Assembly (NCBI GenBank): GCA_965198065.1
Contig: CBDAON010000004.1
Coordinates: 1,856,001 to 1,920,000 of the forward strand
DNA length: 64,000 bases
Direction: 5' to 3'
Origin: Longimicrobiales bacterium
GTDB taxonomy: Bacteria > Gemmatimonadota > Gemmatimonadetes > Longimicrobiales > Gaopeijiaceae
Shown: positions 1 to 64,000 of the stretch, piece after piece
Layout of the letters: the number at the start of each line of letters is the position of its first letter
How positions within the stretch are numbered: the stretch's first letter is position 1
The notes under the pieces: model-generated
What the model was told of the DNA's origin: nothing
Seen by the model: the letters and a program-made list of their open reading frames with translations, nothing else
Databases searched by the model: none
Translations under genes and position numbers: made by a program

Positions 1-1332
1 CCGCTCGAACTTCTCGACGAGGAGAGGAATGCCCTCCTCCCTCCGGCGGCGGTGGCCGATCGGGTACTCCGCCACCACCCGCTCCGTCGCCGACCCGTCA
101 GTGAAGAACACCTGGAGGGCGTTTCCGATCGCCCGCTTCTCCGGGTCCATGTAGTCCCGACTGAACTCGGGGTTCTCCCGCACGACGATCGCCTGGCGAA
201 GACGGTCGATGCGCGGATCCGCCGCGACCCCGTCCTCGTAGTCGTCTGCGGTCAGCCTCCCGAAGATGAGGGGCACTGCCACCATGTACTGGAGGCAGTG
301 GTCCCGGTCGGCGGGGTTCGCGAGCGGGCCGGACTTGTCGATGATCCGGACCCCCGCTTCCTGGGTGTCGATCTCGATCCGCTCGATCTCGTCCAGGCGG
401 TCCCGGACCTTTGGATGGAGTGCGAGGGCCGCTTCCACCGCGGTTTGGGCATGAAACTCGGCCGGAAACGAGATCTTGAACAGGACGTTCTCCATGATGT
501 AGGAGCCGAGCGGGCGCCCGAGCCGGATCGGCTTCCCCCTGAAGAGGACCTGCTCGAATCCCCAGCCAGGCGCGGTAAGCGCGGACGGATATCCCATCTC
601 GCCCGTCATAGCGATCAGGGCGAGCCGAACCCCGCGGCTCGTGGCGTCCCCTGCGGCCCAGCTCTTCCTCGAGCCCGTGTTGGGCGCGTGACGATACGTG
701 CGGAGCGCGCCTCCGTCGATCCACGCGTTCGAGGCCGCGTTCACGATCTGCTCGCGGGAGCCGCCGAGGAGGCGCGCCGCGACCGCGGTCGTGGCAATCC
801 GGACGAGGAGCACGTGATCCAGGCCCACCGAGTTGAAGCTGTGGTTAAGGGCCAGCACGCCCTGGATCTCGTGCGCCTGGATCATGGCTGTGAGCACGTC
901 GGCCATGTGGAGCGGCTCCTGGCCAGCTCGGCGGCGAGTGCGGCTCAGGTAATCCGAGACGGGGAGGATACCGCCCAGGTTGTCCGAGGGGTGCCCCCAC
1001 TCGGCCGCGAGCCACGTGTCGTTGAAGTCGAGCCAGCGGACCGCGGCACCCAGGTTGAACGCTGCTGTCACTGGATCCAGCTCCCAGCGCGTTCCCGGGA
1101 CCCGCGCCCCGCCCGGGAGGCTCGCCCCGGGGACGACCGGCCCGAGCAGCTTCGCGCACGCGGGATAGCCTAGAGCCAGGATCCCGCACCCGAGAGCGTC
1201 CATGAGACAGTAGCGCGCGATGCGGCGCGCTTCCGCACCCGTGGCCTCGAAGCCCGAGACGTAGTCCGCGATCTCGGTCAGCACGGCGTCCGGCGCCGGC
1301 CGCTCCGTCTCGCGAATCCCGATGCGCGTCAT
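1..1332 (-). CDS. prpD: 2-methylcitrate dehydratase (MmgE/PrpD family), 3' end runs off the window
   Basis: Manual minus-strand translation from ATG at 1332: [25 protein letters not shown]...[32 protein letters not shown], and near the window edge [21 protein letters not shown]. Absent from the ORF track because no stop codon lies inside the window. Confidence 0.92.
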
Positions 1333-1361
1333 TCCGCCTCGCAAGTCCCGATGCGCGTCAC
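1304..1361. repeat. Imperfect 29-bp tandem duplication spanning the prpD start
   Basis: tccgtctcgcgaatcccgatgcgcgtcat (1304-1332) vs tccgcctcgcaagtcccgatgcgcgtcac (1333-1361), 4 mismatches. Confidence 0.9.
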
Positions 1362-1508
1362 CCCTTCGCTAGAGCGGAGGCCGCCAGCGGGGAGCGGCCG
1401 GCTTTGGCCGCCCACAAGATCACCCGACGTCCCCGCTCTGGCGAGGGGGCCCGGTTCCGGGAGGCCTGGCCCGTTGCCACTGGCGCGATCCTGAACATAG
1501 GTTGGGGG

Positions 1509-2333
1509 ATGCGCCGCCTGTCCCTCCTCGTCATTCTGGCGATCACGGCCCTCCTCTCGCTCTCGCCGCCGGCCGAAGCGCAGCGTTTTTGGAGCCGTCG
1601 GTCCAATGCGCGTGTGAGGCCTGGCGACGGGCTTCCGGACATCCCGGGCGGCTTTACCTTCTGCCGTCTCGTGTACTCGTCCGTTCGGAGGGACGGCTCG
1701 GGACGCGGTTGGGACACCGATTTCCCGAACGCGGACCGGAACCTCCCCACGCGGTTGGGCCAGCTGACCCCGACGCCGGTCTCCAGATGGACCCACGGAG
1801 AGCCCGGCTACGCGGCCGTTCATATCACGGATCCTGAGGCGCTACAGTGCCCCTTCCTGTACACGACGGATGTGGGGGAGCTCGGGTTCTATCCCGAAGA
1901 GGTCGCCGCCATGCGTGACTACCTCTTGAAGGGCGGCCTTCTTTGGGTGGACGATTACTGGGGGTCCGCAGCCTGGGATCAGTTTGCGAGAGAGATTCAA
2001 CGAGCCGTCCCGGAGTATCTGATCGAGGAGCTCCCGTTGGATCACCCGCTCTTCAGCATCGTCTACGAGGTGCCGGAGCTTCCGCAGGTACCCTCGATCC
2101 AGCACTGGCGGAGTAGCGGGGGTGAGACGTCCGAGCTCGGTTTCGACAGCGCCACGCCGCACATCCGTGCAATCATGGACGACAGGGACCGCATCCTCGT
2201 CCTCATGACGCACAACACGGACATCGGGGACGGTTGGGAGCGGGAGGCCGAGGACCCCAGGTTCTTCTACCTCTTCTCACCCGACTCCTACGCGGTCGGG
2301 ATCAACATCGTGGTCTGGTTGATGACCCACTGA
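1509..2333 (+). CDS. DUF4159-domain secreted protein, paralog 1
   Basis: Signal peptide MRRLSLLVIL..AEA; motifs FTFCRLVY, WDTDFPNADRNL, LKGGLLWVDDYWG, HNTDIGDGWERE. Confidence 0.8.
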   Translation: MRRLSLLVILAITALLSLSPPAEAQRFWSRRSNARVRPGDGLPDIPGGFTFCRLVYSSVRRDGSGRGWDTDFPNADRNLPTRLGQLTPTPVSRWTHGEPGYAAVHITDPEALQCPFLYTTDVGELGFYPEEVAAMRDYLLKGGLLWVDDYWGSAAWDQFAREIQRAVPEYLIEELPLDHPLFSIVYEVPELPQVPSIQHWRSSGGETSELGFDSATPHIRAIMDDRDRILVLMTHNTDIGDGWEREAEDPRFFYLFSPDSYAVGINIVVWLMTH

Positions 2334-2352
2334 CCAGGCCGGCGCCCGGCCG

Positions 2353-2407
2353 GCCAGGACCTCACGTCGGCCACGACCCTCACCTAGCCAGGACCTAACC
2401 TCGGCCA
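2353..2407. repeat. Three imperfect 17-bp tandem repeats upstream of the VOC gene
   Basis: gccaggacctcacgtcg / gccacgaccctcaccta / gccaggacctaacctcg / gcca. Confidence 0.75.
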
Positions 2408-2424
2408 TTCCGGAGACAGAAGCG

Positions 2425-3225
2425 ATGAAGCGTCTCGTGGTCCCGGTTCTCGCCTTCTCCCTCGCCGTTCCAGTCCGCGCCCAGCTGGCTCCGCCGAACG
2501 CGGAGGGGCTCACCTACGGGGCCGTGCACCTGAACGTGAGCGACGTCGCTCTCCATCAGAGGCTCTGGGTGGAGCACTTCGGCGGGGAGGTCGTCCAGCG
2601 AGGCTCGCTCGTTGCGATCAAGTACCCGGGGATGCTCCTCGTCCTCTCGAACCGGGCCCCCACTGGCGGGTCGCAGGGCTCGGTCATGGATCACTTCGGC
2701 TTCAAGGTGCGTGACATCGAGCCCGTGCTCGAAAGATGGCGTGCCGCGGGACTCACGGTCCAGAGCGAGTTCGACGGTGCCGAGGGATTCCAGAACGCCT
2801 ATCTGCTCGCCCCGGACGGAGTGCGAGTCGAGCTCCAGGAGGACCCCGAGATGACCGTGGACGTGATCGGCTACCACGTCCACTTCATCACGCCGGATTA
2901 CGAGTCGCTGCTCGACTGGTACATCGCGACGTTCGGGGTGGAGCGCTTCCAGCGGGGGACAATCGCGACCACCGCGAACGCCCCCGGGATGAACCTGAGC
3001 TTCGGAAACTCGGGCACGCCGCGCGAGCCGACACGGGGCAGGGCGATCGATCACATCGGGTTCGAGGTCGCCGACCTCGACACCTTCGCGCGCCAGCTCG
3101 AGGCCAAGGGGATCACACTCGACAGCGCGCCCAGGGAGGTTACGACCCTGGGGCTCAAGATCGCTTTCCTGACGGACCCATCGGGCGTTTACATCGAGCT
3201 GACGGAAGGCTTCGACGGGTGGTGA
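2425..3225 (+). CDS. Secreted two-domain VOC (glyoxalase-like) protein
   Basis: Signal peptide; VHLNV, DHFGFKV, PDGVRVELQE, DHIGFEV, DPSGVYIELTE. Confidence 0.85.
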   Translation: MKRLVVPVLAFSLAVPVRAQLAPPNAEGLTYGAVHLNVSDVALHQRLWVEHFGGEVVQRGSLVAIKYPGMLLVLSNRAPTGGSQGSVMDHFGFKVRDIEPVLERWRAAGLTVQSEFDGAEGFQNAYLLAPDGVRVELQEDPEMTVDVIGYHVHFITPDYESLLDWYIATFGVERFQRGTIATTANAPGMNLSFGNSGTPREPTRGRAIDHIGFEVADLDTFARQLEAKGITLDSAPREVTTLGLKIAFLTDPSGVYIELTEGFDGW

Positions 3226-3397
3226 CGGCCCGCCGATCATGCGATCGCTTTGATGGCAGGGTCCCGGGAGGGTGAGAACGGCTCCGCGTACGCGAGTCAC
3301 GGGCATTGATGGTGGACTCGGAGTCGGGCCGGCCCCGGTCGGTCCGGCTCCCGTCGCCACAGTTGCCACGCATGGACCACGGCCCCTAGCTTCGGGA

Positions 3398-4213
3398 ATG
3401 CGTGTGCTCCTCGCCCTTCTCGGGGCCGTCTTCCTGGCCTCGATCTGGCCGCCGACACCCGTTCACGCGCAGCGATCGTTCGGCCGCACGAGGGTCCGCC
3501 TCGGCGACGGGCTTCCGGACCGACCGGGCGGGTTCACGTTCTGCCGGCTGGCCTACTTCTCGACGCGGAGGGACAGCTCGGGCGGCGGGTGGGACACGGA
3601 CTTCCCGAACGCCGACCGGAATCTCCCAACCCGGCTGGGTCAGCTGACGCCGACCCCGGTCTCGGAGTGGTCGCACGGAGAGCCCGGCTACGCCGTCGTC
3701 GACGCGACCGATCCGGACCTCTATCGTTGCGCGTTTATCATGGCCACCGACGTGGGGGAGCTGGGCCTCGACCCGCCGGAGGTGGACGCGCTAAGGGATT
3801 ACTTCCTTAAGGGTGGATTCCTCTGGGTAGACGACTTCTGGGGCTCGTCCGGGTGGGATCACTTCGCGAGGGAGATCGGGCAGGTCCTGCCCGAGTTCCC
3901 GATCGTAGACCTTCCGCTCGACCACCCGCTGTTCAGCATCGTTTACACGATCCCCGAGGTGCCCCAGATCCCCTCGATCGGGTCCTGGCGTCGGCTCGGG
4001 GGCGGCACGTCGGAGCTGGGCTACGACAGCCAGACTCCACACATGCGGGCCATCATGGATGACCAAGGGCGGATCCTCGTCCTGATCACGCACAACACCG
4101 ACATCTCGGACGGCTGGGAGCGCGAGGCCGAGGATCCTCAGTTCTTCTATCTGTTCTCCCCCGATGCCTACGCGATCGGCGTGAACGTCACCGTCTGGGT
4201 GATGACGCATTAG
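3398..4213 (+). CDS. DUF4159-domain secreted protein, paralog 2
   Basis: Shares DFPNADRNLPTRLGQLTPTPVS and DGWEREAEDP with 1509-2333; start placed at the ATG of the signal peptide MRVLLALLG. Confidence 0.8.
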   Translation: MRVLLALLGAVFLASIWPPTPVHAQRSFGRTRVRLGDGLPDRPGGFTFCRLAYFSTRRDSSGGGWDTDFPNADRNLPTRLGQLTPTPVSEWSHGEPGYAVVDATDPDLYRCAFIMATDVGELGLDPPEVDALRDYFLKGGFLWVDDFWGSSGWDHFAREIGQVLPEFPIVDLPLDHPLFSIVYTIPEVPQIPSIGSWRRLGGGTSELGYDSQTPHMRAIMDDQGRILVLITHNTDISDGWEREAEDPQFFYLFSPDAYAIGVNVTVWVMTH

Positions 4214-4215
4214 GG

Positions 4216-4305
4216 CCGTTGCGCCCCGCGCGAACGGACTCGACTGATGATGCCCGCCCGGGTGGCGATGGCCCTCCCGTTGCGCCCCGCGCGAACGGAC
4301 TCGAC
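4216..4305. repeat. Two exact 29-bp direct repeats separated by 32 bp
   Basis: ccgttgcgccccgcgcgaacggactcgac at 4216-4244 and 4277-4305. Confidence 0.9.
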
Positions 4306-4507
4306 CTCGACCCCAAGCGCCATCAGGCCCATCGTGAAGCTACCGTACGCGCTGATCCCCGAGCCCTTCTTCGTAATCGTGGTGCTTCGAGCTGCTCAGC
4401 GTAGCCTCCAGGAACGTGGGCCAGATGAGCGGGACCCACCGCCGGCACAGCTGCTCTCGACCGCCGGCTCGTTAGAGCGGGTGAACCCCCCGGCCGCCAT
4501 ACAGCCC

Positions 4508-4933
4508 TCAGGTCGGTGACGCCTCACGGTTCTCTCGGTACCACGCCCGCACGTACTCGACCGCTTCGCTCGTAGGCGTGCCGGGCCCAAAGAGACGGCC
4601 GATCCCCAGTCGGCCGAGCTCCGCAGCATCCTCGTCAGGAATGATGCCGCCGCCGGTGAGGAGCACGTCGCGCGCTCCCTCCGCCTCGAGGAGTTCCTTT
4701 ACCCGGGGGAAAAGGGTGAGGTGGGCCCCGGACAGGACCGAGAGGGCGACGACGTCCACGTCCTCCTCGACGGCGATGCGTGCGATCGCCTCGGGTCGCT
4801 GGTGAAGCCCCGTATAGATGACCTCGAAGCCGGCGTCCCGGAAGGCGCTGGCGATCACCTTCGCACCGCGGTCGTGACCATCGAGCCCGGGCTTCGCGAC
4901 CAGCACCCGGATTCGGCCTGTGCTCTCCGACAT
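4508..4933 (-). CDS. Cobalamin-binding small subunit of an acyl-CoA mutase
   Basis: [25 protein letters not shown] (DxHxxG motif), [14 protein letters not shown]. Confidence 0.93.
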
Positions 4934-4935
4934 GA

Positions 4936-6723
4936 TCAGTAGAAGACGGGCTCTCGGAACGCGCCGAACACGCTCTCCATGGCCTCGCGGATCTCGAAGA
5001 GCGTGCAGTCGGCCCTGGCGCACTCGAGCACGGACGGCACCAGGTTTTCGCCGGAGCGGCAGGCCGCCTCGAGTGATGCCACCGCTCGCGCAGCCTCGTC
5101 CCCGTCCCTCTCGCTCCGGAGCCGCGCCAGCCTCCGTATCTGCTGTTCCGCCTGCTCCGGACCGATCCTGAGCACCTCGATCTCCGGTCGCTCCGAGCCC
5201 TCGGTGAAGCGATTCACGCCCACGACGACCCAACGGCCGGCCTCCATCTCCCCCTGATGTCGCTCGGCGGACTCAGCGATACGCCTCTGGAACCACCCCG
5301 ACTCGATTCCGGGCACCACGCCACCCACCGCGTCGATCTCGCGGAAGATCTCTTCGGCCTCCGACTCGATCTCGTCTGTCAGGGTCTCGACGAAATACGA
5401 ACCGGCCAAGGGATCGATGACGTTCGCCACCCTCGTCTCGTAGGCCAGGACCTGCTGGGTTCTGAGAGCGATCCGGGCCGCCTTCTCCGTCGGCAGGGCG
5501 AGCGTCTCGTCCAACGAGTTCGTGTGGAGCGACTGGGTTCCGCCGAGGACCGCCGCCAGGGCCTGGTAGGCAACGCGTACGATGTTGTTCTCGGGCTGCT
5601 GCGCGGTCAGCGTCACCCCGGCGGTCTGGGCATGCATCCGAAGCCGCCGCGCCTCGGGCGTGCGAGCCCCGTATCGCTCCTCCATCACGCGAGACCAGAT
5701 CCTTCGGGCCGCCCGGAGCTTGGCCACCTCCTCGAAGAGGTCGTTGTGGATGTCGAAGAAGAAGGAGAGACGTGGCGCGAACTCGTCCACTCCGAGCCCC
5801 CTCTCGAGAGCCCGCTCGACATACTCGAACCCGTTCCTGAGAGTGAAGGCGAGCTCTTCCGCGGCAGTGGCCCCGGCTTCGCGGATGTGGTAGCCGGAGA
5901 TGGAGATCGGGTTGTACCTGGGCATGTTCCGGGTGCACCACTCGAACATGTCCACGATGCACCGGAGCGCCGGTTCGGGAGGAAAGATCCAGGTGTGCTG
6001 GGCCTGGTACTCCTTCAGGATGTCGTTCTGCACCGTGCCGCGCAGCTCCGCCACGTCCACTCCCTGCCGCTCGGCCGCAGCCACGTAGAACGCGAAGAGG
6101 ATGATGGCAGGACCGTTCACGGTCATGGACACGGAAACCCGGTCCAGCGGAATGCCTTGGAAGAGCGTCTCCATGTCCCTCGCCGACGAGACGGCGACGC
6201 CACAGATCCCGACCTCGCCCTCCGCGCGCGGATGGTCGGCGTCGTAGCCCATGAGGGTCGGCACGTCGAACGCCACGGAGAGGCCGGTCTGACCATGACC
6301 GAGGAGGTAATGGTAGCGCCGGTTCGTCTCCTCGACGCTCCCGAATCCCGAGAACTGGCGCTGCGTCCAGAGGCGGGTGCGGTACATCGTGTGGTAGGGG
6401 CCACGGGTGTACGGGGGCTCCCCCGGCAGCCCCAGGGCCTCCATGTATCCGGGAGCCCCGGCGCGGTCGAGCGTCGTGTAGAGAGGCTTCACCTCCCGGC
6501 CCGAGCCTGTCGTGAATGCTGCGTCGCGCCGCGCCACACCCCGAGCTCGCTCCTGCCAGCGGGCGAGCTCTTCACGAAGACGGCGGATCTCCTCGTCCGC
6601 CTCCGCCGGCCGGCCGACGAGCTCGGCATGTCCTGACTCGGGCTGGGCAGGTCCGGCGTTCGGGCCGCCGGACGCCTCCACAACTCGGCTCTCCTCGACT
6701 GCCCGGCTCTCTCGGATGGACAT
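4936..6723 (-). CDS. B12-dependent acyl-CoA mutase large subunit (methylmalonyl-CoA mutase family; isobutyryl-CoA mutase-like residues)
   Basis: [60 protein letters not shown]. Confidence 0.93.
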
Positions 6724-6735
6724 CCTCCGGCTCCT

Positions 6736-7722
6736 TCAGGATGGCTGATCGCGGCAGGCATCTAGGATACGCATGGCCACCGAGTAGGGCGTGCCCTGCC
6801 CTCGAACGGCATCCTCGACCCCCGATTCCATCAGGGTCCGCACCCCTCGGTCACTCCATACCCTTCGTCGGAACTCCTGCTCCACTAGGTCGCGAATCCT
6901 GGCGCGGATCCGACGTTCCCGCCGGTGCTGCGCCTCTCCGCTCTCTACCAGCCAGGTGCGGTGAGAGTCGAGGGCTTCGAGCAGGGCGTCCACGCCGTCT
7001 CCCGACGTGGCGACCACGCGGAGGACCGGAGGGTTCCACTCGGCGGCGGCTCCGCGCGACCCGCGCAGGCCGAGCGCCTGCCCCAGAGCCCGAACGACCT
7101 CGTCCGCCCCTGAGCGGTCCGACTTGTTCACGACGAAGACGTCGGCAATCTCCATGAGCCCCGCCTTCATGGCCTGGACCACGTCACCGGATTCGGGGGA
7201 GAGCGTTACCACCACCGTGTCCGCGACGCCTGTGATCTCCATGTCGGTCTGTCCGACACCCACACTTTCGACCACGACCCGATCGAACCCGAACGCCTCC
7301 AGGAGGTCCACGACCTCGAGCGTGGTCGTCGCGAGCCCACCGAGGGCGCTTCGCGTGGCCATGGATCGGATGAACACATCCCGGTCGGTGGCGAGCTCGC
7401 CCATGCGGACGCGGTCGCCCAAAAGGGCGCCGCCGGAGTAAGGCGAGGTCGGATCCACGGCTACGATGCCCACGCGCTCCCCCCGTTCCCGGAAGGCCGC
7501 CGCGAGCGCGCGGACGAGCGTGGACTTGCCCACGCCCGGCGGTCCGGTCAGCCCGACCCGGAGGCAGGTCGGCCGGGTCGGGAGCAGGGATTGCATCAAT
7601 TCCCGAGCACCCGGAGCCTCGTCTTCGATGATCGAGATGGCGCGAGAGAGAGCGGACCGGTCTCCAGCGTGAAACCGCGTGAGGAGATCCCCGAGCGCGG
7701 CATCGTGCCTCTCCGGCGTCAC
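6736..7722 (-). CDS. meaB: Mutase-associated GTPase chaperone (MeaB/ArgK family)
   Basis: GPPGVGKST, AVDPTSPYSGGALLGDRVRM, ESVGVGQ, VNKSD; directly upstream of the mutase genes. Confidence 0.93.
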   Translation of the reverse strand: MTPERHDAALGDLLTRFHAGDRSALSRAISIIEDEAPGARELMQSLLPTRPTCLRVGLTGPPGVGKSTLVRALAAAFRERGERVGIVAVDPTSPYSGGALLGDRVRMGELATDRDVFIRSMATRSALGGLATTTLEVVDLLEAFGFDRVVVESVGVGQTDMEITGVADTVVVTLSPESGDVVQAMKAGLMEIADVFVVNKSDRSGADEVVRALGQALGLRGSRGAAAEWNPPVLRVVATSGDGVDALLEALDSHRTWLVESGEAQHRRERRIRARIRDLVEQEFRRRVWSDRGVRTLMESGVEDAVRGQGTPYSVAMRILDACRDQPS

Positions 7723-7792
7723 GGGCGGTGGGGCCTGCTAAGACGGCCGTCTACGCTCGGCGTGGTGGGTGGTTCGCCCCGATGGAGGAGAA

Positions 7793-7845
7793 CGGCCCCG
7801 GCGGCAGGGAAGCGGCTTGGAGCGCTACGCTGGCCGCCGGGGCCG
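7793..7845. terminator. 13-bp perfect inverted repeat downstream of the cupin gene (possible terminator)
   Basis: cggccccggcggc (7793-7805) ... gccgccggggccg (7833-7845); weak U-tract. Confidence 0.45.
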
Positions 7846-7857
7846 AGAAACCTGACC

Positions 7858-8355
7858 TCAGCGCCCTCCTCCACCTCCAGACGGCGCGTCCGGCTGAGGG
7901 ACGGAGGTCGTGTTGACCGGCCCGAACCCCCAGATCTGGACGACCACCTCTTCATCCTTGGCCATGTCGTAATGGACCCCGCCGGCCGGCTCGTAGATGA
8001 AGGTTCCCGGCCCCACCGGAATCGTGCTGTCCGGATCGTAGACCTCGGCCGCCGCGCCCGTGGACACCCACCACGTTCCCTTCATCACGTGGATGTGCCG
8101 GTCCTGATCGTGGAAATGCGGACGGCTCCCGCTTCCCGGCGGCCACGTGATCTGAAGCACGTAGAGCCCGGGTTCACGGGAATTCCCGAGGATGCGGACC
8201 GACCTACCGCCGTCTTCGGTGGGCCGAGTGTCCTCGGGCCGCGCGATCAGGAAGCCCTCAGGATCGCGGGGCAGCTGGGCCGAAGCGTCCGGGGCACCGA
8301 TTAGCAGCGCCCCCACGGCGCAACCGAACAATGTCACCGCTCTCGGGAATGTCAT
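7858..8355 (-). CDS. Secreted cupin-domain protein
   Basis: Signal peptide MTFPRAVTLFG..ASA after an AGGAGGAG RBS; PHFHDQDRHIHVMKGTWW and PAGGVHYD. Confidence 0.85.
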   Translation of the reverse strand: MTFPRAVTLFGCAVGALLIGAPDASAQLPRDPEGFLIARPEDTRPTEDGGRSVRILGNSREPGLYVLQITWPPGSGSRPHFHDQDRHIHVMKGTWWVSTGAAAEVYDPDSTIPVGPGTFIYEPAGGVHYDMAKDEEVVVQIWGFGPVNTTSVPQPDAPSGGGGGR

Positions 8356-8698
8356 GGCTCCTCCTCGTCTTCGGATGGAAAAATGCAACCAGGACAACTT
8401 ATACCTCCAGGGGCCTTTGCACGACAGCGTCGCCGTTCGGCAGGGGATCTTTTGTCTGGGCCCCCCGGTACGGAAACCAGTCAACGGCGAGCCGTAGCGC
8501 ACGGTCGGAGCCCATGGAAGAGGGTGGTTGACGCGGGTAGGGACATCTATTCTTTTGGGTGTCTCTGTGCGGGTGTCGCGGTGTAGCCAATCATGTTACG
8601 GAGCCGGGTGCCCGCGCTGTCGGGCCGTCATCGGAGTGGCCCCGCCGAGGCAGAGCCTCCCGGCCCAGTCTCCAGGTCTACTGCAGGAGAGCGGCAAA

Positions 8699-10456
8699 AT
8701 GATCGACATCAGGCATCTGAGAACGGGCCTGGCCGTGTGTGCGGTCCTGCTCGTCTCGTCCCTCTTCATGCCCTCGACGGCCGAGGCCCAGGGGGGGCGC
8801 ATCAGGATCCTGGTCGCAAACCTCAAGCCGGAGGACGAAACCGACGAGGACTTCGGTGAGGATCTCTCCGACGAGCTCCGCGACCTCCTCGACCTGGACA
8901 CCCACGTCGCCATGTCCGGACGGGATACCGACGACGCCGCACGCGAGTTCGACTTGCGGCTCGACGGACTGGACTGCCTGCTGGCCCAACAGCTGGCCAC
9001 CCTCATCGAGGTTCAGCTCGTGTTCTGCGGGACGTATCGCACGGAGGGTGACCTGATCCGTTACAGCGGGTCGTTCGTCACCGTGCCGGGCGGAGAGCAA
9101 TTCACGCCGGAGCCCGCCACGGCGCCGGAGAACGAGCCTGAACAGGCGGCCGAGGGGTTCGCGGCCTTCTTCGACGCCACCAGAGATCGGCTTCAGCAGC
9201 TCTCGTTCTGCCAGGTGGACTTTTCCTCCCAGAACTGGGAGGGGGTTCTCCAGTACTGCGCCCGAGCCGTGGAGCTCGCCCCGGATTCCAGGGAGTCGCG
9301 CACGGCTCTGGCTGGAGCCCACCTGGAGCTCGAGCAGTATCCGCAGGCGCTCCTACACTTCGAGATTCTCGTCGAGCAGGATCCATTCAGCTCCACCGCG
9401 CTCCAGGCCGCGGGTCTGGTCGCGCTCCAGCTTCAAGAGCTGGAGAAGGCTCGAGAATACCTCGGGCGGTATCTCGAGCTGAACCCGAGCGACGTGGCCG
9501 CGCGGCTCCAGATTGCCGCGGACCTCGTCGAGCAGGGGGACGACCGCGGGGCTGTCGACCTGATGGCCGCCGGCTTCGAGCACAGCCCGGACAACATCGA
9601 GCTGCGTCTCCAGCACGGAAACAACGCGTTCCGGGCCGCCTTGGAGCTCCAGGCGCGGCAGCCACAGCCGGCCGCCGGCCAGCCCCCGACGACCCTGACA
9701 CCTGAGGTCGCCGACCTCCTCCAGGAGGCTTTGGCCTCTTTGGAGGTGGCCCTGGCTGCGCTCGGCGTAGACATGGAGCCCCAGGGCGTGGTCAACATGA
9801 TGCGGGGATACCTCCAGCTTGACGACGCAACCGAGGCGGCGGGCCTGGGTGAGCGGGGCTTGATACTCTTCCCCGACAACGCGGCGATCCTGAACGAGCT
9901 TTCGGTATCTTACCAGCGCGCCGGGATGCTCGACGAGTCCGTCGCCGCCATCACCCGCGCTCTCGAGATCCAGCCCGACCTGCCTAGGGCCCGGGTCCGC
10001 ACGGCGACCTACCTGCTCGAGGCCGGCCGCCCAGACGACGCCGTGCAATGGATCCAGCAGGCGGCCCAGGCGCAGGAGGTCCCGGCCGATGAGCTGGCCA
10101 CGACGCTGTTCTTCCACGGATACACCGAGGGGGTCGAGAGAGGGAATTCCGCGATGGGGATCCGCCTCTTCACAGCCGCAAAGGGACTGTCGGACGTCTC
10201 CCCCGCCGTGCTGTCGCAGCTCAACCTCTTCCACGCGCTGGCGCTGTTCACGCCGCCGAACGAGTTCCTTCGGGAGAACCAGACGGTCAGGGCGTGCGAC
10301 GAGCACCAGGCGGCCCTGGACGAGGCCGCCGAGCTGTTCCCGCAGGGCCAGCTCTACGGCGATCAGCAAGGGATGGACGTGGAGCAGCTGATCTTGGCCA
10401 CGGCAGCATTCCAGGAGATGTGCGCCGTGATTCGCGAGCAGGCGCAGCGCGGCTGA
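8699..10456 (+). CDS. Secreted tetratricopeptide-repeat protein
   Basis: Signal peptide ending AEA; TPR-like helices (RAVELAPD, RYLELNPSD, RALEIQPD). Confidence 0.8.
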   Translation: MIDIRHLRTGLAVCAVLLVSSLFMPSTAEAQGGRIRILVANLKPEDETDEDFGEDLSDELRDLLDLDTHVAMSGRDTDDAAREFDLRLDGLDCLLAQQLATLIEVQLVFCGTYRTEGDLIRYSGSFVTVPGGEQFTPEPATAPENEPEQAAEGFAAFFDATRDRLQQLSFCQVDFSSQNWEGVLQYCARAVELAPDSRESRTALAGAHLELEQYPQALLHFEILVEQDPFSSTALQAAGLVALQLQELEKAREYLGRYLELNPSDVAARLQIAADLVEQGDDRGAVDLMAAGFEHSPDNIELRLQHGNNAFRAALELQARQPQPAAGQPPTTLTPEVADLLQEALASLEVALAALGVDMEPQGVVNMMRGYLQLDDATEAAGLGERGLILFPDNAAILNELSVSYQRAGMLDESVAAITRALEIQPDLPRARVRTATYLLEAGRPDDAVQWIQQAAQAQEVPADELATTLFFHGYTEGVERGNSAMGIRLFTAAKGLSDVSPAVLSQLNLFHALALFTPPNEFLRENQTVRACDEHQAALDEAAELFPQGQLYGDQQGMDVEQLILATAAFQEMCAVIREQAQRG

Positions 10457-10504
10457 GCCGACCTGGCGGCTCGCCCAGCGCCGTCTGGCGCCAAACGGAT
10501 AGCA

Positions 10505-10544
10505 ACAACGGGGCGCCCCGCGGTCTTCCGCGGCGCCCCGTTGT
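10505..10544 (+). terminator. Hairpin downstream of the TPR gene
   Basis: acaacggggcgcc...ggcgccccgttgt, 13-bp perfect arms. Confidence 0.55.
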
Positions 10545-10700
10545 CGTCACGGAGCCATGACGACGTAGCGAAGCCCACGTCCCACGGGGTCCCGGCGTGG
10601 CGGGCCGAGAAGCCGCCGACTTGATCTGGAGCGGCGGACCCCAATAAGATTCCCCCACTCACGAGCCAGGCAGAAACCGGTTGCGAACGGAGGCAAGCAG

Positions 10701-11423
10701 ATGACAATCCAACGGTTGCGGACACCCTTTGCCTTGCTGCTGGTTACCGCGATCGCTGCGGTAGGCTGCGGAGGAGACACGGGCGAGGAAGCCGCGTCGC
10801 CGGATACGATCGCGCCGGCTGATACGATGCCGATCAACCCGCTGCTCTTTCCAGGGTCGGGCGATCTCACGCAGACTGCCCCCGGCACGTTCCGCGCGCG
10901 ATTCGAGACGACGGCGGGCGAGTTCGTGGTCGAGGTCTACCGGGAATGGTCACCCAACGGCGCCGACCGGTTCTACAACCTGGTAAACGGCGGCTACTAC
11001 GACGGTGTTCGTTTCTTCCGGGTGATCAGCGGTTTCATGGCGCAGTTCGGGATCCACGCCGAACCGGCAGTGAGTGCCCAGTGGAGAGTCGCGATGATCC
11101 CGGACGATCCCGTCGTCGAGAGCAACACCCGCGGAATACTGAGCTTCGCGAAGTCGAGCGTTCCCGACTCGAGGACGACCCAGGTGTTCATTAACCTGGT
11201 CAACAACTCGGGGTTGGATGAGATGGGATTCTCGCCGTTCGGAGAGGTGGTGTCTGGCATGGATGTCGTCGATCAGCTGTACAACGCGTACGGGGACGGA
11301 CCACCCGGAGGAGAGGGGCCCGAGCAGGGTCGCATCATTGCCGAAGGGGAGGGATACCTCGCCGAGAGCTTCCCGGAGCTCGACCAGGTGATCCAGGCGA
11401 CAATCGAGGCGGGAGGAGCGTAA
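10701..11423 (+). CDS. Cyclophilin-type peptidyl-prolyl isomerase, lipoprotein
   Basis: Lipobox AVGC; FFRVISGFMAQFG, NTRGILSFA, RTTQVFINL, FSPFGEV. Confidence 0.92.
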   Translation: MTIQRLRTPFALLLVTAIAAVGCGGDTGEEAASPDTIAPADTMPINPLLFPGSGDLTQTAPGTFRARFETTAGEFVVEVYREWSPNGADRFYNLVNGGYYDGVRFFRVISGFMAQFGIHAEPAVSAQWRVAMIPDDPVVESNTRGILSFAKSSVPDSRTTQVFINLVNNSGLDEMGFSPFGEVVSGMDVVDQLYNAYGDGPPGGEGPEQGRIIAEGEGYLAESFPELDQVIQATIEAGGA

Positions 11424-11466
11424 ACAGGGCGGAGGTGTGGCGGCCGTCTCACCCGATTTGGCCGCG

Positions 11467-11859
11467 CTAGAACATGGCCCCGAGCACTTCCACCCCTGCC
11501 CCCTTCGCCTGGTCGGCGGCCTCGACCACGGTACCGTAGGGGACCAAGGGATTGACCTTCACGAACAGCAGCTTGTCAGGCCGGTTCGAGAAGATGTCGA
11601 ACAACCGGGCCTGGAGCTGCCCGGCCGGAACGGGCGCGGTGTTGATCGCGAATCCCCCGGGCTCAATCTCCAGGATGATCATGGGCGGCGGCGTTCCCTC
11701 GGGTTCCTCCTCGATCGGCACCTGGATGTCGATGCTCTTCTGAAGCAAGGGCTGGATCACGAGGAAGATCACGAGAAGCACGAGCAACACGTCGATCATC
11801 GGGGTCACGTTGATCTCGTACATGTCCTGTTGCCCGGAATTGCCTACGGCCATTGACAT
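11467..11859 (-). CDS. exbD: ExbD/TolR family biopolymer transporter
   Basis: EINVTPMIDVLLVLLVIF. Confidence 0.9.
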   Translation of the reverse strand: MSMAVGNSGQQDMYEINVTPMIDVLLVLLVIFLVIQPLLQKSIDIQVPIEEEPEGTPPPMIILEIEPGGFAINTAPVPAGQLQARLFDIFSNRPDKLLFVKVNPLVPYGTVVEAADQAKGAGVEVLGAMF

Positions 11860-11906
11860 GGCTCAATCCCTCACCTGATTCGGGTTCGTCGCCTTGTCCG
11901 ATCCGG

Positions 11907-12356
11907 CTACTCGATCTGCTCGATCATGGGCGACTCGCTGACCGCGGCCACCACCCGCACTCCCGCGTCGCGCGCGATCTCCATGAGCTCCACGATGTCT
12001 CCGTACGGCAGCCTCCGATCGGCCTTGAGGAACAGCACCTTGTCGTCGGGATGCCGGACCATGAACTCCTCCTGAAGGAGCCGAAGCGCGTCCTCCTTCA
12101 GCATGGGCGACTTGTTCAGGTAATAGTCCCCGTTCACGTCGATCCCAAACTCGGTGCGCTCCTGGTCGTCCGGCCGTTCCTTCAGGTTCTGGCCCACCGG
12201 AAGCTGCGCCTCAAACCCCGCCAGGAGCGTGGGCGTTACGACCATGAAGATGATGAGCAGCACCAGCATCACGTCCACCATCGGCGTGACGTTGATTTCC
12301 CCCATGGTGCCCACCTCCTCCCAGGGGGCCTTCTTCTTCTTCCTTTCCTTTGCCAT
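11907..12356 (-). CDS. exbD: ExbD/TolR family biopolymer transporter
   Basis: EINVTPMVDVMLVLLIIFMV; LKADRRLPYG. Confidence 0.9.
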   Translation of the reverse strand: MAKERKKKKAPWEEVGTMGEINVTPMVDVMLVLLIIFMVVTPTLLAGFEAQLPVGQNLKERPDDQERTEFGIDVNGDYYLNKSPMLKEDALRLLQEEFMVRHPDDKVLFLKADRRLPYGDIVELMEIARDAGVRVVAAVSESPMIEQIE

Positions 12357-12365
12357 GGACGTCTC

Positions 12366-13136
12366 CTATCTGGCCTGATCCATCGCAACCGCACCCTCTC
12401 CGCCAGCAGGGGCGTGTCCGCCTCCGCCCAAGCCACTGGCCGCGGCCGCGGCCGCGCTATGCCCACCCATCGCGTAGGCCTGCAGATAGTCCAGGAACTC
12501 CCGTGTCGTGTACGAGACCTCCATGGACAATCGCTCCACCTGGTTCACGAAGTAGTTGTACAGCCACACCGCGGGAATCGCAACGATAAGCCCGATGGCC
12601 GTAACGATCAGCGCCTCCGCGATACCCGCCGAAACCGCAGCGAGCCCGCCGGAGCCCGAAGCCGCGATTCCGGTGAAGGCGTTCACGACGCCGAGCACCG
12701 TTCCGAGCAGCCCCACGAACGGCGCGGTCGCGCCCGTCGTGGCCAGAATTCCGAGCCCACGCCGGAAGTTGGCGATCTGCTCGATTCCGTTCAGCTCGAT
12801 AATGCGCTGAGCCGTGTCGACATCCTCCATCGTGAGCTTCTTGTTGGGCGACCCGAGATCGAGGGTCTTGAGAACGCGGCGGAAGAGCGCGGCCACGTGG
12901 CTCTTCGCGTTCTGCTTCGCCGAGAGGAGATTCTCGGCCTCCACAAAGTCAGGCTTGGCCAACGCGGCACTGAAGGGCCCCGAGAACCGGACGGTCGCCT
13001 TCCGCGAGGTGCGAAACTCGAGGATCTTCCGGATCGAGATAGCAATGACCATGAGGGACATGAAGATAAGGACGTACACGATTCCCCTCACGAACCACCC
13101 CATCTGTCCCCACATCTCAATTAACGAGACATTCAT
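12366..13136 (-). CDS. exbB: MotA/TolQ/ExbB proton channel
   Basis: ATAPFVGLLGTVLG, GIAEALIVTAIGL, AIPAVWLYNYF. Confidence 0.92.
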   Translation of the reverse strand: MNVSLIEMWGQMGWFVRGIVYVLIFMSLMVIAISIRKILEFRTSRKATVRFSGPFSAALAKPDFVEAENLLSAKQNAKSHVAALFRRVLKTLDLGSPNKKLTMEDVDTAQRIIELNGIEQIANFRRGLGILATTGATAPFVGLLGTVLGVVNAFTGIAASGSGGLAAVSAGIAEALIVTAIGLIVAIPAVWLYNYFVNQVERLSMEVSYTTREFLDYLQAYAMGGHSAAAAAASGLGGGGHAPAGGEGAVAMDQAR

Positions 13137-13212
13137 CGGTACTCCTCGTCGGCTGTTGGTCTGTCTCTACACTGCGTGCGCCTGCGCCGGAGTCATCGAA
13201 CCGACGCGCGGC

Positions 13213-13992
13213 TCACTGCGTGACCGTCTCGAACGTGATCGGAATCGCGATCCACACCGGTACCCGCTCTGCCCGGTTCAACGCGGGCGTGAACTCGAAA
13301 ATGGCGGCAATCCTCAGGGCCGCCTCGTCGAGCTGCGGGTAACCCGAGCTCGAGTTGACCTGCACCTGCTCCGTGACGCCCTCATCGTTGATGAAGAACC
13401 ACATCATGACCGTCCCGCCGATCCCCGAATCCCGAAGGAGCTGGGGATACTCCCGCATCAGGGCCGCGCCCACCTCCGCCCGATTCCTCAGCTCGGGCGC
13501 GGTCTCGTACGGAGTGAACGTGGGGGCGGCAGCGATGTCACGCTGGGTCAGGGTGTCAGCCGACGCCGAGAGCGTCGCCATCTGCGCGACGCCGATCCCC
13601 GAGAAATCCGCGTCCGTGAGCCGGAACTCGAAGTTGGGCGGCGGGATGTCGGGCGGCACGATCGTCGGGGCCGTGAGCACGGTAAACCCGACCGGCGGAG
13701 GAGCGGGAACGTCCACCTCCGGCGGGGGGGGGGGCGGGGGAGGCGTAGATTCGGGAATCTCGATGAACGTGATCTCTTCCTCCTCTTCCTCCGCGGTACC
13801 TGAGTTTATCGTTGCCATGATCAGGCCGGCTCCGACGGCGCCGTGGAAGGCGGCGGAGAAGAGGGTCCCCGGCACAGATTTGGCCAGCCCGCGTTTCGGC
13901 TGGCTGGCAAGGAGATTGCCGAACATCGGTACTTCGGCCCCGTCGTCCACTGCCGGTCGCTTCTTCACGTCCTGCTTACGTGAGTTAGTCAC
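13213..13992 (-). CDS. tonB: TonB family energy transducer
   Basis: GTG after a GGAGGAG RBS; TM helix SAAFHG, Pro-rich linker, C-terminal domain YPQLLRDSGIGGTV..SSGYPQLDEAAL..FTPA. Confidence 0.88.
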   Translation of the reverse strand: MTNSRKQDVKKRPAVDDGAEVPMFGNLLASQPKRGLAKSVPGTLFSAAFHGAVGAGLIMATINSGTAEEEEEEITFIEIPESTPPPPPPPPEVDVPAPPPVGFTVLTAPTIVPPDIPPPNFEFRLTDADFSGIGVAQMATLSASADTLTQRDIAAAPTFTPYETAPELRNRAEVGAALMREYPQLLRDSGIGGTVMMWFFINDEGVTEQVQVNSSSGYPQLDEAALRIAAIFEFTPALNRAERVPVWIAIPITFETVTQ

Positions 13993-14213
13993 CTGCTCCT
14001 CCCGTCGGCTGTGGGTGCCCGGGCACGCCGGCCTTCCGCCGACTCGGATCGCACTCCGGGAGCGCTCCGCCACAGGGGCGAATGTGCTCATGCGTCCCCA
14101 CCGCGGAGCAGGCAACTCGAGAGGACGGAGCTCCGGGAGTCACCATCCTACGAGGGCGAACATGAATAAGTTAGGACCCGCCGTGGGTCAAGGCAACCAT
14201 TCCTCGGGCCCCG

Positions 14214-15548
14214 ATGAGCGCCCCGATGCGGGCGGGATTGACGACTTTTCCCCGATCGGGTATCGTTCCACGACAGACCCCGAAAGGCTTTTCCGAACCC
14301 CCCGAGGCGACCTTGCCGATCTTCGGCCGGTCCCGGCCGCTCCTGCTCGCATCGCAGTGCGTAGCGGTGTTCTGCCTCGCGTCGTGCGAAATAGGCCCGA
14401 GGGGCCCCGCCGTCGTCGTTCGAGACAGTCTCGGCATCCAGATCGTCGAAAGCGACCCAGAGCAGCCGGCCTGGGGCGGCGCCGAGTGGCAAGTGGCCGA
14501 GACGCCGCTCTTGCAGCTCGGTAACATCCCCGGAGATGCGGACCATCTGCTCTATCGCGTCGGGCATTCGATCCGGCTCGCGAGCGGGGCCATCGCGGTG
14601 GCAAACACAGGCTTCGGCGATGTGCGCATCTTCGACGAAGGCGGCGTCCTTCTTCGAACCCTGCAGATGCCGATCACGGTGGAGGGCACGGTCAATCCAC
14701 TCCGCCTTCACGAGCTGCCCGGCGACACTCTGCTGGTTTTCCTCGCGGACCGCACCCTTTCGGTGTTCGACGCCGAGGGGAGCCTCGTACGAAGGTCCGC
14801 TCCGATAGCGACGGACGTGATGTCCGATCCGCCACCCGAGCTCGCCGGGATCCTTGAAGACGGCACGATGATCATCCGCAGCCACCCCCCCGAGAGCCCG
14901 ACGGGTCCGGGCGTCGCGTGGACCCACCTAGAGTTGCTCAGATACAGTTCGGGAGGCGCGCCGCTGGGATCGCTCGGGCTCTTCGAGGACGTTGCCATTA
15001 TACCGGGGGACGAGGAGCTGATGTTCGGGCCCAGGGGCTTGCAAGCCGTGGGCGACTCCACGATCTGGCACGGCACGAGCGAGAGCTTCGAGATCCGTGA
15101 GACCAGCCCCGAACCGTCGCTCCGACGGATCGTCCGCCTGAACAGTCCCGTCGTAGAAGTGGTCCAGGTGGACACCGCGACCGTCGGGCAGGCCGCGTTC
15201 CGCCAGTTGTCCAACAACATGGAAGACAGCATCGCCCAACGCATCGTCGAATCCTACCGCTACGCCGAGACGTTTCCGGCGTATTCCGACATGGTCGTGG
15301 ACCGCCTGGGGAACGTATGGATGAGGGCGTACCAGTGGTTCAACTTCGGTGCTCCCATGAGATGGTCCGTGTTCGATCCCGCGGGACGGTTCCTGGGCGA
15401 CGTCGAACTCCCCTCGCAGCTGGAGGTTCACGAGATCGGCGACGATTACGTCCTAGGTCGCATCGCGAACGATCGGGGGGTCGAGGCCGTCTATCTCTAT
15501 ACGATCACCAAGCCGGCCCCGCCCCCTCCCGAAGGCGCGACGCCGTAG
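14214..15548 (+). CDS. Hypothetical exported protein, probable 6-bladed beta-propeller; start uncertain
   Basis: VVRDSLGIQIVE N-terminus, VDRLGNVW, WSVFDPAGRFLG, IGDDYVLG pattern. Confidence 0.7.
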   Translation: MSAPMRAGLTTFPRSGIVPRQTPKGFSEPPEATLPIFGRSRPLLLASQCVAVFCLASCEIGPRGPAVVVRDSLGIQIVESDPEQPAWGGAEWQVAETPLLQLGNIPGDADHLLYRVGHSIRLASGAIAVANTGFGDVRIFDEGGVLLRTLQMPITVEGTVNPLRLHELPGDTLLVFLADRTLSVFDAEGSLVRRSAPIATDVMSDPPPELAGILEDGTMIIRSHPPESPTGPGVAWTHLELLRYSSGGAPLGSLGLFEDVAIIPGDEELMFGPRGLQAVGDSTIWHGTSESFEIRETSPEPSLRRIVRLNSPVVEVVQVDTATVGQAAFRQLSNNMEDSIAQRIVESYRYAETFPAYSDMVVDRLGNVWMRAYQWFNFGAPMRWSVFDPAGRFLGDVELPSQLEVHEIGDDYVLGRIANDRGVEAVYLYTITKPAPPPPEGATP

Positions 15549-15615
15549 ATCGCGAGGCCGCAGCTTCCGCCATCCCACTTGGCGTCCCCACGCCCCTCCC
15601 AAAGCGATCGGGCCC

Positions 15616-16053
15616 CTACTTCTCGAACACGAGGACCGTCGGGCCCTCCTCCTCATATTCCTCCACGGTCACCGTGATCCTTTCCCCGTCGATCACACCG
15701 ATCGTCGTTTCGTCTTCCTCAATGAACGTGATCTGGTTTCCGGAGACGGTGTAGGTTCTCGTGCCGCCCTCCGTCTCCGTCATCACGTTGCCCTCTTCGC
15801 TCGTCCGATACAGAACGGTGCCGGAAAAGGTGTTGTCGGAGAGCAACGTGAGAGAGCCCGAGAGTACCTCCTCCGTGTACCCCGGCTCCTCGTACACGAC
15901 GGCGGGGATCGGGGAGCCGTTGACACTTACCAGCGTGTACGTCCCGGTGATGCCGCCGTCCTGGGTTCCGGTGCCGGCATCGTCGCAGGCGAGGGCGGCC
16001 GAAGCAACGAGCGCGAGGGCGAGTGGAACACGAAGCAGCCTTGGGCGCGCCAT
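15616..16053 (-). CDS. Lipoprotein, lipocalin-like beta fold
   Basis: Lipobox ALAC; GTYTLVSVNG motif. Confidence 0.7.
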   Translation of the reverse strand: MARPRLLRVPLALALVASAALACDDAGTGTQDGGITGTYTLVSVNGSPIPAVVYEEPGYTEEVLSGSLTLLSDNTFSGTVLYRTSEEGNVMTETEGGTRTYTVSGNQITFIEEDETTIGVIDGERITVTVEEYEEEGPTVLVFEK

Positions 16054-16210
16054 TGCTTCCTCCGGGCCCGGGGGCAGGTGGGTAGCGGTGACGGGGCGAA
16101 GATCACGCGCCAGCTTCAGGACCGGGCCAACGCAACATGGGAAGACTCGGTGCCCGGGGCCACCTCGATTCCTCGTTACCTAACTCCGTGCTACGGGCAC
16201 CCATTCGGTG

Positions 16211-17413
16211 CTACGGCGCCGACTCCGTACTACGGCTGGAGGAAGGCGGATCATTCTGCGCCGGTGGACCGGCCGCCTCAATTCCACGTGGCCGCGGAGC
16301 CAGCGACAGGCCCGCACCCTCCAGGCCCTTCAGGTAGACATCTCTCTTCGGGTACGGGATCTCGATGCCCTCTCGATCGAAGGTCCCCTTGACCCGCTCC
16401 GTGATTTGGTCGGCCACGATACGCCGGTCTCGCGCGTCCCGAATCCACACCCGGAGCTCGAGGTTCACGGCGGAGTCGCCGAAGGCTCGGACGATCACGA
16501 CGGGGTCGGGGTCGGACTGGACGCCCTCGACGCCCTCGACCGACTCGAGGATGAGCGCCTTCGCGCGGCTCACGTTGGCGTCGTACGCGATGCCGAACGG
16601 GATGCGAAGACGGATGTGCGCCCCCGACGCCGAGTAGTTCACGATGTCCCGGCGCATGATCTCGTTGTTGGGGATAAGGATCACGATGTTGTCTGGGTTC
16701 CGGATCTTCGTGGCGCGCAGGCCTATCTCGATGACGTCACCCCAGCTTCCGGTCTCCCCCGGAGCGGTCCAGAGCTCGATTCGGTCACCTACCCGGAAAG
16801 GACGGTCCATGATGAGGAGGACCCCGGCGATGAGATTCGACAGGGTGTCCTGCGCGGCGAGGGAGACGGCGAGACCCAACACCCCCGCCCCCGCTAAGAG
16901 TGGCGTGATGTTGATCCCCAGGAAGTCCAGCGCCACGAGCACGCCGACGGCCAGGACCACGAACTGCACGATCCGGTTCAGCAGGGGCAAGGCCGTTTCG
17001 TCCAGCGGCGTGATGACGCCCCTGCCCACCCTCCGCTCGATGTATTCGAGCCCCGCGGACACCAGGCCCGCGACCGGGAGCGATAGGGCCGCGATCCAGA
17101 CGGCCCCCACGGTTCGGGCAACTCCAGGCAACTCCCACGCGATGGCGATCCGCCAGCCCGCCCAGAACCAGATCGAGATCAGGAAACCACGACGCACGGC
17201 CTGGAGGATCGCGTCGTCCACCTCCGTGGCCGTCCGCTGAACGAATCCGGACGCCAGGCGCCGGGCGAAGAAGCTCACCCCCTTGTGCGTCACGGCAGCC
17301 AGCAGGAGGATCCCGACACTCACCCCGATCCGGGGAAGCGCAAACGCCCTAGCTCGCTCGAAGAAGGCGGCCACGTCCGCCTGGGTCCATTCGAAGCCGA
17401 AGATCTCCATCAC
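16211..17413 (-). CDS. mscS: MscS family mechanosensitive channel
   Basis: LAGAGVLGLAVSLAAQDTLSNLIAG, DRPFRVGDRI, IGLRATKIR, GIEIPYP. Confidence 0.92.
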   Translation of the reverse strand: MMEIFGFEWTQADVAAFFERARAFALPRIGVSVGILLLAAVTHKGVSFFARRLASGFVQRTATEVDDAILQAVRRGFLISIWFWAGWRIAIAWELPGVARTVGAVWIAALSLPVAGLVSAGLEYIERRVGRGVITPLDETALPLLNRIVQFVVLAVGVLVALDFLGINITPLLAGAGVLGLAVSLAAQDTLSNLIAGVLLIMDRPFRVGDRIELWTAPGETGSWGDVIEIGLRATKIRNPDNIVILIPNNEIMRRDIVNYSASGAHIRLRIPFGIAYDANVSRAKALILESVEGVEGVQSDPDPVVIVRAFGDSAVNLELRVWIRDARDRRIVADQITERVKGTFDREGIEIPYPKRDVYLKGLEGAGLSLAPRPRGIEAAGPPAQNDPPSSSRSTESAP

Positions 17414-17444
17414 GACGTCGCGACGTCCCCCCGCGCCCCTCGCT

Positions 17445-17600
17445 CTAGGCCCCGCCCTGCTCCACCAGCCGGGCGGCGATGGAGCACTCTTCCGCCGTGG
17501 TAAAGAACCGGCTCACTGCATCCACTCCGATCACGTACGCCTGCGGATCGCTCGGACCGCCGCACTGGAGCGCACGACGAGTCCAGGTTACTCCGATCAT
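17445..17600 (-). pseudogene. Possible C-terminal shard of a metallo-beta-lactamase-fold hydrolase
   Basis: DPQAYVIGVDAVSRFFTTAEECSIAARL resembles, from memory, C-termini of B3-like MBL-fold proteins; catalytic part absent. Confidence 0.3.
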
Positions 17601-17659
17601 ACTGCCTTCCGGTGCGCCACACGATCCCGAACGGGTCCCGTCGGACGCCGGGGACGCGG

Positions 17660-18328
17660 TCACCGGAACGAGGCGATCTCTTGGAGCGTCTTCTTCGTGA
17701 TGCTCGGGACGACGGCACCCTCGGCCGGGTAGCCCACGACCAGGAGGAGGAAGGGTCGCTCGTTCTCTGGCCTGTCCAAGATCTCGTTCAGGAAACCCAT
17801 GGGGCTCGGTGTGTGCGTGAGCGTAGCGAGACCGGCCCGGTGAAGCCCCGTGATCAGAACACCCGTGGCAATTCCCACCGACTCTCGCACGTAGTAGCTC
17901 TTGAGCTTCCGCCCCTGTTCGAGCTGGTAGGCCTGGGCGAAGATCGCGATCAGGAGCGGGGCACGTTCCAGGAACTCCTTCTCATCGTGAGTACCCAGCG
18001 GAGCCAGCGCCTCCAGCCACTCCTTGGGCGCCCGGTTCTCGTAGAAGTCGCGCTCCTCCTTCTCGGCCGCCCGGCGTATTCGCCGCTTGACGCCCGGGTC
18101 GCGCACCACCGCGAAGTGCCACGGCTGACGGTTCGCTCCGCTGGGGGCAGAGCCCGCGGCCTCGATGCAGAGCTCGATCACCCGGGCCGGCACCAGCTCG
18201 TCGGAGTAGTGGCGAACGGTACGCCGACGGCGCAAGTCATCACGAAACGCCTTCGCACGCGCGACCATCTCGGCCTCGTCGAGTCGTACGTACGTCGTGA
18301 GCGGCATCGGCCGATAGGAGGAAGTCAT
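17660..18328 (-). CDS. Nitroreductase-family flavoprotein, iodotyrosine deiodinase-like
   Basis: [57 protein letters not shown]. Confidence 0.85.
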
Positions 18329-18447
18329 CGCCTGATACGCGGGTCGAAGTCCGTGGGGCAGGGTCACATTCAGGTCACGTCCGGTATCTAGGCGATGCCG
18401 GATCTCGATGCCAGGGAGGCCGATCCCAGCGATGTGGGCACAGACCC

Positions 18448-18484
18448 TCCGTGATAGCTTCCCGTGTACTGATACTGGTCGGAG
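18448..18484 (-). repeat. Exact 37-nt inverted copy of cyclase gene segment 31680-31716
   Basis: Reverse complement ctccgaccagtatcagtacacgggaagctatcacgga is identical to 31680-31716. Confidence 0.93.
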
Positions 18485-18660
18485 CCCCCCCCCGATCCCG
18501 GATCGAGCGTCGCGGCCCACCGGCGTGAGACGCCGAGCGGAGCGCGGCGGCCGGTGTCATCCCCGTCCCTGGAACCAGGGGACTTGAGAGGCTTCCAAAG
18601 AGGCGGTACTGTGACGCGAGCCGTCGAGCGCTTGTCATACCCGGTCAAAGGAGCCTTCCC

Positions 18661-19305
18661 ATGAGACGCCCCGTTCGGTTCCTGTTCCTTATCACGCTGC
18701 TGGTCATAACCAGGCTCAGCGCCTCGGCGCATCTGGCGCCGAATGCGAGCGCCGAGCACTTCAGGCTCCTCGAGCCCACCTCATGGCTCGTCGAGAGCCC
18801 CCGCGGCGATCCCCAGAAGGCGGGTCCGTGCGGTGGCTCCAATTCCGACTGGGGCGAGCCGACCTACGTCGTCAATCAGGCGGTCGGCGGGGAAACGCTC
18901 ACGATCCGAGTCGAGGAGACCATCTACCATCCGGGGCACTACAGAGTGGCGCTCGCGGTAAACTCGCCCACTGAGCTGCCGCCCGATCCGGAGACCACCA
19001 CGCGAGACAGCGAGAGGGGACCCTGGTCGGTCTCGGCCGTCATTGAGGATTCGCCGCAGCCCCCGGTCCTCGCCGACGGCCTGTTCGAGCACTACGAGCG
19101 GCCGGCCGAGGGGATGAACCTCTTCGAGACCGACGTGCGGCTCCCGAACATCAACTGCGAGAGGTGCACGTTGCAGGTCGTGCAGTGGATGGCCGAGCAC
19201 GCCTTCAACAATCCGGGCGGGTACACGTACCACCACTGCGCGGATATGCAGATTACCGCGGACCCGGCGCAGCCGCTCGACACGGGGTGGCCGGCGCAGC
19301 GATAG
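18661..19305 (+). CDS. SCE4755-family polysaccharide monooxygenase-like secreted protein
   Basis: Signal peptide, HFRLLEP, QKAGPCG, HPGHYRVAL, CERCTLQVVQWM, YHHCAD. Confidence 0.78.
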   Translation: MRRPVRFLFLITLLVITRLSASAHLAPNASAEHFRLLEPTSWLVESPRGDPQKAGPCGGSNSDWGEPTYVVNQAVGGETLTIRVEETIYHPGHYRVALAVNSPTELPPDPETTTRDSERGPWSVSAVIEDSPQPPVLADGLFEHYERPAEGMNLFETDVRLPNINCERCTLQVVQWMAEHAFNNPGGYTYHHCADMQITADPAQPLDTGWPAQR

Positions 19306-19379
19306 CCCCGAGCCCGGCTCAGGGACGGGCTTTCCGGACCCGGCAAGGCAGTCGGGCCGTCAGACGGGCAGATGAGAGG

Positions 19380-19410
19380 TAGGGCTCAGGAGCCAGGCTC
19401 CTGAGCCCTA
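19380..19410. terminator. 31-bp palindrome between convergent genes
   Basis: tagggctcaggagcc-a-ggctcctgagcccta, 15-bp perfect arms. Confidence 0.55.
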
Positions 19411-19467
19411 CTCTCTACTTCTCTCTACTTCCAGCGAGCTTCGAGCCGCCTCGAAACCCCGGCCCGT

Positions 19468-19926
19468 TCAGGGATTGATCAGCGGAAGGCCGGCTTCGCC
19501 CCAGGCCCTGAATCCACCGACCAGGTTGTAGATCCTGGTGTATCCGAGCTCCGCGAGCTCCGTGGAAGCCTGTCTGCTCATGCCCCCGGATCGACAATAG
19601 AGGACCACGGGCGCGTCCCTGTCGGCCGGAAGCCGATCGAGTTGCTCGGCTATCTGGTCGAACGGGATCGAGAGATCCGTGTCAGGGAGGTCACCCTGGA
19701 AGGGGATGTGGACGTTCACGAGAGGAAAGTCCTTGTCGGCCAGCATCTCCCGCAGCTGGGGGACCGTGATGTTCCAGTAGGCCCCGCCCTGCACGGGCAC
19801 CCGCTCGCCGCCGGCCGGCTCGGTCGCGTCCGCGGCCTGCCCGAGAGCGGGCGCGGGGAGGATCAGCAGGGCCAAGAGCAACGGGAGACGTGACAGCGTC
19901 GAGCGCACGTTCATGTCAGTCGGCAC
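19468..19926 (-). CDS. Exported rhodanese-domain protein
   Basis: Signal peptide; VVLYCRSGGMS, IYNLVGGFRAWGEAGLP. Confidence 0.88.
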   Translation of the reverse strand: MPTDMNVRSTLSRLPLLLALLILPAPALGQAADATEPAGGERVPVQGGAYWNITVPQLREMLADKDFPLVNVHIPFQGDLPDTDLSIPFDQIAEQLDRLPADRDAPVVLYCRSGGMSRQASTELAELGYTRIYNLVGGFRAWGEAGLPLINP

Positions 19927-20230
19927 CGGTTCGAGGAATGATGTAGGGGAAGGTAGTCTCGACGAGGATCCCGGGCCAAGTCGACGAGGCCGGGCGGACG
20001 AGAGTGCTTCACGCTGAACGTCATGCCGCGCTGAGGTATCTTGATGAAGCGCGATATTCTCAGCGCCGACAACTTGCGAGGCATCCTCGCCTACGGGTTC
20101 CCACCACCTCCCGTAAGGGTTCGGGGGAGAGGGGCTTTCCAGTCAGGAACCAATGATTTCGCTCTGCCGTTCGATAACGCGAGCCAGCTCTTCTTAGGAT
20201 GCTCGAGCAGTCCCGCCGCTCCGGAGACGC

Positions 20231-20584
20231 TTGCTCGGACAACAGCCAGTCCCTAGCGTCCGATCCGCCTCACCAGACCGCCCGCGCCCGCCCGAACACC
20301 GAATCGGAGAAAGGGATCCCCTTGCGACTCGTCGCGACGCGAACTCCGCAGTATTGGATCCGTGGACGGCCGTGCATCTCTCCGCCGGGCTCGCGCTCGG
20401 ACTGATGGACATTCCGCTCGGTCGTTCCCTCGCGGCCGCCGTCCTTTGCGAGGCGGCGGAGCAGGTCGTCGAGCGAGACGAAAGGGGTCAGCGTCTCTTC
20501 CGGACCCAGCGGCCGGAAATCCCCCTCAACGCGGTGGTCGATGTGGCGGTCTTCGCTCTCGGTCACCGGCTCGGGTCCGCCTAG
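20231..20584 (+). CDS. Small hypothetical membrane protein; start unclear, may be a remnant
   Basis: Protein-like C-terminal part DPWTAVHLSAGLALG...EIPLNAVVDVAVFALG; no convincing start codon next to it. Confidence 0.45.
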   Translation: MLGQQPVPSVRSASPDRPRPPEHRIGERDPLATRRDANSAVLDPWTAVHLSAGLALGLMDIPLGRSLAAAVLCEAAEQVVERDERGQRLFRTQRPEIPLNAVVDVAVFALGHRLGSA

Positions 20585-20599
20585 AACCGCAGCTGACCG

Positions 20600-20915
20600 G
20601 GCGGGCTTCGGTACCTTGGCCGGACGCCTTCGGCCTGCTGCACGCGGCCTGGCGACAGGGCGCCCCCGGTGCCTAGCGAGCCCCTCCGCGGGTGAGCAGC
20701 GTCGCGACAGGGACGACCCGGCAGCCGTGAGCGAATCTCCCGCTCGAGCAGGTAGCCGATCATCCCCTCCGTCTCCGCGCCCAGCACGTCCAGCGGCTCC
20801 CCGTCGCCTCTGCCTGAAGCGCGAGGCGGCCTACCTGAGGGCCGTTCCCGTGCGTCAGCACCAGGGAGTGATGGGCCAGAGCCGCCACGAGGTCCGCAGC
20901 CACGCCGACCTTCCG
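20600..20915 (-). pseudogene. arcC: Carbamate kinase remnant, frameshifted and truncated
   Basis: LVLTHGNGPQVGRLALQAE in one frame and PLDVLGAETEGMIGYLLERE in another; both are carbamate kinase motifs. Confidence 0.8.
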
Positions 20916-21125
20916 GAGCTGGGTCTCCCGCTCCGCGACATGTGTGGTTCGTTCCCGAAGTGGGTACCCGCTTCTCTCGGCCGTGCACCGGCCCGGGTTG
21001 AGGCAAGAGGCGTGCCCTTGGACGCGCGCTCACGGGGGCATGCCAATTGAGGATCGAACGCTCAGATTGCAAGATAGCTTGGCATGTGGTGAGTCCACCT
21101 CTTCCACGGCAGCAGGAGGGACGCT

Positions 21126-21746
21126 CTGAATCCTCCGCGGTCCTCCGCTCCCAAGCGCTACGATCGCGCCTATTTCGACCGCTGGTACCGTGGTCCGGAG
21201 TATTCGATCGGCACTCAGGCGGCCCTCCGCCAAAGCGTCGCGCTTGCCGTGGCGGCGGCTGAGTCCGTGCTGGCCCGCCCTCTGAGGAGCGTGCTCGACG
21301 TGGGCTGCGGGGAGGGTCGATGGCAGCCGGTGCTCCGGAGGCTGAGGCCTAGGGCCGTATACCTGGGCATCGACTCTAGCGAGTACGCGGTCGAGCGGTT
21401 CGGGGCCCACCGGAGCCTCCGCCTCGGCACATTTGAAGAGCTCCACCTTCATGTGTTCGATCGCCCCTTCGACCTCGTCGTCTGCTCGGACGTCCTGCAC
21501 TACCTAACCCCGAAGCAGATCTGGAGCGGGCTGGACGCACTCGTCGAGAACATTGGAGGCGTTGCGTTCCTCAGGGTGCTCACCACGGCCGACGAGATCG
21601 AGGGGGACGAGGTCGAGTTCTACCGGCGGTCGCCCTCGTGGTATCGGGAGACGTTCCGGAAGGCGGAGCTTCGGCCAATCGGCCTCCAGATGTACGTCCC
21701 GGACGAGGTCGCGCGGGAGCTGGAGGCGATGGAGTTGGGGGGGTGA
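21126..21746 (+). CDS. Class I SAM-dependent methyltransferase, probable CTG start
   Basis: VLDVGCGEG, DLVVCSDVLHY; frame open upstream of 21249 through KRYDRAYFDRWYR to a CTG 6 nt after AGGAGG. Confidence 0.8.
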   Translation: MNPPRSSAPKRYDRAYFDRWYRGPEYSIGTQAALRQSVALAVAAAESVLARPLRSVLDVGCGEGRWQPVLRRLRPRAVYLGIDSSEYAVERFGAHRSLRLGTFEELHLHVFDRPFDLVVCSDVLHYLTPKQIWSGLDALVENIGGVAFLRVLTTADEIEGDEVEFYRRSPSWYRETFRKAELRPIGLQMYVPDEVARELEAMELGG

Positions 21747-21868
21747 GCGAGGAGGCCGCCCGGTTGACGCGGGCCGGATCGCGACCATCACTCTAACTGG
21801 TCGTCGCGCTCGGCCTGGTGGGCACGGCCCCCCGGTCTGGGCGCTCTTCTGAGGAAAGGAGGGTTTCG

Positions 21869-22294
21869 TTGAAGAGACAAAAGCTGATCGAGCGCCTTAA
21901 CGGGGATCTCGCCGGCGAGTACGGCGCGATCATCCAGTACTCGACCTACGCCGCGATGGCCACGGGCCCGTACCGGCCGCAACTCACGCAGTTCTTCCTT
22001 GCCGAGATCGCGGACGAGCAGGGTCACGCCCAGTTCCTCGCGAACAAGATCGTAGCGCTGGGTGGGGAGCCGACCACAGTGCCGAGGAGCGTGCCGGCCG
22101 CGCCCAGGAACCGGGAGATGCTGGAAGCCGTGCTCGAGGCTGAGCGGAGAGCCGTCGCCGATTACACCGAGCGCGCCAAGGAAGCGGAGGCGTTCGGGGA
22201 CAAGGGCCTGGTCGTTCAGCTCGAGGACATGGTGCGGGACGAGAGCGCCCATGCGGAGGAGACGGAGCGAATCCTTCGCGACTGGCCGCTCTGA
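21869..22294 (+). CDS. Ferritin-like di-iron domain protein
   Basis: TTG after AGGAGG; LAGEYGAIIQY, DEQGHA, ERRAVADY, DESAHAEE. Confidence 0.85.
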   Translation: MKRQKLIERLNGDLAGEYGAIIQYSTYAAMATGPYRPQLTQFFLAEIADEQGHAQFLANKIVALGGEPTTVPRSVPAAPRNREMLEAVLEAERRAVADYTERAKEAEAFGDKGLVVQLEDMVRDESAHAEETERILRDWPL

Positions 22295-22374
22295 TCCGGC
22301 CCGGTCATCCGGCCGCCCTCGCGTCGACCGGTTGTTATCGGCCGTTGGCTCGTGCCCTCGAGAGAGTTACCGCT

Positions 22375-23244
22375 CTAGGCAGAAGTCACCATCTCGTCGA
22401 AGTAGTCTGACAACGTCCGAGTGCCTCGAGCTGGCACAACAAGGTCACGCACGGACACATCGGCATAGAACGCAGTGATGTCTCCCACCCTGGGGTTGAA
22501 CGGTTTGATAATTCTGGCTCCGAGTCTGACCAGCCCTGGTGGGATGCGGCGCACTTTCAAAGGTCGCCCAAGCGCCTCCAGCGCGAGTTCAGCAATCCTC
22601 CGGCGCGTTAGCACTTCGGGGCCTCCTGCGAGCACTTCACGTCCAGCTCCTTCGATCGCATAGACACAGACCTCGGCAAGGTCTACATCGGCGATCGGGT
22701 TCGTCTTCGCAGCCCCATCCCCGATGATTGGTACCGGGCCCCTCCGAGCATACTGCATGAACTCCCCGAAGGCGGAGAGGAACCCAGGGGGCCGCACCAC
22801 GGAGTGGTCGATATTGGCTGCGGCGAGTTTTCGCACTACGGCCTCATGTGCTGCTATGTACCGGAGGTGGCCCAGTGCCTCATGGCCCGCAACGCTGACG
22901 TACACGAAGCGGGTCACTCCCGCCCGAACCGCCGAGTCGATCAGGTTGAAGTTCGCAGGCGTATCGACTTGGTCGTACGAGCGACGACCAGCGGCCATGT
23001 TCGGGGACACGCTGGCGCCAAGGCACGAAAAGACGACATCAACCCCGCTGCATGCTTCGTTGGTCACAGACGGATCGAGGGCGTCACCGTGGCAGACCTC
23101 GACGTGGCCCATGACAGCTTGAGGCAGGTCCGAGCGATGGACCAAGGCGGTCACTGCGTGTCCGCGACCGAGCAGGGCCCGAAGGACGTACTGACCCAAT
23201 GCACCCGCGGCACCTGCCACCAGAGTTCGACCTGATGTGACCAC
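22375..23244 (-). CDS. NAD(P)-binding atypical SDR/NmrA-like oxidoreductase
   Basis: VAGAAGALG Rossmann motif, RFVYVS, VVRPPGF; visibly lower GC. Confidence 0.82.
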   Translation of the reverse strand: MVTSGRTLVAGAAGALGQYVLRALLGRGHAVTALVHRSDLPQAVMGHVEVCHGDALDPSVTNEACSGVDVVFSCLGASVSPNMAAGRRSYDQVDTPANFNLIDSAVRAGVTRFVYVSVAGHEALGHLRYIAAHEAVVRKLAAANIDHSVVRPPGFLSAFGEFMQYARRGPVPIIGDGAAKTNPIADVDLAEVCVYAIEGAGREVLAGGPEVLTRRRIAELALEALGRPLKVRRIPPGLVRLGARIIKPFNPRVGDITAFYADVSVRDLVVPARGTRTLSDYFDEMVTSA

Positions 23245-23311
23245 CTGTCAGAGCAATACGAACGGCAGCGCGAGGGCGAATTCGAGTACGACGAAAGGAG
23301 CCGGCATGGCC

Positions 23312-23851
23312 TCAGAGCCAGCGACGTACCCGACGCTTGTAGGCCAGGTAGTCCTCGCCGAACTTCCGTTCCAGGTACTCCTCTTCAGGCAGGATCACGA
23401 GTTGCTGCAGGACCCACCAACAAATCGGGGTGAGCAGGAGGATCCAAGGGTTCATGAGAAGAATCGCGAAGCCGAGGCAGGCGAGAATCATCTGCAGATA
23501 CATAGGGTTGCGTGTGAAACGATAAGGCCCGTGCTCGATGATTCTCTTGGTGGGGTCCCACGGCTTCTCGCTCTCACCCGCCCTGCGAAACAGCAGAACG
23601 GACCATAGGCCCACCCCGAAGATCGACCCACATATCACGATTCCTCCGACCCAGTAGCGTACCGAAGGGGAAACCCCGAGCCCGACGTCGAGGGGCCAAA
23701 GGTAGTCGAGCAGAACGCCCAGCAGGATCGTGGCCAGCGGAACCCCGGGCGGGAACACCTTCACCGCGGCAGCGTCCCTTGTCCCGGGCGCCTCCGTCTC
23801 CCCTCCAGGCGATTCCCCCTCGCGCCCAGATGGGCTCTGCCTAGTCGGCAT
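23312..23851 (-). CDS. Isoprenylcysteine carboxylmethyltransferase-family membrane protein
   Basis: GPYRFTRNPMYL, EEEYLERKFGEDYLAYKRRVRRWL. Confidence 0.9.
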   Translation of the reverse strand: MPTRQSPSGREGESPGGETEAPGTRDAAAVKVFPPGVPLATILLGVLLDYLWPLDVGLGVSPSVRYWVGGIVICGSIFGVGLWSVLLFRRAGESEKPWDPTKRIIEHGPYRFTRNPMYLQMILACLGFAILLMNPWILLLTPICWWVLQQLVILPEEEYLERKFGEDYLAYKRRVRRWL

Positions 23852-23887
23852 TCTCGACTCCAGCGAATCCCAGTCCGCGCCTGAAGG

Positions 23888-24109
23888 TCAACACAAAGAG
23901 GCCTTCCCAACGCTGCTAGACTTTCGATACGAACGGCGCAGAAACCAGACTAATGGAACACCTACAATAGTGCTGTAGAGTGCCCCCAAAATGCCAACAT
24001 CTTTGGCGTAAGTGGCGAGGAGCCAAACGCCACCGCCCACCCGGAGCGGGTCAGTGTCTGTCAAACCATGATAGGCAAAAAGCGCCGGGGAACTGGCAGC
24101 GCCCACCAA
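23888..24109 (-). CDS. Small hydrophobic hypothetical protein or remnant
   Basis: Hydrophobic segments, lower GC, adjacent to tRNA fragment 1. Confidence 0.3.
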   Translation of the reverse strand: MVGAASSPALFAYHGLTDTDPLRVGGGVWLLATYAKDVGILGALYSTIVGVPLVWFLRRSYRKSSSVGKASLC

Positions 24110-24209
24110 AATGCCCGCTTCGTGTGCCTCCTCAGGGGTGCACCCACTTCGTCATAGCTTTCGGGCACTCATCTCGTGTCCCAGAGTCCCAACACTCGTC
24201 CGACTTCGG

Positions 24210-24253
24210 TAGCGCGCCCGACAGGATTCGAACCTGTGACCTTCGGCTCCGGA
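24210..24253 (-). repeat. tRNA-Arg(CCG) 3'-half fragment, copy 1 (att-like)
   Basis: Minus strand TCCGGAGCCGAAGGTCACAGGTTCGAATCCTGTCGGGCGCGCTA: anticodon loop, T-arm, acceptor 3' strand; no D-arm. Confidence 0.9.
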
Positions 24254-25118
24254 AGCTCCGGTGCCCGTGCTCCTGGCTGAAGCGGATGGGCCGGACGATC
24301 TCGGCCCCCGCCTCTTCCATCCGCTCGAATACGGGATCGGTGTCGGTGTAGGAGAAGGCGAGGTGGTCGATGGCCGAGCCGTCGGTCACGCCCAGGTCCC
24401 GGTCCACGCTCGGCGGATACCAGTACGGGCGCTCCTCGTCCGGATCCTGGGCCTGCCAGATGATCACGTTGATGTTGTCCACCCGGAGCACCTGGTTCGC
24501 CGAGCCCCGCGGCTCCATCCCAAGATGCCTCTCGAACCAGCGGGCGGTGGCCTGGGGGTCGTTGGCCAGGAGGTGGATGTGCTCGAAGCGGTGGTTGCGG
24601 CTCCCGGTGTAGACCTCGATCACCTCACCGTCGGGGCCCCAGAAGTACATGTAGTTCTCGTCGCTTCCCCTCAGCGACGAGATAGGGGTCTCCACCTCGA
24701 TCCCCTCCCGGGTCCGCCATTGGAACTCGGTCTCCCCGTCCACGCCGGCCCAGCCTACGTGCCAGAGCGCCGTCCCCAGGTGCGTGCGGGGTGACTGGGC
24801 GACCTCGTCGAGGAGGAGGAAGGAGCGCTCGGTGAAGAGGGCGGGGGATCGGTCCCGGTACATCACCTCGTAGGTGCCGAAGAACTTCTCATAGTAGTCG
24901 ATCGTCGCCTGACGATCGGTGACGTTCAGGTGCAGGTGATGGAAGCCCGCTGTCTCCACCTGCATGGCCGGGGAGGACGTGCCCGGCCAGGGGAGAGCGA
25001 CGAAGAGGACGAGGGCGACGAGAGCCATCCCGAAGCCAGTGTAAGCTCCGCCGGGGAGACGCCGGCCGGCCCGCTCCCCGAAGCTCGGGAGACGACCTCC
25101 GTCAGCCCCGGTCGCCAT
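24254..25118 (-). pseudogene. Secreted multi-domain VOC protein, C-terminus cut by the tRNA fragment (ORF reads through to 24132)
   Basis: FHHLHLNV, WHVGW, GPDGEVIEV, EHIHL, IDHLAFSY; last module stops at GHRSF, then tRNA-derived RSRRSQVRILSGA. Confidence 0.75.
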
Positions 25119-25194
25119 TCCTCGTCATCGTGAGAGCCGTGCGGACCACAGCCATGACTCCCGGGGGTCCCCGGAGGCGCGCCCGCGCAACATC

Positions 25195-26340
25195 CTAGAG
25201 ATCACTGCTGTCCGACGCAGCGTCGGCCTCTTCCCCCTCCTCGCCCTCGGGCTCCACCAGCTCTCCCTCCTCGAAGCGCCGCTCGCCGCGGTTGGCCGAC
25301 TGTTCCAGTTGCTCCGTCACCTCTTTCAGGAGATCCTCTGGAATCGGATCCTGGCCGACCACGTGGTTCATCGGCTCCACCGGGGTGTAGTCGAGCCAGC
25401 CGTTCCCCATCTCGGCGTAGGTGGGCAGCCCGTATGGCGTGTCCGACGTAGGGTCGGGATTGGCGGGATTGAACTCGGAGTTGTCCCACGTTGGGGTCCA
25501 GAGGAGCTTCGAGCCGGCGGGCGCGACCGGGGGATCCTTGAAGACGTACATCCGCTGCCACTCGAAGTGGTACTCGGGCACGTAGAGGAGGAGCTCCCTC
25601 CGGCCGTCCGGATACTCGAGCTCGTACTTCGCCTCCTTACCCAGATAGTGCATGTGGGGCGTGAGCGAGAGGATGTAGGTGTCCTCCTCGAACTCGAACT
25701 CCCGCGTCAGCTCGTACGCTGGATGGCCGGCGGGGATGACGAAGTCGTTGCCGACGCTGAGCACGGACCGGCGGACGAAGTGCTGGATCGTGTCTCCCTC
25801 CTCGTAGAAGATGATGGCGCCCCTCGACGCGTCGTGGAACGCCGTGCCCGGGCCGGGCTCCTTGTTGTAGTGCATCCCCAGGCGGACCCCGTCCACCGGA
25901 GGCAGGAGCTTAGCGAAGCCGTCGGGATAGACGTAGGGATCCCAACCGGGTGCGATGCAGCCGAAGGGCTCGCCGCAGGTGTGGTGGACGTGATCGCTCC
26001 CGGCCCGGAGCTCAGACGCCTTGATCCAGCGTGGCTCCGTGTGTTCCTCGGGGACCACGAGGTTGATGCCGACGTTCAGGTCGGTGAGGTCGTCCTCTAC
26101 GAAATAGGGCTCCGCGAAGCCCATCACGAGGTCCGGCTCGCCGATCCACCACTCACCTCTCTCCGCCACCTGTTTCTCGACCATGGCGAGGTCGACCGAC
26201 GCGTTCGCCGGATCACCCTCCGGAGCGCCACCCTTGCCCCATGCGATGATGGTGTTCTTCTCTTCCGGCGTGAGGTAGATCTCGCCCACGAAGGTCCCCT
26301 CGTGAACGGGGTCGGCGTGCCACGGCGGCATCCGGCCCAT
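25195..26340 (-). pseudogene. Copper type II ascorbate-dependent monooxygenase-like protein, N-terminus lost
   Basis: RMPPWHAD, DHVHH, MHY, PHMHYLGK, YHFEWQ, WDNS..NPANPDP, EM; begins abruptly at the IS1595 remnant with no signal peptide or CxxCH. Confidence 0.7.
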
Positions 26341-26344
26341 CTCA

Positions 26345-26510
26345 ACCTGTCTTGTCGCTTGGTTCCTATCGGACAGCTTGGCACATGGCGCACCGGATCA
26401 GAATGGCGATGCGTGCCGAACCACTGGCTGGTTTGCTCAAGGGCACCGTAGAGGCCGACGAGACGTATGTGGGTGGTCGTAGGAAGGGCAGCAGGCCCGT
26501 GACCGGGCAG
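26345..26510 (+). mobile_element. IS1595-family transposase internal fragment
   Basis: LGSYRTAWHMAHRIRMAM..LKGTVEADETYVGG. Confidence 0.85.
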
Positions 26511-26740
26511 GGACGATCGCTGGGCTCGCCGAACCGCCGAGCCCGCCGCCGCTGAACCGGGAGCCGGCCTCTCCCTCCTCCACACGAGGCCTTCCGGCGA
26601 CCGGCTCACGTAGGACGCCAGGGCCCAGAGATTGTGTTCGATCTCCTCGATCTCCACCGGCGAAACCGACGTGTTACGGCCGCGCTGGACGGTGTTCTTG
26701 AAGATGCGTTCGCCCCCGGAATCACCAACTCGGTCATCAG

Positions 26741-26855
26741 CAGGAGTAGTGATGTATAGCCAGGGTGAAGGCGTCCTCGAGGACGAAGCCGAAGCTAAAC
26801 GCTTGTATCGACTGGCGGCCGAGCAGGGAGATGCTCTAGCCCAGACCAACCTCAG
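26741..26855 (+). pseudogene. Isolated Sel1-like repeat shard
   Basis: VMYSQGEGVLEDEAEAKRLYRLAAEQGDALAQTNL. Confidence 0.75.
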
Positions 26856-27070
26856 GGTGACTCTCGCCCAACGCTGGTTTCGGTGTCAGGTGCAGGGTAC
26901 GCTGGGGAATGCGTTGCCGGAACGTTCCGGCGCCCGTAGACTCCGACCCACACCTCTAGACGCCGACCCACGCGACCGGCCCCTGAAAAGCCGGACGGTC
27001 GTCCCGAGTCTTTCTCATCCTCAGTATGGGAGCGCACATCATGGGCACGCGCACCATGTTTGAGTCCCCT

Positions 27071-28207
27071 ATGCGCCTCGTTTCGTCCATCTCGGTCCTC
27101 CTGGGTCTACTGACTGCAGCACCGCTGGCGGCCCAGTCGCCCGGGGACGTCCTACGCGGCGATTTCCCGCAGCTCGCGGCCCTCTTCGACGCGTTCGATG
27201 TCACGCACGGGGCCCTGTTCGAACGGCTCGCCGAGATCACAGCCTCGCCCGCCTCCCAGGACGGTCAGGACCAGCTCCGAGAGATGCTCATGATGCAGGC
27301 GAACATGACTATGGAGCAGATGATGGTAATGGGAGCGGGAGACATGGACATGCCCGGAATGGCGATGGGCCCCTTCGGCGAGCTCGAGATGGGCGCCCTG
27401 ATGCAGCTGACTGAGCATACTCGCGCCGAGCACACGGCGTCCGCGGCCGACAACGCGTTCTCGAACAGCGAGCCGTTGACCCCCCGCACAGCCGCGGTGA
27501 TCCAGCGTGGTCGTGACTTCGAGGCCCGCATCTACGACATCTACGCCGACAATGGGATCACCGACAAGAACGCGGCCGTGGACGCAGCCGTCGCCGACTA
27601 CCTGAGCGAGCCCGATCTCGCGGTCCCCTCCTGGGCCAAGAGTCCCTCGATCCTCTACGGTCACCCCTTCGCCTCGGCCTTCCAAACGGGATATCCCAGC
27701 CTGAGTGGGTTGATCTGGGCCTCTCAGTGGCTTCAGCTCGCGGCCCTCGAGCCGCTGATGCTGGGAGGCAGTGGGAGTACGGTGGCGGCGGGAGTCGAGA
27801 CGACCATCGAACGGTTCTGGAGCAAGGTCGACGGAATGCAAGGGATGTCGATGCTTCCGACCGAGTTTCCGGCGGCTCCGGCGATTTCTCCCGTGCTCTA
27901 TACTCGCCACCCCGAGGCCGCGATCATCATCGACAACCTGAACCATCTCGAGACGGTGATCGCGGATGTCCTCGTGGATCCCGATGTGCAGGATCGCAGT
28001 GGCTCAATCGACGGGGCCGTCGCGGAGTACACGGACCCAGAGTCGAACCTCGCCGCAGACCAGATGGAGTACGTCCTCTCAGCCCTTCGGAATGGAATCT
28101 TCAACCAGGGTGGGCCCGCTCTCGGCGAGCTGGACGATTCCGAGAGGAACCGGTCCAGAATGCAGATGGAGATGAGAGGCCACATGGTCATGCCCGGGAT
28201 GAACTGA
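27071..28207 (+). CDS. Secreted Met-rich hypothetical protein; start may be 27026-27071
   Basis: Signal peptide MRLVSSISVLLG..LAAQ; Met clusters EMLMMQANMTMEQMMVMGAGDMDMPGMAM and MQMEMRGHMVMPGMN. Confidence 0.75.
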   Translation: MRLVSSISVLLGLLTAAPLAAQSPGDVLRGDFPQLAALFDAFDVTHGALFERLAEITASPASQDGQDQLREMLMMQANMTMEQMMVMGAGDMDMPGMAMGPFGELEMGALMQLTEHTRAEHTASAADNAFSNSEPLTPRTAAVIQRGRDFEARIYDIYADNGITDKNAAVDAAVADYLSEPDLAVPSWAKSPSILYGHPFASAFQTGYPSLSGLIWASQWLQLAALEPLMLGGSGSTVAAGVETTIERFWSKVDGMQGMSMLPTEFPAAPAISPVLYTRHPEAAIIIDNLNHLETVIADVLVDPDVQDRSGSIDGAVAEYTDPESNLAADQMEYVLSALRNGIFNQGGPALGELDDSERNRSRMQMEMRGHMVMPGMN

Positions 28208-28370
28208 CCGGGTCACCTCTCGATTGAACAGTAGAGGTTGAGCGGCTGCTTCATTCGACGGCTCCTCAGAGCTCCCGCTTCCCGTCGCCGGCCAGCGGGC
28301 CGCCGCCAAAGCCCTGACAGAGTGGCTCGACCGTGCCGCCCTTTCAGTCGCCGAATGGGCTCCGGCCCGG

Positions 28371-31150
28371 TCAGGGGTTCAGCCAGTAGTTCACCTTGAT
28401 CATGAAGATGTTGTCGGGCGCGACCTGGAACATGTCGCCCGCGTCTCGGCCAAGGTCGAACGTCCCCGCCCACGGCTGACCTCCCGAGGTTCCTGGGCCG
28501 TTGACCGAGTTGATCCTCCGCTGCTGCCACACGAAGAACAAAGTGGACCCCGGCCTCCACTCCCACCGAAGCACCGCGTTCCCCACCAGGCTGCGGTAGC
28601 TGAAATCTCGGTTCGACACCAGAAACGCCTCGGCAGGTCCATTGCCGTCGGGGTCGACCTCGTAGCCCCCTTCTTCTCCAGACCCCACGGCACCTACGTC
28701 TTCCCCGTACTCGATAAATTCGAAGGTGTTCGGTGCCCTGAGCTCCTTCAGGGCACCATAGTCGCCGGTCGATACGAACGGCTCCAGATAGAGCTGCAGC
28801 GAGAGAGTTGGCGAGAACGTCAGGTTCACCCGGGTCTCGAGGGACAGCCTGTTCCGGTCGATCCCCGCGAATACGTACCGGGTGCCGTACGTAGCCGCCG
28901 CCAGCGGATCGTCCACTCGAATAATGTATTGGGCGGCGGTGCGGGACCAGGAGTACGAAGGGGAAACGTCAATCTGAAGCGTCTCTTCGAACCGGGCCCC
29001 CAGGTTCACCTGGACGTTTTGGGTCCACCCCCCTCCGTCGTCCGAGCCCCATCCATACGTGGCTCTGGCCACGACCGCCCGTCGGGTATCCGAGTTCAGG
29101 TTGAACGACCCGGACCACCCGCCCGGAGTGCGGGCCATGGGACCCCCTCTCGTCAGACGATCATCCCTCGATCGGGCCGTGTAGACGACGCGGGCAGAGG
29201 TGCCCCAGTAGTTCAGAAACTCGACCCGTCCGATCCCGTTGACATTCGCGAAGAGCCGGTCGCCCGCGAGGTTCCAGATCCCGTTCCCCCCACCCAGAAT
29301 CGCGCTCCACGACCTCAGGTACCGCCCCGGGTTCGGCTGCGTGTACTGGTAGTGCGTGTCCAGGAGCACGCGGTCCGCGTTCGAATGGAACCCGAGCTCG
29401 TTCACATCGTATCCGGGGCTCACGACGGCTACGCCGTTCCGCATCGTGAAGTTTCCGGCCTGTTTGCCGAAGTACGCCATGGCGTAGTATCCGCTGAGGG
29501 ACGTCGCGGTTGGGTCGACCTCCACGTGCTCCGCGTTCGGCCTCTGGTAGTACCGGCTGGACGCCTCCTGGAGTCGAGTGATCGCGGCCGATTCTCCCCT
29601 CACCAAGCTTCCGGAGAGCAGGCTAGTGAAGAGCCAGACGCGGTCCTCGGACTCGCGCGCGAAATCGACTCCCGTCGCGTACGCCGCGGAGGGGAGCTGA
29701 CCGGCCAGTATCGTTCCGGACGGGTCACGGTTCACGGCCGTGGCGATCATGCCGAATCGAGTTCGTCCCCCCCGGATCTGTCGGCGCACACGCGCAACGA
29801 AGAAATTGGTAGGGGGCTCGACCGTCAGCTCGCGAGCCACGCCGTCGCCCTCCATGTACGACGCGCTCTCCTTCGCCGTCACCGCCTCCAGAATTCCGAT
29901 GGACCAGCCGTCTCCGACTCTCCCCGTCACCTTGGCGGCGGCCGCGATGGTGGTGGCGGTCGGCACGTCCGCGAAGGCCGCGTCGGAAGGGGGGGAGCCC
30001 CTGGGCGGCCTCCCGATTCGACGGGAATACACGAGGTCGGGCCCCGTGCCGGCGCTTCCTCGGGGACCTTGCTCACCGAAGGTGAAGATGTCCGCACCCT
30101 CGACGAAAAACGGCCTTCGCTCGCTATACCTCGTCTCGAACGCCGTGAGATTGATCACCGACGGGTCCACCTCCACCTGGCCGAAGTCGGGGTTGAACGC
30201 CGCATCCAACGTCACGTTGGAGCTGATCCGGTACTTGAGGTCCAGGCCCATGTCGGCGAAGTGGTCCGACCCGCTCCGGTAGGGGTTTCCGAAGTCGACG
30301 CCGGAGGGGCCCTCGAGCTGCAAGTACTCCCCTCGGGCCGCCACGTAGGGGAGGAGCTCGAGTCTCTGCCCGGGCTCGATCCCCTGGATCCCGTCGAGGT
30401 GGGCGAAGCGGGATACTCCCGCTCGCTCCAACACGGGTGTGAAGGGAAACGTCGCGTTCTCCTGGTTTCTATAGATGTTTCGCTCGATCTGGATCCCCCA
30501 CACCTGCTGCTCCTGGGGACTAAAGCGAAGCTGGCTGAACGGTATCCGCATCTCGACCGTCCAACCGGTCGGGGTGAGCTCCGCGGCCAGGTCCCAGACC
30601 GGCTCCCACGAGGCGTCGCCGCTTCCGGTACCGTTCCCCGTTACGATCGCGTCGCCCTTCACGCCGGAGGGTTGGTCCAGAACCGGTAGGCCGTCTCGTG
30701 ATCGTGATAGCTGTCGAGCAGGACGATGAATACGTCCGAGTCACCCAGACCCGCGTCCCTACGTGCGAGACGGGTCGTTACCGGATTCCGGTCATCCAGG
30801 ACCGCTCCGACGTAGATCGCGTCGTCGTCGTATCCGAGGCGAACCTCGGTACCCTCCGACACCGCGGAACCCTCGAAGGGGAGGGTCTGAACGAAGTCCG
30901 TGATGGGTGGGGCTTCTGACCAAACCTGCTCATCGAGCACCCCGTCAATCGAGATCGACCCGTCAAAGCGGATTGCTCGCGCTCGCCGCGCCAACGCGTG
31001 GTCGTAGTCCGCTTCGGAAGCTTGCGCGCTCACACCCATCTGTCCATCCACGACGTCTTGCGCGTGGAGGTTCGGCGGATGTAGCGCGAGGAGGGTAGCG
31101 ATCGAGAGCAGGCCGAGCCTCGACGGCGGCGCCGGTAGCAGAGGGTTCAT
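28371..31150 (-). pseudogene. DUF5916 / CBM9-like domain outer-membrane protein, paralog A; one frameshift near 30670
   Basis: IDGVLDEQVW, DSYHDHETAYRFWTNP | SGVKGD, EMRIPFSQLRF, NPDFGQVEVDP, LRWEWRPGST, KVNYWLNP; the break may be a sequencing error. Confidence 0.8.
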
Positions 31151-31317
31151 TAGAAACGGGGCAGGGGTAGCGAATCTCAGAGAAGCCGCAAAGCTCTGTG
31201 GATCCTGTCGATAGAGCAAGGATTGGTTGGTCGGCGCCGCTGGCCGAGCCCAGGGTCCCGACCTAACATGTGGCTCGTGCGCGTTCGCGCGGGTGATAAG
31301 GTCGCGTAGGAGGAGCC

Positions 31318-32355
31318 ATGAAAGCTATGGGGCGTCAGTGGCCGAGGGCGGTTGCGGGGTGGCTCGCGATCGCCGCCCTGGCGGCGTGCGGTGCCGAGAG
31401 CGGTGATGAAGAGGCAGTGCGGACGACGACGTACCCGACGATGACGACCGTGGAGGAGTACCGTCGCGCTATGGAGGAGCTCTCGAACTGGGGCCGCTGG
31501 GGCGAGGACGACGAGCTCGGAGCTTCGAACCTCATCACCCCGGAGAAGCGTCGTGCTGCGGCCACCCTCGTAACCGAAGGACGGAGCGTCTCGCTAGCGC
31601 ACGACGTCGTGCAGGAGGAAGCGATCGACGGGGGCACGGTTCTGGATCGACAGGTGCTTCGGGTGAGCGCGACCGGCGCCTCCGACCAGTATCAGTACAC
31701 GGGAAGCTATCACGGAACGATCCACAGCCATCTCGACGCCGTCGACTGCCACATCATGTTCGAGGGGCAGGGCTACAACGGGGTGTCAGCGGAGGAGATC
31801 GAGGCGGCCGACGGGTGTCCACGCGGCAGCATCAACGCGCTCAAAGACGGCATCGTCACGCGGGGCATCCTTTTCGACGCGACGCTGCTGCCGGGCAAGG
31901 CCACCGCCGAGGGGTGGCTGGAGCCCGGGACCCCAATCCACGCCGCCGACTTGATCGCGTTGGAGGAGATCGAGGGCGTGAGGGCCGAGCCGGGAGACGT
32001 GATCCTGCTCTACACTGGGCGTTGGGCGAGGCGCGCCGCGCTGGGGCCGTGGCCGACATCGGAGGGCGTGGCGGGATACCATGCCGACGTCGCGTACTTC
32101 TTAAAGGAGCGAGGCGTCTCCTTCATCGGACACGACATGTGGAACGACGTCTCCCCGCACGCCGACAAGGAGCGGCTCCCGCTCCACCGGCTCGCGCTCG
32201 TGTCGCTCGGCGTGGGGATCTTCGACAACCTCGACTTCGAGCACGTAGCCCAGGTGGCCAGGGAGTTGGGTCGTTACGAGTTCCTCTTCACGGCCGCGCC
32301 CCTCAGAATCGAGATGGGGATGGGGTCTCCGCTCAACCCGATCGCGACGTTCTGA
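31318..32355 (+). CDS. Cyclase-family (kynurenine formamidase-like) metal hydrolase, lipoprotein
   Basis: Lipobox LAAC; NWGRWGEDDELGASN, HGTIHSHLDA, GDVILLYTG, GSPLNPIATF. Confidence 0.88.
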   Translation: MKAMGRQWPRAVAGWLAIAALAACGAESGDEEAVRTTTYPTMTTVEEYRRAMEELSNWGRWGEDDELGASNLITPEKRRAAATLVTEGRSVSLAHDVVQEEAIDGGTVLDRQVLRVSATGASDQYQYTGSYHGTIHSHLDAVDCHIMFEGQGYNGVSAEEIEAADGCPRGSINALKDGIVTRGILFDATLLPGKATAEGWLEPGTPIHAADLIALEEIEGVRAEPGDVILLYTGRWARRAALGPWPTSEGVAGYHADVAYFLKERGVSFIGHDMWNDVSPHADKERLPLHRLALVSLGVGIFDNLDFEHVAQVARELGRYEFLFTAAPLRIEMGMGSPLNPIATF

Positions 32356-32388
32356 GGGGGGGGAGACAAGCCCCCTCCTCCCTTTCTC
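32354..32388. terminator. Hairpin between the cyclase stop and tRNA fragment 2
   Basis: gagggggggg-agacaag-ccccctcctc followed by cctttct. Confidence 0.5.
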
Positions 32389-32389
32389 A

Positions 32390-32432
32390 CGCGCCCGACA
32401 GGATTCGAACCTGTGACCTTCGGCTCGGGAGG
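32390..32432 (-). repeat. tRNA-Arg(CCG) 3'-half fragment, copy 2
   Basis: 37-nt core cgcgcccgacaggattcgaacctgtgaccttcggctc identical to copies 1 and 3; one mismatch in the anticodon loop. Confidence 0.9.
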
Positions 32433-32932
32433 ACGCGAAGCCGTATCAAGCTGCGACAGGGGCCGCCTACCGCCTAGGTTTTGGCCCTAACCCGCCGGCT
32501 GGCGCTTGCCGACGCTCGCCCACGCTGGCACAACTTCCGCACAATGCCCGCGCGCGCACGATGGTTCCCGTCGGTGCGTCTGCACCCTGATTCTCGTGGG
32601 CGCGCGCTACGTTCTGGCTTGGTAGGTGGGGGGCGACGTGCGGGCCCCCACGTCAACACCCGAGAGTGGGGCAGGAAACGTGGAGCTCGTCTGAAAAGGG
32701 TCAGCAAGCGAGTCGGGGGCCCCTCCTTCCGCGAGGCGAGGCATCCGGAGACGACAGTTGTCGTCGCGAGTGCCGGCGCGGAACAACCGGCTCGCACGAA
32801 GAGTGGGCTGCGTGCTCGACTTCGTTCGTACGAGAAGCCCCGAGGGTCACCTCTTGTCCGGGACCCCCCCGCTGGAGACCTTTGTCCACTCGATACCGCA
32901 CACACGCGCCGCTTCCGATCGAGCCCGCTTTC

Positions 32933-35825
32933 ATGACGTCACCGACCCTCCGCATGAGCCGGGACATACGGTTGTCGCTCGGTTTCCCCCTCGCCGTTTC
33001 CCTGGCTGCCGCCCTGGGAGTCTCGCTGGCCGTGCCCGCCGGCTTGGCGGCCCAGGATGTCCCGGGGACCGGGGCGGACCAGGACACAGTGAGTGACACC
33101 CAGGACGGCCAGGCGGGAGGCGGTGCCGGGGACGCGGTTGTCGCCGGCGTTTCCACCGAGGACTACAACCACGCCGAGGCGCCCCGGGCCATCGGAGTGC
33201 GGCTCGAGGGTGGGAGCATCTCCCTGGACGGGATCCTCGACGAGGCTGCGTGGACCAACGCACCGCCCATCACCGACTTCATCCAGATCGTGCCCTTCGA
33301 AGGCCGGCCCGGATCCGAGCGGACCGAGGTCCGGATCCTGTACGATGACGAGGCCATCTACGTGGGGGCGGACCTGGGCGATTCGCAGCCTGTCTCGACC
33401 CAGCTCGTGCGGCGGGACGGTGGGCTCTCTGCGTCGGACGCTTTCGAGATCCTCTTCGATAGCTATCACGAGCACGAGACGGCGTATCGCTTCGGCACCA
33501 ACCCGTCGGCGATCCGAAGCGATGCCGTCATCTCGAGCGGGGGCGGAGGCTTCGGCGGCAGGGGCGGGGGCGGGGGGGACTCGTCATGGGATCCGGTCTG
33601 GGACGTGGCCACCGAGATCACAGACCGGGGGTGGAGCCTGGAGATGCGGATCCCGTTCAGCCAGCTCCGCTTCCAGCCCACCGTGGAGCAGACGTGGGGG
33701 ATCCAGGTGGAGAGGACCATCCAGCGGAACCAGGAGAGGGTCCTCTACCCCTTCGTCCCGTCCCTGGAGCGGGGCGGCATCTCCCGGTACGGGCACCTGG
33801 ACGGGCTCGGCGACCTGGAGACGGGCAGGCGCCTGGAGCTCCTCCCCTACCTGACGGCCCGGGGCGAGTACCTCCAGCTCTCCGATCCAGACGGGGTCGG
33901 GTTCGACAACCCGTACCGGAGCGGCTCCGACCTCTTTGGCGATGTGGGGCTCGACTTCAAGTACCGGCTGGGCATGAATCTGACCCTGGACGCCACGGTG
34001 AACCCCGACTTCGGTCAGGTCGAGGTGGATCCGTCGGTCATCAACCTCACGGCCTTCGAGACCCGCTATCAGGAGCGGCGCCCCTTCTTCGTGGAGGGCG
34101 CGGACATCTTCCAGTTCGGGGAGGGCGGCCCCAGGGGAAGCGTCGGGAACCCGCCCGCCCTTCTCTACTCCCGGCGCATCGGGCGGCCCCCCCATGGATC
34201 GGCTCCCTCCCATGCCGTCTTCGAGGACGCTCCCGGGAGCACAACGATCTATCAGGCCGGAAAGATCTCGGGCCGGGTGGGAGAGGGCTGGTCCCTGGGT
34301 CTGCTGGAGGCCGTGACCGCCGAAGAGACGGCGGCCTATGTGGACGACGGACGGCAATCCGGGCGAGGTGGCCGGGAGCCCCTTTCCAGCTACGTGGCGG
34401 GGCGCCTCCGGAAGCTCGTCGGCGAGGGCGACACGCGCTTTGGCCTCATCGCCTCTGCCGTGAACCGGAGCCTCTCGGACACGCCGCTCGTCGATCGGCT
34501 GCACGAGTCGGCGTACACGGGCGGCATCGACTTCGCGCACGAGTGGGGCAACCGGGAGTGGCGGCTGAGCGGCGTCCTCGAGGGCAGCCGGGTGCAGGGC
34601 AGCGCCGAGGCCATCGCCCGGACCCAGCGCACCTCGTCCCGCTACTACCACCGGCCCGACGCGGACCATCTGGAGCTGGACCCCACGGCCACGACCCTGA
34701 CGGGCTATTATGCCTTCGTGGAATGGATGCGGCAGGCGGGCACGTTCTCGCCCCGGGTCGTGCTGGCGGCTGTCAGCCCGGGCCACGAGGTCAACGACCT
34801 TGGATTCCAATCCGAGGCCGACCGGATCATCTTCGACACCCACTTCCAGTACAACCAGCCCCTGCCGGGCGACTTTCTCCGGTCCTGGAGCATCGGCGGC
34901 GGACCCGATGCGAAGTGGAACTACGACGGCCGGCGCGTCTTCACCAACTTCAATGCCAGCTCGAACTTCCAGTACCTGAAAACTACTGGAGCACGTCGCT
35001 TCGTCTAGAGCACGAGCCACGCTATTACGACGACCGCCTGACCCGGGGCGGCCCCATGGCCGAAAGGCCTCCTAGCTACGTCGCCAACTTCAGCATCCGG
35101 TCCGACAGCCGTCTGAACACGAGGTACAGCGCGTCGGTGAACTGGAGCGGCGACGAGGCCGGATCGTGGGGCTTGAATTACGGGCTCAGCCTCGACACCC
35201 AGCCCCGGGAAAGCCTGAGCATCAGCGTCGGGCCCGGCCTCCGTACCTCGTACGAGGAGGCCCAGTATGTGACCAGTGTGGAGGACCCCACGGCCACCGC
35301 CCCTACGGTCGCCGCTACGTCTTCGCCGGGCTGAACCGGACCACGCTTTTCTTCGACACGCGGGTCAACGTCACCTTCACCCCGGACCTCTCGCTCCAGC
35401 TCTGTCTGGAGCAGCCGTTCATCTCCATCGGGGATTACGGCCAGCTACGGGAGTTTGCCGAGCCGGACAGCTACGACTTCTTCGACTACGGCGGCGAGGC
35501 CGGCACGCTGGAGCGGAACGACGACGGTTCCTACCAGGTGGACCCCGACGGCGCGGGGCCGGCCGCCGACTTCCGCTTCTCCAACCGGGACTTCAACTAC
35601 CGAAGCCTCATCGGCAACGCGGTGCTCCGCTGGGAGTGGCGCCCCGGTTCCACCCTCTACCTGGTGTGGCAGCAGCGGCGGATCGACTCGGTCACGGGCG
35701 CCGATGACACCGGGAATTACGGGTGGGTCGGCGACTTCGACCTGTCGCGAGACACCCAGGACATGTTCTCCACCAAGCCAGACAACGTCTTCGCCATCAA
35801 GGTGAACTACTGGCTGAATCCGTAG
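32933..35825 (+). pseudogene. DUF5916 / CBM9-like domain protein, paralog B; frameshifts near 34980 and 35300, probable compensating pair near 34345-34378
   Basis: Same motifs as paralog A spread over three frames (..NFQYL | NYWSTSLRL..EDPTATA | YGRRYVFAG..KVNYWLNP). Confidence 0.8.
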
Positions 35826-35874
35826 GCCTGCTCCCCCTTCGGCCTAAGCCGTTGGGGGCCTTGTTCTTACTTCG

Positions 35875-35923
35875 TAGCGCGCCCGACAGGATTCGAACCT
35901 GTGACCTTCGGCTCCGGAGGCCG
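35875..35923 (-). repeat. tRNA-Arg(CCG) 3'-half fragment, copy 3 (longest; includes anticodon stem-loop CGGC-CTCCGGA-GCCG)
   Basis: 45 nt identical to copy 1; upstream sequence forms no D-arm or acceptor 5' strand. Confidence 0.9.
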
Positions 35924-36117
35924 CGGACGAGCGTCAGCCCGCGTCAGGCGATCGGAGAACGTCCAGCAACGGCGCCATTTCTCGTTTCGGACCTTTCGGG
36001 TTGCGTTCGCCAGCGTCAGGGGGGTTTGTCACCGCTATTGTCACCGCGGAGCTTCTGAGGAAGCGAGACATCAAAGGATCGGGATCCGGGTCTGGAGAAG
36101 CCGCGGGGGGGCCTGGG

Positions 36118-36592
36118 TCATGGCATCCACTTTTGGGGGAAGGGCCACGGCTTCACATCACCGGCCCCACCCCTCTTTAGGCGGCGCTTGTGCTCTGGGG
36201 CCATGCAGAGGCGGGCCATGAACGGAGCGGTGTGTCGCTTGGCGAACTGCTCCAGCTTGTGTCGTGACCGCACGACGTTCTCTGCGAGCGCCTTGTGGGA
36301 GTGTCTCCCAACGCAAAAGAACACCGCCGCTTCAGTATCAATGATAGCACGTACTTCGATCTCTTTCTTGCGAATTCCCGTTCTTCGTCAGACCAACCCA
36401 ACCGTTATCCGTGAGAGCAGAGAGCCACTCCTCATCCGGGGTACGGGCGCCAAAGCGTGGCTCGAACGGTACGACTTCCAGTCCGCCTCTACGAAGGATT
36501 CGGATGAACTCACAACTCTCCTTAGGCCCCAGGTCCCGATCGACAAGGTACGTGAGCGGCTCAGGCGGCTTCGAGGCGCCACGCTTCGTCAT
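36118..36592 (-). pseudogene. PIN-domain toxin (VapC45-like), frameshift near 36377
   Basis: YLVDRDLG, PDEEWL..GWVGLTKN | IRKKEIEVRAIIDTEAAVFF. Confidence 0.72.
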
Positions 36593-37056
36593 ACTCGGGT
36601 GCCGTCAGGCCGTAATCCTCGATGACGTGCCCGCGGGTCTCTCCGGCATCTACCCGGGAGATGATGGCAGACGTCCGGATTCCCGTCCTCGCTATAACGG
36701 GTCGCCCAAACGAAATCGTGGGATTCACAAGGACGAGCTTCGGGCCCTTCGGGCGCTCGCCTATCACGGGGTAGAATGCCGCCGAAAGCTTGTCGGGGCC
36801 GTACTCGATGCGCTTTCAGGTACTGTGCGAGTATCTCTCTTATGTACAGCTGACGGCTCCTGGAAAGAGGCATCAGTTGTCCAAGCGTGTCCAGAAAGAA
36901 TCCGCGGCCGTCGTGCCGGAAGTCCTGATGCAAGAACGGGCGGGCGATGCCGTAATCGCTTTGGGCCACCTCCAGAATACGAGCGGCCTGGGCGTACGAG
37001 TACGCCCCAAGGTCTCGAATGTCCGTTGCCGATCGCGGTGCCGTCATCCGAGCCAC
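36561..37056 (-). pseudogene. DUF433 antitoxin (VapB45-like), frameshift near 36815 and apparent internal deletion
   Basis: AYSYAQAARIL start of an HTH, ..QYLK | RIEYGPD.., NPTISFGRPVIARTGIRT..AGE..IEDYGLT. Confidence 0.75.
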
Positions 37057-37296
37057 CTAACCTATGATGCGGAGATCCTTCTTCTGTGCTTCCTTGTAGG
37101 TCTTCCGGACAGATTCGTTGAACTGCATGTCTAGGTAATCCGCCACCGCATCCCGAATCAGCCCTACCAGGGGGGGGTTCCCCGGAAGGTGATCGTGCAA
37201 GAAGTCGAGTCTCCGCTTCTGATCTGGGTAAAGGAGGGCCGAAACCTTCACCGTGTCCTTCTGCTTCGGCCTACCTCGGCGCTTTGCTTTTGCCAT
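37057..37296 (-). CDS. Small basic protein, ribbon-helix-helix-like
   Basis: MAKAKRRGRPKQKDTVKVSALLYPDQKRRLDFL..LIRDAVADYL; abuts the DUF433 gene. Confidence 0.6.
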   Translation of the reverse strand: MAKAKRRGRPKQKDTVKVSALLYPDQKRRLDFLHDHLPGNPPLVGLIRDAVADYLDMQFNESVRKTYKEAQKKDLRIIG

Positions 37297-37387
37297 TCCA
37301 TTTCTTTGTATTTTATTGCGTAATAATATGTAATCGTCCGGAAGAAACCACAAGTTACTCGCTGAGCGAACGTCGGTCCTCCCCGAG

Positions 37388-38207
37388 TCACCAGCCGCCG
37401 TAGAGACACCCCCATCTGAGGGGCGTGACCGCCGTGCGCCCGGTTCGAGCACTGCGGACCATCCAGTCGTTCGTGTAGACCCTCACCACGCCGGCATAGA
37501 CCCCGCCGTAAACCTCGACGGACGCCACGGACTGGATCGGGAGCGAATCGAGCTCACCGTAAGCGAAGTAGGACTTTCGCTCATCCACGCAAACGAGGAT
37601 ACGGCCCTCAGAGGCCGTCCTGAAGGAACGGAAGCGCGCCGGTACACAGAGCTCGGACGGGTCCCCCCGACAGGGCCCGATCATGGGGCTCCTCGTGCGA
37701 ACGAAGTCCAGCACGCTCCCGACGGCGAATCTGTCCAGATCGATTCGGTCTGCGGAGATCACGGATTCCGGAAACGCGTTCCGCCTGGCCGCGATGCGTT
37801 GCTCGAGCACTTCCATCCGCTCGATGAGCGCCTCAGCGTCCGCCTCATTCACGACGAGAGCCTCGATTCCCTCGAGCGGGATCGGATTGGGATCCAGGAG
37901 CAGGACCGAGGTCCTGGAAGGCGCGGCATCGTCGAGATCGAAGCGTTCTGGCAGGTAGCCGAGGCGCCGGGCGTAAATCGTGAAGGGCGCTCCGGGCTCG
38001 AGCGGGAGAGCGAACGCACCGAGGGAATCCGTCACGACCACCCTGGAGGAGTCGGCGGTGAGGACCCTGGCTCCGACGATCGGGGTCCCCGAGACCGCGT
38101 CCTCGACGCGACCGCGAAGGACGACGGGCACCTGGGCGCTGGCGGCCGAGGCCAGCAGCAGGTACGCCGAGGCCCCCCAGGAGCGCCCATCCGGACCGCG
38201 CTCGCAT
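37388..38207 (-). CDS. Secreted carboxypeptidase-regulatory-like domain protein; frameshift in a G6 run in the signal peptide (38173-38178)
   Basis: LRGRVEDAVSGTPIVGARV..TDSLGAF..RRLGY; removing one G gives MRARSGWALLGASAYLLLASAASAQ. Confidence 0.7.
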
Positions 38208-38283
38208 CACCGGCACAATGGGATGACGACGCTTCTCGAGGGAGTAAAGAAGGTCGGCACGCCAACTTCGCTAGATGGACACC

Positions 38284-40101
38284 TCACCACGTAATCCCCG
38301 CCTCTTCGAGTAACGCCTGGTATCGGGGGTCGTCGCGGAGGAGGTCCGAATGGTTCGACTGTGCGTCGTTAAGGGCCGTGATTCCGTGCAGTCCCTCTCG
38401 AACGATCTCTTCCAACAGCGCGAGGGCGCGCTCAGATTGCCCGGTCTCAGTGTACAGCCAACTCAGGCCCGGCCAATTCAATTCGACGTCGGAGAACCTT
38501 TGCAGCTGACCAGTTTGGTGGTAGCGTATCGCCGCTTCATACGCCCCTCTCCCAGCTTGAACGTCAACATTGGCGAGTTCCAGATACCTGCCAAATGCTG
38601 CCAGGCCCTCCTCGTATTCGCCGACCTCCAACAGCGCCCCCGATAGATCAAACCAGCCACCCTGCCATTCTGGGGCCAAGGCTATGGTTTCGCAGTGTTG
38701 TTCGATCGCCTCGTCAATACGCCCAGCTCCCCACAAGGCCCTACCCAGAACCAGCGAATTCACCCGGGCGACCGGATCGAGTTCAAAAGCCCGCTCTGCA
38801 TGAATTACTCCCTCGATCGCGCTTCCAGTACTGTAAAGAGAAATTCCCGTACCATGAGGTGCGCGGCCGCATATCCTGGGTTCAGATCGATCGCCGACTC
38901 GAACTCCTGTTCAGCTCCTTCCCATTCGCCACCGTACCACAACCCGAAGGCCAGAGAAGTGTGAGCCATGCCGAGGGAGGGGTCTAGTTGTACAGCTCTG
39001 CGGGCTGCGATGAGTCCCTGGTCAACATTCATCCGCCGATCCTGGGGGGTAGCGGTCACATCGTAATAGGCCACCAAAAAATAGGAGTCCGCGAGCCCGG
39101 AGTACGCTTCTGCGTACTCCGAGTCCAGCTCTATCGCAAGCTCGAACTCGGTGATCGCGTCGAGAAGTTGCTGCGCGGTGCGTTGGCTAACGAAAAAACG
39201 GCCTCGCTGATACGCTTGGAACGCCTCAGGAACGGTGGTCCCCTGTGCCACGAGCGGCGTCTCTGCCCCTCCGGCCAGCGCGACCTGAAGTTCGTCCGTA
39301 ACTGCTCGGGCTAATGCATCCTGAATCGCGAAGACGTTCGAAGCTGGGCCGTCGATTGCCTCCGACCACAGAACAGCCCCAGTTGCAGCCTCTACAAGCC
39401 GAGGCCGGACACGAACCGTCTCACCCACCTGCTGAAGGTCGCACTCCAGCACTGTTGCAACATCCAACGTCTCCGCGATTTCCTCGATGTCGGCGTTCAA
39501 CTCAAGCAGCGCGATGACTGAGGTTATGCCGATGACCTTGAGGCCGGGCAGCTGCGCCAGGCCACCAATGATCCCTTCGGCGAAACCTTGAGTGAGAGGG
39601 GTCTGATCTCCTGGCGCGCTCACATCGGTGCATGGCATCACCGCGACCGACGGGTCAATGGACATCGGAGCCTCAGCGATCGTGGATCCCGTCCCGATCG
39701 CGCCCCCGAGGATCACCCAACCCGTCCCCACGAATCCAAGCAGCGCGAAGGCCGCTACGCCTCCGAGGAAGGCATGCCGCCAAGTGAAGAGACGGGACTG
39801 TGGACTCCACTTGATCCCCCGTTTCCTGTGCACCGGCTGTGCTCTTCACGGGTTGGGCCTCGTGTCCCGGACCACCGTGCTGCACGAAGGCGGTGGCCAG
39901 CACGAGAGGGAGACCGACGATGAGGAGGCCCAGAGCAAACCGGGGGAACCAGTCCGGTAGGCCGAGCGCGTCGCCCAGGGTGCCCACGCCTCCCAAGACA
40001 GCCCAAGACGCGACCGCATAGATCCCAAGCACCTGCCACAGACTACGGCGGTGGATCTCAGCGATCAGACGCTTCAGAGGATTGTCGGAGGGGTCGCTCA
40101 T
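38284..40101 (-). pseudogene. Membrane-anchored TolB-like/TPR protein; frameshifts near 39800 and 38840-38860
   Basis: IHRRSLWQVLGIY | RLFTWRHAFLGG, SVAVMP, AIQDALARAV, EAFQAYQRGR, TPRs | LRDDPRYQALLEEAG. Confidence 0.78.
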
Positions 40102-40320
40102 AGTCCCGCACATGAAGAGAAACGGGAACTGCGCCCATCTGTGAAGACGCGGGAAAGATGCCGGGCGTTCAGGGGGGCGGCAAGAAAGATGTAGCGCAAC
40201 TGGGGGAATCAGCCATCACCCCCAGCCGGCCACCGTGCTCCGGGTCGTGGAGTACGCAAGGTAGGGGGATCGCCGCGCTCCATTAGGGCTGGCCGGGATG
40301 CGTTCCGGATGCAGGCCCGG

Positions 40321-40362
40321 AAAACACCAAAGCGCCACAAGGCCAGGAAGCCTTGCGGCGCT
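40321..40362 (-). terminator. Rho-independent terminator after tRNA-Val
   Basis: AGCGCCGCAAGG-CTTCCTGG-CCTTGTGGCGCT then TTGGTGTTTT on the minus strand. Confidence 0.75.
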
Positions 40363-40375
40363 TCGCCTCTCTCAA

Positions 40376-40448
40376 TGGTCGCTGCTGGACTCGAACCAGC
40401 GACCCCCACGATGTGAGCGTGGTGCTCTACCAGCTGAGCTAAGCGACC
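40376..40448 (-). tRNA. tRNA-Val(CAC)
   Basis: GGTCGCTTAGCTCAGCTGGTAGAGCA-CCACG CT CAC AT CGTGG-GGGTCGCTGGTTCGAGTCCAGCAGCGACCA; full cloverleaf. Confidence 0.97.
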
Positions 40449-40510
40449 GGGCCTCGAGACATGCCCCTCCGACCGACGTGGACGAAGGCGCACGCACCGC
40501 TATGGGAATA

Positions 40511-40583
40511 TACCCCCACGGGGAATCGAACCCCGGTTTCCTGGCTGAGAACCAGGTGTCCTAGGCCACTAGACGATGGGGGC
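40511..40583 (-). tRNA. tRNA-Glu(CTC)
   Basis: GCCCCCATCGTCTAGTGGCCTAGGACA-CCTGG TT CTC AG CCAGG-AAACCGGGGTTCGATTCCCCGTGGGGGTA. Confidence 0.97.
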
Positions 40584-40641
40584 CGAAGAGCGACCCTCAG
40601 TTTCAAAGAACCGGGATTATAGGGGCATCCCACCACCCGCG

Positions 40642-41436
40642 CTACGGGCTCAGTGCCGCTGGTTCGACATGGATCGTGGCGTCGGGAAGGGTCACGGCAT
40701 CTGGCCCGCCGACGAGGAAGCGCCGAAGCTCCTCGAAGACCTCGGCGTCGCCCACGAGTCCCAGGTGGGTCGGGCAGCAGACCTCGACATTGTACGCGCC
40801 CGGAAGCATGGCCGAAGATCCCGGGATCACGCGGGTGTCGATCGAGGTCCTCACTGACAGCATCTCGATCCCCACGACGGGCTCCGCGGCGTTCAGACGC
40901 CCGAGAAACTCGCTCCCGGGAAACATCTCGCGTCCCCCGTCGCCCCACGCGACCGCGGCCGTGACGGTGCCCCGATGGGGCGTGCCGAGGAACACCAGCC
41001 GACGGACCACGCGCGGGCGGGTCCCATCCGTGAGGAGCTGGCGAACCGCGAGCCCGCCCATGGAGTGCGCGACGACGTCCACGTGCTCCGATCCCGTCGA
41101 GCGGGCCAGCTCGTCCAGGGCGCGCCCGACCTGCCCGGCGTTCACCTCGTTGCTCCCCACGGGATCCATGAAGGTGAGCGCGGAAACCGCCTCCCACGGC
41201 CATCCCGCGTTCATGAAGCGATCGTGGAGCAGGGCGAGGTCCGCCGCGTCGTCCCCCCAACCCGGCACGAGGAGGATGGGGACGGGGCCGCTCGGCGTAG
41301 TCCGCACCGTCGGTGTCGCGTCCGGAACCGCGTCACCCGGCTGGGCCCCGGCGCCGCAGACGGGGAAGACCGCGGAGGTCGCGAGGGCCCCCAAGCCGGC
41401 GCGGAACGCCGCCCGGCCCGCTCGATTTCGTCTCAC
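40642..41436 (-). CDS. Secreted alpha/beta hydrolase (lipase/esterase)
   Basis: ILLVPGWG, VVAHSMGG nucleophile elbow, LGTPHRG. Confidence 0.85.
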   Translation of the reverse strand: MRRNRAGRAAFRAGLGALATSAVFPVCGAGAQPGDAVPDATPTVRTTPSGPVPILLVPGWGDDAADLALLHDRFMNAGWPWEAVSALTFMDPVGSNEVNAGQVGRALDELARSTGSEHVDVVAHSMGGLAVRQLLTDGTRPRVVRRLVFLGTPHRGTVTAAVAWGDGGREMFPGSEFLGRLNAAEPVVGIEMLSVRTSIDTRVIPGSSAMLPGAYNVEVCCPTHLGLVGDAEVFEELRRFLVGGPDAVTLPDATIHVEPAALSP

Positions 41437-41527
41437 GGTGTCCTCCCCTATCTTGCCCGCGGGTGCCGCGGGGGGGACGGTATCGACAGGCATAGATATA
41501 CTCGGGGGGATCGATGGAGTGTTCCAC

Positions 41528-42319
41528 ATGACCCCACTCACGGGGGAGGGTCGCTGGGCGCTCGTGCTCGGCGCGTCGAGCGGGTTCGGCGAGGCGTGCG
41601 CGAGGGCGCTTGCGAAGGCCGGATATCACGTCTTCGGCGTCCACCTCGATCGTCGCGCCGGGCTGAAGAAGGTGGAGGAGCTACAGGAGGAGCTCCGAGC
41701 GTCCGGCCGGAAGGCGCACTTCTTCAACATCAACGCGGCTGACCCTGAGCGGATGGAGGCCGCCCTGGACGAGATGGCCGCCCTCGTGGGAGAGGGGGAG
41801 GACATCGGGGTGCTCATGCACTCTCTCGCGTTCGGGACCCTTCGACCCTACGTGGGTGACGAGGCCGTCGCGCCGGCGCAGATGGACATGACGCTCCGGG
41901 TGATGGCGCATTCGCTCGTAGACTGGACGCGCGCGATCCTGGCGCGTGACCTCATGGGAGAGGACGGGCGGATCTTCGCCATGACTTCCTCGGGATCGAA
42001 CCGGGTGATCCCGACCTACGGCCCGGTGTCCGGAGCGAAGGCGGCGCTCGAGGCGCACTGCCGCCAGCTCGCGTACGAGCTCGCCCCGAGGGGGATCACC
42101 GTAAACGCGCTGAGAGGAGGGGTCACGGACACCCCCGCGTTACGCAAGATCCCGGGTCACGACGAGCTGCTCGCGGGAGCTCGGGCGAGGAATCCGTCGA
42201 AGCGGCTCACCACGCCGGAAGACGTAGCGTCCGCGACCGTGGCGCTCTGCTCTCCGCTCACGCACTGGATCACGGGGAACGTGATCAACGTGGACGGGGG
42301 GGAGGAGATCACGGCGTGA
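41528..42319 (+). CDS. SDR oxidoreductase, enoyl-ACP reductase (FabL-like)
   Basis: LGASSGFG, HSLAFG, YGPVSGAK, VTDTPALRKIPG, ITGNVINVDGG. Confidence 0.85.
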   Translation: MTPLTGEGRWALVLGASSGFGEACARALAKAGYHVFGVHLDRRAGLKKVEELQEELRASGRKAHFFNINAADPERMEAALDEMAALVGEGEDIGVLMHSLAFGTLRPYVGDEAVAPAQMDMTLRVMAHSLVDWTRAILARDLMGEDGRIFAMTSSGSNRVIPTYGPVSGAKAALEAHCRQLAYELAPRGITVNALRGGVTDTPALRKIPGHDELLAGARARNPSKRLTTPEDVASATVALCSPLTHWITGNVINVDGGEEITA

Positions 42320-43628
42320 GGGCCTTCCGTAAGGCATCGCTGGCCCACTCGAGCTGACCCCGATCGATCGTGAGCGGCGGGGCGAGCTCGACCACGTGGG
42401 AGCGCTCTCCCGCCGCGAGAACGAGGAGCCCTGCCCGGAGGGCCCGGGTTGCGGCCGCCGCAGCCGCGCCCGCCCCGTCCAGCTCGATGCCTACGAGGAG
42501 CCCGCGGCCCCGGACGTCCCGGACGCCGGGAATCCCGCCGAGCGTCCGTTCGAGGTGGTCCAGAAGCCACGCCCCCTCGTCCCTGGCCCGCTCCACCAGG
42601 CGCTCGGTCCGGATGACGTCCAGGAGAGCCAACGCAGCGGCGCAGGCGAGAGGGTGACCCAGAAACGTGGACGTGTGCAGGGCTTCGCCCTTCGATGCTG
42701 GCCATGCGTCCATGACCTCCCGTGGCCCCACGCACGCGCTGAGCGGGAGCCCTCCGCCGAGGCCCTTGCCGAGGCAGAGGAGGTCCGGGGCGGTCCCGTC
42801 GCGCTCGAACGCGAAGAGGTGGCCGGTTCGGCCGAGCCCCGTGAGCACCTCGTCCACGACGAGGAGCGCTCCCTCGCGCCGCGCCCGCCCGGCGACCTCG
42901 GCCAGAAAGCCCGTCGGGGGCACTCGGACCCCGGCTCTACCCTGAATCGGTTCGACGATCACGCACCCGGCCGGCGTCCCCTCGGATGCGAGCTCGGAGA
43001 GCGCGCGGTCGAGAGCCTCGAGTGAGCGCGGTCCCGCCGAATCCCCGTGTGAGGCGTGGTCCGGGAACGGGATGAATCGCACCGTCGGAAACAGGCGCTC
43101 CGCGAAGGGCGCCCGGAAGTCCTCTCTTGAGGTTACCGCGAGAGCCCCCACAGTGAGCCCGTGGTAGGCGCCCTCGAACGCTACGATCGCGCTCCGGCCG
43201 GTAGCGAGGAGGGCGGTCTTGAGCGCGATCTCGACAGCATCCGACCCAGAGGAGGCCAGGACCGAGCGCGCCTCTTTCCAGGGAGCCAGGGCCGAGAGAC
43301 GCTCGAGGAGCTCGACCTTCCCGATCGGGGGATGGACGTCTCCCATCCCGTGCACGAGGACCGTTGCCTGCGTTCGGATCGCCTCGACCACGGCCGGGTG
43401 GCCGTGCCCCGCGAGCGAGACGCCGAAGGCCGCCGTCAGATCGAGAAAGACGTTTCCGTCCGCGTCTTCCACGGTTGCGCCCTCGGCCCGCCTCCAGAAG
43501 ACCGGGAAGTCGGCGGCGCGGTACGTGACATTTCGCGACTCGACGGCGGCCAGGCGCGCCGCCAGCTCGCGCGAGGCCGGCCCGGGCGGCGGGACGGGGA
43601 TCCGGGGGAGCGGCGACCGGGGCGTCAC
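42309..43628 (-). CDS. Class III PLP-dependent aminotransferase
   Basis: DADGNVFLDL, FEGAYHG, VEPIQGRAG, DEVLTGLGRTG, GKGLGGG. Confidence 0.92.
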   Translation of the reverse strand: MTPRSPLPRIPVPPPGPASRELAARLAAVESRNVTYRAADFPVFWRRAEGATVEDADGNVFLDLTAAFGVSLAGHGHPAVVEAIRTQATVLVHGMGDVHPPIGKVELLERLSALAPWKEARSVLASSGSDAVEIALKTALLATGRSAIVAFEGAYHGLTVGALAVTSREDFRAPFAERLFPTVRFIPFPDHASHGDSAGPRSLEALDRALSELASEGTPAGCVIVEPIQGRAGVRVPPTGFLAEVAGRARREGALLVVDEVLTGLGRTGHLFAFERDGTAPDLLCLGKGLGGGLPLSACVGPREVMDAWPASKGEALHTSTFLGHPLACAAALALLDVIRTERLVERARDEGAWLLDHLERTLGGIPGVRDVRGRGLLVGIELDGAGAAAAAATRALRAGLLVLAAGERSHVVELAPPLTIDRGQLEWASDALRKALTP

Positions 43629-43641
43629 CGGACCTGTTCCC

Positions 43642-45705
43642 TCACGGCTCGATCCCCGCGCCCTCGAGCATCGCGAGAAAGCCGTCCTCGTCCAGCACCT
43701 CCACGCCGAGCTCGTGGGCGCGCTCGAGCTTGGAGCCCCCGGCTTCCCCGGCGACGAGAAAATCCGTCTCCCCGCTCACGCTCGAGACCGCCCTGCCACC
43801 TCCCTGCTCGACCAGCTTCTTCGCGCGGGACCGAGACATGGAGGCGAGGGCCCCGGTGAACGCGAACCGGCGTCCCTGGAACGGCCCCTCCGGCGTCCGG
43901 GCCTCCGGGACGACGAGCGCATCCATCCGCCTGCGGAGCTCGTCCAGGCCCCCGCGATTGGCGGGCTCCTCGAAGAACCCTCGGATCTGCTCGGCCATGC
44001 GAGGACCGACTCCCGAGACCTCCTGGAGCGCGTGCTCGTCGGCATCCCGAAGGGCCTCGAACGTCCGGAAGTGCGAGGCCAGGTCCCGGGCCACCGCCGC
44101 GCCGACTTCGGGGATTCCGAGACCGTAGAGGAAGCGGTGAAGCTCGGTGGTTCGGCTGGACCGGATGGCTCGGACGAGCTTTTGCGCCGACTTCTCGGCA
44201 AGACGGGGCAGGGTGAGAAGGTCGGTCTCGGACAGGTCGAACAGGTCGGCCAGCTCCCTCACGAGGCCCCTCTCCACCAGCAGGGACGCCCTCTCCGGGC
44301 CGAGTCCCTCGATGTCCAGCCCCGCGCGCGACGCGAAATGCGTGAGCCGGCCCTTGAGTTGGGCCGGGCAACCGAGCCGGTTCGGACAGAACGTGAAGGG
44401 ACCTCTGACCTGGACGGGCGTCCCACACGCCGGGCACCGCTCCGGCATGACGAAGAAGGCCGAGCGTCGGCGTCCCGCTTCCGCCATCACCTCCACGACC
44501 TGGGGGATCACGTCGCCGGCGCGCTGTACCCGGACGAGATCCCCCTCCCGCACGTCGCGCCGATCGACCTCCTCCCGGTTGTGCAGGGACGCCCGGGAGA
44601 CCGTGACGCCACCCACCTCCACCGGGAGCAGGAGGGCGACGGGCGTCAGGACGCCCGTGCGGCCGACCTGTACCGCGATCCGCTCGACGCGCGTCACCTC
44701 CTTCCGGGGCTCGAACTTGAAGGCGATCGCCCACCGGGGGTGGTGGGCGGTCGTCCCCAGGTCCGCGCGCTCGTCGAGATTGTTCAGCTTCACAACGACC
44801 CCGTCGATCTCGTAGTCGAGGGCGTCGCGATCGCGCTCGAAGGCGGCGTGATACTCGAGGATCTCTTCCACGCTGCGGGCGGTCCGGACCCGCTTGGGCG
44901 TCGGAAACCCCCACTCGTCGAGCGCGCCGACCAGTTCCAGGTCCGTTCGAAAGCCGGTCCCTCTGACCTCGAGGATGTCGTAGGCGAGCAACTGGAGCGG
45001 CCGACTCGCCGTGATCGACGGGTCGAGCTGCCGGAGGGCGCCCGAGGTGGCGTTCCTGGGGTTGGCGTACGTCTCTTCCCCGGCCTTCAGCCGTTCCTCG
45101 TTCAGGCCCTCGAACGCTGAGAGCGACATGAGCACCTCCCCCCGCACGGAGAGGAACGCAGGCGCCTCGCGGTCCTCCTCCCGGAGGCGGAGCGGGACTG
45201 AAGGAATCGTACGCGCGTTCTCGGAGACCGCCTCGCCCTCCCGGCCGTTCCCGCGCGTGACTGCGCGCGTCAGCACTCCGCTCTCGTACACGAGCTCGAG
45301 CGATACGCCGTCCAGCTTCGGCTCGAGCATGAACTCGGCCTCGTCCGCCTCCACCGCCTTCAGGATTCTCTCCAGGAAGCGACGCACCTCGTCCGGTTCC
45401 TGGGTCGAGTCCAGCGACAGCATCGGGGCCGCGTGCGCGACGGTCGGGAGGTCGTCTCGGGGCTCGCCGGCCACCCGGAGGGTGGGCGAGTCGTCGCTCC
45501 GAAGCTCGGGAAAGGTCTCCTCGACCTGCTTGAGCCTGCGGAACAGGCGGTCGTACTTCGCGTCGGAGATCTCGGGCCGTCCCGCCACGTGATACAGGTA
45601 GTCGTGGCGACGGATCTCTGATCGGAGCGCCGCCACGAGGCTACGGGCGGCCTCTGCCCGCAGCTCGGCGGGCGGGGTCTCGAGGTCGAGCAGCTCGTCC
45701 GTCAT
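43642..45705 (-). CDS. ligA: NAD-dependent DNA ligase
   Basis: PMLSLD, EPKLDG, TRGNG, NPRNA, DGVVVK, PRWAIAFKF, C4 zinc finger, HhH, BRCT. Confidence 0.97.
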   Translation of the reverse strand: MTDELLDLETPPAELRAEAARSLVAALRSEIRRHDYLYHVAGRPEISDAKYDRLFRRLKQVEETFPELRSDDSPTLRVAGEPRDDLPTVAHAAPMLSLDSTQEPDEVRRFLERILKAVEADEAEFMLEPKLDGVSLELVYESGVLTRAVTRGNGREGEAVSENARTIPSVPLRLREEDREAPAFLSVRGEVLMSLSAFEGLNEERLKAGEETYANPRNATSGALRQLDPSITASRPLQLLAYDILEVRGTGFRTDLELVGALDEWGFPTPKRVRTARSVEEILEYHAAFERDRDALDYEIDGVVVKLNNLDERADLGTTAHHPRWAIAFKFEPRKEVTRVERIAVQVGRTGVLTPVALLLPVEVGGVTVSRASLHNREEVDRRDVREGDLVRVQRAGDVIPQVVEVMAEAGRRRSAFFVMPERCPACGTPVQVRGPFTFCPNRLGCPAQLKGRLTHFASRAGLDIEGLGPERASLLVERGLVRELADLFDLSETDLLTLPRLAEKSAQKLVRAIRSSRTTELHRFLYGLGIPEVGAAVARDLASHFRTFEALRDADEHALQEVSGVGPRMAEQIRGFFEEPANRGGLDELRRRMDALVVPEARTPEGPFQGRRFAFTGALASMSRSRAKKLVEQGGGRAVSSVSGETDFLVAGEAGGSKLERAHELGVEVLDEDGFLAMLEGAGIEP

Positions 45706-45803
45706 GCGCCTTATCTTCGAGCCGGACCCGGCTCCTGGGAAGGGAGGCGGGCCCGCTCGCCGCGCTCTGGCTTCCCCGCGCGGCGGCGGCGTATGTTCCG
45801 CGC

Positions 45804-47324
45804 ATGCCTCGCTGGCGCCGAGTGGTCCACGGATCTGTCGCGGCTCTGCTCTTGTCGGGGGTGGGGGGGTGCGCGGTGTGGGCCGGCGCAGGCGGCGTGC
45901 TCGGGCTTCCTCCCCTCCGTGAGCGCGTGGACGCCCTCCTGGCTGAGCCGCCCTTCGACGGCGTCCAATGGGGTGTTCTCGCAACCGACGCCGAGACCGG
46001 CGAGCTTCTCTACGAGCGAAACCCCGCTGTCCGCTTCATTCCCGCGTCCAATCAGAAGATTCCCGTGACCGTGGCGGCGATGGACCTCCTGGGACCCGCG
46101 TACCGCTGGGACACACCGTTCATGGCCCGAACCTTCCCGGAAGACGGTGTGGTGGAGGGGGATCTGGTCCTCGTGGGCTCCGGCGACCCGACCCTGGGAG
46201 AGCCGTTCTTCGAGTCCGCCGAACATGCGCTCGAGGCCGTCGTCGAAGCGCTCCGGGATGCGGGGATTGAGCGGGTGACGGGCGCTCTCGTTCTCGACGC
46301 CTCCCGCTGGGACTCCACCTCGGTGCCGGAGTCCTGGATGGTGGAGGACCTGGTCGCGACCGCGGGCGCCACCGGGGGGCCGTTCGTCCTGTGGCGAGGC
46401 GAGCTCGAGATTCGGGTGACGGGGGCCCCCACCCCGGGGGATCCGGCGCAGGTGGAATGGTCGCCGATGGGCGCGAGCACCTTCGTGGAAGCGAACGTTG
46501 CGACCGAGTCCCCGGACGTGGGACCCGACATCGCCGTGGATTACCACCCCGAGTCCAGACGCTGGACCGTCACCGGTACGATCGGCCCCGAGCGGGAGGC
46601 CACGCGAACGGTGCCGGCGCGGGATCCCGTGCGGCTCGCGCTGGACGCCCTCGAGCGGGCCATGGCTGACGCGGGGATCGTCGCTGAAGGAGGGGTGCGG
46701 ATCCACTGGGACCGGGGCACCCCGGTCGGGGACACCTGCGTCGCCGGAGAGCTCGACGCCTGTCCGGACCTGGTGGCGATCGCCGAGCTCCGATCGCTTC
46801 CGCTCGGCGAGGTCGTGGCAGCGATCCTGGGACCCAGCCAGAACTGGATGACCGAGCAACTCGTCCGCACGGTCGGGGCCGAGGTCGGGTCGGAGGGGAG
46901 CTGGCCCGAGGGTCTGCGCGTGATCCAGGAGCACCTCCGCGCGGCTGCCGGCGTGGATTCCCTCGCGCTCCGCATGGAGGACGGCTCGGGTCTCTCGGCC
47001 AAGAACCTCTTGTCGCCGCGGGCCATGGTCGCGATCCTGGCCCACGCCCGGGGCTCGACCTGGTTCTACTCGTTCGCGGGCGCCATGGCGCGCCCCGGGG
47101 GGCCCGACACGACGCTGGAAGACCGGCTCGCCGGGCTGGAGGGGCGTCTCTTCGCCAAGACCGGGACGATCACGAACGTGAACTCTCTCTCGGGATACCT
47201 CATCCGCAGTGACGGGCGCGAGGTGATCTTCAGCATCCTGTCGAACGGATCGAACCTGTCGTCGGACGCGGTCCGCGACCGAATCGACGAGCTCGTCAGG
47301 GAGGTGGCACGGCCCGAGGGTTGA
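45804..47324 (+). CDS. dacB: D-alanyl-D-alanine carboxypeptidase/endopeptidase (PBP4, peptidase S13)
   Basis: PASNQK (SxxK), GSGDPTL, SQN (SxN), DGSGLS, AKTGT. Confidence 0.93.
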   Translation: MPRWRRVVHGSVAALLLSGVGGCAVWAGAGGVLGLPPLRERVDALLAEPPFDGVQWGVLATDAETGELLYERNPAVRFIPASNQKIPVTVAAMDLLGPAYRWDTPFMARTFPEDGVVEGDLVLVGSGDPTLGEPFFESAEHALEAVVEALRDAGIERVTGALVLDASRWDSTSVPESWMVEDLVATAGATGGPFVLWRGELEIRVTGAPTPGDPAQVEWSPMGASTFVEANVATESPDVGPDIAVDYHPESRRWTVTGTIGPEREATRTVPARDPVRLALDALERAMADAGIVAEGGVRIHWDRGTPVGDTCVAGELDACPDLVAIAELRSLPLGEVVAAILGPSQNWMTEQLVRTVGAEVGSEGSWPEGLRVIQEHLRAAAGVDSLALRMEDGSGLSAKNLLSPRAMVAILAHARGSTWFYSFAGAMARPGGPDTTLEDRLAGLEGRLFAKTGTITNVNSLSGYLIRSDGREVIFSILSNGSNLSSDAVRDRIDELVREVARPEG

Positions 47325-48207
47325 GGGGCGTGGCTTCGAGCGTGCGCTCCGCCGCGATTCGGCCGGACTCGATCATCTCGTCGATGTGCTCGAAGTCGAG
47401 CGTTTCGAAGCGGTCTACCTCCGGACGGATGTAGAGGAGGGGCGGTCCGTCCCACTCCTGGATCGTCCTCCGCCGGCGGTTTCCGGACATGATCGAGAAC
47501 ACGCGCTCGTGGATCGCGAGCATCCCCTGGGCCACGACGGCCCGCGGCTCCACACTCTCGGCTGCGCTCACGTCGATGGCCACGATGCCCGTGGCGCCCA
47601 GCTCCACGGCTCTCCTGATGGGGAGCGCGTCTTCCGAGCCGCCGTCCACGTAAACGCCGCCGGGGAGGGAGATGGGCGGATAGAACAGGGGGAGCGCCGC
47701 GGACGCGTACACGGCGTCGGCGAGCGACACGTCCGTCCGAGCCCCAATCCCGAACCACTCCGTCCTCCCGGTGCCGAGCTCGACGGCGTTCGCCTGGAAG
47801 CGAACTTCGAGCCCCTCCCAGCCCTCTTCGGGGAGAACCTTCGAGAGGTATCGCCGGAGCGTCTCCTCATGAAAGACTGCCGGGGCCCGGATCCCGCGCA
47901 TCCAGACCGCTCGCCGCTGCATCCGAGCGATATCGCCCCGCCGGAGGCTCCTCGCATCGGCCAGCATCTCGTCGAGGCCCCGGCCACCGGCCACGCACGC
48001 TCCGATCAGGGCTCCGATGCTCGTCCCGATAATCCCTGTCGGAGCCAACCCGGCCCTGCTCAGGACTCCCCAGGCTCCGAGGTGCGCGAGCCCCCGGAGG
48101 CCCCCACCCCCGAGCACGAGCCACGGCAGCTCGCCGAGAGACACCTGTCCGAGCTTGAGCCCACGCTCGCCCCGCCCACGCTCGCGCTTCCAGAGCTTGA
48201 GCATCAT
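47296..48207 (-). CDS. Patatin-like phospholipase
   Basis: LGGGGLRG, GTSIG, DGG. Confidence 0.9.
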   Translation of the reverse strand: MMLKLWKRERGRGERGLKLGQVSLGELPWLVLGGGGLRGLAHLGAWGVLSRAGLAPTGIIGTSIGALIGACVAGGRGLDEMLADARSLRRGDIARMQRRAVWMRGIRAPAVFHEETLRRYLSKVLPEEGWEGLEVRFQANAVELGTGRTEWFGIGARTDVSLADAVYASAALPLFYPPISLPGGVYVDGGSEDALPIRRAVELGATGIVAIDVSAAESVEPRAVVAQGMLAIHERVFSIMSGNRRRRTIQEWDGPPLLYIRPEVDRFETLDFEHIDEMIESGRIAAERTLEATPLNPRAVPPP

Positions 48208-48311
48208 GACCTCCGCTGCACTCCAACGGCGACTGGCTGAAAGCCCCCGAATCGGAAGGAAACTATGCAGGGAGTCCTCTTGACGCTCCCGCGGGTTCAA
48301 GCCTAGATTGC

Positions 48312-48330
48312 GATAATCAGAATCATTCTC
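48312..48330. promoter_or_regulatory. Fur-box-like operator upstream of sufC
   Basis: GATAATCAGAATCATTCTC matches 16/19 of GATAATGATAATCATTATC; AT-rich island in GC-rich DNA. Confidence 0.75.
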
Positions 48331-48359
48331 AATAGCCTTCTCGCTCACCGCTCCCGGAG

Positions 48360-49145
48360 ATGACCCGGAGAATGGCTCCTGGACCCATTCTCTTGATCCG
48401 CGATCTCTACGCCAGGGTCGCCGAGCCGGAGGCGGAGATCCTCCACGGCGTGGACCTCGAGGTGCCGCGGGGAGAGATCCACGCGATCATGGGTCCGAAC
48501 GGATCCGGAAAGAGCACGCTTGCCAAGGTTCTCGTGGGCCACCCCGGTTACGAGGTGACTGCGGGCACGGTTCAGTACGATGGCGAGGACGTGCTCGAGC
48601 TGGGACCGGACGAGCGCGCGCGAAAGGGAATGTTCCTCGCGTTCCAGTATCCGGTGGAGATCCCCGGGGTGTCGATCGCGAATTTCCTCCGCACGGCCTT
48701 GCAGGCGAAGCTCGGGGAAGACCAGGAGCTCGATCTCTTCGACTTCCAGGAGCAGCTCCTCGAGCGGATGGAGCTCCTCGAGGTGGACCCGTCCTTCGCG
48801 GAGCGCCCCGTGAACGACGGCTTCTCGGGCGGGGAGAAGAAGCGGAGCGAGATCCTCCAGATGGCCGTTCTCCGGCCTGCGCTCGCGATCATGGACGAGA
48901 CGGACTCGGGTCTCGACATCGACGCGCTCCAGGTCGTGGCGAAGGGCGTGAAGAAGCTGCACGAGGAGGACCCCGACATGTCGGTCCTCATCATCACGCA
49001 TTACCAGAGGGTGCTGAATTACATTCGGCCCGACCGAGTACACGTGATGGTGGGGGGGAGGATCGTCCGGTCCGGAGGTCCCGAGGTGGCGGAGGCGCTC
49101 GAGGCGAAGGGGTACGAGGAATACAAGGCCGCGGTGAAGGGGTAG
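48360..49145 (+). CDS. sufC: Fe-S assembly ATPase
   Basis: GPNGSGKST, FQYPVEIPGV, FSGGEKKR, DETDSGLDIDAL; start may be 48372. Confidence 0.97.
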   Translation: MTRRMAPGPILLIRDLYARVAEPEAEILHGVDLEVPRGEIHAIMGPNGSGKSTLAKVLVGHPGYEVTAGTVQYDGEDVLELGPDERARKGMFLAFQYPVEIPGVSIANFLRTALQAKLGEDQELDLFDFQEQLLERMELLEVDPSFAERPVNDGFSGGEKKRSEILQMAVLRPALAIMDETDSGLDIDALQVVAKGVKKLHEEDPDMSVLIITHYQRVLNYIRPDRVHVMVGGRIVRSGGPEVAEALEAKGYEEYKAAVKG

Positions 49146-49151
49146 ACAACC

Positions 49152-50567
49152 ATGCCAGACACTCCGATCGTCCAGGACCTCGACCTCGACCAGTACAAGT
49201 ACCACTTCATCACGGAGGACGAGCCGGTCTTCCGCTCGGGCCGCGGCCTGAACGAGAACGTGGTCCGGGAGATCTCGGCGCAAAAGGGGGAGCCCGACTG
49301 GATGCTCGCGCTCCGGCTGAAGGCGCTCGAGATCTACAACTCGAAGCCGATGCCCACGTGGGGCGGCGACCTCTCCAAGCTGAACGACGTGCTGGACCAG
49401 ATCTACTTCTACGTGCGCCCGCAGGAGAAGATGGAGCGCTCGTGGGACGACGTGCCCGTGAACATCAAGGAGACGTTCGAGAAGCTCGGCATCCCCGAGG
49501 CGGAGCAGAAGGTCCTGGCCGGCGTCGGAGCCCAGTACGAGTCCGAGATGATCTACCACTCCCTGAAGAAGGAGTGGGACGAGAAGGGGGTGATCTTCGA
49601 CTCGATCGAGGATGGGCTGAAGAACCACCCCGAGCTCTTCCGTGAGCACTTCGCTACGGTGATCCCGGTGGCCGACAACAAGTTCGCGTCGATGAACTCG
49701 GCCGTCTGGTCCGGCGGATCGTTCGTCTACATCCCGAAGGGGGTCGAGCTCGACACCCCGCTCCAGGCGTACTTCCGCGTGAACCAGGAGCAGATGGGCC
49801 AGTTCGAGCGAACGCTCATCATCGCGGACGAGGGCTCGAAGGCACACTACATCGAGGGGTGCACGGCGCCGGTCTACTCCACGGACTCGTTCCACTCCGG
49901 GGTCATCGAGATCATCGTGAAGCCGGGCGCGCACTTCCGGTACACGACCATCCAGAACTGGTCAAACAACATGTACAACCTCGTGACGCAGCGGGCGCTC
50001 GTGCACGAGAACGCGACCATGGAGTGGCTGGACGGAAACCTAGGGTCCAAGCTCACGATGAAGTACCCGAGCTGCTACCTGGTCGGCGAGGGTGCGCACG
50101 GGTCCGTCCTCTCCATCGCGTACGCGGGTGACGGGCAGCATCAGGACACCGGCGGCAAGGTGATCCACGCGGCCTCGAACACGACGTCCCAGATCATGTC
50201 CAAGTCGATCTCGAAGGGGCACGGCCGCGCCACCTACCGCGGGCTCCTCAAGGTCCACGAGGGGTCGGTCAACGCCCGCTCGAACGTCGAGTGCGACGCG
50301 CTCCTCATCAACGAGACGTCCCGGACGGACACGTATCCGTACATCGAGATCGAGGAGAACCAGTCGAACGTGGGGCACGAGGCCTCGGTCTCGAAGATCG
50401 GCGAGGAGCAGCTCTTCTACTTGAAGAGCCGCGGTATATCCGAGGAGGAGGCGATGGCCATGATCGTGCGGGGGTTCATCGAGCCGATCGCGAAGCTCCT
50501 CCCCCTCGAGTATGCCGTTGAGCTGAACCGGCTGATCGAGCTCGAGATGGAGGGATCCGTTGGGTGA
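49152..50567 (+). CDS. sufB: Fe-S assembly scaffold
   Basis: [47 protein letters not shown]. Confidence 0.97.
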
Positions 50568-52014
50568 GACCGGAGCCCCCGGCTCCGGCGCGGCGGCCGG
50601 CGTTAAGGGGGGATCCGGAAAGGTGAGACGACCGGCTTCGGGCTCGACGGCCACGCAGGCCCGAGCGGTTCCCGAGGGGATCACGCCTTCGATTCATCGC
50701 GAGGCCGTCCTGGCTCTCGCGGCGGACGAGCCCTCTTGGCTCCGCGAGCGCCGGCTCGAGGCGTGGGACGTGTACGAACGGACCCCCATGCCGACGACCC
50801 GCCTCGAGGAGTGGCGCTATACCGACCTCAAGCGGAAGCTCGCGCTGGATCGGTTGACGATCGTTCCGTGGGAGGAGCGATCGTTCGACGAGAGCGGAGC
50901 GCCCCAGGAGCTGGTGGCCGCGATGGCGGCCGACCGGGCCGCGTCGGGCCATCTGATCGAGCTCGACGGGTCGGTCGCGCGGGTCGATCTCCTGGACGAG
51001 CTCCGCGCCAAGGGTGTCGTCCTCGCCTCGCTCCGTGAGGCGGTCCGGACTCATCCCGCGATCGTGGAGCCCCTCCTCGCCACGGAAGCTGTTCCAGCGA
51101 CGCTAGGGAAGTTTCAGGCGCTGAACGCTGCGCTTTGGACGGACGGCATCTTTCTCTACGTCCCCCGCGGGGTGCGGCTCGAGCTGCCGGTGCGGGTCAC
51201 CCGGTGGACCTCGGAGCTGGGACGCGCGCTCTTCTCCCGCACGCTCATCGTGGCCGAGGAGGCGAGCCAGGTGTCGTTCGTAGACGCGGCGCACTCGGCG
51301 GACTTCGGGGAGCAGACGCTCGTCTCGTCGGCGGTAGAGGTCTTCGCCCGGGACGGCGCGCAGATCCAGTACGTGTCGCTCCAGAGTATGGGTCGCGGAG
51401 TCTTCCACCTCTCCCAGCAGCGCACCCTGGCGGACCGGGACTCGACCGTCGACACCCTGAATGTGAGCCTGGGCGCCTCGGTGGCCCGCGTTGATCTCAA
51501 CGCGGAGCTCCGCGGGCCGGGATCCAACTCGGACATGCTGGGCCTCTGCTTCGGGGACGGGGACCAGCACTTCGACCACAACACGCGGCAGGACCACGTA
51601 TCGCCGAACGCGAAGAGCGACCTCCTGTACAAAGGAGCGCTCGACGGGAAGGCCCGCTCCGTCTTCCGGGGGATCATCAAGGTCCACAAGGGCGCGCAAC
51701 GGACGGACGCGTACCAGACGAATCGGAACCTGCTCCTCTCGGAGCACGCCCGCGCGGAGTCGCTTCCGAACCTGGAGATCGAGGCGGACGACGTGCGGTG
51801 CTCCCACGGGGCCACGGTTGGGCAGCTCGAGGAGGAGCACGTGTTCTACCTCATGAGCCGCGGGCTGTCCCGTTCGCGAGCCGAGCGCTTGGTCGTGCTC
51901 GGATTCCTGGGCGAGGTCCTCTCCAGGCTTCCCCTGGGCGGGGTCGTCGAAAAGGTGAACGGGATCATCGCGGAACGGCTCGGTGGGACGCTGGACGAGC
52001 CTGCCCATGGCTGA
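50560..52014 (+). CDS. sufD: Fe-S assembly protein; start uncertain
   Basis: [40 protein letters not shown]. Confidence 0.95.
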
Positions 52015-52321
52015 ATGGGTCCGCGTGGCGGATGTCGCGGACTGCGGGGAGGACGGGTGTCTCAAGGCTGTGAGCGGGACCGGAGAGGCGATCGTGCTGG
52101 CCCGCTGGGACGGGGAGCTGTTCGCTCTCGAGGACTGCTGCTCGCACCAGGACTTCCCCCTTTCGGAGGGGGCGCTCCAAGACGGCCGGATCGAATGCGT
52201 CTTCCACGGGGCGAAGTTCGACGTCCGATCCGGGAGGGCGGTGCAGCTTCCCGCTATCAAACCCGTCCGAACGTTCCCGGTGGAGATCCGGGACGGCGCG
52301 GTGTTCGTCCAGGTGGAGTGA
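52007..52321 (+). CDS. Rieske [2Fe-2S] ferredoxin
   Basis: CSH..CVFHGAKFD. Confidence 0.92.
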   Translation: MAEWVRVADVADCGEDGCLKAVSGTGEAIVLARWDGELFALEDCCSHQDFPLSEGALQDGRIECVFHGAKFDVRSGRAVQLPAIKPVRTFPVEIRDGAVFVQVE

Positions 52322-52405
52322 CCGGATGGCCTCCGATCGAAGCGGTTTGCTTCGCTCGGCTCGAGCCGCGCTAGGAGGCCGTCCATACACCAGGAGGCCG
52401 TCCAG

Positions 52406-53677
52406 ATGAAGACGTCCACGCCGGCCCCGCCCCCTGCGCCGTCGCAGGCGCTCGACGCGGAGCGCCTCCGCCGGGACTTCCCCGCGCTGGACCAGGAGGT
52501 GAGCGGCCGGCCGCTCGCGTACCTGGACAACGCGGCCACGTCCCAGAAGCCGAGGCGAGTGCTGGACGCGCTCCGGAACTACTACGAGCACGACAACGCG
52601 AACGTGCATCGCGGGCTCCACGAGCTGAGCCGGCGGGCGACGGATGCGTACGAGGCGGCGCGGGCCGTAGTGGCCCGGTGGATCGGAGCCTCCTCCGCAG
52701 AGGAGGTCGTCTGGACTCGCGGGACCACCGAATCCATCAACCTCGTGGCGGCGAGTTGGGGTGGGGCGAACCTGAAGCCGGGAGACGAGATCCTCGTTTC
52801 CGAGATGGAACACCACTCGAACCTCGTGCCCTGGCAGCTCGTGGCCGCGCGCACGGGGGCGAGGCTCCGCTTCCTCGAGCTAGACGACCAGGGGCGCCTG
52901 AACCTGGATCCCCTTTCGGAGATCCTCGGCAGGGGTCGCGTCCGGATCACCGCGCTCGGCCACGTGTCGAACGCGCTCGGGACGATCAACCCGATTGCGG
53001 AGATCTCGCGGCTCGTGCACGAGGCGGGGGCGCTGCTTCTCGTGGACGGAGCGCAGGGGGCGGCGCACCACGGGGTGGACGTAGGCGGGCTCGGGGCGGA
53101 CTTCTATGCGTTTTCGGGACACAAGATGTGTGGGCCGACCGGGATCGGGGTCCTCTGGGCCCGAAGGGAACTCCTCGAGGCGATGCCGCCGTACCAGGGC
53201 GGGGGCGAGATGATCGACCTTGTGGAACGCGACCACTCCACGTGGGCTGCCGTGCCGCACAAGTTCGAGGCGGGCACTCCGGACATCTCGGGCGCCATCG
53301 GCCTACACGCCGCGGTGGACTACCTCGAGGAGGTCGGATCCGACTCGATCCTGGCCCACGAGCAGTCGCTCGTGGCATACGCGCTGGAGAGGCTGGGCGA
53401 GGTCGAGAGGGTCCGGCTCTTCGGCCCGTCGGACCCTGCCGAGCGGGCCGGGGTCGTGTCGTTCACGGTGCCGGAGGCGCACCCGCACGACGTCTCGACC
53501 GTGCTCGACAGCGAGGGGATCGCGATCCGGGCCGGTCACCACTGCGCTCAGCTCGTGATGCGTCGATTCGGGGTGGCTGCCACCGCGCGCGCGTCGTTCT
53601 ACCTCTACAACACGACGGACGAGGTGGACCGGCTGATCCGGGGACTCGAGACGGTCCGATCGATCTTCGGGGATTGA
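52406..53677 (+). CDS. sufS: Cysteine desulfurase
   Basis: YLDNAATSQKP, EHHSN, DGAQ, SGHKM, RAGHHCA. Confidence 0.96.
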   Translation: MKTSTPAPPPAPSQALDAERLRRDFPALDQEVSGRPLAYLDNAATSQKPRRVLDALRNYYEHDNANVHRGLHELSRRATDAYEAARAVVARWIGASSAEEVVWTRGTTESINLVAASWGGANLKPGDEILVSEMEHHSNLVPWQLVAARTGARLRFLELDDQGRLNLDPLSEILGRGRVRITALGHVSNALGTINPIAEISRLVHEAGALLLVDGAQGAAHHGVDVGGLGADFYAFSGHKMCGPTGIGVLWARRELLEAMPPYQGGGEMIDLVERDHSTWAAVPHKFEAGTPDISGAIGLHAAVDYLEEVGSDSILAHEQSLVAYALERLGEVERVRLFGPSDPAERAGVVSFTVPEAHPHDVSTVLDSEGIAIRAGHHCAQLVMRRFGVAATARASFYLYNTTDEVDRLIRGLETVRSIFGD

Positions 53678-53691
53678 CCACGGCCTCGCCG

Positions 53692-54177
53692 ATGCCCGCC
53701 ATTCCCGAGCCGCAGCTTACGTCGCTCTACCAGGAGCTGATTCTCGAGCATTACAAGCGCCCCAGAAACCGGGGCGATCTCAAGGATCGGACGGTCGAGG
53801 TGCACATGCGGAACCCGTCCTGCGGGGACGAGATCCTCCTCCAGCTCAGGGTCGAGGGCGGCGTCATCGCGGACGTGCGCTTCGTGGGAGAGGGTTGCTC
53901 GATCTCCCAGGCCTCCGCCTCCATGATGACAACGGCGGTGAAGGGGCGCGAGCTGGAGGACGCGATGGGGCTCGCCGGACGATTTACCGAAATGATGCGC
54001 GGAGATCCCGAGGCGGCCAAGGACAGGACGCTGAAGGATCTGAGGGCGTTTCAGGGCGTCTCGAAGTTTCCGGTAAGGGTGAAGTGCGCTCTGCTCGGCT
54101 TCGACGCCCTCCAGGAGGCCGTGAAGCGCGAACGCGGAGGTGACGGCTCCCCGGAGGCGCGGGCGGCGACGCCGTAG
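53692..54177 (+). CDS. sufU: SUF-system NifU-family protein
   Basis: LYQELILEHY, NPSCGD, GCSISQAS, PVRVKCA. Confidence 0.94.
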   Translation: MPAIPEPQLTSLYQELILEHYKRPRNRGDLKDRTVEVHMRNPSCGDEILLQLRVEGGVIADVRFVGEGCSISQASASMMTTAVKGRELEDAMGLAGRFTEMMRGDPEAAKDRTLKDLRAFQGVSKFPVRVKCALLGFDALQEAVKRERGGDGSPEARAATP

Positions 54178-54217
54178 CGAACGGCCGCGACCCGGCGGAG
54201 CGCGTCGGTTGCGGGCC

Positions 54218-55489
54218 CTAACCCGCCGAGAAGCCGCCCTCGTCTGGCGTGAGCACCACCTTCAGGGCCCCACTCCTCCCCCGGTTCGCTGCCGCCGACA
54301 GCGCGTAGCGGTACTGCTCCAGTGGGAACGCGTGTGTCACCATGCGGTCGAGCGGCGCGCCCGTCTCGAGGATGAGGCGCTCGGTCACCTCGAAGGTATG
54401 GAGCTCCTCCCCGCGCCACCGCTCCCGCCCGTACCCGACGAACCCTCGGATCTCGAGCTCTCGCGCCCAGAGAAGCGAAAGGTCCACGCGCCTGAGCTCC
54501 GCGGCGCACCCCAGCATGACGATCCGCCCTCTGGGCGCGGCGAAGCGCAGCGCCTGGGCGAGCGAGGCAGCCGAGCCCACACAATCGAAGACGTGCGGGA
54601 ATCCACCCCCCGAGAAGACCTCGTTCCCGAGGATAGGCTGGTACGCGCGGGCCCCCGTCTCCACAAGCGCTTCGCGAGCGACCTCGCCGGGGCTCACGAC
54701 GTCGGTCGCACCCAGCAGGCCCGCCAGCTCCCCCTCGGGAGCCCGCTTCGTCTGCGCCACGATCGCTCCGCCGAAGCCGGCGGCCCGAAGCGCCCAGACC
54801 GTTCCGAGCGCGATGGGGCCGCTCCCGATCACGAGGACGTCCTCCCCCGCGGGCGGAAGGGCGTTCAGGACCGCATGGACGCACACGGAAAGCGGCTCGA
54901 CGAGCACGCCGGCCCGGTTTGGAATCGCCGTGTCGAGGGGGAAGAGCTGGGATTCGTGCGCCAGCATCCGTCCGCACCACCCGCCCGAGAGGTCCCGGTG
55001 GTAGCCGATCATGAGCCCGCGGCTTAGCGGTCGCCCTCCGATGATCGTACTTCCCTCCTCCCCGGCCATCTCGCACGTGCCATGGAGCCCGGCTCGGCAC
55101 GATGCGCACCACTCGGGCTCCGACCAGCCGCGTACTGCGCACGAGATCAGCGGGTCGGCCGCGACCCGGTCGCCCGGGACCACGCGCCGGACCCCAGGCC
55201 CCACGCTCTCGATCCGCCCGAGGATCTCGTGGCCGAGGACGGCCGGGAAGGATCCGAACGGCTCCAAGATCGGGCTGGCCTCGTAGGAGAGGTTCCCGAG
55301 GTCTGTTCCGCAGATGCCACAACCCAGAACGTCCAGTCGGGCCCACCCCGGGGGCGGCGCTGGTGGGTCCTCCAGATCGCGGAGCCGGAGCCCGGTCCAC
55401 GCGTTGAAGCGGAACCGCTCGCCGAGGCGCCCCACGGATCTCGCGACGAGGAACCCCGGGATCGTCACGTTGAACTGGACGGCTCGCAT
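54218..55489 (-). CDS. Zinc-dependent (MDR) dehydrogenase
   Basis: GICGTD, GHE, four-Cys structural Zn site, GSGPIA; ATG overlaps the upstream stop (TGATG). Confidence 0.88.
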   Translation of the reverse strand: MRAVQFNVTIPGFLVARSVGRLGERFRFNAWTGLRLRDLEDPPAPPPGWARLDVLGCGICGTDLGNLSYEASPILEPFGSFPAVLGHEILGRIESVGPGVRRVVPGDRVAADPLISCAVRGWSEPEWCASCRAGLHGTCEMAGEEGSTIIGGRPLSRGLMIGYHRDLSGGWCGRMLAHESQLFPLDTAIPNRAGVLVEPLSVCVHAVLNALPPAGEDVLVIGSGPIALGTVWALRAAGFGGAIVAQTKRAPEGELAGLLGATDVVSPGEVAREALVETGARAYQPILGNEVFSGGGFPHVFDCVGSAASLAQALRFAAPRGRIVMLGCAAELRRVDLSLLWARELEIRGFVGYGRERWRGEELHTFEVTERLILETGAPLDRMVTHAFPLEQYRYALSAAANRGRSGALKVVLTPDEGGFSAG

Positions 55490-56682
55490 CAGAACACGTC
55501 CAGGAGCCGGAAGTCCGCGAGTCCCATGACCGGCTTCCACCCCGCGAGACCCTCGTCCTGCCCCGGGAGGGCCCCCGCGACGAACAGCTCCGTGACCCGC
55601 GCGATGGACAGGGTTCGCTCGGCGTCACCCGGCGCCTTGCCACGGATCGGGCCCTCGCTCGTTCCAACCCAGGTCCCCGCGTTCTCGGAGATCTGCTTGT
55701 CCACGACGGGGAGACCCTCTTCCTCCCGGAAGCCGACAGCCTCGAGGACGCGCCGGAGGTCCAGGATGCGTAGCATGGGTCCCCTCAGGAGTGTGGCCGA
55801 GGGAAACCACAGCCCTCGAGCGGGCCCGTGGCCGGGGATCCGCGGGTGAGGGAGGCGGACGTGGAAGCGCTCCCCGGGGAGAGCGTCGTAGCGAACGCGC
55901 GGCCACTGGTCCCGCTGCGCCGAAAGCCAGCCCAACAGGGCGCCGTACGCCGCCTCGTCCGTGGCCAGGAGCTCCCGCACCGCGAGCGTCGCTCGCTCGG
56001 GGATCTTCGACCGCCTTCCGCGGACGGTGACGTACCCGAGGAGCGCGCCTCCCTCCTCCAGGAGACCGTAGATCGGGTCACCCTCATCCAGCCGGCTCCT
56101 CCACATTTCTGGCGTGCGCTCGATGAGGCCGTTCGTGCGCGAAAGCAGAACCTCATAAAGCCCCGGCAGGTGTCGGGCGGCCTCCTCCGGCCCCAATCGA
56201 CGCACGCGTTCGCACCCGGGCACCCGGGCAAGGTCGGCGGCTGAGAATCGATAGCGGTGGAGTGCCCCGACGAGCGCGTAGCCCATCCGGCCGTAGAAGC
56301 CCGCGCGGAAGGGATAGAGCGCGCTCAGGGCCGCCCCTCCCTCGAGGCCGTTTCGGATCGCGCGCTCACACATGCAGAGGCCGATCCCTTGACGGCGCGC
56401 GCTCGGTACCACCGCCACGGAGGCGATCCCCAGAACGGAGAAGACCCGACCCCAGAGGTGCATCCGGAGGGGGTAGCAGCGGAGCCCGCCCACGAGAGCC
56501 AACCCGTCTTCGGCGACCCAGCACGTCTCGAGGCCCCCGTAGGGTTCCGTGCCCTCGAGGAGGGCTTCGAGCCGAACGTCCGCCCTCCGCTCTCCCGGAA
56601 ACGCCTCGGCCCAAAGCTCCGCGAGCGGCCGCGCGTCCCGCTCCTCCGCGGGCCTCATTCGGATCCCCGGGTCGGTTCGCAT
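55489..56682 (-). CDS. Eis-like GNAT acetyltransferase
   Basis: GIASVAVVPSARRQGIG, SALYPF..FYGRMGY, MLRILDL. Confidence 0.85.
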   Translation of the reverse strand: MRTDPGIRMRPAEERDARPLAELWAEAFPGERRADVRLEALLEGTEPYGGLETCWVAEDGLALVGGLRCYPLRMHLWGRVFSVLGIASVAVVPSARRQGIGLCMCERAIRNGLEGGAALSALYPFRAGFYGRMGYALVGALHRYRFSAADLARVPGCERVRRLGPEEAARHLPGLYEVLLSRTNGLIERTPEMWRSRLDEGDPIYGLLEEGGALLGYVTVRGRRSKIPERATLAVRELLATDEAAYGALLGWLSAQRDQWPRVRYDALPGERFHVRLPHPRIPGHGPARGLWFPSATLLRGPMLRILDLRRVLEAVGFREEEGLPVVDKQISENAGTWVGTSEGPIRGKAPGDAERTLSIARVTELFVAGALPGQDEGLAGWKPVMGLADFRLLDVF

Positions 56683-56755
56683 TCGGCGAAGCGTACCAGC
56701 CCGTCCGGGCCCGAGCCAGGGGCACGGCCGTCCTGCGGACGGGTACGAGCCCCGC

Positions 56756-58030
56756 ATGAAGACCGCGCTCATCGCCGGCTGCCGGACGCCTTTCTCCAAG
56801 GCGGGGACTTCGCTCCGAGAGCTGAGCGCGATCGACCTCGGCAAGATCGCGGTCCCGGAAGTGCTCGCCCGCGCCGACGTCCCGCCCGAGGCGGTCGATC
56901 AGCTCGTGTTCGGCACCGTCGTCCACAACCCGAGAGCACCAAACATCGGCAGGGAGGTCGGCCTCGCGGTGCTTCCGAAAGAAGTGCCGGCCTCGACCGT
57001 CTCCCACGCGTGCGCGTCGGCGAACCAGGCGATCGGGGACGGGGTGAACCTGATCGAGCTCGGGCTGGCCGACGTGGTCGTGGCCGGAGGGGCCGAATCC
57101 CTCTCGCATATCCCGATCACTGTATCGGACCCGCTGGCCGCGGCTCTCATGGAGGCGGCGAAGGCACGGACGCTGGCGCGGAGGGTGGCCGCGTTCTCGG
57201 GCGTCCGGCTCCGCCATCTGGCGCCCGTGCGGCCCGCGATCGAGGAGCCGACTACGGGCGAGACGATGGGGGAAGCCGCGGAGCGGATGGCCAAGGAAAA
57301 CGGTATCCCTCGCCCGGTGCAGGACGAGTGGGCGCACCGTTCGCACTCCCGCGCCCACCGCGGCTTCGAGGACGGCCGGCTGGCCGAGGAGATCGCTCCG
57401 CTCCACCTGGCGCCCACGTTCGAGACGGTCGTCGATCGGGACAACGGAGTTCGCGGGGACTCGAGCATCGAGGCGCTCGCGAAGCTCCGGCCCGTCTTCG
57501 ATCGGAGGTACGGCTCCATCACGGCCGGAAACGCCTCCCCGCTCACGGACGGCGGTGCCGCGGTCGTCCTCATGTCCGAGGGTGCCGCCAAGGCGCACGG
57601 GGTCGAGCCCCTCGCCTGGATCCGGAGCTATGCCACGACGGCGCTCGACCCGGGTGCTCAACTCCTCCAGGGCCCGGCGTACGCGGCACCGATCGCCCTG
57701 GACCGGGCGGGGATCACCATGTCGGACGTGGACCTGATGGAGATGCACGAGGCCTTCGCCGCCCAGGTCCTGTCGAACCTCCAGGCCCTCGAGTCCGACG
57801 AGTTCGCCCGGCGGAAGCTGGGCCGGGACCGGGCGGTCGGGCACCCCGACGTGGATCGTATCAACGTGATGGGAGGCTCCATCGCTCTGGGGCACCCGTT
57901 CGGCGCCACGGGCGCCCGCCTCACGACCACGCTGGCTCGGGAGCTTCGTCGAACAGACGGCGAGTTCGGGCTCCTCACGGTGTGCGCTGCCGGCGGCATG
58001 GGCTTCGCCATGGTCCTCCAGGCGGCGTGA
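56756..58030 (+). CDS. fadI: Acetyl-CoA C-acyltransferase (thiolase, FadI-like)
   Basis: RTPF, SHACAS, GNASPLTDG, MHEAFA, GHPFGATG, VCAAGG. Confidence 0.85.
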   Translation: MKTALIAGCRTPFSKAGTSLRELSAIDLGKIAVPEVLARADVPPEAVDQLVFGTVVHNPRAPNIGREVGLAVLPKEVPASTVSHACASANQAIGDGVNLIELGLADVVVAGGAESLSHIPITVSDPLAAALMEAAKARTLARRVAAFSGVRLRHLAPVRPAIEEPTTGETMGEAAERMAKENGIPRPVQDEWAHRSHSRAHRGFEDGRLAEEIAPLHLAPTFETVVDRDNGVRGDSSIEALAKLRPVFDRRYGSITAGNASPLTDGGAAVVLMSEGAAKAHGVEPLAWIRSYATTALDPGAQLLQGPAYAAPIALDRAGITMSDVDLMEMHEAFAAQVLSNLQALESDEFARRKLGRDRAVGHPDVDRINVMGGSIALGHPFGATGARLTTTLARELRRTDGEFGLLTVCAAGGMGFAMVLQAA

Positions 58031-58036
58031 GGTCCC

Positions 58037-58537
58037 CTAGCGCCCCTCCCCGAGCTCCTTCGCCAAGGCCTGCCTCACCTCTCTTCGGCGTGCCCCTTCA
58101 CGGAAGCGCCGCTCTTCCTCCTCCGTCTGGAGCTCGAGCCGCGGTACCTCGACCGGCCTGCCGTCATCGTCCACGGCGACGAACGTCAGGTAACAGGTGT
58201 TCGTGAGATGGCTCACGCCGGTGAGGGGGTTTTCGGATTCCACCGTCACGCCCACCTCCATGGACGTCCGGCCCACGTAGTTTACCTGGGCCCGACAGGT
58301 CACGAGCCAGCCCGAGTAGATCGGCTCCCGGAAATCCACACGATCGATCGACACGGTCACGCATGCGTGGCCCGAGTGCCGCATGGCCGCCACGGCGGCC
58401 GCCCGGTCGACCATCGAGAGGATCACGCCCCCGAACACGTGTCCCAAGTGGTTCACGTGCTGAGGCATGATGAGGTCGGAAAAGGTCGCGGCGGAGGCCG
58501 ACGGGGGGCGTGGGCCTCGAGGCGGGTGGGGGGTCAC
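58037..58537 (-). CDS. Acyl-CoA thioesterase (HotDog fold)
   Basis: NHLGHVFGG, VGRTSMEVGV, LTFVAVD. Confidence 0.92.
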   Translation of the reverse strand: MTPHPPRGPRPPSASAATFSDLIMPQHVNHLGHVFGGVILSMVDRAAAVAAMRHSGHACVTVSIDRVDFREPIYSGWLVTCRAQVNYVGRTSMEVGVTVESENPLTGVSHLTNTCYLTFVAVDDDGRPVEVPRLELQTEEEERRFREGARRREVRQALAKELGEGR

Positions 58538-58561
58538 AGGAGTGCCGATCAGCCGATCCGA

Positions 58562-59620
58562 TCAGCTCGCGGGAGGAAGGGGACGGGCCACCATGATCCC
58601 GCTCTGGGTAGCGATGCCCTGGATCCTCTCCGCCAGAGGCAGAACCGAGATCTCGACGGAGTCGCCCACGAGCGGGGCATGGAGCAGGTGGATCCGGCCC
58701 TGGTGGAGGATCGCGATCCCCGTGTGCGCGATGTCCAGCCCGTCCACGGTGCTCACGGCCGCGATGATGTCACCCGTCCGGATCTCGTCCTCGACCTCGG
58801 CGATGCGATCGGCGGGGACCGCGTAGCGCGGCTCGCCTCGGAGCCGGGCCTCTGCCACTTGAATGGCGGCCAGGTGGCCAGGGTCCTCGCCCAGCTGACG
58901 GTACGCGTCGGGGTGAGCGCTCATGTAGCGGATCGACCGCGTGTCCGGCGCTCCCCCGAGGCTTCTCGTGAGGTCCTCTGCGAGTCCTTTGGCCTCCGCG
59001 TTCCGTATCCACTCCGAGAAGTAATGGAGCCGGCTCGGGTACCCCGACAGGATGCCGTCTCGGTACCGCACTCGGGTCAGCTCAGCCCGATACAGCTCGC
59101 GGAAGCGCTCGGCGTCCGCGATCGCCTGAGCCGGTGCCGCGAGCGTCAAGCGAGCGAGGACCAGGACGTGCTCGACAAGGGTCACGCAGTCGAAGGCACG
59201 CAGGTTCACTACCAGGCGCTCCGGCCCCGGGAGCTCGAGGGAGCCGGGAACGTAGGGGGAGCCCACGAACGTCGCGGCGAGCATAGCCATGACGTCGCCG
59301 ATGGGGAGGCGCTCGAGGCCTCTGGTCCTCGCCCACTCCACCGTCCCGAGCGCGATGGCCCAGTCGCGCTCCGTCTCGTGGCGGTCGGCGTCGTCGGACT
59401 CGAGCGGTGGAAGGTCCACCAGAACCGGTCCCGCGTATGTGAACCCGGCCGTCTCGGTCGCGTCGAGATCCGTGGCCGTCACGTACTCGGGAATGGGCGA
59501 GGGACCAGGCGCGGCCGGCCGATCGGGGCTCCCCGCTTCGCGGGAAGTCTGGGGCTCGCAACCGGCGAGGGCCCACCCGAGAACGACGGCCGGGAGAGCC
59601 AGTCGGAGGGCTCCGCGCAT
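58562..59620 (-). CDS. DUF1460 (NlpC/P60-like amidase) lipoprotein
   Basis: Lipobox LAGC; GSPY, FDCVTLVE, RYRDG, SRLHYFSEW, GLDIAHTG, LLHA. Confidence 0.88.
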   Translation of the reverse strand: MRGALRLALPAVVLGWALAGCEPQTSREAGSPDRPAAPGPSPIPEYVTATDLDATETAGFTYAGPVLVDLPPLESDDADRHETERDWAIALGTVEWARTRGLERLPIGDVMAMLAATFVGSPYVPGSLELPGPERLVVNLRAFDCVTLVEHVLVLARLTLAAPAQAIADAERFRELYRAELTRVRYRDGILSGYPSRLHYFSEWIRNAEAKGLAEDLTRSLGGAPDTRSIRYMSAHPDAYRQLGEDPGHLAAIQVAEARLRGEPRYAVPADRIAEVEDEIRTGDIIAAVSTVDGLDIAHTGIAILHQGRIHLLHAPLVGDSVEISVLPLAERIQGIATQSGIMVARPLPPAS

Positions 59621-59623
59621 CGA

Positions 59624-59677
59624 TCGGCTCACGGGTCGAAGTCGGATCACGGCTCGAAGTCCGCTCATGGCTCGAAG
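59624..59677. repeat. Three imperfect 18-bp tandem repeats at the 5' end of the DUF1460 gene
   Basis: tcggctcacgggtcgaag / tcggatcacggctcgaag / tccgctcatggctcgaag. Confidence 0.85.
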
Positions 59678-59816
59678 TTGGATGAAACGCGGGCGCGCGG
59701 GCAAGGCCTGCCCGGAAGACCTCGCCGCAGCCTCGCACTTCCGTCGAGCTGCGGGGTACGGCGGCGTTCAGTTGACGTGTTCAGTTCCTTGTTCGGTTAC
59801 TCACTTGGGAGGAACG

Positions 59817-60263
59817 ATGCCGTACCCAGAGCAACTTGTGGCCCCGATGCGGCAGGAGCTGGTGCGTACAGGATTTCGCGAGCTTCGCACGGCGGCGGAG
59901 GTAGACGAGGTTCTCCAGGGATCCACGGACCCGGCCCTGGTGGTGGTGAATTCGGTGTGCGGCTGCGCGGCGGGCTCGCTTCGCCCGGCCGTGGCGCTGT
60001 CCCTCATGGGTGAGACCGGCCCGCCGGTGCTCACGACGGTCTTTGCCGGTCAGGACCTCGAGGCCACCGCTCGGGCGCGTGAGTACTTCACGGGGTACCC
60101 TCCGTCCTCCCCGAGCGTGGCCATCCTGAAGGACGGAGAGGTCCTGTGGATGATGGAGCGCCACGAGATCGAGGGTCGCCCGCCCCAAGTCATCGCGGAG
60201 CAGCTCTCGAGGGCGTATCTGACGCACTGCGTCACCGAATCTCCTCGGGCACGGGAATCGTAG
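59817..60263 (+). CDS. BrxA/BrxB family bacilliredoxin
   Basis: VVNSVCGCAAG, TVFAGQD, PPSSPS, RHEIEGR. Confidence 0.92.
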   Translation: MPYPEQLVAPMRQELVRTGFRELRTAAEVDEVLQGSTDPALVVVNSVCGCAAGSLRPAVALSLMGETGPPVLTTVFAGQDLEATARAREYFTGYPPSSPSVAILKDGEVLWMMERHEIEGRPPQVIAEQLSRAYLTHCVTESPRARES

Positions 60264-60309
60264 GTCAGAGGAGCGGTCTCGAGGCGACTCTTGGAATAGG
60301 AGCGGGAGC

Positions 60310-60699
60310 ATGGACGAGGAGAAGAAAGTCCACCAGGACCGCCTCCAGGCGGTGATCGAGGAGCTGGAGGCGAGGATCCGGGACCTCATCTCCCGTGCCA
60401 GGCGAGCTGAGGCCGATCTCCGTCGCCGGTTCGAGGGAGAGGAGTCCGAGCTCCGCGCCAAGCTTGACGAGGCGCGAGCTCGCTTCAAGGAGGTTCGTGA
60501 GGCCTCCGAGGAAGGGTGGGAGGAGGTGAGGGCCGGAGCGGAAAAGATATGGACCGACGTCCGCGATGCGTGGGAGAGGAGCGGTAGCGGGGCCGACGGT
60601 CTGGACGGACACGAGGGCCCACCGCCTCCGCGCGAGGGAGAGGGGGATTCGGGCGAGGGAGAGGGGAGCTCGAGGGAGGGACCCTCCGCCGGAGCCTAG
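60310..60699 (+). CDS. Coiled-coil hypothetical protein
   Basis: GGGAG RBS; charged helical sequence, ASEEGWEEVRAGAEKIW. Confidence 0.75.
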   Translation: MDEEKKVHQDRLQAVIEELEARIRDLISRARRAEADLRRRFEGEESELRAKLDEARARFKEVREASEEGWEEVRAGAEKIWTDVRDAWERSGSGADGLDGHEGPPPPREGEGDSGEGEGSSREGPSAGA

Positions 60700-61418
60700 C
60701 GGCTTCGTGCACGCCGCTGTCCGCGCTTTCGCTGGCGTGCCTGGTGATCTGTCTCGCCGGGTAGGCGTACTCGAACGTCCACCCCACCCATCAGCGCGAA
60801 ACCCGAGATCCTGAGCACGGGTGATCCTTCGTCCGGAGGTGCGATCGGCTCGGCGTCGTCCGTGAACCCTCCCATAACTGCAAATCCCGAGGTCTCCACG
60901 TGAACCCCGGGGGGCACCAGGATGCCCACGCCCCCCATGACGGCGAGCACGTGGAGCTCGGTGACCGCCGAGCCGAACATCGCCTCGCGGAAGTCCAGGT
61001 CGACTCCCCCCATACAGGCGATGGCTGTGATCCTTCGAGCCGGAATCCACCGGCCCCTCCGCGAGCGCCCGCTGCAGAAGGCGACGGTGAACTGGCGATC
61101 GGGAACGCGAGAGGAATCGACGACGCCGTAAGAGCTCCCGGGTTGGGGGAACAGCTCCGGCTCGCTCACGGTCAAACGACCTGCCGTGTCCCCGCCGCCG
61201 ACGGCATCCGGCGCCACGGGCAAGCCGGCGAGAAGGCTCGCGAGGTCCGCGTCGGACCGAGCCCGGGCCGCCCTGTCGAGCCTTTCCTCGAGCTGGGTCA
61301 GACCGATCCTGTCCTGAGCGAAGGCCTCACACAGCTCGTCGACTACGCGGCGGCGACGAGCCGGCGTCGGTCCTCCTCCCTGCACCGGATGCGGTCCGGT
61401 CCCCCGGTTCTCAGCCAT
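60696..61418 (-). CDS. DUF1707 plus LiaF-like C-terminal domain protein
   Basis: ELCEAFAQDRI..LEERLDRA; MGGVDLDFREA, VMGGVGILVPPG, GFALMGGVDV. Confidence 0.85.
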   Translation of the reverse strand: MAENRGTGPHPVQGGGPTPARRRRVVDELCEAFAQDRIGLTQLEERLDRAARARSDADLASLLAGLPVAPDAVGGGDTAGRLTVSEPELFPQPGSSYGVVDSSRVPDRQFTVAFCSGRSRRGRWIPARRITAIACMGGVDLDFREAMFGSAVTELHVLAVMGGVGILVPPGVHVETSGFAVMGGFTDDAEPIAPPDEGSPVLRISGFALMGGVDVRVRLPGETDHQARQRKRGQRRARSR

Positions 61419-61743
61419 GGCGGTGGCATCGAGTGTACGGTTTTCCCTGTCGTGCTGCACTCTTTTCCGCGGTCCTGCTCGAAAAACCGAGTGCCGCACC
61501 GCTCGGCTCACGCTCACCTGCGCCCGCGCGACGACCCCGGGAGCACCGGTCCGACCCCTGATCGTGAGCCGGAAGGGGCGTTTACGCCCCCCTCTCGAGA
61601 GGGCGCGACCGTGAGCAGCCCGGGCGCCCGCGCTTTTCCGCTCGATGGTACAAAACGTGCAGCATCGGGGTACCGATTAGAGTCGGTCGCTCGGCACGGG
61701 TCCGAGCCGGGTGGCCCGCTGACACGTCACGAGGAGCGAGTTG

Positions 61744-61941
61744 ATGCGTCCAAGCTTGTTCGCGTATGTCGCAGGCGCCGTCGTGCTTACCGCGGGTGCG
61801 GTTCTCGTCCGCCTTCTTCGCTCGCCGGTTCCCGAGATCGGGCGGAGCGAGCCGCGGAAGTCTCTGACCGAGACGTTGATTCCGCGGCCGTCGGAGTGGG
61901 AGAGCCTCCCGCAGCGTCTCAGGGAGCAGGGCCTACAGTAG
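61744..61941 (+). CDS. Small hypothetical membrane-anchored protein
   Basis: GAGGAG RBS; single hydrophobic helix. Confidence 0.5.
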   Translation: MRPSLFAYVAGAVVLTAGAVLVRLLRSPVPEIGRSEPRKSLTETLIPRPSEWESLPQRLREQGLQ

Positions 61942-61994
61942 GCTTCCCCCACGATACTGGTCGACTGGGGGCCGACGGGTCTCGTGCCGCGGTC

Positions 61995-62720
61995 TCACTC
62001 GAACCGCCGCCGGTCCCTCCCCACGCGGCGGGTCCACCACGAGAGGCGGCGCTCCAGGATCGGGTGGGCGAGGGGAGCAAGCGGCGCGAGCACGTCCTCC
62101 GCGAGTTGGCGGGCGCGCACCCGCTCGGCGCGTGACTCCCAGAGGTGCGCGTGGCGGAGGTGATCCAGGGCCTCGGCCAGCGTCAGCCGGAGGACCGCTG
62201 GTGCCTCCGAGGCGAGCCGCTCCCGGAGCTCCCCGTCCGCCGGCGTTCCCGTTCCGAACCAGTCCAGCTCGGGTAGGGCGTCCCACAGCTCGAGGGCCGC
62301 GTCGGGGGTCCAGCTCCCGCCGGGAGCGTCCTCGACGCCGCTTCGCCGGGAGCGACCGCCCTCATTGGACGGCTCCGACCAGGCCGATCCCAAGAGAAGC
62401 TCCCGGACGGCCCCCCGCCCGACTCTGAGCCGGAGGTCCCGACTCTCGGCCAGGGCCCCGACCGCCAGGGTCCGCGCGTCGGTCTCCGCCAGGTCCTCTA
62501 GGAGGATGAGGACGGTGCGACCCGGATGGAGGAATGCGGGGTGACGCTCCGAGGGAAGGGGGGACGCGCCTGCCACGCGAGGGCGCATGGCGGTATGGAG
62601 CGCCCCTTCCAATAGCCGCACTCGCTCACCCGGCACGCCCGCTCGCCGTGCCGCGAGCCTGACCCTGCTCAGCATTTGCTGAGCGCGTCCAGCCTCGTCT
62701 GGATCGGGGCCCCAGTTCAT
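61995..62720 (-). CDS. Hypothetical protein, degenerate HD-domain-like
   Basis: HPAFLHPGRTVLIL, AEALDHLRHAHL. Confidence 0.6.
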   Translation of the reverse strand: MNWGPDPDEAGRAQQMLSRVRLAARRAGVPGERVRLLEGALHTAMRPRVAGASPLPSERHPAFLHPGRTVLILLEDLAETDARTLAVGALAESRDLRLRVGRGAVRELLLGSAWSEPSNEGGRSRRSGVEDAPGGSWTPDAALELWDALPELDWFGTGTPADGELRERLASEAPAVLRLTLAEALDHLRHAHLWESRAERVRARQLAEDVLAPLAPLAHPILERRLSWWTRRVGRDRRRFE

Positions 62721-62769
62721 CGGGGTCGCGGAAAGGGCCCGTCCCCGGCCGACGCAGGGTCTTCTCGGT

Positions 62770-63645
62770 TCACGAATCGACTCGGGAGCTCAGGTGCCTC
62801 TCGAAGTGACGCCGGGTGGCGAGCAGGGCCTGGTTCAGGGCTGGCGTCGTTCCTGCGAACGGGTGCCGTGCCTCAAACGTGTGCCCGGCGTCCTGGATGA
62901 TCTCCAAGCGCGCCCGTGGGTTCGCGCCAATGAGGCGATGGGCCTCCGTCACGGGAACCGTGGTGTCGGCTTCGCCGTGCACGACGAGCCACGGCAGCGT
63001 CACGTGGGCGGAGGCGCGCTCGACGTCCAGCCGCCTTCGATGGGTCTCGAAATCCTCCAGCAGGCTCACGTCGAGAGGCATGTGCTGGCCGGTTCGCTGG
63101 TTCATCACGTGTATTCGGCCGCTCGCTCGCCACTCGGCGCGCGTCTCCTCGCTCCATCGGTCAAAGCTCGCGAGCGCGCCCCAGGTGACGAGCGCGTGGA
63201 CGGCCTCCGGGGCACGGAGCCGCTCCCGGGCCGCCAGGACGGCAATGGCCCCGCCACGCGAATGGCCCAGCAGGCCGACTCGGCGAACCGGCCGGGGCAG
63301 GAGGGATCCCTCGCGGACCTCATCGATGACGCGTAGGAGCTCACCGAGCTCGGCGCTGAACGTGTTCCTCGCGAAGTCGTCAAGACGCCCGAAGGTCTCG
63401 CCGTCGTCTGAAATCCCGTTCAGAGAGAAGTTGAATGAGACGACCGCATGTCCCTCGGCGGCTAGGGACTCCGAGACGTGGGGAAAGAAGCCCCAATCCT
63501 TGAATCCCTTGAAGCCGTGCACGACCAGCACCGCGCTTCGTGGCGGTGGCCCCTCGGGGATCCGGACATCGCCGCGGACGGAGCGGCCTGGCTCGATCGG
63601 GAGGACGAAGGTCCGAAGGATCAACTGGGGCCGTCCTTCCGCCAC
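62770..63645 (-). CDS. Alpha/beta hydrolase
   Basis: HGFKGFKDWGFF, GHSRGG, HGEADTTV, AGHTF. Confidence 0.9.
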   Translation of the reverse strand: MAEGRPQLILRTFVLPIEPGRSVRGDVRIPEGPPPRSAVLVVHGFKGFKDWGFFPHVSESLAAEGHAVVSFNFSLNGISDDGETFGRLDDFARNTFSAELGELLRVIDEVREGSLLPRPVRRVGLLGHSRGGAIAVLAARERLRAPEAVHALVTWGALASFDRWSEETRAEWRASGRIHVMNQRTGQHMPLDVSLLEDFETHRRRLDVERASAHVTLPWLVVHGEADTTVPVTEAHRLIGANPRARLEIIQDAGHTFEARHPFAGTTPALNQALLATRRHFERHLSSRVDS

Positions 63646-64000
63646 TCCACGTCCGCGGTGCCGGTCTCGAGGCTCTCCACCCTGGCCAGGACGAAGAGGA
63701 GGTCAGACAGGCGATTCAGGTAGCGGGCCGCGAACGCGGCACCGGGGTCGCCCTCCGCCCCAAGAGAGACGATCGCCCTCTCGGCCCGCCGGCAGACGGT
63801 GCGGCAGACGTGCAGCTCGGCCGCGCCACGCCTACCGCAGGGAAGGATGAAGGATCGCAGCGGCATGAGGCGTGCTTCCGCCTCGTCCATCCAGCTCTCC
63901 ATTTCGCCGATTCGCGCTTCTGGAAGGGGCGGGAGTTCCGGAGCCCTTCGTCCCTCCAGTGCTGGCGGAGTCGCGAGATGTGCGCCGATGGAGAACAGGT
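63621..64000 (-). CDS. PduO-type ATP:cob(I)alamin adenosyltransferase, 5' end outside the window
   Basis: LFSIGAHLATP, FILP, LHVCRTVCRRAER, YLNRLSDLLFVLAR. Confidence 0.92.
   Translation of the reverse strand, partial: LFSIGAHLATPPALEGRRAPELPPLPEARIGEMESWMDEAEARLMPLRSFILPCGRRGAAELHVCRTVCRRAERAIVSLGAEGDPGAAFAARYLNRLSDLLFVLARVESLETGTADVEWRKDGPS

Follow-up and report, generated by a model that had tools for sequence, protein, structure and literature searches.

The question raised by this locus is whether integrase-less gene units bounded by tRNA halves form a working gene-cassette system or are the remains of ordinary integrative elements. The window is the whole stretch of 64,000 nt that was analysed; plain coordinates are positions in it, and the prefix C4: marks contig coordinates. 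It holds three 3' halves of tRNA-Arg(CCG), starting at 24213, 32390 and 35878, all in one orientation (the tRNA sense is the minus strand) and with an exact core of 37 nt common to all three. It is probable that these repeats are att scars of elements that had stacked behind tRNA-Arg(CCG) and lost their integrases, the stack then being likely split off by rearrangement. The array is thus likely to be a relic of an ordinary kind and not a gene-cassette system at work.

Each copy comprises 41-46 nt of the tRNA 3' half from the anticodon loop on. With the genome's own intact tRNA-Arg(CCG) as the reference, copy 1 (24213..24253, minus strand) is identical at 41/41 positions and has no arm on the side of unit A. 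Copy 2 (32390..32432, minus strand, 43 nt) carries a single mismatch at 32427, within the 7-nt anticodon loop that is the expected overlap region; short-read unitigs of runs X12 and X17 start in this copy at 32397 (32427-30). Copy 3 (35878..35923, minus strand) is identical at 46/46 positions. Three same-orientation halves with a 37-nt core, beginning at or near the anticodon loop, had been claimed in a preliminary description, and the alignment to the intact gene agrees with it. The same holds for its statement that the window lacks an intact tRNA-Arg and an integrase: only tRNA-Val and tRNA-Glu are found there, with no tyrosine-recombinase match. A cargo stop followed by a hairpin, said to precede copies 2 and 3, is indeed present, 34 nt (cyclase) and 52 nt (DUF5916) before the copies. 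The layout of stop, hairpin and tRNA end also occurs at island-free intact tRNA-Arg genes (G106, G136 and G006). The junction common to copies 1 and 3 had no match in the metagenome scan.

The intact tRNA-Arg(CCG) is located at C4:2066624-2066699, where it adjoins rnpB; it lies 175 kb from the array and on the strand opposite to it. The preliminary description had proposed looking for this gene and an adjacent integrase, and both were found at C4:2066624-2067926, in the order tRNA, arm repeat, tyrosine integrase. The integrase is an open frame of 373 codons that starts about 105 nt past the tRNA and matches PF00589 and PF02899. The same integrase (78-82%) is found at the same tRNA in G154, G260 and G327. 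In 11 of 15 loci (non-duplicate, at least 52% identity, upstream sequence present) a pair of RGTRACR repeats precedes the integrase start by 30-36 nt, versus 1 of 11 more distant loci. Of the three strict pairs on C4, two mark the ends of a tRNA-Ser island and the third belongs to copy 3. This third pair is the paired GGTGACA repeat (36027..36045, minus strand), 116-128 nt before the anticodon, which matches the arm motif of the integrase clade. Because this typical motif is present, copy 3 is likely to be the attR or right end, now displaced, of the integrase-bearing element starting at the intact tRNA (C4:2066624). Head-to-head recombination of the core via the palindromic CTCCGGAG was considered and ruled out, the tRNA and the copy-3 arm both being intact.

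The copies delimit two units of 8136 nt and 3445 nt, close to the 8.1 kb and 3.4 kb first estimated. Unit A (24254..32389, 65% GC) has no detected arm repeats at either end, and unit B (32433..35877, 68% GC) has a right arm only; a search of both revealed no integrase or integrase remnant, and a left arm was found in neither. The first gene of unit A is a VOC/glyoxalase gene (24254..25118, minus strand) that breaks off at its final beta strands, precisely at the start of copy 1. Its reading frame passes through the tRNA half and ends at 24132, and homologues extend 24-36 residues past the cut in all 39 aligned. No close homologue of this gene was found in 313 genomes of the family (E <= 1e-50), so that unit A is not traceable as a native block; the other genes of the unit are scattered in five relatives. 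They include a 381-aa protein (25195..26340, minus strand) previously called Cu-enzyme-like and having no Pfam match, a Sel1-repeat gene remnant (26632..27063, plus strand; a weak match, under the cut-off), and a 393-aa protein (27026..28207, plus strand) without a Pfam match, the start of which resembles a signal peptide. Next come a CBM9/DUF5916 gene (28371..31150, minus strand) and a putative cyclase (PF04199; 31318..32355, plus strand) convergent on copy 2. An assembly error is the likely cause of the single frameshift in this DUF5916 gene (near 30668), since contigs of runs X12, X14 and X17 have a base at that point.

In unit B, a paired TTGTGC repeat (32528..32544, minus strand), unlike the motif of the tRNA-adjacent integrase, likely represents the arm-type sites of the right end; an integrase of the unit's own was not found. 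The preliminary description had given this unit one gene, and there is a single gene in it, also of the CBM9/DUF5916 type (32954..35825, plus strand), but it is frameshifted twice, near 34960 and 35286. An X12 contig (34045-35903) covers both frameshifts with no differences and no gaps; as the short reads carry the same two frameshifts, the gene is likely a real pseudogene. Short-read contigs cover both units in all four runs examined and end at the 41-46-nt repeats. Taken separately, neither unit A nor unit B is expected to move as a circle.

A quite different reading is that the units are purpose-built non-autonomous cassettes, each consisting of a gene, a terminator, one arm and a tRNA half, which an integrase encoded elsewhere would move in trans and gather at integron-like collecting sites on tRNA genes throughout the lineage. 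An intact integrase for tRNA-Arg(CCG) is available in the genome, which also carries two further displaced triplets, of tRNA-Leu and tRNA-Cys, making three integrase-less triplets in all. In the stacked arrays of relatives (10 genomes), no integrase trace was detected in 13 of 21 units, several units measure 1.5-4 kb and contain a single gene or a toxin-antitoxin pair, and right arms show good conservation, over 11 units in genus g17 as well as in the Leu and Cys arrays of the present genome. Integrase-less units lie directly beside the intact tRNA in G039 (2.1 kb), G010 (5.8 kb), G103 (4.1 kb) and G289 (5.6 kb).

However, unit A is armless and the one arm of unit B has a different motif, copy 2, which both units share, is mutated in its overlap region, and the cargo is broken (the cut VOC gene and the twice-frameshifted DUF5916 gene). 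Both units are moreover covered in each of the four runs examined, and homologues of the cargo lie at unrelated places in five relatives. The left ends in relatives are no conserved family and are often integrase remnants or insertion sequences. The other eight of the 21 units hold an integrase or its remnant, and a 2.08-kb single-gene unit in G291 opens with a 28-codon integrase C-terminus. The units of relatives grade from integrase-bearing through integrase-remnant to integrase-less; derivation by deletion from an integrase-bearing form is seen for sister units in G291, G146 and G289 only. Purpose-built cassettes are therefore held to be unlikely. Non-autonomous, integron-like cassettes moved in trans were the central proposal of the preliminary description, and the missing arms, the mutated overlap, the broken cargo and the existence of a cognate integrase speak against it. 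The outcome that it had set against its own proposal, ordinary decayed tandem islands, is largely what the grading in relatives presents. Its other claims have fared better: that the repeats are att scars left by tyrosine integrases with a crossover in the anticodon loop, that both units lack an integrase, and that they were added serially.

As assembled, the fragments lie 175-186 kb from the intact tRNA and are inverted relative to it. Both GC skew and the gene order of three relatives indicate that the array once stood directly behind the intact tRNA; ancestral contiguity of the two is inferred from synteny. In G001 (at 22 and 30 kb) and in G103 (64-73 kb), sequences homologous to the DNA on the left of the array are found past tRNA-Arg on its downstream side and run in the same direction. 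In G094 they are found 42-113 kb downstream of tRNA-Arg and then lead into G000 2.1045 Mb. The far end of the block joins G000 2.104-2.109 Mb in four of the five genomes tested. The block has a GC skew of -0.035 versus +0.025 to +0.036 in the adjacent blocks right of dnaA. A counter-example is G132, where the gene block is not downstream of tRNA-Arg. One simple inversion was rejected as an account of the whole genome order: the G001 homologues of the genes downstream of tRNA-Val map to 1.51-1.54 Mb.

The junction itself lies in a lower-GC (62%) island remnant (35924..40375). It holds a broken toxin-antitoxin-like pair that we take to be PIN-type (no Pfam match), a small DNA-binding-like ORF, a CarboxypepD_reg gene and a broken TPR gene. 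Beyond it stands tRNA-Val(CAC) (40376..40448, minus strand), with its 3' side now directly against the right end of the tRNA-Arg element. The displacement could be an assembly error, the array being in truth behind the intact tRNA-Arg and its integrase as ordinary tandem islands. Relatives do have the contiguous order, and the assembly contains frameshift errors and dozens of near-identical insertion sequences. The whole junction is also unbridged by short-read contigs: none spans 35924-40376, and 40246-40370 is uncovered in all four runs. In X17, 36074-37861 is uncovered as well; coverage holes were not counted as support. Such an error is nevertheless decidedly unlikely. The other junction regions were found to have no repeat in common with the copy-3/tRNA-Val junction (best paralogues 79-98% over at most 929 nt), which leaves nothing for a repeat-driven mis-join to act on, and contigs run from copy 3 to 38156 without differences. 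A parallel separation is seen in G154, which has cyclase-like and DUF5916 cargo behind its integrase and a displaced 3' half of its own before the same gene block. The present genome carries 31 tRNA fragments outside tRNA genes, many of them distant from the parent tRNA.

The lack of a shared repeat also weighs against the reading of a displaced relic, as it points to no mechanism for the breakpoint. The integrase itself might have made the inversion, if an attP-like junction elsewhere in the chromosome, for instance in the tRNA-Val island, recombined in inverted orientation with the intact tRNA and flipped 175 kb, so that attL came to lie at the tRNA and the present attR at copy 3. This would agree with the full identity of copy 3 to the tRNA and with the matching arms on both partners, and no homologous repeat accounts for a breakpoint inside the island. 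A flip between the two cores returns tRNA and array to their ancestral position side by side, and chromosome rearrangements by att x att recombination are known for tripartite ICEs, as stated in the parts of PMC5882170 used here. It is very unlikely all the same. A breakpoint within the element would have left the identical final sequence, the genome yielded no displaced tRNA-Val(CAC) fragment as a mark of a composite element, and no excisionase was recognised by eye among the small ORFs near either element end.

For the preferred reading, att scars of a decayed and displaced stack, the following course is proposed. An incoming circle would recombine in the anticodon loop, restore the tRNA, shift older material downstream and leave a 3' half behind. 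As the integrase gene stands beside the left arm, one deletion could remove both, and a right arm, tRNA half, terminator and cargo would remain. At copy 1, the integrase likely acted on a secondary site in the VOC gene, via deletion or gene capture. The element would then have been split by an inversion, a breakpoint of which fell between copy 3 and tRNA-Val, the left end and integrase staying at the tRNA. Since the attL/attR pair is now inverted, integrase action on it would turn round 175 kb of chromosome and not release a circle. The accretion and decay model draws on parts of PMC5704250, PMC7563491, PMC4383910 and 10.1101/2020.12.28.424599; tandem arrays are also treated in a part of PMC5812530.

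For uncultured Gemmatimonadota, these data document tRNA-Arg(CCG) as a hotspot, together with an integrase clade whose arm motifs can be recognised; the literature searched on this gave no description. In a metagenome scan, the integrase matched 10 short loci, of which none contained both ends of the element. The locus also cautions that an integrase-less array of tRNA halves seen in a window may represent the distal end of an ordinary stack of islands from which the tRNA and integrase have moved off; island finders that filter by orientation reject such displaced arrays. A wider possibility, regarded as improbable, is tRNA-based gene collecting across Gemmatimonadota, in which the integrase clade would trim stacks at secondary sites and move one-armed, integrase-less units in trans (tRNA-Arg, Leu and Cys arrays). 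In the present genome the split element would in addition serve as an inversion switch, the integrase turning round the 175 kb between copy 3 and the intact tRNA. Should the inverted attL/attR pair prove active, it would offer a simple test of integrase-driven chromosome inversion.

Among known systems, integrons gather small integrase-less gene units next to one recombination site by means of IntI and attC hairpins, and their cassettes are excised as circles and reshuffled. The likeness is the array of small integrase-less gene units by one such site. However, the array shows neither IntI nor attC hairpins, nor attI, and no recombinase was found in the window; its boundaries are tRNA halves with arm-type direct repeats, its genes are of mixed orientation and its units are decayed.

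The tycheposon hotspots of Prochlorococcus, in the parts of 10.1101/2020.12.28.424599 drawn on, resemble the locus in serial integrations split by partial tRNAs, fragmented integrases, scattered partial tRNAs and chromosomal inversions. They belong to another phylum, the array showed no replication or excisionase modules of the tycheposon type, and the likeness noted is one of features. The tripartite ICEs of Mesorhizobium, as far as the relevant parts of PMC5882170 describe them, likewise have element parts separated by inversions, and attL x attR recombination rearranges the chromosome. ICE3, however, is regulated and transferable with three integrases and three directionality factors, whereas here there is one integrase, no conjugation genes were seen, and the element is known from sequence alone. 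With the tDNA-targeted genomic islands of Islander that use the anticodon-centred site A (PMC4383910, in part) the locus shares an integrase by the intact tRNA, a displaced 3' fragment from the anticodon loop and tandem arrays. For Islander, every island must carry an integrase and the fragment must lie downstream in the tRNA orientation; as assembled, the array has neither feature.

A close account in the parts of PMC5704250 and PMC7563491 used here is that of CIMEs (cis-mobilizable elements) and tandem accretion in the ICESt1/ICESt3 model. CIMEs arise by deletion from an integrase-bearing ICE or IME and can be mobilised in cis by an element next to them. By definition they keep attL and attR, whereas here the att cores are kept, the left arm is absent from both units and the right arm from unit A, and one core is mutated, so the array is more decayed. 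The conjugative parent is not identified, and the stack stands apart from its target gene. Units A and B nevertheless share with CIMEs the apparent lack of integrase and transfer genes, the presence of cargo and the tandem arrangement at the target. In both, integrase-less cargo units of 1-13 kb are bounded by att sites of a tRNA 3' end, the most decayed units lie farthest from the target, and the cargo is often metabolic.

The three repeats reported in the window (24213-24253, 32390-32432 and 35878-35923, all on the minus strand) were confirmed as the reverse complement of a tRNA-Arg(CCG) 3' half with an exact 37-nt core common to all. The match to the intact tRNA is 41 nt long in copy 1, 43 nt with one mismatch in copy 2, and 46 nt in copy 3. 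Neither an intact tRNA-Arg nor a tyrosine recombinase was found in the window, as claimed, but both are present elsewhere on the same contig (C4), from 2066624 onward. The sole true tRNA-Arg(CCG) of the genome (plus strand, C4:2066624-2066699) comes directly after rnpB; 175-186 kb separate it from the copies, to which it is oppositely oriented. Behind it come a terminator, a pair of AGTAAC motifs and a tyrosine integrase gene with an open frame of 373 codons. The nearest named relatives of this integrase are Gemmatimonadota records, which makes a host of that phylum likely; the genome encodes no second integrase of this clade. The tRNA-Arg(CCG) of the congener G001 (L023:19480-19520, contig C38) has an altered 3' T-stem strand, and is hence missed by pattern searches; this is possibly a damaged att-derived end.

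The array was likely situated directly behind the intact tRNA-Arg(CCG) in the past. In the congener, sequences homologous to window 1.5-4.2 kb and to C4 1.848-1.850 Mb stand behind tRNA-Arg, at distances of 22 and 30 kb, on the side toward which the copies point. In window 1509-4213, a VOC-like gene is flanked by a pair of paralogous genes that share 69-79% DNA identity at a spacing of 1880 nt, and the homologues of this pair were used as synteny markers; the adjacent intergenic region (4216-4305) has a pair of exact 29-nt direct repeats at a spacing of 61 nt. On one contig of the relative G094, tRNA-Arg (528 kb) is followed by the counterparts of C4 1.852-1.836 Mb (570-597 kb), 1.800-1.790 Mb (632-641 kb) and 2.1045-2.109 Mb (641-646 kb). 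The order in G103 agrees with the array block standing behind tRNA-Arg, and the far end of the block is joined to 2.104 Mb in four of five genomes tested. G132 is a contrary case, its block not being placed downstream of tRNA-Arg, and in G154 the block is on a different contig from tRNA-Arg, behind a displaced tRNA half of that genome's own. GC skew is -0.035 in the block (1.79-1.892 Mb) versus +0.025 to +0.036 in the surrounding blocks on the same side of dnaA. An assembly error is an unlikely source of the displacement: contigs bridge copy 3 to 38156 with zero differences, and comparison of the junction region with the other junction regions gave no common repeat. The whole junction is spanned by none of the contigs. 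A single rearrangement does not suffice to explain the present genome order. The genome carries many insertion sequences and 34 tyrosine-recombinase matches. It also has 31 fragments of tRNAs that are not part of a tRNA gene, and many of these are distant from, or inverted to, the parent tRNA.

A RGTRACR repeat pair is found 30-36 nt upstream of the integrase start in 11 of 15 non-duplicate loci of the clade (at least 52% identity; two of the 15 may be one strain; the genome's own locus, four duplicates and nine loci without N-terminus or upstream DNA are excluded); among 11 more distant integrase loci, one has the pair. Copy 3 is preceded by GGTGACA-N5-GGTGACA at -128/-116, in alignment with right ends that are conserved among 11 units of genus g17. 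The strict arm motif occurs three times on C4, every time at an island end, and in the relatives G149, G043 and G289 the two ends of one element, left and right, carry matching repeat pairs. By their position and by analogy with established lambda-type recombination, such repeats would be integrase arm-binding sites. Given the matching motifs and the single clade integrase, copy 3 is likely the right end of the element whose integrase adjoins tRNA-Arg. Since the two ends of this split element now stand inverted, excisive recombination is predicted to invert 175 kb, rejoining the tRNA to unit B. No excisionase was recognised for the element. A second version of the copy-3 arm region (88% over 50 nt) lies at C4:854284-854670 beside part of the TPR gene that stands broken in the island remnant at window 35924-40375, without an adjoining tRNA half.

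Units A (24254-32389, between copies 1 and 2) and B (32433-35877, between copies 2 and 3) appear decayed. The right end of unit B has a repeat pair of a different motif, TTGTGC, and there is no space for a left arm because the gene stop is 52 nt from copy 3. Unit B does hold one gene (CBM9/DUF5916), as described, but it carries two frameshifts; a contig of short-read run X12 matches this stretch without gaps, so both are likely genuine. In unit A, the arm is absent from both ends, and the terminal VOC gene is severed at the crossover point: all 39 aligned homologues (the best 39 of 132 matches) extend 24-36 residues further. The cut lies at most 2 bases from the anticodon loop, which suggests that an integrase acted on a secondary site. 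In copy 2, the boundary of both units, one nucleotide of the 7-nt loop is substituted; the points at which unitigs of runs X12 and X17 start confirm this. Tyrosine recombinases usually require identity across the overlap/loop region. All 30 bins of 22000-41500 were covered in four of four runs (three studies), with pieces within both units, and no absence of A or B was seen in the contigs of these runs, which are blind to rare empty sites. The layout of tRNA end, hairpin and convergent stop is found as well at tRNA-Arg genes that have no island (G106, G136, G006). Copy 1 lacks a clear terminator; the 68 nt immediately downstream of it (24134-24201) match at 93% a small-gene end at C4:1233051-1233119, which adjoins an insertion sequence.

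The relatives display the same hotspot at every stage. The tRNA pattern was matched in 253 of 314 family genomes, and at least twice in 21 of 313 relatives, in at least two of which another tRNA is involved. Ten of these 21 were examined, together with G010 and G103 (downstream sequence) and three order-level genomes. In G154, an integrase 81-82% identical stands at tRNA-Arg, with cyclase-like and DUF5916 genes behind it. In G094, 30 codons of the tRNA-Arg-adjacent integrase itself survive as a remnant behind the tRNA. In G291, the smallest cassette-like unit adjoining an intact tRNA (2.08 kb, one Fic gene) starts with a 28-codon integrase C-terminus. Ten genomes yielded 21 units with both boundaries on a single contig, of which 8 have an integrase or its remnant and 13 no trace, by a hand-compiled tally that includes G289 (72% complete, 10 copies, possibly a mixed bin). 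Decayed tandem islands, which the preliminary description had set against its own proposal, agree with this gradation from integrase through remnant to traceless. Against decay stand the 13 traceless units, some adjoining an intact tRNA, and the well-conserved right arms; traceless units may have moved in trans. One deletion taking the left arm with the neighbouring integrase would account for the left/right asymmetry. In G039, a 2.1-kb unit without integrase (L015:4923-7121; AAA_21 ATPase and RloB) lies directly 3' of an intact tRNA-Arg, its rloB end overlapped by the tRNA copy.

Some tRNA-Arg copies have inserts of about 60-160 bp that interrupt their T loop after TTCGA and before ATCC; alternatively, the last 16 nt of the copies are duplicated by such inserts, at times in tandem. 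These inserts (L026:15411, L087:6203, L093:10166, L103:2175, L105, L038 and L032; genomes G103, G284, G289, G140, G010, G092 and G156) look like miniature gene-less elements at a T-loop site. The source genome has two further displaced triplets of 3' halves without integrase, both outside the window: tRNA-Leu(TAA) at C4:2803838-2813265, whose parent at 395770 adjoins an integrase, and tRNA-Cys(GCA) at C4:2707626-2725431, whose parent is at 2536961. Despite the different tRNAs, five of their six copies have the same right-end sequence, which is conserved and contains TGTGCC repeats; their cargo includes glutamate-dehydrogenase-like and Fe-S-assembly-like genes, labelled by eye. The 5' halves on C4 of tRNA-Ala(TGC) (2089377, 2093619, 1761048), tRNA-Val(TAC) (534770, 2444063) and tRNA-Gln(TTG) (929053) are elements of a rarer kind, restoring the tRNA 5' end. 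At C4:1710874-1713237, 18 tRNA genes are clustered within 2.4 kb, and a large mobile region of lower GC comes after them. A 695-codon frame at C4:550316-551893 has two Bac_DnaA domain matches and is the second such gene besides dnaA (1537219).

The array, first proposed to be an integron-like system, is not an integron. The feature is real and its mechanism ordinary, being a new instance with displaced geometry. It follows the accretion-and-decay model outlined for cis-mobilizable elements (CIMEs; PMC5704250, PMC7563491), for tDNA islands (PMC4383910) and for islands of Prochlorococcus in which partial tRNAs occur together with fragmented integrases (10.1101/2020.12.28.424599). The stack resembles a CIME stack in the terms of these accounts, although units A and B appear to fall short of the full att sites that define a CIME there. 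Tripartite ICEs, as portrayed in PMC5882170, resemble the split element in geometry only.
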